NCBI GenBank assembly: GCA_964642915.1
Contig: CAZXPE010000002.1
Span: 1 to 46,580, forward strand
DNA from: an uncultured bacterium
GTDB taxonomy: Bacteria > Methylomirabilota > Methylomirabilia > Rokubacteriales > CSP1-6
Direction: 5' to 3'
Length of the DNA stretch: 46,580 bases
Part shown: one piece after another, positions 1 through 46,580 of the stretch
How positions within the stretch are numbered: the stretch's first letter is position 1
How the letters are laid out: every line of letters begins with the position of its first letter
Translations under genes and position numbers: made by a program
Notes under the pieces: generated by a model
Databases searched by the model: none
Told to the model about the DNA's origin: nothing
The model's input: only the letters and a program-made list of their open reading frames with translations

Positions 1-2103
1 GATCGGGACTCGGGGATCGGGGATCGCGGACCCCGGACCCCGAACCCCAACGCGGGTGACCTCGACCAGGTTTGTGTTGAACGTCGATCCCCGCCCAAGA
101 TCAGACAGGCGGCAGCTCGTGGTGGCGTTTGGGGCCGTCCACCCAGGTCGCTCGCCGCCCCACCACATCCCGGCGCTCGAAACCGTCCCCCGCGGAACGT
201 CCTCGGTCACCCGGGCAAAGAGGAAACAGGCGCCCCGGTCGTTTCTGGCCTCAACCATATCCCCTGAGGCGATCTTCCGCAAGGCCGCGTCGTGGGGATT
301 GATCTCGAGAAGGGGCTTCCCTCCCTCTCCTGCCTGGAGAGAAGGAATGTCAGCGAAGGTGGAGTTGAGAAAGAGGCGGCCCGACGGCGTGAGAAGAGTG
401 AGAGGAAACCTCGTGTGGAGATCGGGCGAGCCGAGAGGGCCCTCGAAGGGAGGGGTCCAGCCTGGTAGAGGGTCGAGCCCCTCACCGGCCATCGCCTCCG
501 AGTAAAGCTCCACCTTTCCCGACTGAGTGGGGAAGCGGCCGTCGGCGAATGGGACGTGCGGGACCTCGGGAGTGCTCAGATGGATTGAGCCTTCATCGAG
601 GAGTCTCTTGAGGGTTATCCCTTCGAGAAACGGGTGAGGGTTCGCCAGGAGCCTCTCGGCGACGGCCTCAGGAGCCAGGTCCAGGAGGTCGTCCTTGATG
701 CCGAGGCGGCGGGAAAGAAGCTGGAAGACCTCGAAGTTGGATTTGCACTCCCCCGGAGCCGGGACGCAGGGGCTGTTGACAGAAAGGTAGTAGTGCCAGG
801 TGGAGGTGTGGAGGTCAAACTGCTCGAACTGGGTCGTTGCGGGGAGGAGGACGTCGGCATAGCGCGCCGTGTCTGTCATCATCTGCTCGTGGACGACAGT
901 GAAGAGGTCCTCGCGCGAGAGCCCCGCCACCAACCGCTTCTGGTCCGGGAGGGTGTGGACCGGGTTCCCGTTGTAGATGTAGAGGAGATGAACCGACGGG
1001 GGTGATTCGGCAACGGCCGCCCCCACCTGGTTGATGTTTATCGTCCTCCGCCCCGGTTCCAGAGGTAGTCCGGCCAGGAGGTCCTCCTTGGAGAAAGGAA
1101 AGGCGGCGTTGTTGTTGTAGAGAAGTCCCCCGCCCCTGGACCCCCAGGCCCCGACGAGAGCGGGGAGACAGGCGATCGCCCTGACAGCCATCCCTCCGTT
1201 GTCGTGGTGCTGAAGGCCGACACCGATCCTGATGAGCGAAGGCCTGGTCGTCGCGTAGAGCCTTGCCAGGGCCTTGATCTCGCCTTCGCTGATCCCGGTG
1301 ATCCTCGCCGCGTCGCCGAGGCTGGTCTCCCTCACCCGCTCTCTGAGCGCCTCAAACCCGACTGTGGAGCGCGCCACATAGTCAGAGTCGCAGAGCTTCT
1401 CCTCGATCAGGACCTTCATCAGAGCTAGAGCCAGGAGACCGTCGGTGCCGGGATTGATCTGATAGAAACGATCTGCCAGCCGGGCAGAGTGGCTCCGCCG
1501 CGGGTCGATCAGGACCACCGACGCCCCCCGGCGCTTCGCCTCCTTGATGATGGGGACGAAGTGAAAATTAGTGACGGCCGAGTTCGCCCCCCAGAGGACG
1601 ATGAGCCTTGACTCGACGCACCCCTCCGGGTCGGCGCCGACAGTCGATCCGTAGGTGTACCGGCAGCCGGCCTTCCCCGCCTCGGAGCAGATGGTGCGCT
1701 CGAGAGAAGCGGCGCCGAGGCGCGCGAAGAAGCGGGTCCCCCCGAGATACATCTGGATGATCCCTGTCGTCCCCGAGCCGAAGCACGGCACTATCGCCTC
1801 AGCCCCGTGGCGGTCGATGACCCGCCTGAAGGCGGCGACGATGCGGTCGAGGGCCTCATCCCATCCTATCCGCCTGAACTCTCCCTTCCCTTTGGGGCCG
1901 GTCCGCTCCATGGGGAAAAAGATCCGCGGCGGAGAAGCGAGCCTGGCTGGATAGCTCTTGACCTTGGAACATATGAACCCGCGGGTGATGGGATGGGCCG
2001 GATCGCCGCTGACTTCGACCACCCGGTCGTCTTCCACAGAGACGAGCAGGGCGCAGGAGTCGGGGCAGTCGTGAGGGCAAATCGCTCGGTGGTTCTCGAT
2101 CAT
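1..2103 (-). CDS. Molybdopterin (bis-MGD) oxidoreductase, DMSO-reductase superfamily, cytoplasmic type; C-terminus runs off the left edge
   Basis: Absent from the ORF track because there is no stop in the window. Minus-strand ATG at 2103 is preceded by GAGGGGG. Hand translation gives MIENHRAICPHDCPDSCALLVSVEDDRVVEVSGDPAHPITRGF (N-terminal CX2CX3C Fe-S motif) and later ...RRSHSARLADRFYQINPGTDG... I spot-translated several segments and did not scan every codon. Continuity to position 1 (2103 nt = 701 codons) is inferred mainly from the ORF track listing no minus-strand ORF in this frame left of 2103. No twin-arginine signal. Confidence 0.85.
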   Translation of the reverse strand, partial: MIENHRAICPHDCPDSCALLVSVEDDRVVEVSGDPAHPITRGFICSKVKSYPARLASPPRIFFPMERTGPKGKGEFRRIGWDEALDRIVAAFRRVIDRHGAEAIVPCFGSGTTGIIQMYLGGTRFFARLGAASLERTICSEAGKAGCRYTYGSTVGADPEGCVESRLIVLWGANSAVTNFHFVPIIKEAKRRGASVVLIDPRRSHSARLADRFYQINPGTDGLLALALMKVLIEEKLCDSDYVARSTVGFEALRERVRETSLGDAARITGISEGEIKALARLYATTRPSLIRIGVGLQHHDNGGMAVRAIACLPALVGAWGSRGGGLLYNNNAAFPFSKEDLLAGLPLEPGRRTININQVGAAVAESPPSVHLLYIYNGNPVHTLPDQKRLVAGLSREDLFTVVHEQMMTDTARYADVLLPATTQFEQFDLHTSTWHYYLSVNSPCVPAPGECKSNFEVFQLLSRRLGIKDDLLDLAPEAVAERLLANPHPFLEGITLKRLLDEGSIHLSTPEVPHVPFADGRFPTQSGKVELYSEAMAGEGLDPLPGWTPPFEGPLGSPDLHTRFPLTLLTPSGRLFLNSTFADIPSLQAGEGGKPLLEINPHDAALRKIASGDMVEARNDRGACFLFARVTEDVPRGTVSSAGMWWGGERPGWTAPNATTSCRLSDLGRGSTFNTNLVEVTRVGVRGPGSAIPDPRVPI

Positions 2104-2109
2104 GCCCCC

Positions 2110-2577
2110 TCACGGGGAAAGGTGAAGCTCTTCCTTTGATCCGAGCGCCGGGCGGTTCGAGATCAACCTGAACCATCGTGGCGTGATCCTGAAAAAGCGG
2201 TGCGGGCCTGCGGGGGAGTAAAGGTCGGCGGCGAACGGGAACTTCGCCGCGTAGAGCGCGAAGACCCCCTCCAGCTCGGACTCAGCCACGGGCGAGGCGA
2301 CACCGCTGAACTGAAGCCCCATGAACTCCCTCCAGCTCGCCCCCTCCTCCTGGATAGACCCAGCCACCCTCGGGTAACGGAGAAACGCCCGGCAGTGGCG
2401 GGTGGAGGGGTCGGAGAGGAAGTAGAGCCTGAGCCCTGAGTCCCTCGCATAGGTGAGCGGGGCGGCCCACGCCCCGCCCTCGTCAGCAGTGGCGAGGGCC
2501 AGGATCGCGTGACTGTCGAGAAAGGCGGCGACTTTCTCGCCAAGAGTGTCAGAGACGGCTGCCCCTCCGGCCCTCAT
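2110..2577 (-). CDS. Pyridoxamine 5'-phosphate oxidase-like (FMN-binding split-barrel) family protein
   Basis: 155-aa ORF. The pattern ...LALATADEGGAWAAPLTYARDSGLRLYFLSDPSTRH...RITPRWFRL is typical of the PNPOx-like/general stress protein 26 fold. 4-nt overlap with the Rrf2 gene stop. Confidence 0.55.
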   Translation of the reverse strand: MRAGGAAVSDTLGEKVAAFLDSHAILALATADEGGAWAAPLTYARDSGLRLYFLSDPSTRHCRAFLRYPRVAGSIQEEGASWREFMGLQFSGVASPVAESELEGVFALYAAKFPFAADLYSPAGPHRFFRITPRWFRLISNRPALGSKEELHLSP

Positions 2578-3068
2578 CCCTTCCCCGCTCGCTTCCGTTC
2601 CCCTTGCTCAACGGCCTCGCACTGTCCGGTCACACCTTCCAGGCCGCCTGTGCCGGTCTGGATGTGCCCGACCTCAGCCAGCTCCTTCAAGGTCGTCTGC
2701 TCGAGAAGTGTCCCGATCATCGTGCGGATCTCCCTCCACCGGCAGTGGAGCAGACATGGATTCGTGACGTCGCACGGCGCCTCTCCGAAGAAACAGCGGT
2801 CGGAGACGTCAGGGCCCTCGATAGCCTCAAGGATCTCCTTGACTGTGATCTCGTCGGGTGACTTGGCCAGGGCGTAGCCTCGGACAGACCCGCGGAACGA
2901 CTTCACGAGGCCGTGTCTGACGAGCTTCGGAAAGATCTTGGCGAGGAAGACCCGGGGAAGCCCCTGGGTGTCGGCGATCTCCCCCAGCGCCATCACCGTT
3001 CTGGGGGGCTTCTGGGCCAGGATGGTCAGCCCCGTCAGCCCGTACTGGCTCTCCCTCTTGAACTTCAC
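2574..3068 (-). CDS. Rrf2 (BadM/IscR/NsrR-like) family transcriptional regulator
   Basis: 164 aa. N-terminal wHTH MKFKRESQYGLTGLTILAQKP...LGEIADTQGLPRVFLAKIFPKLVRHGLVKSFRG. Downstream cysteines (CFFGEAPCDVTNPCLLHC) fit an Fe-S-ligating Rrf2 member. Confidence 0.85.
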   Translation of the reverse strand: MKFKRESQYGLTGLTILAQKPPRTVMALGEIADTQGLPRVFLAKIFPKLVRHGLVKSFRGSVRGYALAKSPDEITVKEILEAIEGPDVSDRCFFGEAPCDVTNPCLLHCRWREIRTMIGTLLEQTTLKELAEVGHIQTGTGGLEGVTGQCEAVEQGERKRAGKG

Positions 3069-3072
3069 CCGA

Positions 3073-4659
3073 TCATCTCCCTGACCCCGTTCCGGGGCCG
3101 CCCAGCAGCTCTCGCACCTTCCGAGAGAGAGTGTCGGGAGCGAACGGCTTCTGGAGGAAACCGCTCGCTTCTCCGGCGAGATCGCCGGGCCCGAGGCGGT
3201 CGCCGGTGTACCCCGACATGTAGAGCACCTTCACCTCGGGACGCCTGGAGAGAAGCTCACCGGCCAGTTCAGTCCCTCTCATCCGTGGCATCACCACGTC
3301 TGTCACCAGGAGGTCGATCCTGCCCTGGTGCCTCTCGGCAGTCTGAATCGCCTCGCGGCCATGACGAGCTTCCAGCACCTTGTATCCGCGCGACTCGAGG
3401 ACCTCGCGGGCAAGCTCCCTCACGGCGTCGTCGTCTTCCACCAGCAGGATCGTCTCTGACCCCCTTGCGGCTTCCTCCCACGCCTCCTGGGGTCCAGCGC
3501 CCGCGCCGGCGCCACCGGCCCGCGGCAGAAAGATCCTGAACGTCGTTCCTCGCCCTATCTCGCTTGAGACCCTGATGTGCCCCCCGCTCTGCCTGACGAT
3601 ACCATACACGGTCGCAAGACCCAGCCCGGTTCCTTTGCCGGGCTCTTTAGTCGTGAAGAACGGCTCGAACATGTGGGAGAGGGTCTCAGCGTCCATTCCC
3701 AACCCGGTGTCTCTCACCGACAGGAGCACGTGAGGCCCCGGGCTGGCTTCGGGATGGCTGGCGGCTTCAGCCTCGTTCACCTCGACGTTTGCAGTCTCGA
3801 TCGTGAGCCGCCCCCCGTCGGGCATGGCGTCGCGGGCGTTCACCGCCAGGTTCATGATTATCTGCTCGATCTGAGTCGGGTCGGCCTCCACACGCCAGAG
3901 CGCCAGGCCGGGAGCGGTCTCCAATCTGATATCCTCTCCGATCAAGCGCTGAAGTATGGCCGCCGCGTCGGCGACGATGGCGTTGAGGTCGAGGAGCTTG
4001 GGCTGAAGCACCTGCTGGCGGCTGAAGGCGAGGAGCTGCCTCGTGAGCCCTGCTGCCCGCTCGGCTGTCTTCCCGATCAACTCGGCGTCACGGCGCAGCG
4101 AGTCGTCCTGCCCGAGGCGGTTCAGCAGTATGTGAGCGCGCCCGCTGATCACCGTAAGGAGGTTGTTGAAGTCGTGGGCCACGCCTCCCGCGAGCCGCCC
4201 CACGGCCTCCATCTTCTGCGCCTGGCGAAGCTGGGCCTCCAGATCCTTGCGGGCGGTGATGTCCTGAGAGACGGCCACGAAGTGGGTGATCGCTCCGCTC
4301 GAGTCCTTCACCGGAGTGATGCAGTGCTCGACGGTGAAGAGGCTTCCGTCTTTCCGCCTGTTGACCAGTTCTCCACGCCAGACCTCTCCGGCGAGGACCG
4401 TCCGCCACATCTTCTCGTAGAACGAGCGGTCCTGCTTCCCGGATTTCAAGACTCGCGGGGACTGGCCAAGGACCTCCGCACCCGAGTAGCCGGTGACCCG
4501 CTCGAAGGCGGGATTAACGTAAATGATCTTCCCGTCGGTATCAGTGACCATTATCCAGTCGGCAGTCTGCTCCACCGCCGAGACCAGGATGGCGTCGCGG
4601 CTCTCCACCAGATCATGGAACCGCTCTTGGAATTCGCCAGCCTCGCTCTTCGGCTCCAT
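3073..4659 (-). CDS. Soluble PAS-domain hybrid sensor histidine kinase / response-regulator receiver
   Basis: 528 aa, no TM segment. PAS ([26 protein letters not shown]), H-box ([16 protein letters not shown]), HATPase_c (DTGLGMD...[13 protein letters not shown]), C-terminal receiver ([11 protein letters not shown]...[13 protein letters not shown]). Confidence 0.9.
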
Positions 4660-4673
4660 ACGGCGCTACTCCA

Positions 4674-5849
4674 TCATTGGAGCTGGGTGCCTGCCGCTTC
4701 TCCCCTCACCGCGATGGCGATCTTGTAAAGGAGAGTGATTATCAGGAAGCCGAGGGCCCAGACGCCGATAACGATCGATATCTCGGGAAGCGTAGGCGCG
4801 TAGCGCGTCACGTCGCCGAGCGGAGAAGGCACAAACCCGCCGACGATCAGGCCGACCCCCTTGTCTATCCAGAGCGACAGGAAGACCGCAGCGCAGGCCG
4901 CCGCCAGGAGCCTCTCGTTCTCCCTGAAGCGCGGCGGGATGAGCAGGACCAGCGAGACAGCGGCCAGGAGGGCTGAGGCCCGCATCCAGGGGGCGAGCGG
5001 GGCCTCTCCTTCCAACCCCAGGAAGAGAAACTCGAAGTGGGCCATGTGCTCCGGGATCTGGCTGTAGAAGACTGTGAACAGCTCCACAGCCGCGAAGAAG
5101 ACGCTTACCAGCATGGTGTAGGTGACTACGAGCGCCAGCTTCTGGATGGCTTCGCGGCCGGGATCGAACTTCGCCGCCCCGCGGACGATCATGGCCAGGA
5201 GGATCAGGAGCGCGGGGCCCGAGGCGAAGGCGGAGGCCAGGAAGCGCGGGGCCAGGAGCGCTGTCAGCCAGAACGGGCGGCTGGCGAGGCCGCTGTAGAG
5301 GAACGCCGTCACCGTGTGGATGCTGACGGCCCACGGGATGGAGAGGATGATGACGGGCCTGAGCCATCCCGGCGGCGCCGCTCCCCTGCGCTCGGCTCCC
5401 AGCGTTACGAAGGCAATGACGGCGTTGAGAGCGAGATAACCGTTGAGTGAGAGCATGTCCCAGAACATGACCGAGTTGAACGTCGGGTAGAGGATCACGT
5501 TCAGCGCCCGCATGGGCTGGCCCATGTCAACGAAGATGAACAGGAGGCACATGGTCACCGCTGAAATGGCGAGCAGCTCGCCCAGGATCGTGATCTTCCC
5601 GAACGCCTTGTAGTCGTGCAGGTAGTAAGGCAGGACGACAACGACCGCCGAGGCCGCCACCCCCACCAGGAAGGTGAACTGGGCGATGTAGAGCCCCCAC
5701 GTCACGTCCCGGGAGAGCCCCGTGATCCCCAATCCGAGCTGGAGCTGTCTGAGATAAAACAGGAAGCCGACGGCGATGACGGCGCAGAGGGCCCCGACCC
5801 AGGCCCAGTACCTCCGGTCTCCAATGAGCGCCTTCTCAAACATCGACAT
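4674..5849 (-). CDS. dsrP: DsrP, NrfD/PsrC-type polytopic membrane quinone-interacting subunit of DsrMKJOP
   Basis: 391-aa multi-TM protein (LRQLQLGLGITGLSRDVTWGLYIAQFTFLVGVAAS...). Last gene of the M-K-J-O-P order. Confidence 0.85.
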   Translation of the reverse strand: MSMFEKALIGDRRYWAWVGALCAVIAVGFLFYLRQLQLGLGITGLSRDVTWGLYIAQFTFLVGVAASAVVVVLPYYLHDYKAFGKITILGELLAISAVTMCLLFIFVDMGQPMRALNVILYPTFNSVMFWDMLSLNGYLALNAVIAFVTLGAERRGAAPPGWLRPVIILSIPWAVSIHTVTAFLYSGLASRPFWLTALLAPRFLASAFASGPALLILLAMIVRGAAKFDPGREAIQKLALVVTYTMLVSVFFAAVELFTVFYSQIPEHMAHFEFLFLGLEGEAPLAPWMRASALLAAVSLVLLIPPRFRENERLLAAACAAVFLSLWIDKGVGLIVGGFVPSPLGDVTRYAPTLPEISIVIGVWALGFLIITLLYKIAIAVRGEAAGTQLQ

Positions 5850-5861
5850 CGGCGTGTAACC

Positions 5862-6614
5862 TCACACCAGGTAGTAGACGTTGGGGTCAGTGCCTAGCTC
5901 GGGTCTGCGCCGCAGGGCGTAACGGCTCCTGAGCAGCGTGCGGACCTCCGACTCGGGGTCGGAGAGGTTGCCGAAGACCAGGGCCTTCTCCTTGCACGCC
6001 TCAACGCACGCCGGCTGCTGTCCCCTGGCGAGCCGCTCCTCGCAGAAGTTGCACTTCTCCACGACGCCCTTAGTCCTGGTCGGGAACTCCGGGTTCAGCT
6101 CCTTCACCCGGGGCCTGGGGTCCAGCCAGTTGAAGCTCCGGGCGCCGTAGGGGCAGGCCGCGATGCAGTAGCGGCAGCCGATGCAGCGGTGGTAGTCCAT
6201 CATGACGATCCCGTCGTCACGCTTCCAGGTGGCCTTGACGGGGCAGACGCGTACGCAGGGAGGGTTATCGCAGTGGTTGCACAGGACCGGGATCTGCTTA
6301 CCTTTCAGGTCGTCCCCCGCGTAGCGGTTCCCCTCGTGAAAGACCTTGCCGAACGGCTCCTGCCAGATCCACTTGACCTCGTGGGAGCGATTCTCGAAGC
6401 GGGGAACGTTGTGGGCCCTCTCGCACGCGGCGATGCAGTCGGCGCACCCTTCAGCCGTCCTGCACTTCTTAAGGTCAACCGCCATTCCCCGGCGGACCGG
6501 GGCCGCGGTTTCTTCCCTGCCGCCTTTAGCCAGCGCCTCGACAGAGCGCTTTCCGGCAAGGCCCAGCGCCGAGAGCCCTGCCAGGCCGAGGAATGTTCTC
6601 CTCTTCATGCTCAT
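5862..6614 (-). CDS. dsrO: DsrO, periplasmic 4Fe-4S ferredoxin subunit (HybA-like) with Tat signal
   Basis: I place the start at the internal ATG 6614 (MSMKRRTFLGLAGLSALGLAG = twin-arginine signal). The 40-codon extension shown in the ORF track overlaps the dsrJ 3' end. Several CxxCxxCxxxCP-type clusters (CNHCDNPPCVRVCP, CIGCRYCIAACP). Confidence 0.85.
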   Translation of the reverse strand: MSMKRRTFLGLAGLSALGLAGKRSVEALAKGGREETAAPVRRGMAVDLKKCRTAEGCADCIAACERAHNVPRFENRSHEVKWIWQEPFGKVFHEGNRYAGDDLKGKQIPVLCNHCDNPPCVRVCPVKATWKRDDGIVMMDYHRCIGCRYCIAACPYGARSFNWLDPRPRVKELNPEFPTRTKGVVEKCNFCEERLARGQQPACVEACKEKALVFGNLSDPESEVRTLLRSRYALRRRPELGTDPNVYYLV

Positions 6615-7024
6615 CGCGCTGCCCTCAGGGCCTGCTTGGGATCGACGTGGCACTCCCAGCAGACCGGCTTGACTCCGGCGTAGTCGTGGCAGCGGTCGCA
6701 GAAGTCGGCCTTGCTGGCGTGGCACCTCAGGCACGTGCCGGTGAGGCTCTTCGTGTACGTCCTCCCGTCGAACGCAACGAATGTCCTCTCCTTCTCCCTG
6801 ACGACCTCGTCGCGCCAGCTTATCAGCAGATTCATGTGTGAGGTCCTCATGTACTCCCGGGGGGCGACGCAGCTCTTCTCCCCGGCTGGAAGCTCAAGCT
6901 TGGGAGCCTTCCCCGGGTCGTATCCTCGCGCGGTCTTCCCCGAGGCGAGGTTATACCACACCGGCAGAGTCACCAGGCCGAGGAAGAGGACGAGACCGCC
7001 GATGATCGCACCCCTGTCACTCAT
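6611..7024 (-). CDS. dsrJ: DsrJ, triheme cytochrome c
   Basis: Three CXXCH motifs (CLRCH, CDRCH, CWECH) and an N-terminal membrane anchor (IIGGLVLFLGLVTLPVW). Start taken at ATG 7024 (MSDRGA...), which forms an ATGAGTGA overlap with the dsrK stop at 7017. Confidence 0.85.
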   Translation of the reverse strand: MSDRGAIIGGLVLFLGLVTLPVWYNLASGKTARGYDPGKAPKLELPAGEKSCVAPREYMRTSHMNLLISWRDEVVREKERTFVAFDGRTYTKSLTGTCLRCHASKADFCDRCHDYAGVKPVCWECHVDPKQALRAAR

Positions 7025-8639
7025 CCGCTGCGCCCCCGTTCGTCTTGAATGGCTGGCCGCGCAGGTCGGTGGTCCGCTCCTTCTCACCCTTCATCACGAG
7101 AGCGTTGCCGACCAGCTCGTGAACTCCCGCCACCTCGGTCCCCGGCACCCAGTACTCCATGAGGGGCGGCAGCGTGGCCTTGTCTATGGCGCAAATGCAC
7201 GCCAGCAAGTTCACCCCGAACCTGTCGCGGACGTGCCTGACGGCGTTGGCCCTGGGGAAGCCTCCCCTCATTCTCATCTCGAAGTTCTCGTCTGTGCCGA
7301 GCCCCGCCCCGCTCCCGCAGCAGAAGGTGCGCTCCCTGATGGTGTTCTCCGGCATGTCGTGGAAGCGGTTCACGACGTTTCTCAGGATATAGCGAGGCTC
7401 CTCGATGAGGCCCATGGCGCGGGCAGGGTTGCATGAGTCGTGGAAGGTCACTGTCCAGTGATCGTTGCGGCTGGGGTCGAGCCTTAGCTTCCCGCTGTGG
7501 ATCAGGTCGGCGGTGAATTCGCAGACGTGGACCATCCTGGTTGAGCGCGCGTTCTCGAACCTTGTCCCTGTGATCGGGGAAACCGGCTCCTCCAGGAAAT
7601 CGGCGGGGCCGTTCATGGTGTCCATGTACTGGTGGACGACGCGCCACATGTGGCCGCACTCTCCGCCGAGGATCCACTTCACCCCCAGGCGCTTGGCCTC
7701 GGCGTAGATCTTGGCGTTCAGCCGCTTCATCATCTCGTGCGATGTGAAGAGGCCGAAGTTCCCCCCCTCTGAGGCGTAAGCGCTCAGGGTGTAGTCCAGC
7801 CCGATCTCGTGGAACATCATCAGCGCGCCTACGAGGGTGTAGTAATGGGGAGTCCCGAACGTCTCCGCCGACGGGATGACGTAGAGGACCTCGGCGCCTT
7901 TCTTGTTGATCGGCGCCTCCACGCGGATGCCGGTCAGTTCCTCCAGCTCGTCCACGGCGAACTCGATGTTCTGCTTGAACGCGTGGGGCTGGATGCCGAG
8001 ATGGTTGCCCGTGCGGTAGCAGTTGGCCGCAGGCTCCAGGATCCAGTTGGTGTTGCACCCCACGAGGGTCAGAAGCTCTCGCCCCATCATGGTGATCTCA
8101 GCGGTGTCGATGCCGAACGGGCAGAAGACCGAGCAACGGCGGCACTCAGTGCACTGGTAGAAGTAGTAGAACCACTCCTTGAGGACGTTCTCGGTAAGGT
8201 CCCTCGCTCCGGCCAGCTTCCCGAAGAGCCGTCCGGCGGCGGTGAAGTACCGCCTGTACACCGAGCGGATCAGCTCGGCCCGCATGACCGGCATGTTCTT
8301 GGGATCGCCGGACCCTATGTAGAAGTGGCACTTGTCGGCGCACGCCCCGCACCTGACGCAGATGTCCATGAAGAGGCGGAAGGAGCGGAATTTATCGAGC
8401 CGCTCCTTCATCCCGTCAAGCACGATCTGCTTCCAGTTCTCGGGAAGCTTCCAGTCAGCATCGTGGGGCTGCCACGCCCTCGGGTTGGGGAGCCCGAGGT
8501 ACTCGAGGTGTTTAGGCGCGGCGCTGTAGCAGTACGTCCCCTTGCTAAACTCGACGGGAGTGTCCTGCCAGTCCTTCCGTGGAGGCCTGTAGCTGATCTG
8601 AACCAGCTCCTCAGGCTTAGGGACGTCTTTCCTCGCCAT
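7017..8639 (-). CDS. dsrK: DsrK, HdrD-like catalytic Fe-S subunit (CCG domain)
   Basis: Fe-S motifs CVRCGACADKC and CTECRRCSVFCP, plus CCG-type motifs (...FHDSCNP..., TFCCGSGAG). Start taken at ATG 8639 (MARKDVPKPEE), preceded by GAAGGAA and 3 nt after the dsrM stop. Confidence 0.9.
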   Translation of the reverse strand: MARKDVPKPEELVQISYRPPRKDWQDTPVEFSKGTYCYSAAPKHLEYLGLPNPRAWQPHDADWKLPENWKQIVLDGMKERLDKFRSFRLFMDICVRCGACADKCHFYIGSGDPKNMPVMRAELIRSVYRRYFTAAGRLFGKLAGARDLTENVLKEWFYYFYQCTECRRCSVFCPFGIDTAEITMMGRELLTLVGCNTNWILEPAANCYRTGNHLGIQPHAFKQNIEFAVDELEELTGIRVEAPINKKGAEVLYVIPSAETFGTPHYYTLVGALMMFHEIGLDYTLSAYASEGGNFGLFTSHEMMKRLNAKIYAEAKRLGVKWILGGECGHMWRVVHQYMDTMNGPADFLEEPVSPITGTRFENARSTRMVHVCEFTADLIHSGKLRLDPSRNDHWTVTFHDSCNPARAMGLIEEPRYILRNVVNRFHDMPENTIRERTFCCGSGAGLGTDENFEMRMRGGFPRANAVRHVRDRFGVNLLACICAIDKATLPPLMEYWVPGTEVAGVHELVGNALVMKGEKERTTDLRGQPFKTNGGAADE

Positions 8640-8641
8640 CA

Positions 8642-9634
8642 CTATTCCTTCTCGACGGGCAACCCCGCCGCCTTCATCTTGCCCCTGAAGTCGTCCTCCC
8701 ACTCCTCGTAGGTGTGGACGGGGACGGGGTAGTTCCAGGGATTGACGTGCCGCTTCATCCGGCTCGTGTTGGCGAGGTTCATCGTGGGGGAGAGAAACAC
8801 CCCTCCCATGTGAACCAGCTTACTGAAGGGGAAGTAAGCGAGAAGCATGCTCAGGAGAAAGAAGTGGACGAAGAAGAGCGGCCCGACCTCGGCAGGGACA
8901 ACCGGAGAGAAGGTCGCGAGGCCCATCGCGAGCTGTTTCACCGCCACCGCGTCTATCCTGGCGAAGTATCGCATGAGGACGCCTGAGCCGGCGAGCCCGA
9001 GCAGGAGGAAGAGGGCGAAGTAGTCGGCGAAGAGGGAGATGTAGCGGACCTGAGGGTCAGCGAGCCTCCTCAGCAGGAGGTAAGCCAGCGCCGCCGGCAA
9101 GATGATGTCAGTCACGTAGAGGCCGGGCGTCCCGATCTGGAAAAATCCGTCGGCGTCGGAGAGCAGGCGGACCAGAACGGGGACAGGCTCGAAGAAGAAC
9201 CTGAGGTGCCTCAGGAGGACGATGAGGAAAGACCAGTGGAAGGCCAGCGCCGCGAGCCAGAGAAGCTTCTCCTCGCCGTAAGCGAGCCTGGCCCCCCCGC
9301 CCAGCTCTGTCCTCGTGTTTCGGAATAGCGAGCGGAAGAAACAGATCTCCAGCGCCATCCTCCCGATCACACCCGCCGCGGAGGAAGGGTTCTCGATCCG
9401 GCTATCCTTGATCCATGGAAGCGACTTCTGCTGGCCGCACGTCGTCGGGATCCGAAACGGGACTGGAGAGCGCGACCACCTTAAGATCCGGTAGCTCATT
9501 CCGAGAAGGAAGACGGCGAACGCCGCGTACGGCACGATCACGCCGAAGAGCGAGCGGAGCCCCGCGACCTGCCCCCCGATAAAGGCCACCCCGGCCAGGA
9601 CCAGAACCGCCGCGAGAGAATAGAGCGCGCTCAC
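8642..9634 (-). CDS. dsrM: DsrM, NarI-like dihaem b membrane subunit
   Basis: Polytopic membrane protein with conserved His in TM helices (LAALAFHWSFLIVLLRHLRFF; FFVHFFLL). Likely GTG start at 9634 forms a GTGA overlap with the stop of the upstream gene. The longer ORF-track start (9718) would overlap that gene by 88 nt. Confidence 0.8.
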   Translation of the reverse strand: MSALYSLAAVLVLAGVAFIGGQVAGLRSLFGVIVPYAAFAVFLLGMSYRILRWSRSPVPFRIPTTCGQQKSLPWIKDSRIENPSSAAGVIGRMALEICFFRSLFRNTRTELGGGARLAYGEEKLLWLAALAFHWSFLIVLLRHLRFFFEPVPVLVRLLSDADGFFQIGTPGLYVTDIILPAALAYLLLRRLADPQVRYISLFADYFALFLLLGLAGSGVLMRYFARIDAVAVKQLAMGLATFSPVVPAEVGPLFFVHFFLLSMLLAYFPFSKLVHMGGVFLSPTMNLANTSRMKRHVNPWNYPVPVHTYEEWEDDFRGKMKAAGLPVEKE

Positions 9635-10146
9635 CGGCTCCGCTCCCGAATCCGCTCGGGCACGTACGCCATGCTCCTCGACTGGTTGGCCTTGATCTCC
9701 CAGATCCGCTCGCGGCATCTCGCGTAGAGGTCGAAGGCGAGCAGCGCCATCCCGTCGATCCTCTCCTCTACCGCCGTCAGATTTTCCCCATCAGCCGGCA
9801 GCCTGATCTCGCCACTCAACTCTTCCCTGATGACTTTCTTGAGCAGAAAGACGAAGCCGACGGCCTGGCTTGGGGTGAACTCCTGGACTGCCCGTATCCT
9901 CACCAAGCCGTCAAGAATCCGCTCGACCTTGTCTCTGTCCATCTCACCGATAAGCTCGTCGAAGAGCGCTGGAAGCGCCTCCTCAAAGGCGTGCCCCACC
10001 GGGTTGAGAAAGGGGTCTCTCTCCCGGGCCAGAATGCGAGCCGTCTGCTCGGGGTATGTCTCGAGCGCGCGCGAGAGCCACTCGTTCACGACGGCGCTTT
10101 TCTTCGCCGCCAGGGCTTTCATCAGCGGCTGGGAGGTCAGAGCCAC
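9631..10146 (-). CDS. dsrT: Small cytoplasmic helical protein in the dsrT position (RsbRD-N-terminal-like), between dsrH and dsrM
   Basis: 171 aa, no TM or cofactor motif. The call rests on gene order (E-F-H-T-M-K-J-O-P, as in published green-sulfur-bacterial dsr clusters) and on my recollection of the DsrT family. No search was run. Confidence 0.45.
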   Translation of the reverse strand: MALTSQPLMKALAAKKSAVVNEWLSRALETYPEQTARILARERDPFLNPVGHAFEEALPALFDELIGEMDRDKVERILDGLVRIRAVQEFTPSQAVGFVFLLKKVIREELSGEIRLPADGENLTAVEERIDGMALLAFDLYARCRERIWEIKANQSRSMAYVPERIRERSR

Positions 10147-10430
10147 GGCACGACGGGGTGCTGCTCTACCAGCTCAACGAAGCCGGAGTAGTCAACGACG
10201 CGGATACCTTCGATCCGGCGCTCGATCCCTCTGGCCTTGAGGTCGGCCTCCAGCGCATAGACCGGGTGACTGGCCAGGGCCTGGCGCACCAGCCCCTCCA
10301 TCGTGGTCCCGGCCTTAGCCGCATAGACCCCGTCCTCGTAGAGGAGAATTGGAGATCCGGCAGGGGCATACTGCAAGCAGCTTTCCAGATTCCGATGCGA
10401 GAAAGGCGATTTGTTCACAGTGAAGAGCAT
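10137..10430 (-). CDS. dsrH: DsrH (TusB-like) sulfur-relay subunit
   Basis: 97 aa. MLFTVNKSPF...ILLYEDGVYAA...VYALEADLKARG...VVDYSGFVELVEQHPVVPWL, a typical DsrH/TusB C-terminus. Confidence 0.85.
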   Translation of the reverse strand: MLFTVNKSPFSHRNLESCLQYAPAGSPILLYEDGVYAAKAGTTMEGLVRQALASHPVYALEADLKARGIERRIEGIRVVDYSGFVELVEQHPVVPWL

Positions 10431-10441
10431 TGTTCCCCTCG

Positions 10442-10852
10442 TCAGAACGGCAGGATCGCGTCCTGCTCTTGGAGAAGCCTCACCATCCCCTCGGTGTCGA
10501 GCAGCTCAGGCTTCAGCACTAGGTCGTCGAGGGTGAGGCTCCTCTCGTCCAGTGAGCGCTTGTCGGTATAAAAGCGCTCGATCTCAAAGTCGGGGAGGGC
10601 CGGGTAGGTCTTGGAGAGCGGCTTCATCTCAAGGCCGCTCGGGTCCTGCCCGCTCACGATGGCGAAGATCCCATCACCCTGAAAGGCCACTGAGATCTGG
10701 ATCGTCCCCTGCATCTGATAGGCCCCCATGATCAGGAGAGTCTGGAGCCCCTCCCAATTGTAGAGCGACCCGTAGGGAGCCTTGCGAAAAAGGACCAGCA
10801 CCTTCCTCGGAGAGCCTTCTTTGGGTTTTTCCTCGTTCTCGACGTGCTCCAT
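10442..10852 (-). CDS. dsrF: DsrF (TusC-like) sulfur-relay subunit
   Basis: 136 aa, DsrE/F fold pattern (KVLVLFRKAPYGS...VAFQGDGIFAIV). Middle gene of the E-F-H trio. Confidence 0.8.
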   Translation of the reverse strand: MEHVENEEKPKEGSPRKVLVLFRKAPYGSLYNWEGLQTLLIMGAYQMQGTIQISVAFQGDGIFAIVSGQDPSGLEMKPLSKTYPALPDFEIERFYTDKRSLDERSLTLDDLVLKPELLDTEGMVRLLQEQDAILPF

Positions 10853-10863
10853 AGCTCCCCCTC

Positions 10864-11220
10864 TCAGTCGCCGAAGGTGACGAAGCGGTCGGCCTCCTGG
10901 AGAAACTCAGCCAGGTTCCCGAGCCCCGAGATCTTCACGTTGGGAGTGGCGATCTCCTCGTTGAGGCCCCGGTAGGTCGAGTCGGTCACGCAGGCCACCA
11001 GCTTGACCCCCTGCGCCCCCAGATCTGACCAGCGCTTCGAGATCACCCGCTCGCCGGGAGGCTTCATGAACTTGTTGATGTTGTACACCCCGTCGGTGTA
11101 GAAGAAGACGCCGACGATCTCGTGCCCCTTGGCGCGCGCCGCTTTGATGAACTCCCAGGCGCTGTCGGCGGCCTGATGCTGGTACGGCCCCTCCTGAACC
11201 ATCACCCCGATCTTCATCAT
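10864..11220 (-). CDS. dsrE: DsrE (TusD-like) sulfur-relay subunit
   Basis: 118 aa. MMKIGVMVQEGPYQHQAADSAWEFIKAARAKGHEIVGVFFYTDGVYN...KLVACVTDSTYRG (conserved Cys)...ADRFVTFGD. ATGA overlap with the dsrN stop. Confidence 0.85.
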   Translation of the reverse strand: MMKIGVMVQEGPYQHQAADSAWEFIKAARAKGHEIVGVFFYTDGVYNINKFMKPPGERVISKRWSDLGAQGVKLVACVTDSTYRGLNEEIATPNVKISGLGNLAEFLQEADRFVTFGD

Positions 11221-12614
11221 CCTCTCCCCATTGCGTGGACTCTGCCTTCACGATGCGCCCGGGCCTGGGCGACCAGGCTGTCAGCCCATCCGGGCACGCT
11301 GAACGCGTGCAAGTGAGTGTAAGCGGCGAGGACGTTGCCGACCACCACGCCGTCTCTGCCGTCCCCGATCCCCTCCCCACGGGCGAGGCGGTAGGCGAAC
11401 TCAACCGGGCCCATGTTGGTGACCCGCGAGTAGTGGAACTCGTGGCCGCGAAACTCGGTCCCGGCTGGAAAGTACGGGTTCGCCCCGACCACCTTCACCT
11501 CGACGTAGCCGTGCCCCTGGGAGCGGCCGGTCATCTCCACATCGCACGGGACCGCTCCCACCATGGAGGCCGACCTCCCGTTCCAGGTGATCCGCCTGGA
11601 GAGATACATGAGGCCGGCGCACTCGGCATACACCGGGAGGCCGCCGGCGATGGCCTCCCTCAGTTCATGGCGCAGCCCCTCATTCGCCTCCAGCGGTTCG
11701 AGGAAGATCTCGGGGAAGCCGCCTCCCAGGTAAAGCCCATCCACTTCGGGCAGCGAGCGGTCTGCCAGGGTGTCAACGGGAACGATTCTGGCCCCCGCCG
11801 CTTCGAGGGCCTCCAGGTTCTCCGGGTAGTAGAAGGTGAACACGCGGTCCCGCGCCACGCCGAGCCTGACCTCGGGGGGGAGCGCTCTCCTCATAGGCTC
11901 GGACGGAGCGTGGAGCGGCGGGGCGCTCCTAGCCAGCTCCAGCACGGCGTCAAGGTCAACCGAATCCTCAACGGCGCGGCGGGCGGCTTCGATGGCGGGG
12001 AGGAGGCGCTCCTCTTCTTCTTTCGGCACCAGCCCCAGGTGGCGATCGGGAATCGCCAGGTCCGGGTCCCGGGGAAGGGCCCCGAGGAACTTTAGATCGG
12101 TGTGGCGGGAAACGGCCGCGGCGAGCTTGCCGCGATGGCGGGGATTCCCGACCCGATTCACGATCACTCCCCCGATGCGGACGCTCGGGTCAAAATCCCT
12201 GAATCCCCGGACGAGAGGCGCCACGCTCCCACCCATGCGGTCGGCGTCAACCACCAGAACCACGGGGGCTTGAAGCTGGCGCGCGATCGCGGCTGTCGTG
12301 TTCGCCGCGCCGTCGTCCTCAAGGCCATCGAAGAGGCCATGGGCCCCTTCGATCAGGGCCAGGTCGGCACCACGGCAGGCGGAGTGGAAACCGGCCATGA
12401 GCCGGTCGGGAGAGAAGAGAAAAAGGTCCAGGTTGCGGCAGGGGCGGCCGGCAGCCTCGCTGAGCCAGCTCGGGTCGATGTAATCGGGACCCTTCTTGAA
12501 CGGCTGGACTACCACGCCGCGCCGGGAGAGCGCCGCGGCGAGGCCGATGGCGAAGGTCGTCTTCCCCGAGCGACCCTGGGGCGCCGAGATCACCAGGCGT
12601 GGAATCGCGAGCAC
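11217..12614 (-). CDS. dsrN: Cobyrinic acid a,c-diamide synthase family amidotransferase; DsrN (sirohaem amidase) by context
   Basis: 465 aa. P-loop GRSGKTT, CbiA/CobB N-domain and C-terminal GATase-like domain (YAECAGLMYL). Sits between tusA and dsrE. Confidence 0.8.
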   Translation of the reverse strand: MLAIPRLVISAPQGRSGKTTFAIGLAAALSRRGVVVQPFKKGPDYIDPSWLSEAAGRPCRNLDLFLFSPDRLMAGFHSACRGADLALIEGAHGLFDGLEDDGAANTTAAIARQLQAPVVLVVDADRMGGSVAPLVRGFRDFDPSVRIGGVIVNRVGNPRHRGKLAAAVSRHTDLKFLGALPRDPDLAIPDRHLGLVPKEEEERLLPAIEAARRAVEDSVDLDAVLELARSAPPLHAPSEPMRRALPPEVRLGVARDRVFTFYYPENLEALEAAGARIVPVDTLADRSLPEVDGLYLGGGFPEIFLEPLEANEGLRHELREAIAGGLPVYAECAGLMYLSRRITWNGRSASMVGAVPCDVEMTGRSQGHGYVEVKVVGANPYFPAGTEFRGHEFHYSRVTNMGPVEFAYRLARGEGIGDGRDGVVVGNVLAAYTHLHAFSVPGWADSLVAQARAHREGRVHAMGRG

Positions 12615-12645
12615 GCGCTGAGCCTCGCCTCTTCCTTCCTTCCGC

Positions 12646-12885
12646 TCAGGCTCCTTTCTTCACGTAGTAGATAAAGCGGCCCCCGTCTTCGCGTGTCCCG
12701 AGGAGCGCGTTGTTGGTGCGCTGGCAGAAGGCCGGAACGTCGTCCTTTGACCCCCGGTCGGTGGCGATCAGCTCGATGACCTGCCCCGACTGGCACTGAG
12801 CGATAGCTTTGGAGAGTTTCAGGATCGGCATAGGACAGGCCAAACCAGTGCAATCGAGGGTGAGATCGGCAGCAGGTTCTGTCAT
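12646..12885 (-). CDS. tusA: TusA/SirA-family sulfur carrier
   Basis: Start at ATG 12885 (MTEPAADLTLDCTGLACPMPILKLSKAI, CPxP motif), preceded by GGGAGG 5 nt upstream. The longer ORF-track form (to 13041) runs through the AT-rich promoter region. Confidence 0.85.
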   Translation of the reverse strand: MTEPAADLTLDCTGLACPMPILKLSKAIAQCQSGQVIELIATDRGSKDDVPAFCQRTNNALLGTREDGGRFIYYVKKGA

Positions 12886-12916
12886 GGAAACCTCCCGAAT
12901 TTGAAGGCTTGGGGAC

Positions 12917-12988
12917 TCAACGGACCTCTCAACTCTTTTGACGTGACTTATCGCCGATACGTTAGCCCAGGTCAATGAAGCATTGACA
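12917..12988 (-). promoter_or_regulatory. Candidate sigma70 promoter plus conserved leader box for the tusA-dsr operon; overlapping palindrome in the divergent intergenic region
   Basis: Minus strand: TTGACC (12975-12970), 18-nt spacer, ATAAGT (12951-12946), then GAGTTGAGAGGTCCGTTGA (12935-12917). Perfect palindrome GTCAATG-aag-CATTGAC at 12971-12987 overlaps this -35 and a plus-strand TTGACA (12983-12988). The same blocks recur at 24058-24127. Confidence 0.5.
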
Positions 12989-13095
12989 TTAATTTTACAT
13001 GACAATTGATCTATTTCAAGGGCCCCTCCAGGGGTCGTCACTCCTGCAAGCCAGCGGCGCCGGATCGTGGTAGAGTCCTATAGGGCCGCTCAGCC

Positions 13096-14097
13096 ATGGC
13101 GCGTTTCATCTCCGTCATCATCCCCAACCGAAACGGCGAGGCGACGATCGGCAAGTGTCTCGAAGCCGCCCTGGCCTCGCGCTACGAGCCCTTCGAGGTG
13201 ATCGTGGTGGATGACTGCTCGGAGGACCGCTCCGTCGAGATCATCCGGGAGTTCCCCTGCAAGCTCCTCCGGCTGGAGAAGCACTCAGGGGCGTCTAAGG
13301 CGAGAAACGTCGGCGCGTCGAACAGCGCGGGGGAGGCCCTCTTCTTCACGGATGCCGATTGCCTTCTCCTGGAGGACACCCTTGCCGTCGCCGACAGGAC
13401 CCTCGCCGCCACGGGCCGGGGCGTGGTGGTGGGCGGCACTTACACGATGGCGCCTCACGACAAGGGCTTCTTCAGCCTCTTTCAATCCGCCTTCATCAAC
13501 TACTCTGAGACCAGGAACGCCGGGCGCCCTGACTACATAGCCGCCCACGCGATGGCCATCGACGCCGAGACCTTCAGGAGGAACAAAGGCTTTGCCGAGG
13601 AGTTCCTGCCGATCCTGGAGGACGTGGAGATGAGCCACAGGCTCAGGAGGGCGGGACATCGGCTGGTCATAAACCCCGAGCTTACGGTCCAGCACATCTT
13701 CAACTTCTCGTTGCTGGGATCACTTCGGAACGCGCTGAGAAAATCCCTCTACTGGACCATCTATTCCCTCGGGAACAGAGACCTGCTCGCAGATTCAGGA
13801 ACGGCTTCAACCGGACTCAAAATCAACGGCGCGGCATACGTCCTCACTGCTCTTTCCCTGATTCTCGGGCTCTCGACTGGACAGATGCTCTTCCTGTCTC
13901 CCGTCCCTCCAGTGATCGCTCTCAACCTTCTCGTGAACGTGGGATTGATCCGGGCCTTCTTCCGCGCCGGGGGACCCGCTTTCGCCGTCGCAGCGGCGGC
14001 GTACTACGTCATGGCCTATCCGCTGGCCGTCGGAGCGGGCGCCCTGGTCGGCGTCCTGAGATACCTCGCCCTGAGCGCAAGGCCGGGGGAGGCATGA
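13096..14097 (+). CDS. Family 2 glycosyltransferase with C-terminal membrane segments
   Basis: 333 aa. ISVIIPNRNGEATIGKCLEAAL...EVIVVDDCSEDRS...FFTDADCLL (GT2 DxD region). Hydrophobic C-terminal third. Confidence 0.8.
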   Translation: MARFISVIIPNRNGEATIGKCLEAALASRYEPFEVIVVDDCSEDRSVEIIREFPCKLLRLEKHSGASKARNVGASNSAGEALFFTDADCLLLEDTLAVADRTLAATGRGVVVGGTYTMAPHDKGFFSLFQSAFINYSETRNAGRPDYIAAHAMAIDAETFRRNKGFAEEFLPILEDVEMSHRLRRAGHRLVINPELTVQHIFNFSLLGSLRNALRKSLYWTIYSLGNRDLLADSGTASTGLKINGAAYVLTALSLILGLSTGQMLFLSPVPPVIALNLLVNVGLIRAFFRAGGPAFAVAAAAYYVMAYPLAVGAGALVGVLRYLALSARPGEA

Positions 14098-15179
14098 CCA
14101 TGAACTCGCCGCTTCGCCACCTCGGCTCCATCATCTGGAAGAGAAGGCCCATCCATCTCACATTTTTCGTAACCCGGAAATGCGACATGAGGTGCCCCTT
14201 CTGCTTTTACCTCAGGGGGTCGGAGAAGCGCGAGGCCGATGACGCCGAGCTGTCTCTGGACGAGATACGGAAGATCTCAGGCTCGCTCGGCAATCTCCTC
14301 TGGCTCGCGTTCTCAGGCGGCGAGATCTTCCTGAGAGATGACCTCGTCGAGATAAGCCGGCTTTTCTATGACAGCAATAAGCCTGCGATCATGCTCTACC
14401 CCACCAACGGCCAGCGCCCGCAGCGCATTCGGGAGGCGACCGAAGAGATCCTCAAATCCTGCCCGGGGAGCGTCGTCGTCGTGAAGCTCTCCCTCGACGG
14501 GCTCTACGGCGACCACGACGCCCTCAGGGGGAAACGCGGCAGCTTTGAGAAAACCATGGAAACCCACCGCCTGCTCGGAGAGCTGCCCGCCCGATATCCT
14601 CACTTCGAGCTTGGGATCAACACGGTCCTCTGCTCTGAGAACCAGGACAGGATGGAAGAGATGGTCGAGTTCGTCAGCGGCCTGGAGCACGTCAGGACGC
14701 ACACCATCTCCATCGTCCGCGGGGACCTCCTTGACGAGAGCTATAAAAACGTGGACGCCTCGAGCTACGAGCGCGCGATCCGCAGGCTGGAGAAGGACGT
14801 AAAAAACGGCCCTCGCCGCCTCTACCGCTTCAAGGGGGCCAGGTTGAAGGCGGCTCAGGATTCATTGCAGCGCCGCCTGATCCATCGCACGCTGCTCGAG
14901 AAGAAACGGCTCACATCCTGCTACGCGGGACGGCTGAACCTGGTCCTCACTGAGACCGGAGAAGTCTATCCCTGCGAGATGCTCTCCGAGAGCTTCGGGA
15001 ACGTCAGGAACTATGATTATGACCTTAAGAGGATCGTCAGGTCGGATAGAGCCGTGGCGATCACGCGGTCGATCAGTGACGGCCGGTGCCACTGCACTCA
15101 CGAGTGCTACTTTATGACGAACATCCTCTTCAACCCGAGGTGGTACCCCGCCCTGGCCCGGGAATATCTGCGGCTGTGA
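14094..15179 (+). CDS. Radical SAM protein with C-terminal SPASM/twitch-like Cys cluster
   Basis: 361 aa. CDMRCPFCFY (CX3CX2C) near the N-terminus, C-terminal ...CYAGR...YPCEML...GRCHCTHEC. ATGA overlap with the GT2 stop. Confidence 0.8.
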   Translation: MTMNSPLRHLGSIIWKRRPIHLTFFVTRKCDMRCPFCFYLRGSEKREADDAELSLDEIRKISGSLGNLLWLAFSGGEIFLRDDLVEISRLFYDSNKPAIMLYPTNGQRPQRIREATEEILKSCPGSVVVVKLSLDGLYGDHDALRGKRGSFEKTMETHRLLGELPARYPHFELGINTVLCSENQDRMEEMVEFVSGLEHVRTHTISIVRGDLLDESYKNVDASSYERAIRRLEKDVKNGPRRLYRFKGARLKAAQDSLQRRLIHRTLLEKKRLTSCYAGRLNLVLTETGEVYPCEMLSESFGNVRNYDYDLKRIVRSDRAVAITRSISDGRCHCTHECYFMTNILFNPRWYPALAREYLRL

Positions 15180-16656
15180 GCCCCCTCCAGCCGGCCGGCG
15201 TCGCGGCTTCTTTGCCGCGCCTCTCGAGCAGGCCCTTCCCTGCCCACAGCCAGAAAAGGCTCCTGAGGCCCATGAAGGCGGCGACCAGGTCGTCGAGGTT
15301 CCTGATCCCGAAAAGCCTCCTCAGCAGGAACGAAGGCCTGGAATAGAACCTCCGAAACGCGATCTGGCGGAGCGCCAAAATCTTCTGTCTCGTCATGCTG
15401 TCGGGGACAAAAGCAGCGCCCTGGTAGGTGTAGTCGGAGAGGTCGCCTGAGACCGTGCCGTATTGCTCGCGGCGGTCGTAGAGGTCGGTCCCGGGAAACG
15501 GCGTGAGGGCGTGGAAGTTCGCGATGTCGGGGTCTAGCTCCAGGGCGAACTCGATCGTCCTCAACCCTTCTTCAAATGTCTCCCCGGGGATGCCGAAGAG
15601 AAACGGCGTGCTGACCTTGAGGCCGGCTTCCTTCGCAGCCCTGACGGCCCTGCGGGTCTGGTCGAGGGTGATCCCCTTCCTTATCGCGTTCAGGTTCTTC
15701 TGGACTCCGCTTTCGGCGCCGAGAAGGATCGCCCAGCAGCCGGCCTCCTTGAAGGCCCTGAGGAGAGGCGCGTCCACCTGATTGACGCAGGCGGAGGCGA
15801 ACCACACGACGTCAAGCCGGCGGGCCTTGATCTCCAGAGCGATCCGCATGGCCCTCTGGTAATCGGCGGCGAAGGAGTCGTCGAGGAACTTGATCTCCCT
15901 GTAGCCCTGACCGACGCACAGCTCGATCTCCTCCAGGACGTTCTCGACGCTCCGGTAGCGTACCCCCCTTGCGCCGCCCTTTCTCTCCCTGTCTATCTGG
16001 AAGCAGAATAGGCACCGCCGGCTGCACCCTCTCGAGGCGATCATCACCGCCACCGGCTTCCTCCTGTATGTGCCCGGCGGGGGGATGTAGCGGCCCGCGT
16101 CGCCCAGAAGCTCCCTGGCCGGAAACGGGATGGAATCGAGGTCGGAGATCAGGGGCCGCGGCGGGTTCTCAACCACCTCGTCGCCAGACCTGAAAACGAC
16201 TCCCGGCACTCCTTCAAAGCTCTTCCCGCCCTGGAGCCTTTCGACCGCTTCGACCACCGTCCACTCGCCTTCGCCTGTCACCGCCGCGTCAAAGCTCTCG
16301 CCTCCCCGGCCCAGGCATCCCGCCCGCTCGGCTATCGGATAGGGCCCGCCGGCGCAGGTGAAGATCTCCCGGTCGAGCCTCTTCACATCCGCCGCGGTTC
16401 TGAGGGCCTTCGGCCAGCCGAACGCGGTGGAGTAGATGCCCGCGAACTCAGGCCTCCACTCGCCGACCCCGGCCATGATCTCCTCGTGGGTCATGAACGC
16501 TCCGTTGAAGAACCTCACCTCGTGACCGGCCTTGAGCAGGCATGAGGCCACGTACAGGGTGCCCAGGGGCTGCCAATAATTGATCTGCGAGCCTGCCGTC
16601 TTCGAGGAGAAAATCTCCAGCGGCACCCACGCAGGTATGATCAGGGCGCACTTCAT
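15130..16656 (-). CDS. B12-binding-domain radical SAM protein (class B)
   Basis: 508 aa. N-terminal Rossmann-like B12-binding region (MKCALIIPAW...LGTLYVASCLLKAGHEVRFF), radical SAM core RGCSRRCLFCFQ. Its 3' end overlaps the convergent radical SAM gene by 50 nt. Confidence 0.8.
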   Translation of the reverse strand: MKCALIIPAWVPLEIFSSKTAGSQINYWQPLGTLYVASCLLKAGHEVRFFNGAFMTHEEIMAGVGEWRPEFAGIYSTAFGWPKALRTAADVKRLDREIFTCAGGPYPIAERAGCLGRGGESFDAAVTGEGEWTVVEAVERLQGGKSFEGVPGVVFRSGDEVVENPPRPLISDLDSIPFPARELLGDAGRYIPPPGTYRRKPVAVMIASRGCSRRCLFCFQIDRERKGGARGVRYRSVENVLEEIELCVGQGYREIKFLDDSFAADYQRAMRIALEIKARRLDVVWFASACVNQVDAPLLRAFKEAGCWAILLGAESGVQKNLNAIRKGITLDQTRRAVRAAKEAGLKVSTPFLFGIPGETFEEGLRTIEFALELDPDIANFHALTPFPGTDLYDRREQYGTVSGDLSDYTYQGAAFVPDSMTRQKILALRQIAFRRFYSRPSFLLRRLFGIRNLDDLVAAFMGLRSLFWLWAGKGLLERRGKEAATPAGWRGLTAADIPGPGRGTTSG

Positions 16657-18062
16657 CAGCGCGTCCCCGCCAAGGCCGGCTCGTCCCGATCAGCTTCCGG
16701 CGCCGGGCCGCCCCCCTCCAGGATCCGCTCAGCCGCCTCGATGCCTGACGCGATCGCGTGGTCCATGTTCATGTAAGCGAACGCTCCGCTCCTGCCGGCG
16801 ATGTGCAGGTTCTCAAACCGGGCCAGGTAGTCGCAGATCCTCTCCTGGTGCTCCCTGTACCCCACCTCGAACAGCGGATACGCGTTCGGGATCCGCAGAA
16901 CGACGGCGTCCTCGACTTCACGCCTTCCGATGAACCCCAGCCTCTCCAGATGAGCGGTCGTGGTCTCGATCAGCTCCCCGTCTGTCGCCCCCCAGGTGCC
17001 GTCGCCGCGTGAGCAGAAGTGCTCCGCCACCAGGAGCGTCTTACCCTCCGGGGCCATCTTCGGGCTCCAGTTAGTGGGCTCGTGGATCCTGCTGAACGGG
17101 ATCCGCCGATCGGGCACGTAGATCCAGGTCTGGTCGGTGACCCTCTCGCAGCCCACCATGACGGCCACGACAACGAGGTCACGGTATCTCAGCTTCGAGG
17201 CGGCTTCGAGCACGCCCTGAGGCGCCTTCGGATGGAGCATCCTCACGAGCGACGTGAGAGGGATCGTGGAGATAAACTCGTCGCCCTCAAACGCGCGCTC
17301 CCGGCCGCCGTCCTCGGCGATCACGCGCTCAACCCGCGCGGCGCTATGCTCCAGCCTCTCGGCTCGGGCGCTCGTGAGAACACGGTTTCTCAGGTCGATT
17401 TCCTCCCTCATCCGTTCTGCGATCCGGCCTATACCCAGAGGAGGGTAGAGGAACTCCTCAGCGAGAGTCGCCACACCCTCGCCTGCCGACCCGAACAGGG
17501 CCTTCCTGATCGCCACCCCCAGGGAGAGCCCCTGGATGCGCCGCTCAGCCCACTCCATCGAGATCCGGTCGCACTCGATCCCCCAGACCTTCTCGCTGTA
17601 CTCCTTGAAATAGATCCTGAACATAGTGCGTCCAAACCGGCCGACGACCCACTCTTCGAGAGAGCCGTCCCGCGGACTTTTGAAGCTGCTCTTGAGGCGC
17701 TCAACCGCGTAATCGAGGAGAATGCGGGCCGTCGTCCGAACCCCCAGGCCGGAGACGGCGTTCAGCGGCTTCAGCGGATAGTCGATGTATCTCCGGCCCA
17801 GAAGAATCTGGCTCTTGCGGGGTACCGCCGCGAGCTCACGGCCCATCAGCTCGCGCAGGAAGGCTTCGATCCGCTTGTCTTTAGTGAAGAACCTGTGACC
17901 GCCGAGATCAAACCTGAAGGCGCCGTGGGAGACCGTCCTTGCCAGCCCTCCCACGGCGGAGTCGCGCTCCAGCACCAGCACGCTCTTGCGCGCCCGTGCA
18001 AGAGCGACACCGGCGGACAGCCCGGCGAGGCCGCCGCCGAGAATGACTGTGGGATTGTTCAC
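16656..18062 (-). CDS. NAD(P)/FAD-dependent oxidoreductase (amine-oxidase / UDP-galactopyranose-mutase-like fold)
   Basis: Dinucleotide motif VILGGGLAGLSAGVAL...VLERDSAVGGLA. Probable GTG start at 18062 forms a GTGA overlap with the stop of the Gly-rich ORF. The Arg-rich extension to 18329 in the ORF track is an alternative-frame reading of the Gly-repeat DNA. Exact start uncertain. Confidence 0.7.
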   Translation of the reverse strand: MNNPTVILGGGLAGLSAGVALARARKSVLVLERDSAVGGLARTVSHGAFRFDLGGHRFFTKDKRIEAFLRELMGRELAAVPRKSQILLGRRYIDYPLKPLNAVSGLGVRTTARILLDYAVERLKSSFKSPRDGSLEEWVVGRFGRTMFRIYFKEYSEKVWGIECDRISMEWAERRIQGLSLGVAIRKALFGSAGEGVATLAEEFLYPPLGIGRIAERMREEIDLRNRVLTSARAERLEHSAARVERVIAEDGGRERAFEGDEFISTIPLTSLVRMLHPKAPQGVLEAASKLRYRDLVVVAVMVGCERVTDQTWIYVPDRRIPFSRIHEPTNWSPKMAPEGKTLLVAEHFCSRGDGTWGATDGELIETTTAHLERLGFIGRREVEDAVVLRIPNAYPLFEVGYREHQERICDYLARFENLHIAGRSGAFAYMNMDHAIASGIEAAERILEGGGPAPEADRDEPALAGTR

Positions 18063-18370
18063 TCCGAGGGTATCACCGCGGCACCGGGAGCTGCTCCCGA
18101 CCCTCTCCCGGCGGGCGCCCCGTAACCTCCGGCCCCCGCTCCGGAACCTCCCGCGGGCGCCCCGTAGCCGCCTGCTCCAGCCCTGGAGCCCCCGGCGGCG
18201 GCCCCGTAACCCCCGGCTCCGCCTCCGGCACCCCCGCCGTACCCTCCGCCTGCCGCCGTCACCCCGGCGCCCGAGGTCTTCGTGCCGGTCAAGGCCGACA
18301 CGCTGTAGCCGATCAGGAAGCTGGTCCACGCCACGACTATCAGAAGCACGACCCAGAGGCTAGTTTTCAT
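18059..18370 (-). CDS. Small membrane-anchored Gly/Ala-rich repeat protein (GGYG repeats), hypothetical
   Basis: 103 aa. MKTSLWVVLLIVVAWTSFLIGYSV (one TM/signal-anchor helix), then ...GGGYGGGAGGGAGGYGAAAGGSRAGAGGYGAPAGGSGAGAGGYGAPAG... Sits 13 nt after the tusA-like stop. Coding status is unproven in GC-rich repeat DNA. Confidence 0.45.
   Translation of the reverse strand: MKTSLWVVLLIVVAWTSFLIGYSVSALTGTKTSGAGVTAAGGGYGGGAGGGAGGYGAAAGGSRAGAGGYGAPAGGSGAGAGGYGAPAGRGSGAAPGAAVIPSE
18111..18236. repeat. About three imperfect tandem copies of a 42-nt unit
   Basis: Units begin gcgggcgccccgtaacctcc... (18111), gcgggcgccccgtagccgcc... (18153), gcggcggccccgtaaccccc... (18195). On the minus strand they encode the GAGGYGAPAGGS repeats. 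Confidence 0.7.
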
Positions 18371-18383
18371 CGCTCACCCGCTC

Positions 18384-18632
18384 TCAGACCGCTTTTTTGA
18401 TCTTCCACTTGTACTTGCCGCTCTCCGCGATCTTCTCGAGGATCTCGTCGCCCCTAGCATCGCACATCGCGGCAATGGACTCAGCGGAAGAGGGGTTGTC
18501 GAAGAGCAGCTCCAGCGTCTCGCCCACCTGCATCTTCTCGAGGGCTTTCTTAGTGTAAAGCTGCGGGTGGGGGCAGACGTACCCAGTGACGTTCAGAGAA
18601 TAGGTGCCGTTGGACTTTTTTTCGAACTTCAT
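18384..18632 (-). CDS. yeeD: TusA-like sulfur carrier (YeeD/TsuB type) partnered with YeeE
   Basis: 82 aa. ...LNVTGYVCPHPQLYTKKALEKM... (CPxP motif). Lies 31 nt downstream of the YeeE/YedE gene. Confidence 0.8.
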   Translation of the reverse strand: MKFEKKSNGTYSLNVTGYVCPHPQLYTKKALEKMQVGETLELLFDNPSSAESIAAMCDARGDEILEKIAESGKYKWKIKKAV

Positions 18633-18663
18633 CGCCTCACTCTGCCTCCTTTTCTCTCCGATG

Positions 18664-20091
18664 TTACAGCTCGCAAACGGCCATCTCTTTGGCCATCCGC
18701 CTTTCAGTGTACCAGTTAAAGAACTTCACTCCAAGATAGGCCCCGCCGATCATGCCTATCCCGAACAGCCACCCCGACACGTCGCCCTGGGAGACCCTGA
18801 CGAAGAAGGCCCCGACGTTGCACCCGAGGCCCAGCCTGGAGCCGATCCCCATCAACGCCCCGCCGATGATAGCCCACATAGTAAGCTCCATTGTGGGAGC
18901 CTTCCACTTGAACTCGTTGTGCATGAGCGCCATCACGGCGGCGCCGCCGATCAGGGCGATGGACATCCAGTCGGCCGGGTTGAGGAGGGGGTTGGGAATG
19001 CCGTTGTTGAGGCCGAAGAAGATGTTGTCCATGTTCTGCCAGCCGAGCCTGTTGAAGACCCAGCCGACCCACTGGGCCTCCTGGGTCGTCACGTACCAGT
19101 ATCCCGGGTCGAACACCGTCCCCTTAGCCGAGAGGCCGAAGGTGAACCCCATGCGGGTCATCAGCTCCCCGAAGTTCTGCACCCCGAACTTAACCTGAAG
19201 CCCCTTCATCACGAACATGTGGAGCCCGGCCGCGATCCCGAGGAAGAGCCCGGCTATCGCCGTCCTCTGTGACGCCATGACCATGCTCCAGTAGCCAGCC
19301 AGATCAGCCCCGATGCCGCCGGCGGGGAGCCCCGCCTTCTTCTGCTTTGCCATATACGGCTTCCTTACCCAAACGATGTAGATCCAAGACAGGATCAGCG
19401 CCGCGGGCAGGACGATCCCGACCAGGACGTTACCGACGTACGAGGCGATGAACGGGTTGGAGATCCCCAGCAGCTCGCCGAACGTCTTCACAGGCAGGTC
19501 CCACACGTACCCGGCGAGATACTGGTCCATCCATCCGTCTCCGGCGTTGATGGCCGCGGGGAGCTTCTTTGCCACCGCCGACTCGTACCAGGACCTGGGT
19601 ACGAGCTTGTTGGTCCATCCGCCGATCGCCACGAAGGTCGCCTGAGACACGCTGATGGACAGAAGCACCACCATGGCGACCCCGTTCCCCTCTCCGGCCT
19701 TATAGAGAGAGCCCGACGCGCAGCCGCCCGTGAGCACCATCCCCACCCCGAAGATAAGCCCGGCGATCACCGCATGGATGCCGTACGGGGCGGAGTGGAA
19801 GGTGCTCATCCCCGTCGCCGTGACAAAGGCGGAGACGGCCCCGAAGAGTACCATGGCGATCATGATCCCCACGGCCATCCTCGGCACCCCGACGGCGAAC
19901 AGGTCTCTGAACGCCGACGAGAAGCAGAACCTCCCGTACTGGAGGCACATCCCGTAGATGAACCCGAACCAGAGATAGGCCGAGAGATAGACGTAATACT
20001 CGCTCATCATGTAGGTCACGATGCTGATGAGCGAGAGGAACCCCACGATGACGAAGATCCAGAACTGATTTTTCCTGCTCACCGTCTCCAT
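18664..20091 (-). CDS. yeeE: YeeE/YedE-family membrane permease (thiosulfate/sulfur-compound uptake type), long form
   Basis: 475 aa, polytopic. Conserved Cys-containing loops (GRFCFSSAFRD, TGGCASGSLYKAG, LGLGCNVGAFF) are characteristic of YeeE/YedE. Confidence 0.8.
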   Translation of the reverse strand: METVSRKNQFWIFVIVGFLSLISIVTYMMSEYYVYLSAYLWFGFIYGMCLQYGRFCFSSAFRDLFAVGVPRMAVGIMIAMVLFGAVSAFVTATGMSTFHSAPYGIHAVIAGLIFGVGMVLTGGCASGSLYKAGEGNGVAMVVLLSISVSQATFVAIGGWTNKLVPRSWYESAVAKKLPAAINAGDGWMDQYLAGYVWDLPVKTFGELLGISNPFIASYVGNVLVGIVLPAALILSWIYIVWVRKPYMAKQKKAGLPAGGIGADLAGYWSMVMASQRTAIAGLFLGIAAGLHMFVMKGLQVKFGVQNFGELMTRMGFTFGLSAKGTVFDPGYWYVTTQEAQWVGWVFNRLGWQNMDNIFFGLNNGIPNPLLNPADWMSIALIGGAAVMALMHNEFKWKAPTMELTMWAIIGGALMGIGSRLGLGCNVGAFFVRVSQGDVSGWLFGIGMIGGAYLGVKFFNWYTERRMAKEMAVCEL

Positions 20092-20092
20092 C

Positions 20093-21847
20093 TCAATTCG
20101 CCTCCGTAGCCGGCGGGCTCTCCGCCGGCAGGTAGACCCTCACGAGGGTCCGATACTGAAACCGATCATCCGACGTCAAAAACTCCCTCGACAGGCGATG
20201 ACCATCGATCCTCCGCTCGATCTGCTCTGTCAGCGGCTGGCCGGCATCGGCGGAAACAACCACTACGGCGCCCTTCCCGCTCGGGTCCGCGGTCGCCGGA
20301 GCATAGTACTTCGGGGTTCGGAACTCCCACGTGAACCTCAGCGGCGATGTTTCGATTTCCTGCCGCGAGGGGAGCTGCGCGGGCAGGGGCCGGTACACAA
20401 TCCGCTTCCCGGCGAACAGATCGAGCAGGGGGACCGAAACCGCCGGATTGACGACAGAGCGCGCCTGAGGAAGAGTGAAAACCTCCACGGCTTCGCCCTC
20501 AACGGTGTTGAGATATTCTCCCGCGTCCTTCAAGTTTACGGCGCTCATCCTGCTCAGGTATGGCAGGTACGCGAAGAGCGCGACAGCCAGGGAAGAGGCC
20601 ACGGCGCAGGACACGGCGAACCTCCTGGCCTCGGCGCTCCTGATCTCCCTCAAACCGTACGAGGCCATCAGCGCGAGCATCGGGAAGACCACCAGGATGT
20701 ATCTGATCCGCTCGATCTGAGCCGCGACAACCAGGAGCAGGAGCCAACTGATGATGGCGTACCTCAGGTCCCTTTTTCTGATTGCGGCGAAAATCGAATA
20801 GGCCCCCGCCACGGTGACGAGCGGGTGTATCTGGAAGAGGAACGTGGAGGCGAAGCTCTCTCGCCACCGCCCCAGCCCGGGCGCCTGGTAGCTCCGGAGC
20901 AACCCGATCTGCTCGAAGATCACGTCGTGCTTCACGAGCACAACGGCCCCCGCGAGCGCGGCCGAAGCCGCCAGGAGCGCAGCGCCGCGCCTAAGCGCCC
21001 GCCCCGGTTCCTCACGAAGTCGTACCAGAAAGATGATGAGCACAACCGTGAGCGACGGCCACGTGGAGTACTTGGACAGGAAGGCGAGAGTCACTGTCGC
21101 GGAAGACAGAGCAATCCATCCGATTCCCCCGTTACCAAGGGCCTTGATCGCCGTGAACACGGCCGCGGCGAGGAAAAACATCGCGGGGACGTCAACGAGC
21201 ATCAGCGGCACCTGAGTGAACAGATAGGGCATGGCGAGGAGAAGAGCGCCTGCGCACGCCCCCACGGTCGCGTCCCACAGAGTTTTTCCGATCAGGTAGG
21301 TGAGCACGATTGTCCCCGAGAAGAGGAGCGTCGTGAAGACCTGGATGGGAATTCTGGTCTCCCCGAACGCGCTGAAGATCACGCCGTAGAGAAAGGGAAC
21401 GAGCGGCAGGTCGGTCCACGCCGAGACCTCCCGGCCCCACTCACTGAGAAAATACCCGGCGCCGTAAAGCTCGAGGTGCTTGGCCTGGGTGAAGTACCTC
21501 GCTGCGTCCACGATCACCTCGGGCTCCCTCCAGAACACGGCCGCCATAGCGAAGGAGAAGAAGAACAGCGCCACAACGGGCCTGAGAGCGGAGATGGAAA
21601 CCTTCGTAAGCGCGTACGCCAGCGCTACGCCAACGACGAGCGCGGCGCTGACTCTTGCAACGTCAGCGCCGGCAAACACCCACTGCCAGCTCGTCAGCCT
21701 GTTGTCATCCAGCCCGCGCAAGAGGTACTGGGTGTGAAACGTCGCCACGGCCGCCAGGGAGATCACGGCGGCCACGACCCTGTCGGTGCTTTCCCTGTTG
21801 GATTCGTGAACGGCAATCGCCTCCGATGACGGCGCGCACCTCACCAC
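20093..21847 (-). CDS. Large polytopic membrane protein, GT-C fold / GT39 (ArnT/PMT_2)-like glycosyltransferase candidate
   Basis: 584 aa. About 12 predicted TM helices, then a soluble C-terminal domain of about 150 aa, with an early loop GLDDNRLTSW. The family call is by overall architecture only. GTG start overlaps the upstream stop by 7 nt, and its stop is 1 nt from the yeeE start. Confidence 0.5.
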   Translation of the reverse strand: MVRCAPSSEAIAVHESNRESTDRVVAAVISLAAVATFHTQYLLRGLDDNRLTSWQWVFAGADVARVSAALVVGVALAYALTKVSISALRPVVALFFFSFAMAAVFWREPEVIVDAARYFTQAKHLELYGAGYFLSEWGREVSAWTDLPLVPFLYGVIFSAFGETRIPIQVFTTLLFSGTIVLTYLIGKTLWDATVGACAGALLLAMPYLFTQVPLMLVDVPAMFFLAAAVFTAIKALGNGGIGWIALSSATVTLAFLSKYSTWPSLTVVLIIFLVRLREEPGRALRRGAALLAASAALAGAVVLVKHDVIFEQIGLLRSYQAPGLGRWRESFASTFLFQIHPLVTVAGAYSIFAAIRKRDLRYAIISWLLLLVVAAQIERIRYILVVFPMLALMASYGLREIRSAEARRFAVSCAVASSLAVALFAYLPYLSRMSAVNLKDAGEYLNTVEGEAVEVFTLPQARSVVNPAVSVPLLDLFAGKRIVYRPLPAQLPSRQEIETSPLRFTWEFRTPKYYAPATADPSGKGAVVVVSADAGQPLTEQIERRIDGHRLSREFLTSDDRFQYRTLVRVYLPAESPPATEAN

Positions 21848-22011
21848 GAGATGACCTTGTCGTGGGCGAAGATCTCGTCAACGATCTTCTCATGCGGAAT
21901 TTCCCGCTTCGACAGGTCGATGACAGTCACCTCGTGCTCGCGGGATTGCGCGTTGATGATCCTCTGGCAGAGATCGTCCGGCCCGTCTGTCAGGAGGTAG
22001 AGTATCTTCAT
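21841..22011 (-). CDS. Miniature DsrH/TusB-like protein (56 aa)
   Basis: Below the ORF-track size cut-off, hand-translated: MKILYLLTDGPDDLCQRIINAQSREHEVTVIDLSKREIPHEKIVDEIFAHDKVISW. The C-terminus matches the DsrH/TusB ending (..hdkv.sW). GAGGAGA lies upstream. Confidence 0.55.
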   Translation of the reverse strand: MKILYLLTDGPDDLCQRIINAQSREHEVTVIDLSKREIPHEKIVDEIFAHDKVISW

Positions 22012-22027
22012 CGGCGCGTCTGTCTCC

Positions 22028-22330
22028 TCAGAGGACGATCACCCGGTCGGCGCTGTTGTTCATCACCGCGTTGTGATACTGGCTTCCTCGCACGATCTTG
22101 TCGGGCAGCCCCTCCGCCCGAACGCGGCACGTCTCGGCGCTGTGCTCGCAGAGGCTCATCGAGACACCCGGCAGCCCGCACAGGTCTGTGAACGTCGCGC
22201 TCTCGAGCAGCCTCGTCCCCTCGTCCATTGCGAACAGGATGACCTGATGCCCCTTCGACACAGCGGCCCTGGTAAGCCCCGTAATGTCGTGAAGGTGCCT
22301 GTCGGAATTGACAAGAATGCCCAGCGTCAC
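22028..22330 (-). CDS. Short DsrE-family protein with conserved Cys
   Basis: 100 aa. MTLGILVNSDRHL...GHQVILFAMDEGTRLL...VSMSLCEHSAETCRVRAEG...ADRVIVL (DsrE/TusD-like layout, Cys in the active-site position). GTG start. Confidence 0.6.
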   Translation of the reverse strand: MTLGILVNSDRHLHDITGLTRAAVSKGHQVILFAMDEGTRLLESATFTDLCGLPGVSMSLCEHSAETCRVRAEGLPDKIVRGSQYHNAVMNNSADRVIVL

Positions 22331-22354
22331 GCTGATCTCTCTCGCTGCCGGCGT

Positions 22355-22630
22355 TCAATAGGGCAGGACGTGGTCATACTGAGGCAGTCTCAGCGCGACC
22401 TCCTCGGTGGAGCAGAATTCCATCCCCTCGCCCTGCCTGTGGTTCGTGTAGATTTTGACTTCGAATTCTTTCATAGTCTCGAGCTGCTTGAGGTTCTCTT
22501 CGGTTTTCCCCAACTCTCTGTCCAGCACGTAGACGTCAACCGTGTCGCCCAGGAGGAGGAGCCCGAGAGACATCCTCAAGGCCTCGCTCTCCCTGTCGGT
22601 GACGAGCACGGCAATTTTTCTTTCAGCCAT
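22355..22630 (-). CDS. Short DsrE/DsrF-family-like protein
   Basis: 91 aa. MAERKIAVLVTDRESEALRMSLGLLLLGDTVDVYVLD...YDHVLPY. The fold call is by pattern only. Confidence 0.45.
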   Translation of the reverse strand: MAERKIAVLVTDRESEALRMSLGLLLLGDTVDVYVLDRELGKTEENLKQLETMKEFEVKIYTNHRQGEGMEFCSTEEVALRLPQYDHVLPY

Positions 22631-22722
22631 TCCTTCTCGCTTACCCGCCCGACACCCGCAGCGCGGGTACCCGGACCCCCGGGGGAGTCTATCCCGCGGG
22701 GGCCGCGCGACGAGCCGGATCC

Positions 22723-23730
22723 CTACCGCTTCTTCAAAAGCTCCTCCATCTGAGCTTTCAGTGTCTCAAGCTCCCTGAGCGCCGAGTTCACCTTGACGAA
22801 GTCGTAGTAGCTCGCGCTCTCCACAGGAAGGTCGGGCCGGCTCCCCCAGACGATCCAGGAGTCGTCGTAGTTCCTGATCTTCTCGAAACCGAGCGACCTG
22901 AGCGCCAGGTAGGTCAGCGTCGAGCGGGTCCCTGTCTGGCAGTAGGCCACGACTTCTTTCTTGGGATCGAGGGCTTTGTAAAGATCCTTGAGGGCCGTGG
23001 CGTCCTTCGGCGCCATGCCGTCACGGTTGGTCACCGTCTTCTCTGCCAGCTTCTTCTCCGTCTCAGGGTCCACCCAGTTCTGCTCGTAAGGGATCAAAAT
23101 GGCCCCGGGGATGTGACCGCCACGGACTGCGCGGATGTCGTCTCCCGAGAACTCCCTGGGTGTCCTGGCGTCCAGGATCTGGACGTTCGGGGTTTTCAAG
23201 TTGGCTTTGACATAATCAGTCGTGGCGAGGCGATCCGCCTTGACCTTGGCCACGAACTTGGCAGGCGGGAGCTTCTTCTCCTCGGCGGTCATGGGCTGCT
23301 TGGCGGCCTTCCAGTCGTCGATCCCTCCCCAGTAAGCTTTAACCTTCTCGGCCCCCAGGTACTCGAGAATCCAGAACGGGACCGACATGTTGGTGTTGCC
23401 CTTGTTACCGTAAACAATGATCTCCTGGTCGCGGGTGATCCCCGCGCCGCCCAGTATATCTTCCAGCTTCTTTACCGGGAGGATCCGAGCGTCCACATCT
23501 CTCAGGACGACGAGCGCTCCCCTGCCTCCCAGGTTGATGGCTCCTGGGATGTGTCCCTCCTTGTACCCCGCTTCCGACCGGACATCCAGAAGGACCACTC
23601 CGGCCTTGTCCTTCTGCTTCGCCACATAGTCTGTGTTCACTATCACCTCGGCTCCGAAGGCAGAGCCTGCCAGAGCGAAAACCAGCGCCAAACCGATCCA
23701 GGTTCCAATCGTTCTCTGCTGATTCATCAT
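22723..23730 (-). CDS. Secreted tandem-rhodanese-domain sulfurtransferase
   Basis: Start at ATG 23730 (MMNQQRTIGTWIGLALVFALAGSAFGAEV, a signal peptide), preceded by AGGAGG 7 nt upstream. Two rhodanese domains, the second with active-site loop AYCQTGTRS. C-terminal coiled tail ...LETLKAQMEELLKKR. Confidence 0.85.
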   Translation of the reverse strand: MMNQQRTIGTWIGLALVFALAGSAFGAEVIVNTDYVAKQKDKAGVVLLDVRSEAGYKEGHIPGAINLGGRGALVVLRDVDARILPVKKLEDILGGAGITRDQEIIVYGNKGNTNMSVPFWILEYLGAEKVKAYWGGIDDWKAAKQPMTAEEKKLPPAKFVAKVKADRLATTDYVKANLKTPNVQILDARTPREFSGDDIRAVRGGHIPGAILIPYEQNWVDPETEKKLAEKTVTNRDGMAPKDATALKDLYKALDPKKEVVAYCQTGTRSTLTYLALRSLGFEKIRNYDDSWIVWGSRPDLPVESASYYDFVKVNSALRELETLKAQMEELLKKR

Positions 23731-24057
23731 GTGGCTACCTCCTATCCTTTTAACCCCGAGCATTAGGCGTCACTGGGCCTCGGACCTCCCGGCGTCATAG
23801 AGTCCACTGACCCGCCGAACGGCCCCGGCCTCGATCCTCACGCTTTTCTCGCCTCCCCATATCAGCAAATTCGACAAATCACCTCCCCTCGCTGCCTTAT
23901 TCAGGCTGATGCCGCTTCTCTCAGAGTTGCCGATACTCAGCCAGGAGAGAGGAGCGCCAGCCTTGATAATTTCCTAGATCTGGCAGGGAATTCGCCCGAC
24001 CTGAGCGGTCAAAGATTGAGTCTGGGGTGGGTCGCGTCATCAAGGCTCCCGGGAGAG

Positions 24058-24127
24058 TCAACGGACCTCTCAACTCCTCTAGCTATCCTTGGGGTGACTT
24101 ATGGCCTAGACGGTAGTCTAGCGTCAA
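24058..24127 (-). promoter_or_regulatory. Candidate sigma70 promoter plus conserved leader box, paralogous to the tusA-dsr promoter
   Basis: Minus strand: TTGACG (24127-24122), 19-nt spacer, ATAAGT (24102-24097), then GAGTTGAGAGGTCCGTTGA (24076-24058), identical to 12935-12917. Confidence 0.45.
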
Positions 24128-24158
24128 TGAGCCGGGTGAGTCAATTTCCTGGCCCGAT

Positions 24159-24596
24159 TTACCTATTTCCCCTACGCGACCCGCCGGGCCGGGGTGCCCG
24201 ACGCCGAGGAGGGGTTGTTCTTTCAGGTGTCTGTTCCACCTGTTCGTCGAGGGCGCGCAGGATGTCCACCACTGAAACGATGCCGACCACCTCTCTCCCA
24301 GCGAGCACCGGCATCGCTCCGAAGCGCCGCTCGCGGAAGAGGCGGGCGGCCTGGCGGATGGGAGTGTCGGGAGAGAGGACGAAGACCGGCCGCGTCATGA
24401 TCTCCCTCACGGGGATAGCATCGCTCCTGGCCTCGCGGAGGTCGCGGTCCGAAACTATCCCGACGAGGAGACGCTCCCCGTCCAGCACCGGAAGGTGGCG
24501 GACCCGCTCCCGCCGCGAGAGCCGGCGCGCCGCTCCCACCGACATCCCCGGCTCCGCCGTGACCACCGGCTTTGCCATTACTTCCGCCACCGTCAT
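24159..24596 (-). CDS. CBS-pair domain protein
   Basis: Start at ATG 24596 ([20 protein letters not shown]...[20 protein letters not shown]...[15 protein letters not shown]...[19 protein letters not shown]). Basic, Pro/Arg-rich tail. Confidence 0.8.
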
Positions 24597-24673
24597 GGCG
24601 CCGATCTCTCCCGCGCCATCGCTCCCATGAAGGGTTCTCCCTGGCAAGGGTACATGGTAACCTTATTATAATC

Positions 24674-26890
24674 ATGACGCTTCAGCATGCCGAGATCCAA
24701 GCCATCGTGAGAGGTGACCACAGCGACCCGTTCGCCGTCCTGGGGCCTCATCTCGTCAGCGGAGAGAGGGGGCGAGCTGTGGCAGTTCGGGCGTTCCTTC
24801 CCGGCGCTGAGACAGCGCGTGTGATCCCCCTCGATCCCGCCCCCCGCCCGCGAAAGATGGAGCGGATCCATCCTGACGGATTTTTCGAGGCGCTCTTCCC
24901 CGGCCGTCGAGCGGTGTTTCCCTACCGCCTCGAAGTCGTCGATCATCAGGGAGAGGCCAGAGTGACAGAAGACCCCTATCGCTTCCCGTCAACCCTGAGC
25001 AACTACGATCTCCACCTCCTGGGGGAAGGAACGCACTACAAGGCATACGAGAAAATAGGGGCCCACCCTCTGGTGGTAGATGGGGTGCCCGGGGTGGCTT
25101 TCGCGGTGTGGGCCCCCAACGCGCGGCGGGTCAGCGTCGTCGGCGACTTCAACCAGTGGGACGGGCGGTCCCACCCGATGCGCTGTCATCCAGGCAACGG
25201 CATCTGGGAGATTTTTGTCCCCGGACTCGCCGAAGGGGCGCGCTACAAATTCGAGATCCTATCGCGTTCGGGAAAGCCTCTCGCCCTCAAGGCCGACCCT
25301 TACGCTTTCTCCTTCGAGCTGGAGACGCCACGCACCGCCTCAGTGGTCTCGGCGCCTGACGGCTACTCCTGGGGGGACGCCGACTGGATGTCTGAGCGCG
25401 CGCGGCCCAACGCGCTGGATAGCCCCATCGCCATCTACGAAGCCCACCTCGGCTCATGGATGCGGGTGCCCGAGGAGGGAAACCGCTTCCTCACTTATCG
25501 CGAGCTGGCCCCCAAGCTGGCGGCCTACATCGGGGAGATGGGGTTCACCCACGTCGAGCTTCTCCCCGTGATGGAGCATCCGTTTTACGGCTCCTGGGGG
25601 TATCAGACCATCGGCTATTTCGCCCCTACCCGCCGACACGGGAGCCCCGCCGACTTCATGTTCTTGGTGGACACCCTCCACCAGCACGGGATCGGAGTCA
25701 TCCTGGACTGGGTCCCGGCCCACTTCCCGCGCGACCCTCACGGGCTCGCCTACTTCGACGGCACCCACCTCTACGAGCACGAGGACCCGCGCCAGCGCGA
25801 ACACCCCGAGTGGGGAACCCTCGTCTTCAACTATGGCAGGAACGAGGTGGTCAACTTCCTCATCGGTAACGGCCTCTACTGGCTTGAGCGCTATCACGCC
25901 GACGGGCTCCGGGTGGACGCCGTCGCCTCGATGATCTACCTCGACTACTCGCGCGGCGCCGGAGAGTGGGTCCCGAATCCCCACGGCGGGAACGAAAACA
26001 TGGAGGCAATCGCTTTCCTCAAGCGGTTCAACGAGGTCGCCTATCGCTACCACCCGGGCGTCATGACCATCGCCGAGGAGTCAACAGCCTGGCCGATGGT
26101 CTCCCGCCCGACCTGGCTCGGCGGCCTGGGCTTCGGCTTCAAGTGGAACATGGGATGGATGCACGACCTTCTGGACTACATGAGCCGCGACCCGGTCCAC
26201 CGCAAGCACCACCACAACCAGCTCACCTTCGGACTTCTCTACGCGTGGCACGAGAATTTCATCCTCCCTCTCTCCCACGACGAAGTCGTCTACGGCAAGG
26301 GGTCGCTCCACGGCAAGATGCCCGGAGACGACTGGCAGAAGTTCGCAAACCTGCGCTCCCTCTACGCCTTCATGTACGGCCACCCTGGAAAGAAGCTCCT
26401 CTTCATGGGGGGCGAGTTCGGCCAGACCCGCGAATGGAACCACGACCGGAGCCTCGACTGGCACCTCCTCGAGAGGGGGCCATACCACCGGGGGATCCAG
26501 AGGCTCGTCAGGGACCTGAACCGGCTCTACAGGAGTGAGCCGGCCCTTCACGAGGTTGACTTCGACCACGCCGGCTTCGAGTGGCTCGACCCGAACGACT
26601 GGGAGCAGAGCGTCGTCTCATTCGTTCGCCGGGGGAAGGACCCCGGAGAGTTCGTCCTCGTCGTCTGCAACTTCACCCCGGTCCCGCGTCACGGCTACCG
26701 CGCCGGGGCGCTCGTCGGAGGCCATTACCGCGAGATCCTGAACACCGACTCCGGCGCCTACGGCGGGAGCAACGCGGGAAATTCAGGCGGCGTCCGCGCT
26801 GAGCCCGTTCCGTGGCAGGGACGGCCTTTCTCGCTCGCCCTCACCCTGCCGCCTCTGGCCGCCATCTTCCTCAAACCCGACAGCCGCTGA
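24674..26890 (+). CDS. glgB: 1,4-alpha-glucan branching enzyme (GH13)
   Basis: Start at ATG 24674 ([26 protein letters not shown]). Classic GlgB blocks [59 protein letters not shown]. Confidence 0.95.
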
Positions 26891-26900
26891 GCCTTCGGCC

Positions 26901-28379
26901 TTGATCGACCGCTTCCTGACTATTCACGGCCACTTCTACCAGCCGCCGCGGGAGAACCCGTGGACCGGGGAGGTGGAGGTCCAGGACGGCGCCGCCCCGC
27001 ACCACGACTGGAACGAGCGGATCACCGCCGAGTGCTACGCCCCCAACGCGGCCAACCTTGAAAAGATCTCCTTTGACTTTGGTCCTACCCTCCTCTCCTG
27101 GCTCGGGCGCAGTCATCCCGAAACACACAGGAAAGTTCTTGACGCTGACAGGGCCAGCAGGGCCGCCCACGGCGGTCACGGCAATGCCATCGCCCAAGCG
27201 TACAACCACATGATCCTGCCGCTGGCTACGCTGAGGGATAAAGTCACACAGGCGCGCTGGGGGATCGAGGATTTCCGCCGCCGCTTCGGGCGCGACCCCG
27301 AGGGAATGTGGCTCCCCGAGACTGCCGCTGACCGCGAGAGTCTGGCTGTCCTGGCAGAATGCGGCGTCAAGTTCACGATCCTGGCCCCATCTCAGGCCCG
27401 GCGGGTCAGGCGTCTGAAATACGGCCGGTGGAAAGATGTGGAGGGAGGACGGATCGACCCAAGCCGGGCCTACCGATACGCGACGGCCGGCGGAAAGGGT
27501 CTCGCCCTCTTCTTCTACGATGGCCCGATCTCAAGGGCCATCGCCTTCGAAGGCGCGGCCTCTCACGGCGAGGCTTTGAGGAACCGGCTCATGGCGGGCT
27601 TCTCTGCTGAGCGCCCCTGGCCCCAGCTCGTCCACGCCGCCACCGACGGAGAATCCTACGGCCACCACACCCGCTTCGGTGACATGGCTCTGGCGGCTGC
27701 CATCGCGCAGATCGAGTCTGAGGGGACAGCGAAGCTCACCAACTACGGGGAGTTCCTTGCTGACCACCCCCCCACCCACCAGGTGGAGATCATTGAAGGG
27801 ACCTCATGGAGCTGCGCCCACGGGGTGGAGCGCTGGCGCTCCGACTGCGGCTGCCGGGCGGGGCGCCCCGACTGGCACCAGCGCTGGCGCGCTCCGCTCC
27901 GAGGGGCGATGGACTGGCTCAGGGACCAGCTCGACCTCTTCTACGAAATGCGGATGGGAGCGCTCGTCAAGGACCCGTGGGCAGCCCGCGACGATTACAT
28001 TCACGTGGTCCTGGACCGCTCTCCTGAGAGCAGGGCCGCCTTCTTCGCCCGGCACCAAGAGACGCCTCTCGACGACGCCCGCCAGGTCACGGCGCTCAAG
28101 TTCCTGGAGCTTCAACGCCAGCGCCTTCTTATGTACGCCTCCGACGGGTGGTTCTTCGACGAGATCTCAGGACTCGAAACCGTCCAGGTCCTCAAGCACG
28201 CTGCCAGGGCGATCGAGCTGGCAGGAAGCCTGGGTCTCAGCGGGCTTGAAAGAGAGTTCGTTCGCAGGCTGGCTGCGGCCCCTTCAAACGACCAGGGGTG
28301 CGGCGACGGCGCCCAGGTCTACCAGCGGCTCGTGCTGCCCGCCAGGGCGACGGCGGATCCTCTCCGGGATCGCGCGTGA
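26901..28379 (+). CDS. Glycoside hydrolase family 57 protein (alpha-glucan-active)
   Basis: 492 aa, TTG start. MIDRFLTIHGHFYQPPRENPW... and ...WLPETAAD...ATDGESYGHH are typical GH57 blocks. Confidence 0.8.
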   Translation: MIDRFLTIHGHFYQPPRENPWTGEVEVQDGAAPHHDWNERITAECYAPNAANLEKISFDFGPTLLSWLGRSHPETHRKVLDADRASRAAHGGHGNAIAQAYNHMILPLATLRDKVTQARWGIEDFRRRFGRDPEGMWLPETAADRESLAVLAECGVKFTILAPSQARRVRRLKYGRWKDVEGGRIDPSRAYRYATAGGKGLALFFYDGPISRAIAFEGAASHGEALRNRLMAGFSAERPWPQLVHAATDGESYGHHTRFGDMALAAAIAQIESEGTAKLTNYGEFLADHPPTHQVEIIEGTSWSCAHGVERWRSDCGCRAGRPDWHQRWRAPLRGAMDWLRDQLDLFYEMRMGALVKDPWAARDDYIHVVLDRSPESRAAFFARHQETPLDDARQVTALKFLELQRQRLLMYASDGWFFDEISGLETVQVLKHAARAIELAGSLGLSGLEREFVRRLAAAPSNDQGCGDGAQVYQRLVLPARATADPLRDRA

Positions 28380-28665
28380 GGCCCCGGTGTGCCTCCGGTA
28401 GTGGTACGTTTTCCTAAAGCTGGGAAATCGTCGCCCCCTGAACGTTCGATGCGCCGGCCCCCCAGTTCGAGCGAAACCGCGCGGCCCTAGCTGAAGAAGG
28501 GAACCAGCCGCTCGAAAGTGCAGGTGCCGCAGCGGGCTGGTAAACCCTACTGGCCGCAATAGGCGTGGAACTTGCAAGACTCAGGAGTGGGCGAAACTCA
28601 CATTCCGTATGACAAGGGGGGCCGGAGAGTGAAACCAAAGCCGTTGGGGACGAAAAAACGAGGGG

Positions 28666-28695
28666 TTGACAAGCGTACGAGATTCAGGCTTAAAT
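28666..28695 (+). promoter_or_regulatory. Candidate sigma70 promoter for the cassette genes
   Basis: TTGACA (28666-28671), 18-nt spacer, TTAAAT (28690-28695). GAGGGGGAGGG lies upstream of ATG 28725. Confidence 0.5.
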
Positions 28696-28724
28696 CAGGT
28701 GCCTGTCGAGGGGGAGGGCCCGAC

Positions 28725-28931
28725 ATGAACAAACTGGCACGAGAGACCGCCTCTGATCTTCTGAAGAAAGAGCCTGATTTGGTCAAGACTTTCGACGAGT
28801 TCTCGGCTGCCGAGGAAGAATTTGCCCAGATGTTGGACCTGATGGGTCTCCGCCACGTCGCGGTCGAACTTCCGCCTGCGGGCAATGCAGAAGGCTCCCT
28901 GCATGGGAACGTATCAGGCTCTAATCGATAA
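28725..28931 (+). CDS. Small acidic hypothetical protein (68 aa), cassette cargo
   Basis: Internal ATG of ORF 28572..28931 with a strong SD: MNKLARETASDLLKKEPDLVKTFDEFSAAEEEFAQMLDLMGL... No recognisable family. Confidence 0.45.
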   Translation: MNKLARETASDLLKKEPDLVKTFDEFSAAEEEFAQMLDLMGLRHVAVELPPAGNAEGSLHGNVSGSNR

Positions 28932-29910
28932 GACCGAACGAGGTCAGATCGACGGCAAGATTCTTCAACAGGAACGCATCAAGAAGATAGTCAATATCCA
29001 AGGTCTCACTGACCGACCTCTCGTCGTTTACTTCTCCAACTTCATCAAGGGCGGGAACGTCCCTAATAATTCCATCGACGATACCGATGTCACCGCCTTC
29101 TCTGATTTGATCGAGGGGGTTCCTGGGGACTCGCTCGACGTACTCATTCACAGTCCAGGCGGCCTCGCTGAGTCCGCTGAGCGAATTGTAGGATTACTTC
29201 GCGCCAAGTTCTCTAGCATCCGCTTCATCGTTCCTCACACTGCCTACAGCGCGGCCACGTTGTTAACCTTTTCCGGAAACCAGATTCTCATGGACGACCG
29301 TTCGGCGCTCGGCCCCGTGGACCCGCAAATCATGTTCCGCGATCCGATCACGGGTGAGGTCTATTTTGTTCCGTCCCAAACAATTACTCTGGGGTTCCGG
29401 CGCGCAATCGATGCCTTGAGAGGAGGGCAACCAGAGGTGCTCAAGGCCTACCTTCCGATGCTGAATAAGTTGAACATGCATCTCTTTGAGATATGCAATA
29501 ACGCCGAAGAACTTACCCGGACACTGGCCCTTGACTGGCTGACCCGCTATATGTTCAACGGCCAGGCGGACGCTACGGAAATGGCCAAGAACATCACAGG
29601 GTTTTTCAAGGACCACTCCCAAACTCGTTCGCATCGACGCGGCATTGGTATCGTGAAGGCCAAGGAATTGGGGCTAACCGTCGTCGACATGAGAGACATC
29701 CCGAAACTGCGGCAGGCGATCTGGGAGCTGTACTGCGCGGTGGAGTTTTTTGTCGATCAAAGCGATACCTCCAAGTTCTACGAAAACACCTTCGGTGTCA
29801 GCTGGCGGCGCCGTTTTCAGGCAGTCGCAGTTCAAATCCCCGTTCCCGTGATGCCGGGCCCTCCGCAGGCTCCTCCCCCGAAACAGCGCCCCGGCGGGGG
29901 GAAGCGGTAG
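28885..29910 (+). CDS. Clp/SppA-fold serine protease of the SDH (serine dehydrogenase proteinase) type
   Basis: 341 aa. ...DRPLVVYFSNF...DSLDVLIHSPGGLAESAERIVGLLRAKF...VPHTAYSAATLLTFSGNQILM... (Clp-fold Ser-protease core), Pro-rich basic tail. The true start may be the second ATG at 28903 (GAAGG upstream). Confidence 0.6.
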   Translation: MQKAPCMGTYQALIDKTERGQIDGKILQQERIKKIVNIQGLTDRPLVVYFSNFIKGGNVPNNSIDDTDVTAFSDLIEGVPGDSLDVLIHSPGGLAESAERIVGLLRAKFSSIRFIVPHTAYSAATLLTFSGNQILMDDRSALGPVDPQIMFRDPITGEVYFVPSQTITLGFRRAIDALRGGQPEVLKAYLPMLNKLNMHLFEICNNAEELTRTLALDWLTRYMFNGQADATEMAKNITGFFKDHSQTRSHRRGIGIVKAKELGLTVVDMRDIPKLRQAIWELYCAVEFFVDQSDTSKFYENTFGVSWRRRFQAVAVQIPVPVMPGPPQAPPPKQRPGGGKR

Positions 29911-30068
29911 GGCTGAGGGAACCAGCGCCAAGAGCTTCCCCTTGGTTCGTTCTCCCCGCTTTGGGGGTCAAGTGGATTTCTATCCTGAGAGCGAGAAGTG
30001 GAAGTGGGGGATCTGTTAGGGAGTAAAGACTTTCGGCATAACGTACCACTACCGTGCCTCCCCCCGTC

Positions 30069-30098
30069 TTGACACCTCCGCCCCACGCCTGGTAGGGT
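30069..30098 (+). promoter_or_regulatory. Candidate sigma70 promoter for pntAA-pntAB-pntB
   Basis: TTGACA (30069-30074), 18-nt spacer, TAGGGT (30093-30098). Lies 8 nt to the right of the cassette target duplication. Confidence 0.3.
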
Positions 30099-30236
30099 GC
30101 TCCGGGTGAAATAGAAGTTTTCGGGTCTCGTTCGCGTGCCATGACTATCCCCGGCCCGTCCGGGACCGCGCCCCCGGCGGGCCGTCGTATGCTTGAGGCC
30201 GCCACGAGAGAAGCGGCGCGGAGATAAGGGGCGAGC

Positions 30237-31397
30237 ATGAAACTGGCAGTGCCGCGAGAAGTTCGGCCCGGCGAGCGCCGCGTCGCTCTGGCGCCGGAAT
30301 CTTGCAAGAAGCTCATACAGGCCGGCCTCAGCGTGGCGATAGAGGCCGGCGCCGGGGATCAGGCTTTTTATCCTGACGAGGCGTATCGGGAGGCGGGTGC
30401 CGCGGTCGAAAGCGACCCGGCGGCTCTCCTCGGGCTGGCTGACTTCGTGCTGAAGGTGAACCCGCCGGCGCTCGGCGGGGCTGCCGGGAGGAACGAGGTC
30501 GAGTGGATGCGGCCGGGGACGCTTTTCCTCGCCTCGCTGATGCCGCTCAGGAACCTCGACGCCGTCAGCGCGCTGGCAGCGCGGAAGATCACGGCGTTCT
30601 CCACAGACGCGATCCCTCGCACGACCCGCGCCCAGGCGATGGACACGCTTTCCTCGATGGCGAACATCGCGGGCTACAAAGGGGTGCTCCTCGCTGCTGC
30701 CGAGCTGAACAAATACTTCCCGATGCTGATGACTGCCGCTGGCATGGTCTTCCCGGCCAGGGTGTTCGTGATCGGGGCCGCAGTCGCTGGACTCCAGGCG
30801 ATCGCCACTGCGCGGCGGCTGGGCGCCAACGTGGTGGCGACCGACGTGAGGCCGGAGGTGAAGGAGCAGATCGAGAGCGTGGGGGCGAAGTACGTCGGGA
30901 TCGAGCTGAAAGAGAGCGCCTCCGCCGGGGGCGGCTACGCGAAGGAGCTGTCTGAAGAGGACAAGGCGCGGCAGCGCGAGCTGCTCGCCGAGCAGTGCGC
31001 CCAGGCCGACGTCGTGATCACGACTGCGCTCATCGGCGGCGTCTTCGCTCCGAAGCTCATCACAGCCGAAGTGGTGCGGAAGATGAGACGAGGCACTGTG
31101 ATCGTGGACCTTGCGGCCGACGGCGGCGGGAACTGCGAGCTGTCGCGCCCCGGCGAGACCGTGGCAGAGAACGGCGTCACGATCCTTGCCCCCCTGAACC
31201 TTCCGGCAACAATGCCGACCCATGCGAGCCTGCTCTTCTCGCGCAACCTCACGGCGTTCCTGCTGGCGTTCACTAAAGACAAGGCGTTCCACCTCGACCT
31301 GACCGACGACATCCAGAAGGGGGCGGTCATCACTCACCAGGGTGAGGTCGTGAACGCGCGAGTCAAGGACGCGATGCAGAGCGGCTCACGGAATTGA
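30237..31397 (+). CDS. pntAA: NAD(P) transhydrogenase subunit alpha part 1 (dI, AlaDH/PNT domain)
   Basis: 386 aa. MKLAVPREVRPGERRVALAPE..., Rossmann motif VIGAAVAGLQAIATARRLGA. Confidence 0.9.
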   Translation: MKLAVPREVRPGERRVALAPESCKKLIQAGLSVAIEAGAGDQAFYPDEAYREAGAAVESDPAALLGLADFVLKVNPPALGGAAGRNEVEWMRPGTLFLASLMPLRNLDAVSALAARKITAFSTDAIPRTTRAQAMDTLSSMANIAGYKGVLLAAAELNKYFPMLMTAAGMVFPARVFVIGAAVAGLQAIATARRLGANVVATDVRPEVKEQIESVGAKYVGIELKESASAGGGYAKELSEEDKARQRELLAEQCAQADVVITTALIGGVFAPKLITAEVVRKMRRGTVIVDLAADGGGNCELSRPGETVAENGVTILAPLNLPATMPTHASLLFSRNLTAFLLAFTKDKAFHLDLTDDIQKGAVITHQGEVVNARVKDAMQSGSRN

Positions 31398-31413
31398 AAG
31401 GAGAGTGAGAAGA

Positions 31414-31821
31414 ATGTCGCTACGACGGATATTCGGGCCGGGCTGGCCGCTGGCGCCGGCCGCTCTCGCCCTCATGGCGACGGCGCAACCCGCTCTCGCC
31501 GCTGAGGCGAAGGCCGGCCAGGGGCAGCAATTCGACCTCATCACCATGCTCTTCGTGTTCATGCTGGCGACCTTCATCGGCCTCGGCGTGATCCGCCGCG
31601 TCTCCCGCCTGCTTTACACGCCGCTCATGTCTCTCACCAACGCCATCTCGGCGATCGCGGTCGTTGGCTCCGTCATCGTCACCGGCGCTGACTACCCGCT
31701 CCACATCCGGATCCTCGGCGCTGTCGCCCTGTTCGCCTCGATGACCAACATCGTGAGCGGATTCCTCATCACTGACCGGATGCTCAAGATGTTCAAGACG
31801 CGCAAGGAGGAGAGGCCGTGA
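31414..31821 (+). CDS. pntAB: NAD(P) transhydrogenase subunit alpha part 2 (membrane dII part) with N-terminal extension
   Basis: Conserved core ...LYTPLMSLTNAISAIAVVGS...FASMTNIVSGFLITDRMLKMFK. ATG 31414 is preferred over the ORF-track GTG 31405 because of GGAG spacing. Confidence 0.85.
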   Translation: MSLRRIFGPGWPLAPAALALMATAQPALAAEAKAGQGQQFDLITMLFVFMLATFIGLGVIRRVSRLLYTPLMSLTNAISAIAVVGSVIVTGADYPLHIRILGAVALFASMTNIVSGFLITDRMLKMFKTRKEERP

Positions 31822-33233
31822 CAACGGACAACCTCGTCCAGCTCGCCTACCTCCTCTCGACGGCGCTGTTCATCTTCTCACTCTACTGGATGAGCGACCC
31901 GAAGACGGCGCGGCGTGGCGTCTTCGCGGGAGTCGCCGCCATGCTCGTCGCCGTCGTCGCCACCTGGGCCCAGCCCGCGGTGATCATCCACCACTGGTGG
32001 ATCGTGATCGCCATCGCCCTGGGATTCGCGGTGGGGTGGCCGCTGTCGCTCGTCCCGCTCACCGCGGTGCCTCAGCGGACGGCGCTGTCTCACGCCTTCG
32101 GCGGCCTCGCCGCAGGCCTCGTCGGGACGGCGAAATACTACCTCTGGCTCCAGGAGGGGCCGGAGAACCTGACCGCGTTCAGAATGACGGCGATCATCGC
32201 CGAGATCATCCTGGGGTACCTCACCTTCACCGGGAGCCTTATGGCCGCCGGGAAGCTCCAGGAGGTGAAGTGGATCCCCCAGCGGCCTGTGACGTACCCG
32301 TTCCAGAACGTGGGCAACATCGGCCTCCTCGTCGCGGCGGCGGTTCTGGGGATCATCCTGGTGCTCAACCCGGTGGAGCCGTGGTCGGGAAAGCTCTTTC
32401 CGGTTATCATCGGCCTCGCTCTGGCTTTCGGCGTGCTGCTCATCATCCCTATCGGAGGCGCCGACATGCCGACGGTCATCTCGATCCTCAACTCCTACGC
32501 CGGGCTCTCAGCCGTGGCGATGGGCTTCGTTCTCGACAACAAGCTGCTCATCACCGCCGGCGCCCTCGACGGATCGAGCGGCCTGATCCTCTCCATCATC
32601 ATGTGCCGAGCGATGAACCGCTCTTTCGCCAACGTGCTTTTCGGCGCCTTCGGTCAGACTCAGACCGCGAAGGCCAGCGGTGAGGAGAAGGTCTATAAGC
32701 CCGAGACCGTCGAGAGCGCCGCCCAGATCATGGAGCAGGCCAACCTGGTGGTGGTGATCCCGGGCTACGGCATGGCCGTGGCGCAGGCTCAGCACAAGGT
32801 GCGCGAGCTGTACGACCAGCTCAAGAAGCGCGGGATCACCGTGAAGTTCGCCATCCACCCGGTGGCAGGGCGAATGCCGGGTCACATGAACGTGCTGCTC
32901 GCCGAGGCCGACGTCCCCTACACCGACCTGGTTGAGATGGATTCGATCAACCCCGACATGCCGCAGTGCGACGTGGCGCTGGTGATCGGCGCGAACGACG
33001 TCGTGAACCCGGCGGCGCGTCACGACAAGGGGAGCCCGATCTACGGGATGCCGATCATCGACGCAGACAAGGCGCGCACCGTCTTCGCCATCAAACGGAG
33101 CAAGAACCCCGGCTTCGCCGGGATCGACAACGATCTCTACTTCTCTGACAGGACCTGGATGCTCTTCGGAGACGCCAAGAACGTGGTGGGCGAGCTGGCG
33201 AAGCAGCTCTCGGGCGGCGGCGGCATCCACTGA
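31818..33233 (+). CDS. pntB: NAD(P) transhydrogenase subunit beta
   Basis: 471 aa. Polytopic N-terminal half plus dIII domain (VVVIPGYGMAVAQAQH...HPVAGRMPGHMNVLLAEA...GANDVVNPAA). 4-nt overlap with pntAB. Confidence 0.95.
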   Translation: MTTDNLVQLAYLLSTALFIFSLYWMSDPKTARRGVFAGVAAMLVAVVATWAQPAVIIHHWWIVIAIALGFAVGWPLSLVPLTAVPQRTALSHAFGGLAAGLVGTAKYYLWLQEGPENLTAFRMTAIIAEIILGYLTFTGSLMAAGKLQEVKWIPQRPVTYPFQNVGNIGLLVAAAVLGIILVLNPVEPWSGKLFPVIIGLALAFGVLLIIPIGGADMPTVISILNSYAGLSAVAMGFVLDNKLLITAGALDGSSGLILSIIMCRAMNRSFANVLFGAFGQTQTAKASGEEKVYKPETVESAAQIMEQANLVVVIPGYGMAVAQAQHKVRELYDQLKKRGITVKFAIHPVAGRMPGHMNVLLAEADVPYTDLVEMDSINPDMPQCDVALVIGANDVVNPAARHDKGSPIYGMPIIDADKARTVFAIKRSKNPGFAGIDNDLYFSDRTWMLFGDAKNVVGELAKQLSGGGGIH

Positions 33234-33256
33234 CGCGCCACCCCGTTAGGCTACAT

Positions 33257-33457
33257 ATGGTAAGTGCTCTCTTCGAACTCCTGACGTATTTATTTTATGG
33301 AACTGGCGCTGTGCTGGCGTGGCTGGTAAAGGGGTGCCGTACCCGCCTTGCAACGGAGTTGTCTGACACCTACAAAATACGGAACGGCAGCATCGCGGCC
33401 ATTATGTGGATTGTTCTCATCGGCGCCCTACTATACGTGAACAATCGACCAGAGTGA
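33257..33457 (+). CDS. Small two-TM hypothetical membrane protein
   Basis: 66 aa, ATG start, two hydrophobic stretches (LLTYLFYGTGAVLAWLV; IAAIMWIVLIGALLYV). Lower-GC sequence. No family recognised. Confidence 0.4.
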   Translation: MVSALFELLTYLFYGTGAVLAWLVKGCRTRLATELSDTYKIRNGSIAAIMWIVLIGALLYVNNRPE

Positions 33458-33480
33458 CCCGGTGAATTCCTGAGTCGTGC

Positions 33481-33540
33481 ATCAAGGTTGCGGGGACAGG
33501 TCTTCCAATCACACATTGTTGTAGTGCAAGCCCGATCCTA
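33481..33540. repeat. Copy A of a direct repeat of about 60 nt
   Basis: About 43/60 identical by hand alignment to 34261-34320, exactly 780 nt downstream. The core CAATCACACATTGTTGTA (33506-33523) is identical to 34286-34303. Confidence 0.7.
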
Positions 33541-33605
33541 TCGGGGTGACATCAGGGACGCGATAACCGCCGCCCCACTAGACCGACGACACAGATGCTG
33601 ACCCC

Positions 33606-34255
33606 ATGACCGCTCCCCGCTACGAATACACACGTCGGACCGTCCCCTCCCTTATCAGTTTGGGCCTGCTCGCGGCGGTCTCATTCCTTTCCTCGCCAGG
33701 CTTCGTTCCCACGCTGACCGCAATTGCCGTGGGCTTCGGGGTCGGTTGGGCAGCCGGTCATGCGACATGGATCGAGATTCAGAAACGGATTGATTCTCGT
33801 AATTCCATGATCATGTACTTCACAGACACCGCAGCATATGCGTTGCTGCTGCTGGCCTTTTTGGCGACGATTTTTCCCTACGCATTCGCCCGCTCCGCCG
33901 TCTTGGCCATTCGGCACCCGACTGCCTTCGGCGCGGTCCTCGTGTTCGTTGTCGCCGCCTCCGTCGGCTACAACCTGATGCTGATGCACTTCATGCGGCG
34001 CCATGAGCTGGCAGCAGGGCCTCTGCAGGTGAAGCGGTACTACGCTTCGAGTGTCGTCGGCGTGCAGGGAATGATCGGCAGAAGGGGACTGGTTATCCGT
34101 CCCTGTGCTCCAGAGGGCACGATACGGGTGGGTGCGGAGATTTGGAGCCATTGGCGATCGGGGATGCGGTGATAGCCGAGGGGACCAGCGTCATAGTAAG
34201 AGATGTGGTCAGGCTTCGATTGCACGTCGAACAGGAAGTGAGGTCTGAGGTCTAA
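33606..34255 (+). pseudogene. NfeD-like membrane protein (TM region plus C-terminal OB domain) interrupted by a 1-nt frameshift
   Basis: ORF 33606..34172 ends ...GTIRVGAEIWSHWRSGMR*. The -1 frame from 34145 reads EPLAIGDAVIAEGTSVIVRDVVRLRLHVEQEVRSEV* (stop at 34253-34255), which completes the NfeD OB-fold pattern (i..G..V.V..V...L.V). Confidence 0.55.
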
Positions 34256-34260
34256 CACAC

Positions 34261-34320
34261 GCATAGGTTGTATGGATAGATTTTGCAATCACACATTGTT
34301 GTAATGCAAGACCCGACCCC
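34261..34320. repeat. Copy B of a direct repeat of about 60 nt
   Basis: See copy A. Lies immediately after the NfeD-like reading frame ends. Confidence 0.7.
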
Positions 34321-34358
34321 CCTCAGGCAAGCGAAGGAGGCGACTGTCATCGAGGCCG

Positions 34359-34664
34359 TCAGGCTCCGCTTGCCTCTTTCACCAAAGCCCTGCGAAGAAG
34401 CGTTTTAATGTAGCTCTGGTACTTCGGGATCCCTTTGCGCCTCGCCAAACGCTTGGCAAGTTCCAGGTCCGCGATCGGAAGCCGGATATTGACCTGTTGG
34501 GTCGTCGGCTCAAGAACATAGGGACGCCTCAATTCCCCCCGATCATCCAGTTCCTCGTCCAGAAAGGCCGGATCAATCTCCTCCAGAATGCAATCAGGGC
34601 AAAACCACTGGCTCTGATCATCTTGGTACTTTTCCTCGCCGCACTTCCTGCACTTCTTCGTCAT
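34359..34664 (-). CDS. Zinc-ribbon plus ribbon-helix-helix (BrnA/CopG-like) antitoxin-type protein, no adjacent toxin
   Basis: Start at ATG 34664 (GAGGAG 6 nt upstream): MTKKCRKCGEEKYQDDQSQWFCPDC..., then ...QQVNIRLPIADLELAKRLARRKGIPKYQSYIKTLLRRAL (BrnA/COG3514-like pattern). Confidence 0.6.
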   Translation of the reverse strand: MTKKCRKCGEEKYQDDQSQWFCPDCILEEIDPAFLDEELDDRGELRRPYVLEPTTQQVNIRLPIADLELAKRLARRKGIPKYQSYIKTLLRRALVKEASGA

Positions 34665-34817
34665 TGTCATCTCCTCTTCATCTCGCGATGCCACAGCAAG
34701 ATCTGCTTCCTTTTCGAAGGCCAGGCAGTGACGATATGATAACGGTCACCGCCACGCCCCCCATCTTCTCTTCCTCCCGGCCCGTGCCGCGGGTGCACAG
34801 AGCCGGGCGCGCCTCAG

Positions 34818-35756
34818 TCAAGCCCCTGGTTGCTTCCAGTAGCTATCCACCTCCTCCTGGATCCGAGCGATGATCGCCTCTTGCTTCACCGGCTCGAAGA
34901 GGTGCCTGAAGCGCCCCTGGCCTCTGAGGTACTCCTCAACGGGCCGACGCCGGGCCGGGACGTGGGTGTGGACCACCGGCCCGCCGCCGACCGCCTCCCT
35001 CAGGGGAAAGAGGCCGGTCTCCACCTGGAGCCGCGCGTAGTTGATCGTCTTAGAAGGGTCGAACTCCCATCCTGTCGGGCACGGCGCAGCGGCGAGAAAG
35101 AGCTTCGGCCCGCGGATCGCCTTCGCTCGCTCGAACTTCCGCGCCAGGTCAACCGGATAGCGTGGAGAGACTGACGCAAGGTACGCGGGACGATGGGCCC
35201 GCCATATCCCAAAGAGGTCCTTTCTGCTTTGCGCCGTTCCCTCGGCGGTCCCGGAGGTCACAGGGGTGGTCCGGGTTCGCGCGGCGTACGGTGTGGCGCT
35301 CGACATCTGCACCCCGGTGTTGCCGTACGATTCGTTGTCGTAGCAGAAATACCAGAAATCGAGACCTCGCCAGATCGCCCCCGAGGTGGAGGAGAGCGCC
35401 ATGTCGTAAGTGGCGCCATCTCCCGCCACGACGACCACCTGGACGTCGTCCTCAGGCCTCACCCTGCCCCGCGCGATCAGGACGTCGAGGGCGTCGCGCA
35501 CTCCCTGGGCCCCCGCGGGGGCGCTCCCCATCGTCGTGTAAAGCCAGGATCCGCGGAACGGCGTGTAAGGAAAAACGGAGAGCATCGTGAAGCACCCCGC
35601 AGCGTTGACGTACACCACCCGGTCCCCAAGGACTTTAGCGGCCAATCGCAGCGCTTCCATCCCTCCGCAACCGCCGCAGACCGAGGTCCCGGGGAGGATG
35701 AACTCCTCTCGCGATAGATCTTTCAGATTCTTGTAAGCGGTCGCTTCCGGGTTCAC
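34818..35756 (-). CDS. porB: 2-oxoacid:ferredoxin oxidoreductase beta (TPP-binding) subunit
   Basis: 312 aa. ...CGGCGGMEALR...VVVAGDGATYDMALSS...CYDNESYGNTGVQ (TPP and Fe-S motifs of PorB/KorB). Confidence 0.9.
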   Translation of the reverse strand: MNPEATAYKNLKDLSREEFILPGTSVCGGCGGMEALRLAAKVLGDRVVYVNAAGCFTMLSVFPYTPFRGSWLYTTMGSAPAGAQGVRDALDVLIARGRVRPEDDVQVVVVAGDGATYDMALSSTSGAIWRGLDFWYFCYDNESYGNTGVQMSSATPYAARTRTTPVTSGTAEGTAQSRKDLFGIWRAHRPAYLASVSPRYPVDLARKFERAKAIRGPKLFLAAAPCPTGWEFDPSKTINYARLQVETGLFPLREAVGGGPVVHTHVPARRRPVEEYLRGQGRFRHLFEPVKQEAIIARIQEEVDSYWKQPGA

Positions 35757-36979
35757 GACACGACCTCCTTCCCGGCAATCTGAAGGAGTGTCTTCATTTG
35801 GAGCGCCTCGGCCTCTGTGAAGAGAAGCCTCGGCGGCGGAGCCTTTCCGGTGGCGGCGGCGAGACGGAGGTCTTCAATCACCTTCCCGAACTCCTGCTCG
35901 CCGATCTCCTTGCCCCCGAGCCCTCCCACATACGAGAGAAGCGGCGGGCGGTCCTCCTCGGCGTAGAGAGCGTGGGCGATCTCTCCCACTGTGATCCCTC
36001 CGAAGCCGATCGAGAGGTTCTGGTCTATCACCGCCACCGCCCGCCTCCCCAAGAGAGCGCTGCGGATCGCCTCGCGAGGAAACGGCCTCAGCACTCTGAG
36101 CCTGAGAAGGCCGAGCCTCACCCCATCGGCGCGGGCCCGGTCCACAGCCGCCCTCCCCTTGGTGGCGAACGAGTTCGACATGACCAGCACCAGCTCCGCA
36201 TCTGCGAGGCGATAGCCGTCCAGGAGGCCGTAGCGTCGCCCGAAGGCTTTCTCGAAGGCCGCTGCGGCCTCCTCGTGGACACTTAGAGCGTTCTCGGCGG
36301 CAAGCTGCATCTGATACCTGAAGTACGAATAGGCCGCTCCTCCCAGCACCGCCACACCCTGGGCCATGGGCCGCTCCCCCCTGATCCAGGCGTGCCGAGG
36401 GGCGTAGGTCCCCACATAAGCTCCCGCCATTCCGGCGGCGGGGATCTCAACAGGCTCGCGGGTGAACGACAGGGTGAAGCCGTCCATGTTCACGATGACG
36501 GGGAGGAGGACTCGCGGGTCTTCGGCGATCCGGTACGCCATCAGAACAGAGTCGAGCACCTCCTGGCAGCTCTCCGCGTGGATCTGGAGGCAGCCGCTGT
36601 CTCGCGCCGAAAGGACGTCGTTGTGGTCGGGCTCAAGCGTGACCGGCGAAGCGAGCCCGCGCGAAACGTTGACGAGGACGAACGGAACGCGCCACCCCGC
36701 CACCGTGTAGAGAAGCTCGAAGCCGTAGAGAAACCCCTGACTCGACGTGGCGGTGAAAACGCGGGCGCCTGCGGCTGCTGCTGCGCCGGCGGCGGTGAGC
36801 ATCGAGTGCTCCGAGTCCATGGTCACGAAGCGAGCCGGGATTTCCCCCGAGGCTGCCCACGCCGCCAGATCCTCGATGATCTCGGTCTGGGGAGTGATGG
36901 GAAACGCCGGGATGTAGTCCACGTCCGCCAGGCGCGCCCCCCACGCCGCCGCCGCGTTTCCTGTCAGCATCTCTTTCAT
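35753..36979 (-). CDS. porA: 2-oxoacid:ferredoxin oxidoreductase alpha subunit
   Basis: Start at ATG 36979 (MKEMLTGNAAAAWGARLADVDYIPAFPITPQTEI), an ATGA overlap with the upstream stop. 4-nt overlap with the beta subunit. Confidence 0.9.
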   Translation of the reverse strand: MKEMLTGNAAAAWGARLADVDYIPAFPITPQTEIIEDLAAWAASGEIPARFVTMDSEHSMLTAAGAAAAAGARVFTATSSQGFLYGFELLYTVAGWRVPFVLVNVSRGLASPVTLEPDHNDVLSARDSGCLQIHAESCQEVLDSVLMAYRIAEDPRVLLPVIVNMDGFTLSFTREPVEIPAAGMAGAYVGTYAPRHAWIRGERPMAQGVAVLGGAAYSYFRYQMQLAAENALSVHEEAAAAFEKAFGRRYGLLDGYRLADAELVLVMSNSFATKGRAAVDRARADGVRLGLLRLRVLRPFPREAIRSALLGRRAVAVIDQNLSIGFGGITVGEIAHALYAEEDRPPLLSYVGGLGGKEIGEQEFGKVIEDLRLAAATGKAPPPRLLFTEAEALQMKTLLQIAGKEVVS

Positions 36980-37896
36980 TGAGCGATCCGGGCCGGACTC
37001 CACCGGCGCCCCTCCCTGACTTTTTCGATGCAATGAAGCGGGCACTCCTCGACGCAGATGAGGCACCCCTTGCAGACTTCGAAGTCCACGAGGGGGTTAT
37101 CCTCGGCGTCGAGATCGATCGCCCCTTCCGGACAGCGGACGAAGCAGATCCAGCATTGGTTGCACTTGCTCAGGTCTACAACCGGGCGGAAGACACGCCA
37201 GTTGCCTGTCCTCCTGAGGCGGGTGTTCGGCTCGGCAGTCACCGTGGGAGCACCGGCCTCGGGGAGCGCATAGGCTACGTCCACAACCTGAGAGCCGCCA
37301 GGCGGAGATGCAGACGGCGCGGAAATCTCAATCGGCCCGATACCGGCCCGTGACAGCTCGGCGAGCCTGAGGTTGGCCTCAATCGCTCCCTGTGAGAGGC
37401 CGATCTCTTTCAGCTCGGAGTCGAGAGCCTCGACGGTGGCCTCTTTAGAAAGGCCCAAGAGCGCGCAAGCCGCTGAGGCGAGAGCGGCGGAGGCCCCCAC
37501 AGCGCCCCCCACCTGCTCGAGGGAGAGGGTAACGAAGTCGCGCGCCATGATCGGCCCGGGGTGCCCCGTGTAGCTACCCACCTCCTCGGCCGAATGTGAG
37601 GTCGAGATCAGAAGAGCGCCCGCCGGAGGGAGCCCGGCGAGAGGCTGATAGGTCGCGTCATCGAGGAGCGTGTCGTCAGCCACCACCACCAGGTCAGGCC
37701 TCGGGACCACTCCTCTTTCAAAGATCGCTCCCTTCGCGATCCTGACGAAGGCGGCCATCGGAGCCCCGCGCCTCTCCGCCCCGTAGACGGGGGAATCCTG
37801 GGCAACGAACCCGTCGAGGAGGGCGGCAGTGCCGACGATCCGGCTCGCGGTCTTCATCCCCTGGCCGCCGCGGCCGTGAAAGCGGACCCGGATCAT
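36976..37896 (-). CDS. 2-oxoacid:ferredoxin oxidoreductase gamma-delta fusion subunit
   Basis: Start at ATG 37896 (GGAGGAGG upstream): MIRVRFHGRGGQGMKTASRIVG (gamma). C-terminal 2x[4Fe-4S] ferredoxin region CNQCWICFVRCP...CKGCLICVEECP (delta). Confidence 0.85.
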   Translation of the reverse strand: MIRVRFHGRGGQGMKTASRIVGTAALLDGFVAQDSPVYGAERRGAPMAAFVRIAKGAIFERGVVPRPDLVVVADDTLLDDATYQPLAGLPPAGALLISTSHSAEEVGSYTGHPGPIMARDFVTLSLEQVGGAVGASAALASAACALLGLSKEATVEALDSELKEIGLSQGAIEANLRLAELSRAGIGPIEISAPSASPPGGSQVVDVAYALPEAGAPTVTAEPNTRLRRTGNWRVFRPVVDLSKCNQCWICFVRCPEGAIDLDAEDNPLVDFEVCKGCLICVEECPLHCIEKVREGRRWSPARIAQ

Positions 37897-38016
37897 AGAA
37901 CCTCCTCCTCCTTTCACCGAAAAAGAATAGAGCAATCCCGGTGCCAGGGGTGGTGCCTGACAACCCATTGATTCTCAAGAAACAAACCGGACGAACCGAA
38001 AGGCCGACCGGGAGAT

Positions 38017-38036
38017 GTGGGGCGCTTGTGCCCCAC
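38017..38036 (-). terminator. GC-rich hairpin downstream of the HAD/ATPase gene (weak intrinsic-terminator candidate)
   Basis: GTGGGGC-gcttgt-GCCCCAC, 7-bp stem, 18 nt after the stop at 38054. No clean U-tract follows. Confidence 0.3.
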
Positions 38037-38053
38037 CCCGCGTCCCACGCCCC

Positions 38054-39793
38054 CTACCTTTCAGGCCCGTAGCGGTTGGCGATCAACTTCATGATAGCCT
38101 GGCGGAGGTCAGGGATCTCTTCCCGGCGCCACCGCGCCTCGATCTTCCTGATCTGTCCCCCCAGCTCCCTGTCGGCGAACGCGTTAAGGAGCCAGCGCGA
38201 GAAATCTCCCCGCGCGGCATGAAAGGCAAGCGCCCTTTCCTCGACAGTTGCCACCGCCTGCCTGAACTCGCTCAAACTCTCAGCCGCCGCCACAAGCCGC
38301 CCGCCTGGATCACGGAAGAAGAAGCGCCGCTCCGGAGGGAGCGCTGAATCCGCGTACTTCCTCAGGTGTCTGACGTGCAAGGTCTCGCGCGGCGGCGCGG
38401 CGAACGCGAGGAAGCTCCGGCCGCCGCCTTCCTTCTCACGGACCAGGAGGAATTTCCCCTTCTGGAGGTGGGGCAATGCCAGGATAGCCTCGGCGCCGCC
38501 TCCGCGGGAGCCCCCGAGGAGAGACCTGAGAAAATACAGCTCTTCCGGAATGGTCGTGCTGGCCAGAATCAGGAGATCGACCACCTTCATCACAGATTCT
38601 CTGAGCCAGCTCGCCCGATAGGTGACCAGACAAAAGCCCTTATCCTCCAGGCCGACCGCCTGGTCCTCCACGCCTTCGGGGTGGAGTGAATAGTGGGCCT
38701 CATCGAGGACGACCCAGTGAGGCACACCGAGGCGGCGCCTGAGCCTCCGGATCAACTCAAGCCCTTTTCTGATGGCCGTCACCTTTTTCGCATGGGGGAG
38801 AGTAGAGAGGTCGGCGACGACGCAGGCCTGCGGGTCACGCTCGAGGCGGCCAAGCGCGCTCTCCAGTTGGGCCTCCTCAGTCACCTCGGCCCAGCTCACT
38901 CCGGGCAGCCGAGCCAGGACGTGGAAGTCCCCCTCGGGGTCTATGACGCACAGGGCGTAGCGTCGGGCGAGCAGGCGCTCTATCAGCCCGCCTGCCAGCC
39001 ACGACTTCCCCGAGAGCGGATCGCCCTGGATCAGCACGTTGATCCCGCGGGCGGGGATCGTCACCGTCTCTGAGCTTCCCACAGCCCAGCCGATGGCGAT
39101 CTGCTGGCGCTGGGAGCGAGAGGGCGGGAGAGACCCTGTCACTATCGGACCGGCGATCGCCTCAGCGACCGCCGCGCCGTCTTCTCCCGGGAAGACCCAG
39201 TCGGCGCGCTCCTTTAAGACATGGACAGCGCTGGAAGGACATCCCGCCCACCCGCAGGCGTCGAAGAGGTCGATGTCGTTCTCAGCGTCTCCCAACGCCA
39301 GCACGTCGTGAAACGACAGGCCGAGGTTGCTCACCACCTGCCTGACTGCGGCTCCTTTCGAGACCCCGGATGGCAGAAGCATCAGAGCGGCCCGGTTATA
39401 GACGATCTCCAGGCTCACCTGAGAGGCGGCAAGGCTCTCCCTCACGAGGGCCTCGTCTGAGCGCGCCGTCCCCACGATGATCCGCCCGGCCTGAAAGAAG
39501 ACCCCGCGCCGGTCCAGCTCGGCGAGCAGTCGGGACGGAGGGGGCGGGGCTTGGTCGCTGATGACTCCAGCAGCGGGGAAGTAGAGGACCCCACCGTTCT
39601 CGGCTACGACAGCGTCAAATAGGTCCAGCCGCTCGCAGACCCGGATCAACTCGAAAAACGTCCTCCCGGTGACGAGGATCAGGCGCAGCCCGGCCTGCCT
39701 GGCGCTCTCGAGGGCATGAAGCGCCGGAGGGCCGATCCTGTCCTCGGAAGCCAGCGTGCCGTCATAATCGCAGGCGAGCGCTTTCATGACCAT
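38054..39793 (-). CDS. Fusion protein: HAD-IIB (Cof-type) phosphatase domain plus HerA/DUF87-like P-loop ATPase domain
   Basis: Start probably ATG 39793 or 39787 (MVMKALACDYDGTLA, the DxDGT motif), with later GDAENDIDLF. Second half has Walker A GDPLSGKS and Walker B HWVVLDEAH. The N-terminal 57 codons in the ORF track lack support. Confidence 0.7.
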   Translation of the reverse strand: MVMKALACDYDGTLASEDRIGPPALHALESARQAGLRLILVTGRTFFELIRVCERLDLFDAVVAENGGVLYFPAAGVISDQAPPPPSRLLAELDRRGVFFQAGRIIVGTARSDEALVRESLAASQVSLEIVYNRAALMLLPSGVSKGAAVRQVVSNLGLSFHDVLALGDAENDIDLFDACGWAGCPSSAVHVLKERADWVFPGEDGAAVAEAIAGPIVTGSLPPSRSQRQQIAIGWAVGSSETVTIPARGINVLIQGDPLSGKSWLAGGLIERLLARRYALCVIDPEGDFHVLARLPGVSWAEVTEEAQLESALGRLERDPQACVVADLSTLPHAKKVTAIRKGLELIRRLRRRLGVPHWVVLDEAHYSLHPEGVEDQAVGLEDKGFCLVTYRASWLRESVMKVVDLLILASTTIPEELYFLRSLLGGSRGGGAEAILALPHLQKGKFLLVREKEGGGRSFLAFAAPPRETLHVRHLRKYADSALPPERRFFFRDPGGRLVAAAESLSEFRQAVATVEERALAFHAARGDFSRWLLNAFADRELGGQIRKIEARWRREEIPDLRQAIMKLIANRYGPER

Positions 39794-40017
39794 CAGGTCA
39801 TAATCTAGCAAAGAGGGTGCCGGGGTGCCAGAGGCCCTGAGTTCCGTGAGGTTCCGGGCCGTCCAGATCGCCCTGAAGGGACATGAGCGCCTCACCTGTG
39901 GTGGTAATTCCCGGAGCCGCCAGGGCGATTCGGCTGAGTTTTCGAGGGAATAGGCCGGAGGCATAAGGCTTGCACTAACAGCTTGATGGGGTTAAAAATG
40001 GCCTCGGAAGGAGGAAG

Positions 40018-40713
40018 ATGACAATGAAGATTGAAGAGATCATGACCCGGAAGGTGATAACGGTGCGCCCGGGAGCGACCATCCACGAGGCCGCTCAGCT
40101 CATGGTTGACCACGGCGTCAACGGCCTCCCGGTAGTGGACGAGAGCTGGAAGGTGGTCGGGATCGTCAGCGAGGGGGACCTGATCCTCCGCCAGAGGCCG
40201 CGGGAGCGGATCCCGTGGTGGCGCCTCTTCTTCGGTGACGGAGAGCAGCTCGCGCGCGACTACCAGAAGGCCCATGGGACCACCGTGGCTGAAGTCATGA
40301 CGCGATCTGTGATCTGCATTGACCCCAACCTCCCGATCGAGTCAGCGGCCCTCATTCTGGACGAGCGCCAGATTAGCCGGCTCCCAGTCGTCGCCGACGG
40401 CAGGCTCATTGGGATCGTGAGCCGCGGAGACCTGATCAAAGCTCTGGCTAAGACGCCTGCCGGAGAAGGGGCGCCACTCTCCGACTCACAGCTCGTCAGC
40501 GAGATGAAGCATCGGCTCTACGAAGAGCCCTGGGTCTCGAACCGAGGGATCGTGGTCCACGCCAAGGACGGCATCCTATCTCTCTGGGGGCTAGTGGCGA
40601 CCGAGACTGAGAAATCAGCCATTGAGACGATGGCGAGGACTATCGAGGGGGCGAAAGGGATCGACAGCCACCTGGTGGTCAAATCCGAAATCCCGTACCA
40701 CTACGGCGTCTAA
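40018..40713 (+). CDS. CBS-pair plus BON domain protein
   Basis: 231 aa. Two CBS motifs (IMTRKVITVRPGATI...LPVVDESWKVVGIVSEGDL; VMTRSVICIDPNLPI...LPVVADGRLIGIVSRGDL), then a BON-like C-terminus (VVHAKDGILSLWGLVATETEKSAIE). Confidence 0.8.
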   Translation: MTMKIEEIMTRKVITVRPGATIHEAAQLMVDHGVNGLPVVDESWKVVGIVSEGDLILRQRPRERIPWWRLFFGDGEQLARDYQKAHGTTVAEVMTRSVICIDPNLPIESAALILDERQISRLPVVADGRLIGIVSRGDLIKALAKTPAGEGAPLSDSQLVSEMKHRLYEEPWVSNRGIVVHAKDGILSLWGLVATETEKSAIETMARTIEGAKGIDSHLVVKSEIPYHYGV

Positions 40714-43560
40714 ATGGAACGATCACTGTGCCGGGCCGGTCCGAATGAGGCGGTTGAGGCAGGGGTTCTCGACATCGTCGAGAGGCTCGTCGCCGAAGTG
40801 GGAGGGCCGCGGGCTCCGAAGAGCGTCACCCTCGACGACTCCCTTGACCGCGACCTGGGGATCGGAAGCCTTGAGCGGGTCGAGCTGCTCCTCCGCCTCG
40901 AAGAGAGGTTCGGCGTCCGCCTACCCGACCGGGTCATGGCAGAGGCAATCACCCCCCGCGATCTCGCCGGGGCGATCCTGACGGCAAAGCCGGCTCCACC
41001 CGAGCCTCTTCCAGAGCCGCGCGAGGTCGCCGGCCCCGGCACTCCCGCGCCGGCGGAGGCCAGGACCCTCGTCGATGTCCTCCACTGGCGCGCCGAAAAC
41101 GATCCTGAGAGGATCCACATCTTCCTCAGAGAGGAAGACGGACAGGAACTGCCGATCACTCACAGTAAGCTCCTTGAAGGGGCAACCGCCGTCGCCGCCG
41201 GCCTCATCGAGCGCGGGCTCCAGCGGGGAGAGTCGGTGGCCCTCATGCTCAGGACCGAAGAGGCTTTCTTCTACTCCTTCTACGGCGCTCTTCTCGCGGG
41301 CGGAGTGCCCGTCCCCATCTATCCCCCCTTCCGCCTGGACCGAATCGAGGAGTACGCCCAGCGCCAGGTCCGCATCCTCGAAAACGCCGAAGCGCGCTTG
41401 CTAATCACATTCCCCGAGGCTGAGCGCGTGGCAGGCCTCTTCCGATCCCGTGTTCCCTCTCTCAAGGAAGTAATCACAGCCGGGAGGCTTGAGCTGCCCG
41501 CCGCCGGTGTGCCGCCCTTCACGGGGTCATCCGACGACGCGGCCCTCATCCAATACACTTCGGGGAGCACCGGAGAGCCCAAAGGAGTCCTCCTCTCACA
41601 CTCCAACGTGCTGGCGAATATCCGAGCCATCGGAGAGGCGCTGGCGCTCCAGCCCGGCGACGTCGGGGTGAGCTGGCTCCCCCTCTACCACGACATGGGG
41701 CTGATCGGGACGTGGATCGGGTCGCTCTATCTCGGTATCCCGATGGTGATCCTCTCGCCGCTTGCGTTCCTCTCCCGCCCGGCGCGCTGGCTCTGGGCGA
41801 TCCACTCACACCGGGCTACCGTCTCTCCGGCCCCCAACTTCGCCTTCGACCTCTGCGCACGGAAGATCGGTGACGATGAGCTGAAGGGCCTGGATCTTTC
41901 CTCCTGGCGGCTGGCGTTCAACGGCTCAGAGCCGGTGAGCCCCGAGACGATAGAGCGATTCACCCGCCGCTTCGAGCCGTTCGGCTTCAGGCCAGAGGCG
42001 ATGTACCCCGTCTACGGCCTGGCTGAGTCAGCGGTGGGCCTGACCTTCCCTCCGCTGGGGCGCGGCCCCTTGGTGGACAGGATCGCAAGGGAGCCGTTCG
42101 AGCGCTCTCGCGAGGCGCTCCCCGCCTCCCCCAACGAGGCCAACCCTCTCAGCTTCGTCTCGTGCGGCCGCACCATCCCCGGACACGACGTGCGCATCGT
42201 GGATGCCGATGGCCGGCCTCTCGGCGAAAGAGCCGAAGGTCGCATCGAGTTCCGCGGACCCTCGGTGACGGCGGGTTATTTCAGGAATCCCGAGGCAACG
42301 AGGGCCGTCCTCCACGAAGGGTGGATGGACTCCGGAGACCTCGGCTACTGGGCGGACGAAGAGCTGTTCATCACAGGCCGCAGGAAAGACGTCATCATCA
42401 AGGCAGGACGCAACCTCTACCCCCAGGAGGTTGAGGAGGCGGCAGGCGACGTTCAAGGAATCAGGAAGGGGTGCGTGGCTGCCTTCGGCCACCTCGATCC
42501 TGAGATCGGGACAGAGCGGCTCATCGTCGTCGCCGAGAGTCGTGAAACCCGCACTGAAAAACAGGAAGAGTTGAGGGCCGCCGTTGTGGACAAGGTCGTC
42601 GCGGCGCTCGGGATCCCTCCTGACAGCGTCGTGATCGCCGAGCCGGGAGCGGTGCTGAAAACATCGAGCGGAAAGATCAGGCGAGGCGCCACCAGGGAGG
42701 CGTATCTCTCGGGAGCGCTGGGGCGCGGGCGGCCGTCAGCGTGGATCCAGTGGGCCCGGCTGATCCTGGAGGGGTGGAGAGCGCGATTCCACCGGCTCGG
42801 CAGCCGGTGCGGATCGCTGGTCTTCGCCGGCTACCTGGCGACAGTCCTGGCTCTCGTGATTCCGCCGCTCTGGGGACTTCTCCTCATCCTTCCCGGAGGC
42901 CGCGCCGTGGATCGGCTCGTCAGGGCCGCGTGCCGCTCCCTCCTCGCCCTCGGAGGTTACCCACTCAGAGTCGAGGGGTCGGGGAACCTCCTCGGAACCG
43001 CGCCGGCGGTCATTGTCTCCAACCACGCGAGCTACCTCGACGCCGTCGCCCTCCTCGCAGTGCTCCCCGCGGAGTTCAGGTTCATCGGAAAGCGCGAGCT
43101 TGCCCCCGCTCCACTTATCGGCACCGTCATCAGGAAGGCCGGCCACCTCACCGTCGAGCGGGCCGACCTCTCAAGGAGCGCCGCCGACGCCGAGCGCGCC
43201 ACCCGAATGCTCATGAGCGGCGTCTCGCTTCTCTTCTTCCCCGAAGGCACCTTCACCCGGGCGCCGGGCATCCTTCCTTTCCGCCTCGGGGCATTCAAGG
43301 CCGCAGTGGAAGCGGGGAGGCCGGTGGTCCCCGTAACGATCAGAGGCGCCCGTGAGATCCTTCCATCCGAGAGCTGGCTCCCTAAGCCGGGGGCGATCAC
43401 CGTTGCGATCAGCGCCCCGCTCAAGCCCGAAGGGAGCGGCTGGCCTGAGATGGTCCGCCTCAGGGACCTCGCGCGGGGCGAGATCGCCCGCCGCTCGGGC
43501 GAGCGGCTGATCGGCTCCGTTATCGCCTTGCAGGCCGTCCCTCAGAGGAAGGCTTCGTGA
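40714..43560 (+). CDS. Tri-domain lipid enzyme: acyl carrier domain, fatty acyl-AMP/ACP ligase, TM linker, PlsC-type lysophospholipid acyltransferase
   Basis: 948 aa. PP-binding site DRDLGIGSLERVELLL, AMP-binding IQYTSGSTGEPKGVLLSH and ...SSGKIRR, hydrophobic linker, acyltransferase motifs VSNHASYLD (HX4D) and FFPEGTFTR. The ATG follows the upstream TAA with zero gap. Confidence 0.85.
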   Translation: MERSLCRAGPNEAVEAGVLDIVERLVAEVGGPRAPKSVTLDDSLDRDLGIGSLERVELLLRLEERFGVRLPDRVMAEAITPRDLAGAILTAKPAPPEPLPEPREVAGPGTPAPAEARTLVDVLHWRAENDPERIHIFLREEDGQELPITHSKLLEGATAVAAGLIERGLQRGESVALMLRTEEAFFYSFYGALLAGGVPVPIYPPFRLDRIEEYAQRQVRILENAEARLLITFPEAERVAGLFRSRVPSLKEVITAGRLELPAAGVPPFTGSSDDAALIQYTSGSTGEPKGVLLSHSNVLANIRAIGEALALQPGDVGVSWLPLYHDMGLIGTWIGSLYLGIPMVILSPLAFLSRPARWLWAIHSHRATVSPAPNFAFDLCARKIGDDELKGLDLSSWRLAFNGSEPVSPETIERFTRRFEPFGFRPEAMYPVYGLAESAVGLTFPPLGRGPLVDRIAREPFERSREALPASPNEANPLSFVSCGRTIPGHDVRIVDADGRPLGERAEGRIEFRGPSVTAGYFRNPEATRAVLHEGWMDSGDLGYWADEELFITGRRKDVIIKAGRNLYPQEVEEAAGDVQGIRKGCVAAFGHLDPEIGTERLIVVAESRETRTEKQEELRAAVVDKVVAALGIPPDSVVIAEPGAVLKTSSGKIRRGATREAYLSGALGRGRPSAWIQWARLILEGWRARFHRLGSRCGSLVFAGYLATVLALVIPPLWGLLLILPGGRAVDRLVRAACRSLLALGGYPLRVEGSGNLLGTAPAVIVSNHASYLDAVALLAVLPAEFRFIGKRELAPAPLIGTVIRKAGHLTVERADLSRSAADAERATRMLMSGVSLLFFPEGTFTRAPGILPFRLGAFKAAVEAGRPVVPVTIRGAREILPSESWLPKPGAITVAISAPLKPEGSGWPEMVRLRDLARGEIARRSGERLIGSVIALQAVPQRKAS

Positions 43561-44507
43561 CCTCATCTGAAGCGCCGCTACGTCCGGCATATCTGAATCT
43601 CTCGCTCTCCGAGATCAGGTGCCGGGCGGCTAAGGCCGTTGAGGAGCTGGCCTCCTGCACCGCCTGCCCCCGCAACTGCCGCGTCAACCGCCTCGAAGGA
43701 AAGACCGCAGTCTGCAAGACCGGCCGCTATGCCCTGGTCTCGAGCCACTTCCCCCACCTCGGCGAAGAAGACTGCCTCAGGGGGTGGAATGGATCGGGGA
43801 CGATCTTCTTCTCCTGGTGCAACCTCCGCTGCGTCTTCTGCCAGAACTTCGACATCAGCCAGAAAGGGAGCGGCGAGGAGACCCGACCCGAGCGCCTGGC
43901 CCGCATGATGCTCGAGCTTCAGGCGCTTGGGTGCCACAACATCAACCTGGTGACACCGGAGCACGTAGTGCCTCAACTGCTGGAAGCACTGCCTTTCGCC
44001 GTCGAAGGCGGCCTCAGCCTCCCCATCGTCTACAACACCGGCGCCTACGACGGGACCGAGAGCCTCCGCCTCCTCGACGGCATCGTTGACATCTATATGC
44101 CCGACTTCAAGTTCTGGGACCCGGCGCTCTCCCTGAAGTACGTGAGGGCGCGCGACTACCCCGAAGTGGCCAGGGCCGCCATCCGTGAGATGCACAGGCA
44201 GGTCGGCGACCTGGTCATCGGCTCCGACGGCCTCGCGCGGCGAGGGCTTCTCGTAAGACACCTCGTGATGCCGGAAGGGACCGCCGGGACCCGCGAGATC
44301 GCGCGCTTTCTGTCCCGCGAGATTTCCAGAGAGACCTACGTCAACGTGATGGACCAGTACCGTCCGGCGTGGCGCGTGTCTCAGGAGAAGTTCCCTGAGA
44401 TCAACAGACGGATCACCACCGAGGAGTACGGAGAGGCGGTCAGCGTTGCCCTCGAGGAGGGGCTCCACCGCCTCGACAGGCCCCGCCGCCTCATCCTCAT
44501 TATGTAA
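43557..44507 (+). CDS. Radical SAM protein of the PflX (putative PFL-activase-like, COG1313) type
   Basis: 316 aa. ...CTACPRNCRVNRLEGKTAVCKTG...GTIFFSWCNLRCVFCQNFDIS. GTGA overlap with the upstream stop. Confidence 0.75.
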   Translation: MTSSEAPLRPAYLNLSLSEIRCRAAKAVEELASCTACPRNCRVNRLEGKTAVCKTGRYALVSSHFPHLGEEDCLRGWNGSGTIFFSWCNLRCVFCQNFDISQKGSGEETRPERLARMMLELQALGCHNINLVTPEHVVPQLLEALPFAVEGGLSLPIVYNTGAYDGTESLRLLDGIVDIYMPDFKFWDPALSLKYVRARDYPEVARAAIREMHRQVGDLVIGSDGLARRGLLVRHLVMPEGTAGTREIARFLSREISRETYVNVMDQYRPAWRVSQEKFPEINRRITTEEYGEAVSVALEEGLHRLDRPRRLILIM

Positions 44508-44554
44508 AAGCCGCTCCCGCCTCAGGCGGCTCCGCTGCTGAAGACCGGCTTCCT

Positions 44555-44623
44555 TTGACTCCCCCCGTGGCGGGGCGTATCATGACCATAATCAAGTGAC
44601 TATGGATAAGAGGAGATGGTCAT
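44555..44623 (+). promoter_or_regulatory. Sigma70-like promoter and inverted-repeat operator of the phd/vapC module
   Basis: TTGACT (44555-44560), 17-nt spacer, TATCAT (44578-44583). 8-bp inverted repeat ATGACCAT (44582-44589) / ATGGTCAT (44616-44623) spans the -10 and the start codon. Confidence 0.55.
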
Positions 44624-44855
44624 GAAAACAATGCCCGCAGGAAAGTTCAAGGCGCATTGCCTTAAAGTCATGGATCAGGTTCGGGCACGCCGTGAGCCAC
44701 TGATCATCACAAAGAAGGGAGTGCCTGTGGCCAAGCTCGTTCCTGCGGACGAGGCTCGATCTGGCGTATTTGGCTGCATGGCCGGTACGGCCGAGATTAT
44801 AGGCGACATTGAGGCCCCGGTGGCTCCGGCCAAGGTCTGGAAGGCCTCAAAGTGA
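44622..44855 (+). CDS. Phd/YefM-family type II antitoxin
   Basis: MKTMPAGKFKAHCLKVMDQVRARREPLIITKKGVPVAKLVP... The second ATG (44622) has better GAGGAG spacing than 44616. Confidence 0.8.
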   Translation: MKTMPAGKFKAHCLKVMDQVRARREPLIITKKGVPVAKLVPADEARSGVFGCMAGTAEIIGDIEAPVAPAKVWKASK

Positions 44856-45247
44856 TCCTCCTCGATACTCACGCGCTGCTGTGGCTCTGCCTGGAACCGA
44901 GGCGACTTTCGCGGCCGGCGGCAACCGCCATCGGGAAGGGGGCATCATCCGGGGGCGTCGGTATCGCCTCCATAAGCTTATGGGAGATTGCGATGCTGAT
45001 AGCCCTCGGTCGTCTCTCGCCACGCGGCACCCCCGAAGCATGGATAGCCGAACTCGTTGAGACGAGCGGCATCGTCGTGAAGGAGCTGACCCCGGCCGTA
45101 GCAGTTCTCTCCACGCAGTTCCCCAACGACTTCTCAGCCGATCCGGCTGACCGGTTGATTGCAGCGACTGCGAGAGCCGAAGGTCTTGCCTTAGTAACCC
45201 GTGACGCGAATATTCGGCGCAGCCCCCTCGTGAAGACGATATGGTAA
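44852..45247 (+). CDS. vapC: PIN-domain VapC-type toxin
   Basis: 131 aa. MILLDTHALLWL...ISLWEIAML...DPADRLIAATARAEGLALVTRDANI. GTGA overlap with the antitoxin stop. Confidence 0.85.
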   Translation: MILLDTHALLWLCLEPRRLSRPAATAIGKGASSGGVGIASISLWEIAMLIALGRLSPRGTPEAWIAELVETSGIVVKELTPAVAVLSTQFPNDFSADPADRLIAATARAEGLALVTRDANIRRSPLVKTIW

Positions 45248-45283
45248 AAAGATGTGTGGTACCATCCAGCGCTGAGGTTATCG

Positions 45284-45496
45284 ATGATCCGCACTGTTGA
45301 AGCTGTCGTTGACCCGTGTGGCAATGTTAGATTGTTGGAGGATGTCCAGCTTCCAGGGCCTCGCAGAGTATTCGTTATGATCCTGAACGATACGCCGCAT
45401 ACGGAGGAGACCGCGTTCTTGAGTGAGCGAGCACTTGCCGACTGGAGCCGACCCGAGGAAGACGCGGCGTGGTCGCACCTTCAGCCGGCGGGGTAG
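45284..45496 (+). CDS. AF2212/DUF104-like antitoxin-type small protein, no intact partner toxin
   Basis: Internal ATG 45284 (GAGG 7 nt upstream): MIRTVEAVVDPCGNVRLLEDVQLPGPRRVFVMIL...SERALADWSRPEEDAAWSHLQ. Confidence 0.5.
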   Translation: MIRTVEAVVDPCGNVRLLEDVQLPGPRRVFVMILNDTPHTEETAFLSERALADWSRPEEDAAWSHLQPAG

Positions 45497-45904
45497 TCCT
45501 CGAAGCCGTCGCCACCGTTCTACGTGGTGGTGGTGTCCGCTGAGTTTGGCACGCCGCAAGAAGCGTCTAACCCCTATGAGGCCCCCGCTTGTCAAGGGGA
45601 AAAGGCTCCCGTCACGAAGAGATCTTCGTCCCTCAGCCGACGTCGCTTCCGGAAGTAAAGCCGCTCTGACTTGGTTTCTAAATTGCCGTGCTCAGGCAAA
45701 GCCCCCTGCACCAAACACCTACCTGCCTACCGGCAGGCAGGTCGAGGGTCTCCAGCCATCGGCTGCCATGAAGGCAGGTTCGAACTAAGGGTACGCCCGG
45801 GAGGGGGCCTCAATGAGTATCATCGCGCTCCACGCGGGCGCGCCTCCGGCGCGCCGGTGAGCGTGATCGTTCGACCGACAAGAGGAGGGGTGATGAGAAC
45901 ACGC

Positions 45905-45933
45905 TTGCTCGTTTGGCATTACCGTGGTAATGT
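45905..45933 (+). promoter_or_regulatory. Sigma70-like promoter with overlapping palindrome upstream of vapB
   Basis: TTGCTC (45905-45910), 17-nt spacer, TAATGT (45928-45933). Palindrome CATTACC-gt-GGTAATG at 45917-45932. The ATG lies only 9 nt past the -10, so the transcript may be leaderless or nearly so. Confidence 0.4.
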
Positions 45934-45942
45934 GATCGCGTT

Positions 45943-46203
45943 ATGGCGCTTGCTCATTCGAAGCTGACTGCGCAGGGGCAGATCTCAGTACCCGCTGAGG
46001 TGCGGCGGAGGCTGGGTGTGAGTCCTGGATCCGTGCTGGAGTGGGACCAGAAGGGCGAGACTATCGTTGTCCGGCGAGTGGGCCGGTACACGTCCGAGGA
46101 TGTGCACCAGGCCTTGTTTCCCGTCCCACCGAGGACCCGTTCGCTGACCGAACTGAAGGAAGGTGTGCGACGGTACGTGAGGCGGCGCCATGCGCGCCGT
46201 TGA
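45943..46203 (+). CDS. vapB: AbrB/MazE/SpoVT-fold VapB-type antitoxin
   Basis: 86 aa. MALAHSKLTAQGQISVPAEVRRRLGVSPGSVLEWDQKGETIVVRR. Confidence 0.8.
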   Translation: MALAHSKLTAQGQISVPAEVRRRLGVSPGSVLEWDQKGETIVVRRVGRYTSEDVHQALFPVPPRTRSLTELKEGVRRYVRRRHARR

Positions 46204-46580
46204 CACCAACGTCTTGGTGCGCCTGCTCTCGCGGGATGATGCGCGGCAGCTCGCCGCAGCCGAGGCTTTCGTTGCTCGGGGCGCATGGGTTTCGCACCTC
46301 GTGCTCGTCGAAGCCATGTGGGTTCTGAGTTCGGTATACGAGCGTGGCGCGACGGAGATCGCCACGGCTGTCGACATGCTGCTCAACCACAAGGACCTGA
46401 CTCTCCAAGATTCGGACGCCGTGGACGCCGCTCTGACCCTGTTCCGGAAGAAGCCATCCCTAAGCTTCTCGGATTGTCTTGTACTTGAGGCTGCTCGCAA
46501 GGCGGGCCATCTTCCCCTCGGAACCTTCGATCGTGAACTCGGCAAGCAGGAGGGTGCGCGGCGTCTGGGTCAGAGGGTCA
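46190..46580 (+). CDS. vapC: PIN-domain VapC toxin, 3' end runs off the window
   Basis: Absent from the ORF track (no stop in window). ATG 46190 overlaps the vapB 3' end. Hand translation: MRAVDTNVLVRLLSRDDARQLAAAEAFVARGAWVSHLVLVEAMWVLSSVYERG...SFSDCLVLEAARKAGHLPLGTFDREL. Confidence 0.8.
   Translation, partial: MRAVDTNVLVRLLSRDDARQLAAAEAFVARGAWVSHLVLVEAMWVLSSVYERGATEIATAVDMLLNHKDLTLQDSDAVDAALTLFRKKPSLSFSDCLVLEAARKAGHLPLGTFDRELGKQEGARRLGQRV

Follow-up and report, generated by a model that had tools for sequence, protein, structure and literature searches.

A conserved gene cluster joining a known sulfur-relay module to putative carbohydrate enzymes and a GGYG-repeat membrane protein

The stretch of DNA analysed here (the window; 46,580 nt of contig CAZXPE010000002.1, from an uncultured bacterium of the Rokubacteriales) carries ten closely spaced minus-strand genes, from a tandem rhodanese to a B12-binding radical SAM enzyme (B12-rSAM), followed by two genes on the opposite strand (Table 1). 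All ten open reading frames of the original prediction were present and recomputation of the gaps gave identical values, which are 92, 24, 16, -7, 1, 31, 13, -4 and -1 nt in that order. The 7-nt overlap joins the stop of the 56-aa protein gene to the start of the GT-C gene, with the yeeE start lying 1 nt past the GT-C stop, and the GTG start of the flavoenzyme gene overlaps the stop of the GGYG-protein gene. The predicted GT2 and SPASM radical SAM genes were recovered opposite, both with Pfam matches. GT2 and the SPASM gene have 4 nt in common, at the GT2 stop and the SPASM start; the SPASM gene converges on the B12-rSAM gene and shares 50 nt with its 3' end. In a sequence scan terminator-like sites were not in excess (7 vs 8.7 expected), and the sole promoter-like match within the block was weak (9/12 positions, at 20096-20068). 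The dsrN, dsrEFH and dsrTMKJOP genes adjoin the cluster in the window.

Table 1 Genes of the cluster, with positions in the window
Feature	Position	Strand	Basis
Tandem rhodanese	22723-23730	minus	ORF; AGGAGG Shine-Dalgarno before ATG at 23730
91-aa small protein, candidate DsrF type II	22355-22630	minus	ORF
100-aa DsrE-family protein, candidate DsrE type II	22028-22330	minus	ORF
56-aa small protein, candidate DsrH type II	21841-22011	minus	ORF
GT-C, 584 aa	20093-21847	minus	Pfam PMT_2
YeeE, 475 aa	18664-20091	minus	Pfam Sulf_transp
TusA, 82 aa	18384-18632	minus	Pfam TusA
GGYG-repeat (Gly/Tyr) membrane protein, 103 aa	18059-18370	minus	ORF
UGM-like flavoenzyme (FAD), 468 aa	16656-18062	minus	Pfam Amino_oxidase/NAD_binding_8
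B12-rSAM, 508 aa	15130-16656	minus	Pfam Radical_SAM + B12-binding
SPASM radical SAM	14094-15179	plus	Pfam Radical_SAM + SPASM
GT2	13096-14097	plus	Pfam Glycos_transf_2

Gene neighbourhoods were examined in the best 80 of 343 loci anchored on GT-C in species genomes and the best 80 of 356 loci anchored on the B12-rSAM in metagenome contigs. The composite block was found in both sets and its carriers span at least five phyla, comprising Rokubacteria, Nitrospirota, Alpha-, Beta- and Gammaproteobacteria, Actinomycetota (Actinomycetes) and Acidobacteriota, with orthologues 50-83% identical to the window proteins. Of the GT-C-anchored genome loci, 34 had enough flank: sulfur and glycan/radical SAM genes occurred together in 26, five held sulfur genes only, three neither and none glycan genes only. 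Every B12-rSAM-anchored locus whose upstream flank reached 7.9 kb or more, except L143, had a GT-C gene upstream. In Rokubacteria, as in most loci of proteobacteria, YeeE comes after GT-C at a distance of 5-58 nt; counted over the 56 loci whose flank was long enough, YeeE is the next gene in 31. The opposite-strand SPASM gene after the B12-rSAM gene, with GT2 beside it, is a conserved arrangement too. Neighbourhood maps bore out the proposed joining of the sulfur set to the genes for GT-C, the FAD enzyme and the B12-rSAM, and added GT2 and the SPASM gene on the opposite strand to this conserved unit. Reduced versions were also seen, with a minimal unit of rhodanese, DsrE-like, 56-aa and GT-C genes and no other partners in five loci (L011, L033, L034, L051 and L072) and a GT-C homologue alone in three (L028, L062 and L074).

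Dozens of unrelated genomes share the block, so that chance falls far short of accounting for its arrangement. For this contig, an accidental operon fusion or an artefact of assembly, an a priori possibility only, was rejected as practically inconceivable, the block being found in genome and metagenome loci (best 80 each) from independent projects and several phyla. Since other genomes show the linkage too, the fusion of two unrelated modules that had been offered as the alternative was likewise rejected. The cluster is best explained as a horizontally shared composite of ~10.6 kb made of two interlocked and co-inherited halves, A (sulfur) and B (carbohydrate). The block contains a universal-stress-protein gene in Nitrospirota and Betaproteobacteria, and proteobacterial versions are headed by a PAS-LuxR regulator.

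In half A, the rhodanese showed two Pfam Rhodanese stretches (E 5.7e-39). It carries a signal peptide of the Sec type, and its domain 2 has the active-site loop CQTGTR; its orthologues lie upstream in loci of Rokubacteria and behind GT2 in those of proteobacteria. YeeE, a long-form YeeE/YedE-family sulfur transporter, matched Pfam Sulf_transp (E 2.8e-37) over residues 53-453 against a model of 310 positions and was under cutoff for all NCBIfam YedE/TsuA models. TusA (Pfam TusA, E 9.8e-19) has a CPHP motif and a conserved placement after YeeE. The original labels of tandem rhodanese, TusA, YeeE-type permease and B12-rSAM all agree with the Pfam domains found. Half A corresponds to the published YeeE-TusA-DsrEFH type II ("YTD") module, a part of Dsr-based sulfur oxidation and disproportionation that supplies DsrC/DsrAB with sulfane sulfur to be used in energy metabolism, and the taxonomic spread of the published YTD/DsrEFH-II subtype 1 agrees with that of the present cluster (PMC13293266). 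The sulfur half is thus already known; on its joining to the carbohydrate half and the GGYG protein we found no paper.

The three small proteins of 91, 100 and 56 aa gave no match in Pfam or NCBIfam, so that their earlier DsrF/E/H-like labels could not be verified by family models. Only the 100-aa protein could be tied by sequence to DsrE. Its profile best matched Allochromatium vinosum DsrE in the PDB (2HY5_A, E 0.0099), with Cys61, invariant in 46 sequences, opposite the Cys of the DsrE segment vvCvaAaqrrG, and many of its orthologues carry PF02635 or are named "DsrE family protein". The 91-aa protein has 3113 homologues, those listed being unnamed or "hypothetical"; its AF2 model (pLDDT 91) shows a fold of four beta-alpha units, for which Foldseek gave no match at E <= 0.001. 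A homologue of the 56-aa protein was detected by tblastn in 52 of the 80 genome loci, and PDB and profile searches with this protein gave no informative match. Neither sequence nor Foldseek tied these two proteins to DsrF or DsrH; the 56-aa protein is put forward as a DsrH type II candidate from synteny and the published module (PMC13293266). In Nitrospirota the gene for the 91-aa protein is placed beyond GT2, and the DsrEFH-II genes therefore bracket the glycan genes.

The hub gene of the cluster encodes the GT-C protein, which has more than 1500 homologues and a relative encoded in 343 genome stretches (one genome per species). It exceeded the Pfam PMT_2 cutoff (41.4 vs 26.1 bits), and its AF2 model (pLDDT 86.8, pTM 0.90) gave ArnT structures 5F15 and 5EZM as top Foldseek matches (prob 1.0, TM 0.50-0.54), followed by STT3, PglB, ALG9 and AftA. 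At the end of TM1, residue D47 showed no variation across 56 sequences. The GT-C/GT39-like label was thereby confirmed, and the model points to an ArnT/PMT-like membrane glycosyltransferase with a C-terminal periplasmic domain.

The predicted FAD oxidoreductase is indeed a flavoenzyme and, more exactly, UDP-galactopyranose mutase (UGM)-like, scoring 438.9 bits for NCBIfam NF005548 (cutoff 389) and best matching T. cruzi UGM in the PDB (4DSG, E 3e-20) over residues 5-448, nearly its full length, in an alignment that also brings the motifs GGH, PF-x-R, YP and N-x-DH into register. AprD4 and HpnJ, both sugar-modifying, come nearest to the B12-rSAM, which is 65-71% identical across phyla; its nearest NCBIfam families were HpnJ, BchE and AprD4, each under cutoff, and its best PDB match AprD4 (6FD2, E 1.6e-28). 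All NCBIfam matches of the SPASM enzyme fell under cutoff. The GT2 protein (Pfam Glycos_transf_2, E 5.6e-27) has a hydrophobic C-terminal region; its nearest NCBIfam models, MftF and TIGR04283, were both under cutoff, and it aligned with the polyprenyl-phosphate sugar synthases ArnC (E 0.002) and DPMS (E 2.8e-4) in its N-terminal part only, so that it does not look specifically like such a synthase. Taken with the GT-C protein, these nearest families suggest that half B directs carbohydrate chemistry. No flippase gene was seen within the block.

Sulfur insertion is within the repertoire of radical SAM enzymes that have auxiliary clusters. Relay persulfide might feed the radical SAM, flavin and GT enzymes to give a sulfur-containing sugar (e.g. 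a thiosugar), lipid or peptide that GT-C exports to the envelope. Such a product would fit the very tight co-inheritance, the bracketing of the glycan genes by small DsrE/F/H-like genes, the close junctions of GT-C with the 56-aa and yeeE genes, the five minimal units described above and a single-domain periplasmic rhodanese encoded directly ahead of GT-C in 18 genome loci (best 80 of 343). However, the same relay proteins have a published role in a dissimilatory route to DsrC (PMC13293266), dsr genes are the neighbours in the window and the secreted rhodaneses indicate bulk periplasmic sulfur as the source. Moreover, the radical SAM enzymes reached no sulfur-inserting family at cutoff (MiaB-type matches of 23-36 bits) and the sequences bear no mark of a C-S bond-forming step. 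Nothing found pointed to the incorporation of sulfur into lipids, glycans or peptides, as originally envisaged, and we consider this reading unlikely.

What had been called a Gly-rich membrane peptide proved to be membrane-bound and Gly-rich and, more exactly, a conserved single-pass protein with an N-terminal TM helix and GGYG repeats predicted to be periplasmic. Homologues lie directly 3' of tusA in 49 of 69 loci and have 1-14 GGYG units, most commonly ending in GGYG[K/R/H]. A second TM and a KKK tail in the L019 and L035 variants put the GGYG loop outside. The protein travels with YeeE-TusA and not with the GT-C or radical SAM genes, being present in L038 without FAD, B12, SPASM or GT2 genes and absent from L020-type loci that have GT-C, SPASM and GT2 genes.

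The repeated GGYG, with a Tyr per unit and a usually conserved end, could alternatively be the ribosomal precursor of a mycofactocin- or PQQ-like redox cofactor or modified peptide for sulfur metabolism, formed by SPASM processing of the Tyr, flavoenzyme oxidation, B12-rSAM methylation and GT2 glycosylation. The best NCBIfam match of GT2 is indeed the mycofactocin glycosyltransferase MftF (E 1.9e-24), and among the weak matches of the SPASM enzyme are several peptide maturases, MftC and PqqE included, but these scores are far under cutoff (MftF 86 vs 280 bits, MftC 47.5 vs 265). The SPASM enzyme has no long N-terminal extension and opens directly with its radical SAM core, the core motif beginning near residue 30, which leaves no room for a peptide-recognition domain. 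Peptidase and chaperone genes are absent, the flavoenzyme is in detail not an amine oxidase, and the GGYG protein has a TM helix, keeps company with YeeE-TusA rather than SPASM/GT2 genes and, in its two-TM variants, holds its repeats in the periplasm, away from the cytoplasmic radical SAM enzymes. A product of this kind thus seems very doubtful.

The best explanation, which we put forward tentatively and as somewhat short of probable, is that half A imports and relays sulfane sulfur to Dsr, aided by a periplasmic glycoconjugate from half B. The secreted rhodanese would capture periplasmic sulfane sulfur, the long-form YeeE would carry it over the membrane, and TusA together with the DsrE-type Cys61 of the small-subunit complex would hand persulfide to the DsrC/Dsr system encoded next door, a direction of flow that we adopt from the published module (PMC13293266). 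In half B, the UGM-like flavoenzyme may provide an unusual, probably furanose, nucleotide sugar, which the membrane GT2 would put onto a carrier or primer and the B12-rSAM and SPASM enzymes would tailor; the ArnT-fold GT-C would then move the sugar to an acceptor at the periplasmic face. We infer that half B serves half A and that the acceptor is most likely, yet still as a guess, the co-encoded membrane-anchored GGYG protein, since this is the only periplasm-facing, cluster-specific, non-enzyme product in diderm and monoderm carriers. Its presence in the Actinomycetes locus L064 argues against an acceptor limited to the outer membrane. Next to YeeE, the glycoconjugate would aid capture or handover of sulfur species for import.

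Classical YTD clusters function without half B, which is therefore not required for sulfur relay as such (PMC13293266). The two halves might then share regulation only, the glycan genes remodelling the envelope generally when sulfur metabolism is on (surface charge, adhesion to elemental sulfur or stress protection) and forming no direct partnership with the transporter. This would be in keeping with the stress-protein and PAS-LuxR genes, with the three solitary GT-C homologues and with the lack of half B in classical clusters. We nevertheless find it improbable, given the preserved GT-C to YeeE junction, the bracketing by DsrEFH-II genes and a B12-rSAM orthologue that, where flank sufficed among the best 80 of 356 loci, never occurred outside the cluster context; the cluster is moreover carried by monoderm Actinomycetes and diderms alike.

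In the window, all ten minus-strand ORFs of the predicted block were found between positions 15130 and 23730. The gaps separating them, recomputed from the tandem rhodanese gene through to the B12-binding radical SAM (B12-rSAM) gene as 92, 24, 16, -7, 1, 31, 13, -4 and -1 nt, were identical to those of the original prediction. A strong Shine-Dalgarno sequence precedes the rhodanese start codon at 23730. The GT2 and SPASM radical SAM genes that had been placed opposite the block were located on the plus strand, where they overlap by 4 nt, and the SPASM gene converges with the B12-rSAM gene so that their 3' ends share 50 nt (15130-15179). In other loci these two genes lie ~100 nt or more apart. 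It had been considered that internal promoters or terminators might split the block into separate units; a consensus scan returned 7 terminator-like sites, fewer than the 8.7 found in shuffled sequence, and one weak promoter-like site inside the block, and so gave no sequence evidence of a split.

Genes of the cluster and its surroundings in the window
Feature	Position	Strand	Evidence or remark
Tandem rhodanese		minus	signal peptide; CQTGTR loop seen in sequence; Pfam/NCBIfam confirmed
YeeE		minus	Pfam Sulf_transp, E 2.8e-37
TusA		minus	Pfam TusA, E 9.8e-19; CPHP motif
SPASM radical SAM gene	14094-15179	plus	
GT2 gene	13096-14097	plus	
Second tusA	12646-13041	minus	just beyond GT2
DsrN-like amidase gene	11217-12614	minus	
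Canonical type I dsrE	10864-11220	minus	
dsrF	10442-10852	minus	
dsrH	10137-10430	minus	
DsrT-like gene	9631-10146	minus	RsbRD_N protein
dsrM, dsrK, dsrO, dsrP	within dsr set 4674-13041	minus	
CBS-pair protein gene	24159-24647	minus	directly upstream of rhodanese gene
GlgB branching enzyme gene and GH57/DUF3536 protein gene	24572-28379	plus	glycogen metabolism; downstream of cluster

The sulfur-relay genes of the block were compared with the yedE-tusA-dsrE-like-chp-chp or "YTD" cluster, which has been proposed as a marker of sulfur disproportionation (PMC13293266). In 2026 the three small proteins of YTD were shown to assemble into DsrEFH type II, which transfers sulfur between TusA and DsrC (PMC13293266, Plum-Jensen et al. 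2026). Transfer from TusA through the DsrEFH type II heterotrimer to DsrC was demonstrated for the Electronema aureum proteins only; DsrEFH type II occurs in 985 genomes, the bacterial ones always syntenic with yeeE and tusA, and its subtype 1 belongs chiefly to Nitrospirota, Pseudomonadota and Actinomycetota (PMC13293266). The window cluster resembles YTD in that it encodes TusA, a transporter of the YeeE family and, in synteny with them, three small proteins, of which one has an invariant DsrE-type cysteine, and in occurring in Dsr-type sulfur metabolisers. As its carriers found here mainly belong to the same three phyla as subtype 1, we infer that its small proteins are DsrEFH type II of that subtype. 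Unlike YTD, however, it is interleaved with genes for a GT-C protein, a UDP-galactopyranose mutase (UGM)-like flavoenzyme, the B12-rSAM and SPASM radical SAM enzymes, a GT2, secreted rhodaneses and a GGYG-repeat protein; its small genes lie upstream of YeeE with the GT-C gene in between, and the window additionally encodes canonical type I DsrEFH. The three small proteins sum to 247 aa (~27 kDa by our own estimate), whereas the Electronema heterotrimer is 33 kDa. The words "glycosyltransferase" and "radical SAM" are absent from the main text of PMC13293266, which does not mention rhodanese either, and full-text literature searches combining yeeE, tusA, dsrEFH or YTD with radical SAM, glycosyltransferase or GT39 retrieved no paper describing the linkage.

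The 91-, 100- and 56-aa ORFs, candidates for the DsrF, DsrE and DsrH type II subunits, are consecutive in the window and all three are conserved in other genomes; none matched a Pfam or NCBIfam family. A profile of 46 orthologues of the 100-aa protein found A. vinosum DsrE (2HY5_A, E 0.0099) as its best PDB match. Cys61 is invariant in the 46 sequences and is paired by the profile alignment with the cysteine of the "vvCvaAaqrrG" segment of 2HY5_A, which we take to be Cys78 of DsrE type I (PMC13293266 and our own reading of the numbering). This protein has 1552 homologues, many of which are annotated with PF02635 or as "DsrE family protein". The 91-aa protein has 3113 homologues, those listed being unnamed or "hypothetical", and its confident AF2 model (pLDDT 91) predicts a beta-alpha fold. 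Foldseek returned no match to this model at E <= 0.001, generic Rossmann-like matches above E 0.01, and 2PD2 as the best full-length match (TM 0.59-0.68). Profile-to-profile comparison of the 91- and 56-aa families with the DsrE-like family gave probabilities of 0.2-5%, and PDB profile searches with these two families gave nothing or noise, so that the 56-aa protein received no assignment from them. Because the Foldseek matches were generically Rossmann-like, the 91-aa protein is called a putative DsrF, on the grounds of synteny and literature.

The dsr set of the window adjoins the cluster, and canonical and type II-like DsrEFH therefore lie side by side; dsrAB and dsrC were not noted among the annotated window ORFs. 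Rokubacteria MAGs supply the closest relatives of the cluster proteins. As in the window, tusA, dsrN and dsrE come after the cluster in two of the fetched loci (L001 and L002), joined in L001 by dsrF. Rokubacteria have been reported with chimeric Dsr systems (PMC10504309). A role in selenium instead of sulfur metabolism was raised by weak YedE/FdhT and seleno-rhodanese matches and by selD beside lone GT-C genes (L009, L028); the dsr context and published data on sulfur transfer led us to discard it. The best supported path for this half of the block, drawn partly from the literature, is one in which periplasmic sulfane sulfur would pass from the secreted rhodanese through YeeE to TusA, then to the DsrE-type Cys61 of a DsrEFH type II-like complex and on to DsrC and the Dsr system.

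To follow the linkage beyond the window, 185,579 species genomes were scanned, in which 343 stretches encode a GT-C relative. The best 80 of these 343 loci were fetched and the window proteins mapped on them by tblastn and all-against-all ORF clustering; the best 80 from a B12-rSAM-anchored scan of metagenome contigs were added, the results covering these 80 loci of each scan. The GT-C protein has >1500 homologues, the best 120 being 50-88% identical, and members of the B12-rSAM family from different phyla share 65-71% identity. The block recurred in the order 91 aa, 100 aa, 56 aa, GT-C, YeeE, TusA, small peptide, in some loci a universal-stress-protein gene, FAD and B12-rSAM, with SPASM and GT2 opposite. 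Its carriers were Rokubacteria, Nitrospirota/Thermodesulfovibrionia, Acidiferrobacterales and other Gammaproteobacteria, Beta- and Alphaproteobacteria and Actinomycetes; in Acidobacteria it was rearranged. Among the 34 GT-C loci with enough flank, sulfur genes were accompanied by glycan/radical SAM genes in 26 and stood without them in 5, neither set was present in 3, and glycan genes without sulfur genes occurred in none. The 80 metagenome loci showed FAD, in some cases the universal-stress-protein gene, TusA, YeeE, GT-C and the small genes upstream of B12-rSAM wherever the flank suffices, and where the upstream flank reached 7.9 kb or more, GT-C was present in all except one (L143).

The universal-stress-protein gene (~153 aa) lies between the GGYG and FAD genes in many Nitrospirota and Betaproteobacteria loci, for example L016:13934-14398, and is absent from the window and the Rokubacteria loci.

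Within this association several parts change place. The tandem rhodanese heads the block in Rokubacteria and lies behind GT2 in Proteobacteria. The 91-aa gene is found behind GT2 in several loci of Nitrospirota, so that DsrEFH-like genes bracket the glycan genes, and in many Nitrospirota loci a secreted single-domain rhodanese is inserted directly before GT-C. Between GT-C and FAD in L058 and L060, a short YeeE of canonical length (354-361 aa) and a 75-76-aa putative TusA, so called for its position and size, replace the 475-aa YeeE and TusA; the transporter half is evidently swappable while the GT-C, FAD and B12 genes stay. Minimal forms consist of rhodanese, 100 aa, 56 aa and GT-C, or of rhodanese, GT-C, SPASM and GT2. 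Since the association is kept despite these rearrangements, the linkage is selected. The high cross-phylum identities suggest that the cluster moves horizontally as a unit. The alternative offered with the original prediction, an operon fusion of two unrelated modules, is refuted by the conservation of the block, which likewise rules out an assembly artefact.

Some GT-C homologues stand alone, with no sulfur-relay neighbours; in two of these, an ORF that by eye looks like SelD follows GT-C after ~240 nt (L009) or ~1.2 kb (L028), and the next ORFs of L009 are ThiF/MoeB-type and JAMM-type in appearance.

The GT-C protein matched Pfam PMT_2 (41.4 against a cutoff of 26.1), and its AF2 model, built with 56 homologues (pLDDT 86.8, pTM 0.90), predicts a multi-pass GT-C fold with a periplasmic C-terminal domain. 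Foldseek placed ArnT first (5F15 and 5EZM, prob 1.0, TM 0.50-0.54), followed by STT3, PglB, ALG9, AftA and PMT; these relatives came from structure search alone, the GT-C profile giving no match among PDB sequences, and the exact sequence is not on record. An LDDNRL motif lies just past the first TM helix (H8-42), with D47 invariant and D48 nearly so, which makes D47 a candidate for the acidic residue that such enzymes conserve in their first periplasmic loop. Like ArnT systems with their ArnC/GtrB-type GT2, the cluster combines this fold and a PMT_2 domain with a membrane-associated GT2 nearby. It differs in that the GT-C protein is just 14-15% identical to ArnT, the GT2 is closer to MftF and TIGR04283 than to ArnC, GtrB or DPMS, and the window cluster has no flippase, formyltransferase or deformylase genes. 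To judge from the fold and the co-encoded GT2, the GT-C protein may use a polyprenyl-phosphate-linked sugar donor. As the cluster also occurs in an Actinomycetes genome, its acceptor cannot be restricted to an outer membrane.

The FAD enzyme is an amine-oxidase-superfamily flavoprotein that passes the NF005548 "hypothetical protein" model (438.9 against 389). It aligned over nearly its full length with Trypanosoma cruzi UGM (4DSG, E 3e-20, residues 5-448 on 12-452), and the aligned positions include GGH, PF-x-R, YP, aromatic-x-Y and N-x-DH, presumably the substrate-site motifs of UGM. UGM is known to pair with a GT2 galactofuranosyltransferase (Glf/GlfT), and GT-C enzymes of Corynebacterineae use polyprenyl-phosphate-furanose. 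The cluster resembles these systems in co-encoding a eukaryote-type-UGM-like flavoenzyme with a GT2 and a GT-C; unlike Glf/GlfT systems, it adds two radical SAM enzymes, and the flavoenzyme falls below the cutoff of the bacterial UGM equivalog TIGR00031 (55 bits against 303.75).

The B12-rSAM enzyme combines Pfam Radical_SAM (E 2.6e-22) with an N-terminal B12-binding domain (E 9e-11), and its CX3CX2C motif reads C-SRR-C-LF-C. AprD4 was its best PDB match (E 1.6e-28) and HpnJ and BchE were the nearest NCBIfam families. Membership of HpnJ, BchE or AprD4 was rejected, all scores being below cutoff (175.2 vs 577.6, 155.9 vs 481.35 and 113.1 vs 500, respectively). HpnJ and AprD4 both act on sugar rings. 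The co-encoded GT2 likewise recalls HpnI of the hopanoid pathway, but the window scores are far under cutoff (HpnI E 0.0097) and no hopanoid or aminoglycoside genes lie nearby. For the GT2 itself, the nearest families, MftF and TIGR04283, were both below cutoff, and membership of the arsenosugar family (TIGR04283) was rejected on this ground. The SPASM enzyme carries Pfam Radical_SAM and SPASM domains, with the core motif starting near residue 30, and reached no NCBIfam family at cutoff.

Directly 3' of tusA lies the ORF of the GGYG protein, which matched no Pfam or NCBIfam family. It has a conserved N-terminal TM helix (MK..LW.V..VV.AW..FL.GYS) and 1-14 GGYG(A/S)P-type repeats, most commonly ending in GGYG[K/R/H], and ranges from 50 aa with one unit (Beta- and Gammaproteobacteria) to ~150 aa. 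This form was present in 49 of the 69 tusA-containing loci; most of the rest, largely from Acidiferrobacterales and Alphaproteobacteria, have instead a pair of small peptides, each with one TM segment, that bear GY and YY motifs. In L013, L032, L044, L046, L054 and L055 two such peptides stand in tandem between tusA and the FAD gene in place of the GGYG protein, with tails of the type EPGYF...(Q/E)(E/D)YY(K/R)xL, in Acidiferrobacterales, other gammaproteobacterial and alphaproteobacterial loci. Two Nitrospirota variants (L019:15123-15365 and L035:15638-15874) possess an additional TM helix and end in basic residues (KKK; GRK in L035), which implies that the GGYG segment is probably a periplasmic loop outside the cytoplasm. 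The GGYG protein is present in L038, where the FAD, B12, SPASM and GT2 genes are absent, and was not found at examined loci without YeeE-TusA; it therefore belongs with the transporter.

The sulfur globule envelope proteins of purple sulfur bacteria (SgpA, B and C) contain many Gly and aromatic residues at regular intervals. By description only, the GGYG protein resembles them in being small, exported and linked to Dsr-type sulfur oxidation. Sgp proteins are small and very hydrophobic, with signal peptides (PMC10386293), whereas the GGYG protein keeps a conserved membrane anchor and in its proteobacterial form may span just 50 aa and a single GGYG unit.

By combining a short peptide that contains Tyr with a SPASM radical SAM enzyme, a flavoenzyme and an MftF-like GT2, the locus also recalls mycofactocin (MftA-F), and a mycofactocin-like RiPP or cofactor route was weighed accordingly. 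Mycofactocin membership was rejected (MftF 86.4 vs 280; MftC 47.5 vs 265), all matches being below cutoff, and no chaperone or peptidase ORF equivalent to MftB or MftE was present among the conserved families of the examined loci. The window peptide differs in being membrane-anchored with predicted periplasmic repeats, and the flavoenzyme in being UGM-like. The topology of the GGYG peptide and its co-occurrence pattern led us to set aside its reading as a RiPP precursor and, with the sub-cutoff scores, to disfavour this route.

To judge from the enzyme families, the glycan half of the block would make a modified sugar, through the UGM-like mutase, the GT2 and two radical SAM tailoring enzymes, and the ArnT-fold GT-C would transfer it on the periplasmic face. 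The two halves could be joined if the GGYG-repeat protein beside YeeE were the acceptor and the product aided sulfur capture or handover. The topology of the GGYG protein, its presence in both monoderm and diderm carriers and the constant adjacency of GT-C and YeeE favour such a step; against it count the missing flippase gene, a GT2 not clearly of the polyprenyl-phosphate type, a GGYG protein that does not consistently accompany the glycan genes, and classical YTD clusters that manage without the glycan half. That shared regulation is all that ties the halves appears improbable to us. The original prediction had proposed that the relay delivers sulfur into a thio-product, a modified lipid, glycan or peptide; nothing positive was found in support and we consider this unlikely, so that the linkage it had observed stands while its interpretation is only partly supported. 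We tentatively suggest, as a possible though somewhat doubtful reading, an unrecognised periplasmic glycoconjugate machine common to Dsr-type oxidisers and disproportionators of at least five phyla. In it, the GT-C, fed by the UGM-like enzyme, the GT2 and the two radical SAM enzymes, would decorate the GGYG protein or couple sugar directly to sulfane sulfur, and the product would be integral to the capture of zero-valent or polysulfide sulfur and its handover to YeeE.

Few steps of the dissimilatory sulfur cycle are understood as poorly as the passage of extracytoplasmic sulfane sulfur to DsrC/DsrAB. A glycoconjugate machine of this kind, if real, would explain in molecular terms how sulfur that is insoluble or periplasmic gains access to the cytoplasmic Dsr pathway, a question of long standing. 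The YeeE-TusA-DsrEFH type II system was recognised only recently, and its use is being proposed as a marker for a capacity to oxidise sulfur in many "sulfate reducers". One large branch of YTD, here termed extended YTD, is co-inherited with two radical SAM enzymes, GT-C, GT2 and the UGM-like flavoenzyme; this branch spans Nitrospirota, Proteobacteria, Rokubacteria, Actinomycetota and Acidobacteriota and carries the conserved GGYG-repeat membrane protein. We found no published description of either this co-inheritance or the GGYG protein. Extended YTD provides candidates, open to experiment, for the periplasmic part that the pathway still lacks, and the GT-C, B12-rSAM and GGYG proteins are now defined as well-conserved families to which no function has been assigned. 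At least two architectures are being lumped together when "YTD" clusters are surveyed by gene markers.

Lastly, a PAS-LuxR-type protein of ~217-238 aa with a conserved Cys-rich stretch (GQPFC..GC..A) is encoded upstream of the 91-aa gene in L003, L005-L008, L013, L014, L041 and L043-L047, which comprise proteobacterial versions and those of Nitrospirae (L008, L014), and is a candidate sulfur- or redox-responsive regulator.

Follow-up and report, generated by a model that had tools for sequence, protein, structure and literature searches.

A probable mobile insertion cassette with IS1-family ends carrying a small open reading frame and a ClpP-like serine protease gene between GH57 and pntA

Introduction

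Insertion sequences (ISs) give rise to several kinds of derivative. MICs (mobile insertion cassettes), MITEs and transporter ISs are all recognised as such, and they can be activated by a cognate transposase (PMC3129680). The locus described here, from a Rokubacteria/Methylomirabilota-like genome, raises the question of whether a two-gene segment lying between a glycoside hydrolase gene and pntA belongs among these derivatives, and if so, from which IS family its ends come and what it carries. The whole stretch of DNA analysed, 46.6 kb in length, is called the window below. The segment between positions 28397 and 30053 is interpreted as a non-autonomous mobile insertion cassette derived from an IS1-family IS with passenger genes, with a probability of about 0.85.

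Ends of the element and insertion site

The element, together with the duplicated target, spans positions 28389-30061. Direct reading of the sequence gives the octamer GTGCCTCC at 28389-28396 as the left copy of the target-site duplication, and the identical octamer at 30054-30061 as the right copy. Immediately inside them lie the left inverted repeat (IRL; 28397-28410, + strand), which reads GGTAGTGGTACGTT and has a GGnnnTG start of the IS1-family type, and the right one (IRR; 30040-30053, - strand), which reads AACGTACCACTACC on the + strand and is the perfect reverse complement of the IRL. The insert between the duplications measures 1657 bp, its inverted ends match at 14/14 positions and the direct repeat at 8/8, just as the original prediction had given the boundaries. 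In a window-wide search the 14-mer GGTAGTGGTACGTT occurs at two sites only, in inverted orientation; two further matches carry 3 mismatches each. The repeat finder returned an arm of 15 nt because the C that closes the left duplication pairs with the G that opens the right one, and the flanks are identical only under the 14+8 reading.

This arrangement is not a random one. The entire window was scanned for inverted ends matching in at least 12 of 14 positions, 60-5000 bp apart and abutting a perfect 8-bp direct repeat; the sole qualifying pair is the structure at 28389-30061. The same test applied to 200 first-order Markov random windows gave a mean of 0.055 hits at 12/14 or better and none at 14/14. 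Besides, the GC content of the insert is 0.561 versus 0.644 and 0.631 in the 5-kb flanks, a composition which is that of foreign DNA.

On the left, the host flank is a GH57/DUF3536 glycoside hydrolase gene (26901-28379, + strand; identified with Pfam), which is intact and whose stop codon is located 9 nt ahead of the left duplication. The closest GH57 relatives are also around 485 aa in length, so the insertion did not truncate this protein. On the right, pntA (30237-31397, + strand; Pfam) encodes the alpha subunit of the transhydrogenase; the sole match to Rfam is a sub-threshold snoRNA located inside pntA, outside the element. In the closest GH57 relative found (L254, with 76% identity) the two genes overlap, the stop of GH57 with the start of pntA, and no insert separates them. 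The proposal that relatives might preserve the site without the cassette is therefore borne out in the nearest one found, but the exact empty allele (GGCCCCGGTGTGCCTCCCCCCGTCTTGACAC, with a single GTGCCTCC and no insert) was not found and the junction in this relative differs. The insertion had also been placed just upstream of a pntA promoter, with the right octamer 8 nt from a TTGACA box. A TTGACA-N18-TAGGGT motif is indeed present, although the consensus scan does not call it, and the actual gap is 7 nt, with TTGACA at 30069.

Genes carried by the insert

Inside the IRL there is a non-coding leader (28411-28665) that extends up to a promoter-like motif. Alignment shows it to be partly homologous to the shorter leader of a second cassette (L001, see below), with around 100 nt extra. 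The leader has no match in Rfam, and neither the leader nor the trailer recurs in the window or at the loci retrieved. The promoter-like motif, TTGACA-N18-TTAAAT (28666-28695, + strand), is followed downstream by GGAGG at 28713-28717. The original prediction regarded this motif as the cassette's own promoter: it is present and, in alignment, conserved in the window, L001 and a further homologous locus (L002), but the consensus promoter scan does not call it, owing to a T at position 2 of the second hexamer. From its sequence, the motif may act as a promoter.

The first gene (28725-28931, + strand) encodes an acidic protein of 68 aa (12 D+E vs 7 K+R) without any match in Pfam, NCBIfam, PADLOC or PHROG. 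Its position, overlapping the protease gene of which it is the partner, is conserved. The second gene (28903-29910, + strand) overlaps the first by 29 nt and encodes a 335-aa ClpP-like serine protease of the SDH type. The start at 28903 is backed by the homologues, which begin at the corresponding residue, and the in-frame ATG at 28885, upstream of it, is probably unused. The protein scores 63.4 bits against PF01972, above the Pfam gathering threshold of 31.3. A conserved serine lies in its AYSAAT motif. Its score against the NCBIfam equivalog NF047768 is 62, far under the cut-off of 250, so it is a member of the family and not that equivalog. It also matches PHROG 11747, of unknown function, at 1e-48; its nearest solved structure by sequence is the NfeD protease domain of PH1510 (E 1.6e-4), and the Pfam match to NfeD1b_N is weak. 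Neither of the two proteins matches PADLOC-DB v2 at E values up to 0.1, and a literature search on PF01972 and serine dehydrogenase proteinase found nothing on function. Neither the protease nor PntA of the window has an exact protein on record, and a single-protein scan of GTDB genomes with the protease found no relative.

The insert ends in a non-coding trailer (29911-30039), around 70 nt longer before the right end than that of L001, with a weak terminator-like hairpin at 29956-29975. A tblastn search with four IS1 transposase sequences detected no transposase or remnant of one in the element or in the rest of the 46.6-kb window. Passenger genes are thus present and a transposase is absent: ORF analysis, PF01972 and tblastn agree with the original prediction that the insert codes only for the 68-aa acidic protein and a Clp-fold serine protease, these being the only supported ORFs.

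A second cassette and relatives of the two-gene module

The same two genes are found in L001, with 87% nucleotide identity over 1355 nt. This cassette, with GGTAGTGGTACGTT and GGTAGTGGTACGAG as its ends, is flanked by AGTGATTT and CGTGATTT (a duplication matching at 7/8 positions) and lies between GAF/HisKA and DksA genes, a site unrelated to GH57-pntA. No transposase or remnant was found in it by tblastn. L001 is consequently a second transposase-less copy at another site, which means that the transposase-less form has inserted at least twice. Evidence of mobility is therefore provided both by this copy and by the GH57-pntA junction without insert in L254.

A small ORF directly upstream of the protease gene and overlapping it is found not only in L001 but also in L002, L003, L124-L128 and L130, and the distant relatives L140, L142, L253 and L210 have a small ORF in the same position. 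The close homologues L002, L003 and L124-L127 are without the terminal inverted repeat (TIR) of the cassette, which indicates that the two-gene module also moves by other routes. Further occurrences of the module are on plasmids, in the accessory regions of prophages and, in one case, next to defence genes. In L133, what looked like a right end was rejected as a chance match within the proline-rich C-terminal tail of the protease.

The same terminus in MITEs and autonomous elements

The GTDB genomes were scanned with the pattern GGTAGTGGTACGTTWTSC, which gave 42 loci clustered in few genomes. At least 16 of the 42 are MITEs of 91-174 bp with the TIR consensus GGTAGTGGTACGTTTTGC, in Verrucomicrobiota, Bacteroidota and Acidobacteriota; seven MITEs have perfect 8-bp duplications (e.g. 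GATGGGCG, AATTAGCG and GAAAAGTT), and the IRL GGTAGTGGTACGTT is one end of many of them. The search for other copies of the TIR that had been suggested along with the original prediction has thus yielded a second cassette as well as numerous MITEs that share the terminus and have duplications of 8 bp. Several GTDB matches containing ...GTTATGC... were discarded as coding coincidences, such as L215, where the matched letters encode 'VVRYADD', a motif of the reverse transcriptase of a group II intron. In viral contigs, the bare 14-mer gave single chance matches among the matches listed, the pattern being too short, and the 18-mer gave two matches, within a conserved gene and not in an IS.

ISs with matching ends, also looked for, are represented by two elements with IS1-family transposases. 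The first one, in a Planctomycetia MAG (L257), is 4311 bp long and is bounded by the IRL GGTAGTGGTACGTTTTGC and the IRR GGTAGTGGTACAAGTTGC within a perfect duplication of 8 bp, GAAAGGGG; it agrees with the cassette in all 14 nt of the IRL and in 11 of the first 12 of the IRR. It encodes a transposase of 303 aa that scores 32.7 bits against PF03400 (IS1; cut-off 24.1). The transposase of L227, 98% identical to it, matches NF033558 below the cut-off. The second element (L259), of 2463 bp, has ends GATAGTGGTACAGTTTGC, a close variant, and its transposase shares 75% identity with the L227 enzyme; terminus and transposase are thus both related to those of L257. Transposases of the L257/L227 type have more than 4000 homologues, and many among the matches listed carry the name 'IS1 family transposase' in their source records. 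The right end was not found in the Planctomycetia copies L227, L231 and L218 because other ISs have inserted there, and it was the intact L257 copy that showed it.

Cargo and transposase occur together in two further cases. Plasmid NZ_CP041717.1 of Acidiphilium multivorum (L253) carries a 2634-bp element with TIRs GGTAATGTCTCAGTTTGAAA and GGTAGTGTCTCAGTTTGAAA and the 8-bp duplication CTCGGCTT; within it lie an IS1 transposase gene, an ORF of 68 aa and the gene of an SDH protease. In the metagenome contig L142, an IS1 InsA/InsB pair directly adjoins the module of small ORF and protease.

The GGnnnTG ends, 14/14 on both sides of the cassette, are given as a trait of IS1-family members, shared with IS6/IS26 (PMC6807381). 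The target duplication of 8 bp (GTGCCTCC on both sides) abuts them directly. Between the cassette and the autonomous elements only the outer 12-14 nt are shared, and the subterminal sequences differ. The genomes bearing the TIR belong to Planctomycetota, Verrucomicrobiota and Bacteroidota, whereas the apparent lineage of the window is Rokubacteria/Methylomirabilota-like.

Proposed origin and alternative explanations

The second copy, the matching IS1-family ends and the site without cassette in the nearest relative support the original interpretation of the segment as a mobile insertion cassette. According to the mechanism proposed here, an IS1-family DDE transposase supplied by another copy would bind the GGTAGTGGTACG... 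ends, the spacer between GH57 and pntA would be cut with an 8-bp stagger, and GTGCCTCC would be duplicated once the cassette was in place and the cut repaired. The cassette carries one self-contained operon, made up of a conserved promoter-like motif, a Shine-Dalgarno sequence, the 68-aa acidic protein and the overlapping SDH-type ClpP-fold serine protease. The 46.6-kb window contains no IS1-family transposase, and mobilisation in the present host would take place in trans.

Among the alternatives, the one that survives best, at roughly a tenth of the probability, is that an autonomous transporter IS of the IS1 family inserted at this site and later lost its transposase by deletion in place, leaving an immobile relic. 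An IS1 transposase and this cargo do co-occur in autonomous elements (L253 and L142), and the approximately 255 nt of unexplained non-coding sequence between the IRL and the promoter motif would offer room for a former transposase gene. Against this, no transposase remnant is detectable in the window element or in L001, and the perfect TIRs and duplication of the former point to a recent event. Furthermore, L001, whose leader is partly homologous, occupies another site and has a duplication of its own, so that loss of the transposase most simply preceded both insertions.

Much less probable is a relationship with the IS6/IS26 family, by which the cassette would have been moved by an IS26-like transposase via a cointegrate. 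IS26 also has 14-bp TIRs and an 8-bp target-site duplication, besides the GGnnnTG shared by both families (PMC6807381), and the transposases of L257 and L227 weakly match PF13610 (IS240/IS6-type DDE), at around 18 bits, which is sub-threshold (cut-off 27). Nevertheless, in both complete elements found with this terminus the encoded transposase scores above the cut-off of the IS1 Pfam model, the source names among the listed homologues point in the same direction, and the cargo travels with genes of the IS1 InsA/InsB type in L142 and L253. No IS6-type transposase was seen beside this terminus, nor was a matching autonomous element with a DDE_Tnp_IS240 transposase found.

That the repeats are a coincidence or the product of some other process (an integron cassette, site-specific recombination or an assembly artefact), flanking genes that are ordinary residents, is effectively refuted by the terminus loci in GTDB, the L257 element and the chance test: by our estimate, a lone inverted repeat of 14 bp spread over no more than a few kb is not very rare in 46 kb, but the complete 14/14 structure with its duplication is absent from the 200 random windows, the terminus recurs with 8-bp duplications at dozens of independent loci, the composition is foreign, the nearest relative is without the insert and, to our knowledge, integron attC and recombinase att sites give no terminal inverted repeats flanked by 8-bp direct repeats.

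Comparison with known systems

A mobile insertion cassette derived from an IS1-family IS, the preferred reading, can be compared with several known systems. MICs such as MIC231 of Bacillus cereus and the qnrD mic elements of Proteeae share with it IS-type TIRs, a target duplication and unrelated passengers, and they are also without a transposase, their movement requiring that of the cognate IS (PMC3129680; PMC3913671); Tn3-derived TIMEs are a related class (PMC4133298). The cargo of the present cassette is a small ORF and an SDH-type protease rather than a gene for resistance or metabolism. The ends differ as well: MIC231 derives from IS231, an element of the IS4 family, and the MICs described have ends other than the IS1-family ends seen here.

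With the IS1 family the cassette shares GGnnnTG ends and the 8-bp duplication, and the complete relatives L257, L259 and L253 carry passenger genes together with a PF03400 transposase. On the other hand, the cassette lacks the transposase and matches autonomous elements in its outer 12-14 nt alone. The classical IS1 of E. coli is 768 bp long, has InsA/InsB with a frameshift and usually generates a 9-bp duplication, but the family also includes long members of the ISMhu11 type with passenger genes (transporter IS). MITEs, multicopy in several phyla, are likewise non-autonomous, with the terminus GGTAGTGGTACGTTTTGC and an 8-bp duplication. They do not, however, exceed a few hundred bp and have no coding sequence, whereas the cassette comprises 1657 bp with two conserved genes in an operon that looks expressed.

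In the operon pair of NfeD (PH1510) and stomatin, a ClpP-fold Ser-Lys protease cleaves its operon partner. The cassette resembles it in that the protease gene adjoins a dedicated partner gene, but the partner is a soluble acidic protein of 68 aa instead of stomatin, and there is no membrane domain. Cleavage of the 68-aa partner by the cargo protease is suggested by this comparison only as an analogy.

Possible role of the cargo and significance

A selfish or defence role of the cargo is plausible in view of its genomic settings, which include plasmids, the accessory regions of prophages and, in one case, a place next to defence genes. Our best guess is that the protease acts on its small partner, or is controlled by it, within an accessory module of the selfish or defence type. 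A more specific proposal, which we regard as tentative and rather unlikely in all its parts, is that the small ORF and the protease form an undescribed module acting in abortive infection, superinfection exclusion or addiction, in which the partner inhibits the protease or is processed by it, and which spreads across phyla both as a passenger of IS1-family elements (autonomous and transposase-less) and as a gene pair of prophages and plasmids.

With MICs, MITEs and transporter ISs already established as concepts, the cassette is unremarkable as a mobile element. The kind itself is already known; what is new is an IS1-family-derived MIC whose cargo is a small ORF and an SDH-type protease. For the Rokubacteria/Methylomirabilota-like genome, it would represent a recent horizontal insertion at the junction of a glycogen-metabolism gene and pntAB, genes that overlap in a relative. 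From a wider point of view, the locus links a short terminus to a passenger-carrying clade of the IS1 family, to multicopy MITEs of several environmental phyla and to a two-gene cargo travelling on transposons, plasmids and prophages. The combination of GGTAGTGGTACG... with an 8-bp duplication can serve as a signature for annotation, and the cargo itself is a compact candidate module for phage defence or addiction.

Structure of the cassette and its insertion site

The segment at 28397-30053 of the window is best read, with a probability of about 0.85, as a non-autonomous mobile insertion cassette (MIC) of the IS1 family. Read directly from the sequence, its left boundary is ...GGT GTGCCTCC followed by GGTAGTGGTACGTT, and its right boundary is AACGTACCACTACC followed by GTGCCTCC CCCCGTC TTGACA..., so that the perfect 14-bp terminal inverted repeats (TIRs; 28397-28410 and 30040-30053) and the 8-bp target duplication (28389-28396 and 30054-30061) of the original prediction are indeed present. 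The octamer by itself is ordinary (4 occurrences in the window vs 3.1 expected), and the 14-mer has no further occurrence there, with 2 other matches of 3 mismatches each. When the whole window was scanned for inverted ends matching at ≥12/14 positions, directly abutting a perfect 8-bp direct repeat and 60-5000 bp apart, only the cassette pair was returned; 200 first-order Markov random windows contained a mean of 0.055 such pairs and none with 14/14 ends, which confirms that the structure is real and excludes chance. The GC content of the 1657 bp between the duplications is 0.561, vs 0.644 and 0.631 in the neighbouring 5-kb flanks.

The cassette lies between a GH57/DUF3536 gene (26901-28379, forward strand) and pntA (30237-31397, forward strand). 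The best matches of the GH57 protein (74-77% identity), Rokubacteria (Methylomirabilota-like) MAGs among them, are likewise ~485 aa long and the gene is therefore intact. Most Rokubacteria/Methylomirabilota homologues are ~792-800 aa long, so that the lineage has both a short and a long form of the enzyme. As regards the proposed pntA promoter, TTGACA at 30069, N18 and TAGGGT are present but amount only to a weak motif that the promoter scan does not call, and the distance from the octamer to TTGACA is 7 nt instead of 8. In one relative (L254) the gene order is glgB-GH57-pntA-pntAB-pntB, the stop codon of GH57 and the start codon of pntA overlap (ATGA), with no insert; in another (L255, Rokubacteria GCA_016179965.1) the same junction is occupied by another insert (7471-8139), whose two genes, on the opposite strand, encode a 119-aa retropepsin-like aspartic protease and a 99-aa protein. 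Neither of the two relatives examined thus has the cassette at this site, although their junctions are not the exact empty allele. It seems that the GH57-pntA junction collects small accessory cassettes.

Cargo genes

Two supported ORFs make up the cargo, as had been claimed. The first (28725-28931) encodes a 68-aa acidic protein (12 D+E, 7 K+R), for which Pfam, NCBIfam, PADLOC and PHROGs returned no match. The second encodes an SDH-type ClpP-like serine protease (PF01972 at 63.4 bits, cut-off 31.3), which scores far under the NCBIfam equivalog cut-off, is matched at 1e-48 by PHROG 11747 (unknown function) and, among solved structures, is closest in sequence to the ClpP-fold protease domain of PH1510 NfeD. 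Since its homologues start at the residue corresponding to 28903, the protease gene and the small ORF share 29 nt. A GGAGG (28713-28717) precedes the small ORF; the TTGACA-N18-TTAAAT motif (28666-28695), predicted as the promoter of the cargo, is kept in the window and in the related loci L001 and L002, but it fails the consensus promoter scan. No transposase or transposase remnant is detectable in the element, in agreement with the original prediction, or elsewhere in the window, and an Rfam search found nothing within the element.

Protease relatives of 60-90% identity occur on short metagenome contigs, each with the small ORF directly upstream and overlapping, among neighbouring genes that are unrelated between contigs. 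Distant relatives, which retain the small ORF in the equivalent position, occupy prophage accessory positions (a lambdoid nin-like region on a Klebsiella plasmid, a Mu-like Shewanella phage and Gordonia phage BeeGee), and are also found on plasmids, as isolated pairs amid housekeeping genes, beside an IS3-type integrase and, in one case, flanked by a CAP12/Pycsar-type TIR effector and a ResIII helicase. Two further settings were observed. In L002 a 33-nt AT-rich inverted repeat (GCCAATATTGCAAACTTTGCG..., 55-87 and 2706-2738, 82% complementary) bounds 2.7 kb that encode, besides the module, an S24 (LexA/CI-like) peptidase and two small ORFs, with no clear target duplication seen. In the AT-rich contig L140 a perfect 34-nt GC-rich inverted repeat (1371-1404 and 3863-3896) surrounds, with no visible duplication, 2.5 kb that combine a distant small-ORF/protease pair with an XRE-type HTH protein and ORFs of 135 and 176 aa.

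Elements sharing ends or cargo

Further copies of the TIR, whose existence would bear on mobility, were found. The module of L001 is 87% identical to that of the window over 1355 nt, and its cassette is bounded by GGTAGTGGTACGTT (2974-2987) and inverted GGTAGTGGTACGAG (4445-4458), with flanks AGTGATTT and CGTGATTT matching at 7/8. Its neighbours are a GAF/histidine-kinase gene on one side and a DksA/TraR gene on the other; the leader beside its left end shows partial homology to that of the window, with an indel of ~100 nt, and its right trailer is ~70 nt shorter. Both cassettes lack a transposase and lie at different sites, so the transposase-less form itself most probably inserted at least twice; that an autonomous element inserted first and then lost its transposase in place is unlikely. 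A second IS1-like terminus, GGTAGTGSGCTATTT, is found in L001 (2869-2885, ~100 nt upstream of the cassette left end) and upstream of the module in the metagenome contig L142 (444-459), in neither case with a convincing partner end; hence the L001 cassette may be nested inside another IS1-type element.

When 185,579 representative genomes were searched for GGTAGTGGTACGTTWTSC, 42 loci came back, strongly clustered in a few genomes (seven contigs of a Verrucomicrobiia MAG, seven of a Bacteroidota MAG and five matches in a Planctomycetia MAG). At least 16 of the 42 are MITEs of 91-174 bp with the 18-bp TIR consensus GGTAGTGGTACGTTTTGC (for instance L221 1693-1866, L230 4469-4642, L219 785-911 and L252 158-248). 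Perfect 8-bp duplications flank seven of them (GATGGGCG, AATTAGCG, GAAAAGTT, CAAACGCG, ATGCAGGC, CGTTAAAT and TCCGGAGC), and three more have 7/8 duplications. The terminus is kept across phyla and the interiors differ: a multicopy 174-bp type in the Verrucomicrobiia MAG, a multicopy ~130-bp type in the Bacteroidota MAG and a 91-95-bp type in Acidobacteriota and Verrucomicrobiota.

Complete elements with matching ends were also recovered, both encoding IS1-family transposases. In Planctomycetia and Pirellulales copies the transposase lies ~1.3 kb inward of the terminus. The intact L257 element (3197-7507, 4311 bp; IRL GGTAGTGGTACGTTTTGC, IRR GGTAGTGGTACAAGTTGC, perfect 8-bp duplication GAAAGGGG) has four genes, one for a 303-aa transposase (PF03400 at 32.7 bits, cut-off 24.1). 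The L227 copy of this transposase is 98% identical, its NF033558 match is below cut-off and it has >4000 homologues, of which many among the 120 listed carry the name IS1 family transposase in their source records. The second element (L259, 2463 bp, ends GATAGTGGTACAGTTTGC) coincides with its contig ends and encodes a transposase with 75% identity to the L227 one; L258 has the same right end, 19 nt past the transposase stop codon. The IS1 family has GGnnnTG ends in common with IS6/IS26 (PMC6807381), from which the ends could also derive, but the IS6-type model is below threshold on the L257/L227 transposase and such an origin is very improbable. Chance or another recombination process is a negligible explanation, given that no random window held a 14/14 structure. 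Nested IS structures arise in the Planctomycetia MAG where an IS66-family element (full length at L231 2680-5841; a deleted form of ~430 bp at L227 6945-7374) has inserted in or beside copies of the IS1-family element.

The cargo, too, occurs in autonomous elements. On the Acidiphilium multivorum plasmid NZ_CP041717.1, a 2634-bp element (L253 3133-5766; TIRs GGTAATGTCTCAGTTTGAAA and GGTAGTGTCTCAGTTTGAAA, 8-bp duplication CTCGGCTT) carries an annotated IS1 family transposase, a 68-aa ORF, the overlapping PF01972 protease and two small ORFs. In L142, IS1 InsA-like zinc-finger and InsB-like ORFs lie directly downstream of the module and a GGTAGTG... sequence upstream. The module thus recurs as a passenger on IS1-family elements, the window element being the transposase-less version. 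An MbcA/ParS-Xre antitoxin and RES-domain toxin pair (L253 2312-3150) directly adjoins the Acidiphilium element; a RES/Xre pair is also found in L255, a few kb from the GH57-pntA junction.

Mechanism and implications

On the IS1-family MIC reading, a DDE transposase of this family, presumably encoded in this host, would have inserted the cassette and generated the 8-bp duplication. The cassette would bring a self-contained operon for the small protein and the protease, if its promoter motifs work as predicted. Like MITEs and transporter ISs, MICs are an established category (PMC3129680), to which this element adds a member of IS1-family origin with uncharacterised cargo. By analogy with NfeD and stomatin, where a protease acts on a partner, and in view of the prophage accessory, plasmid and single defence-adjacent occurrences, it may be speculated that the module has a selfish or defence function in which the protease either acts on the small protein or is controlled by it. 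The mobile element itself is of modest significance, which would be greater should its two genes turn out to form a new module for defence or addiction.
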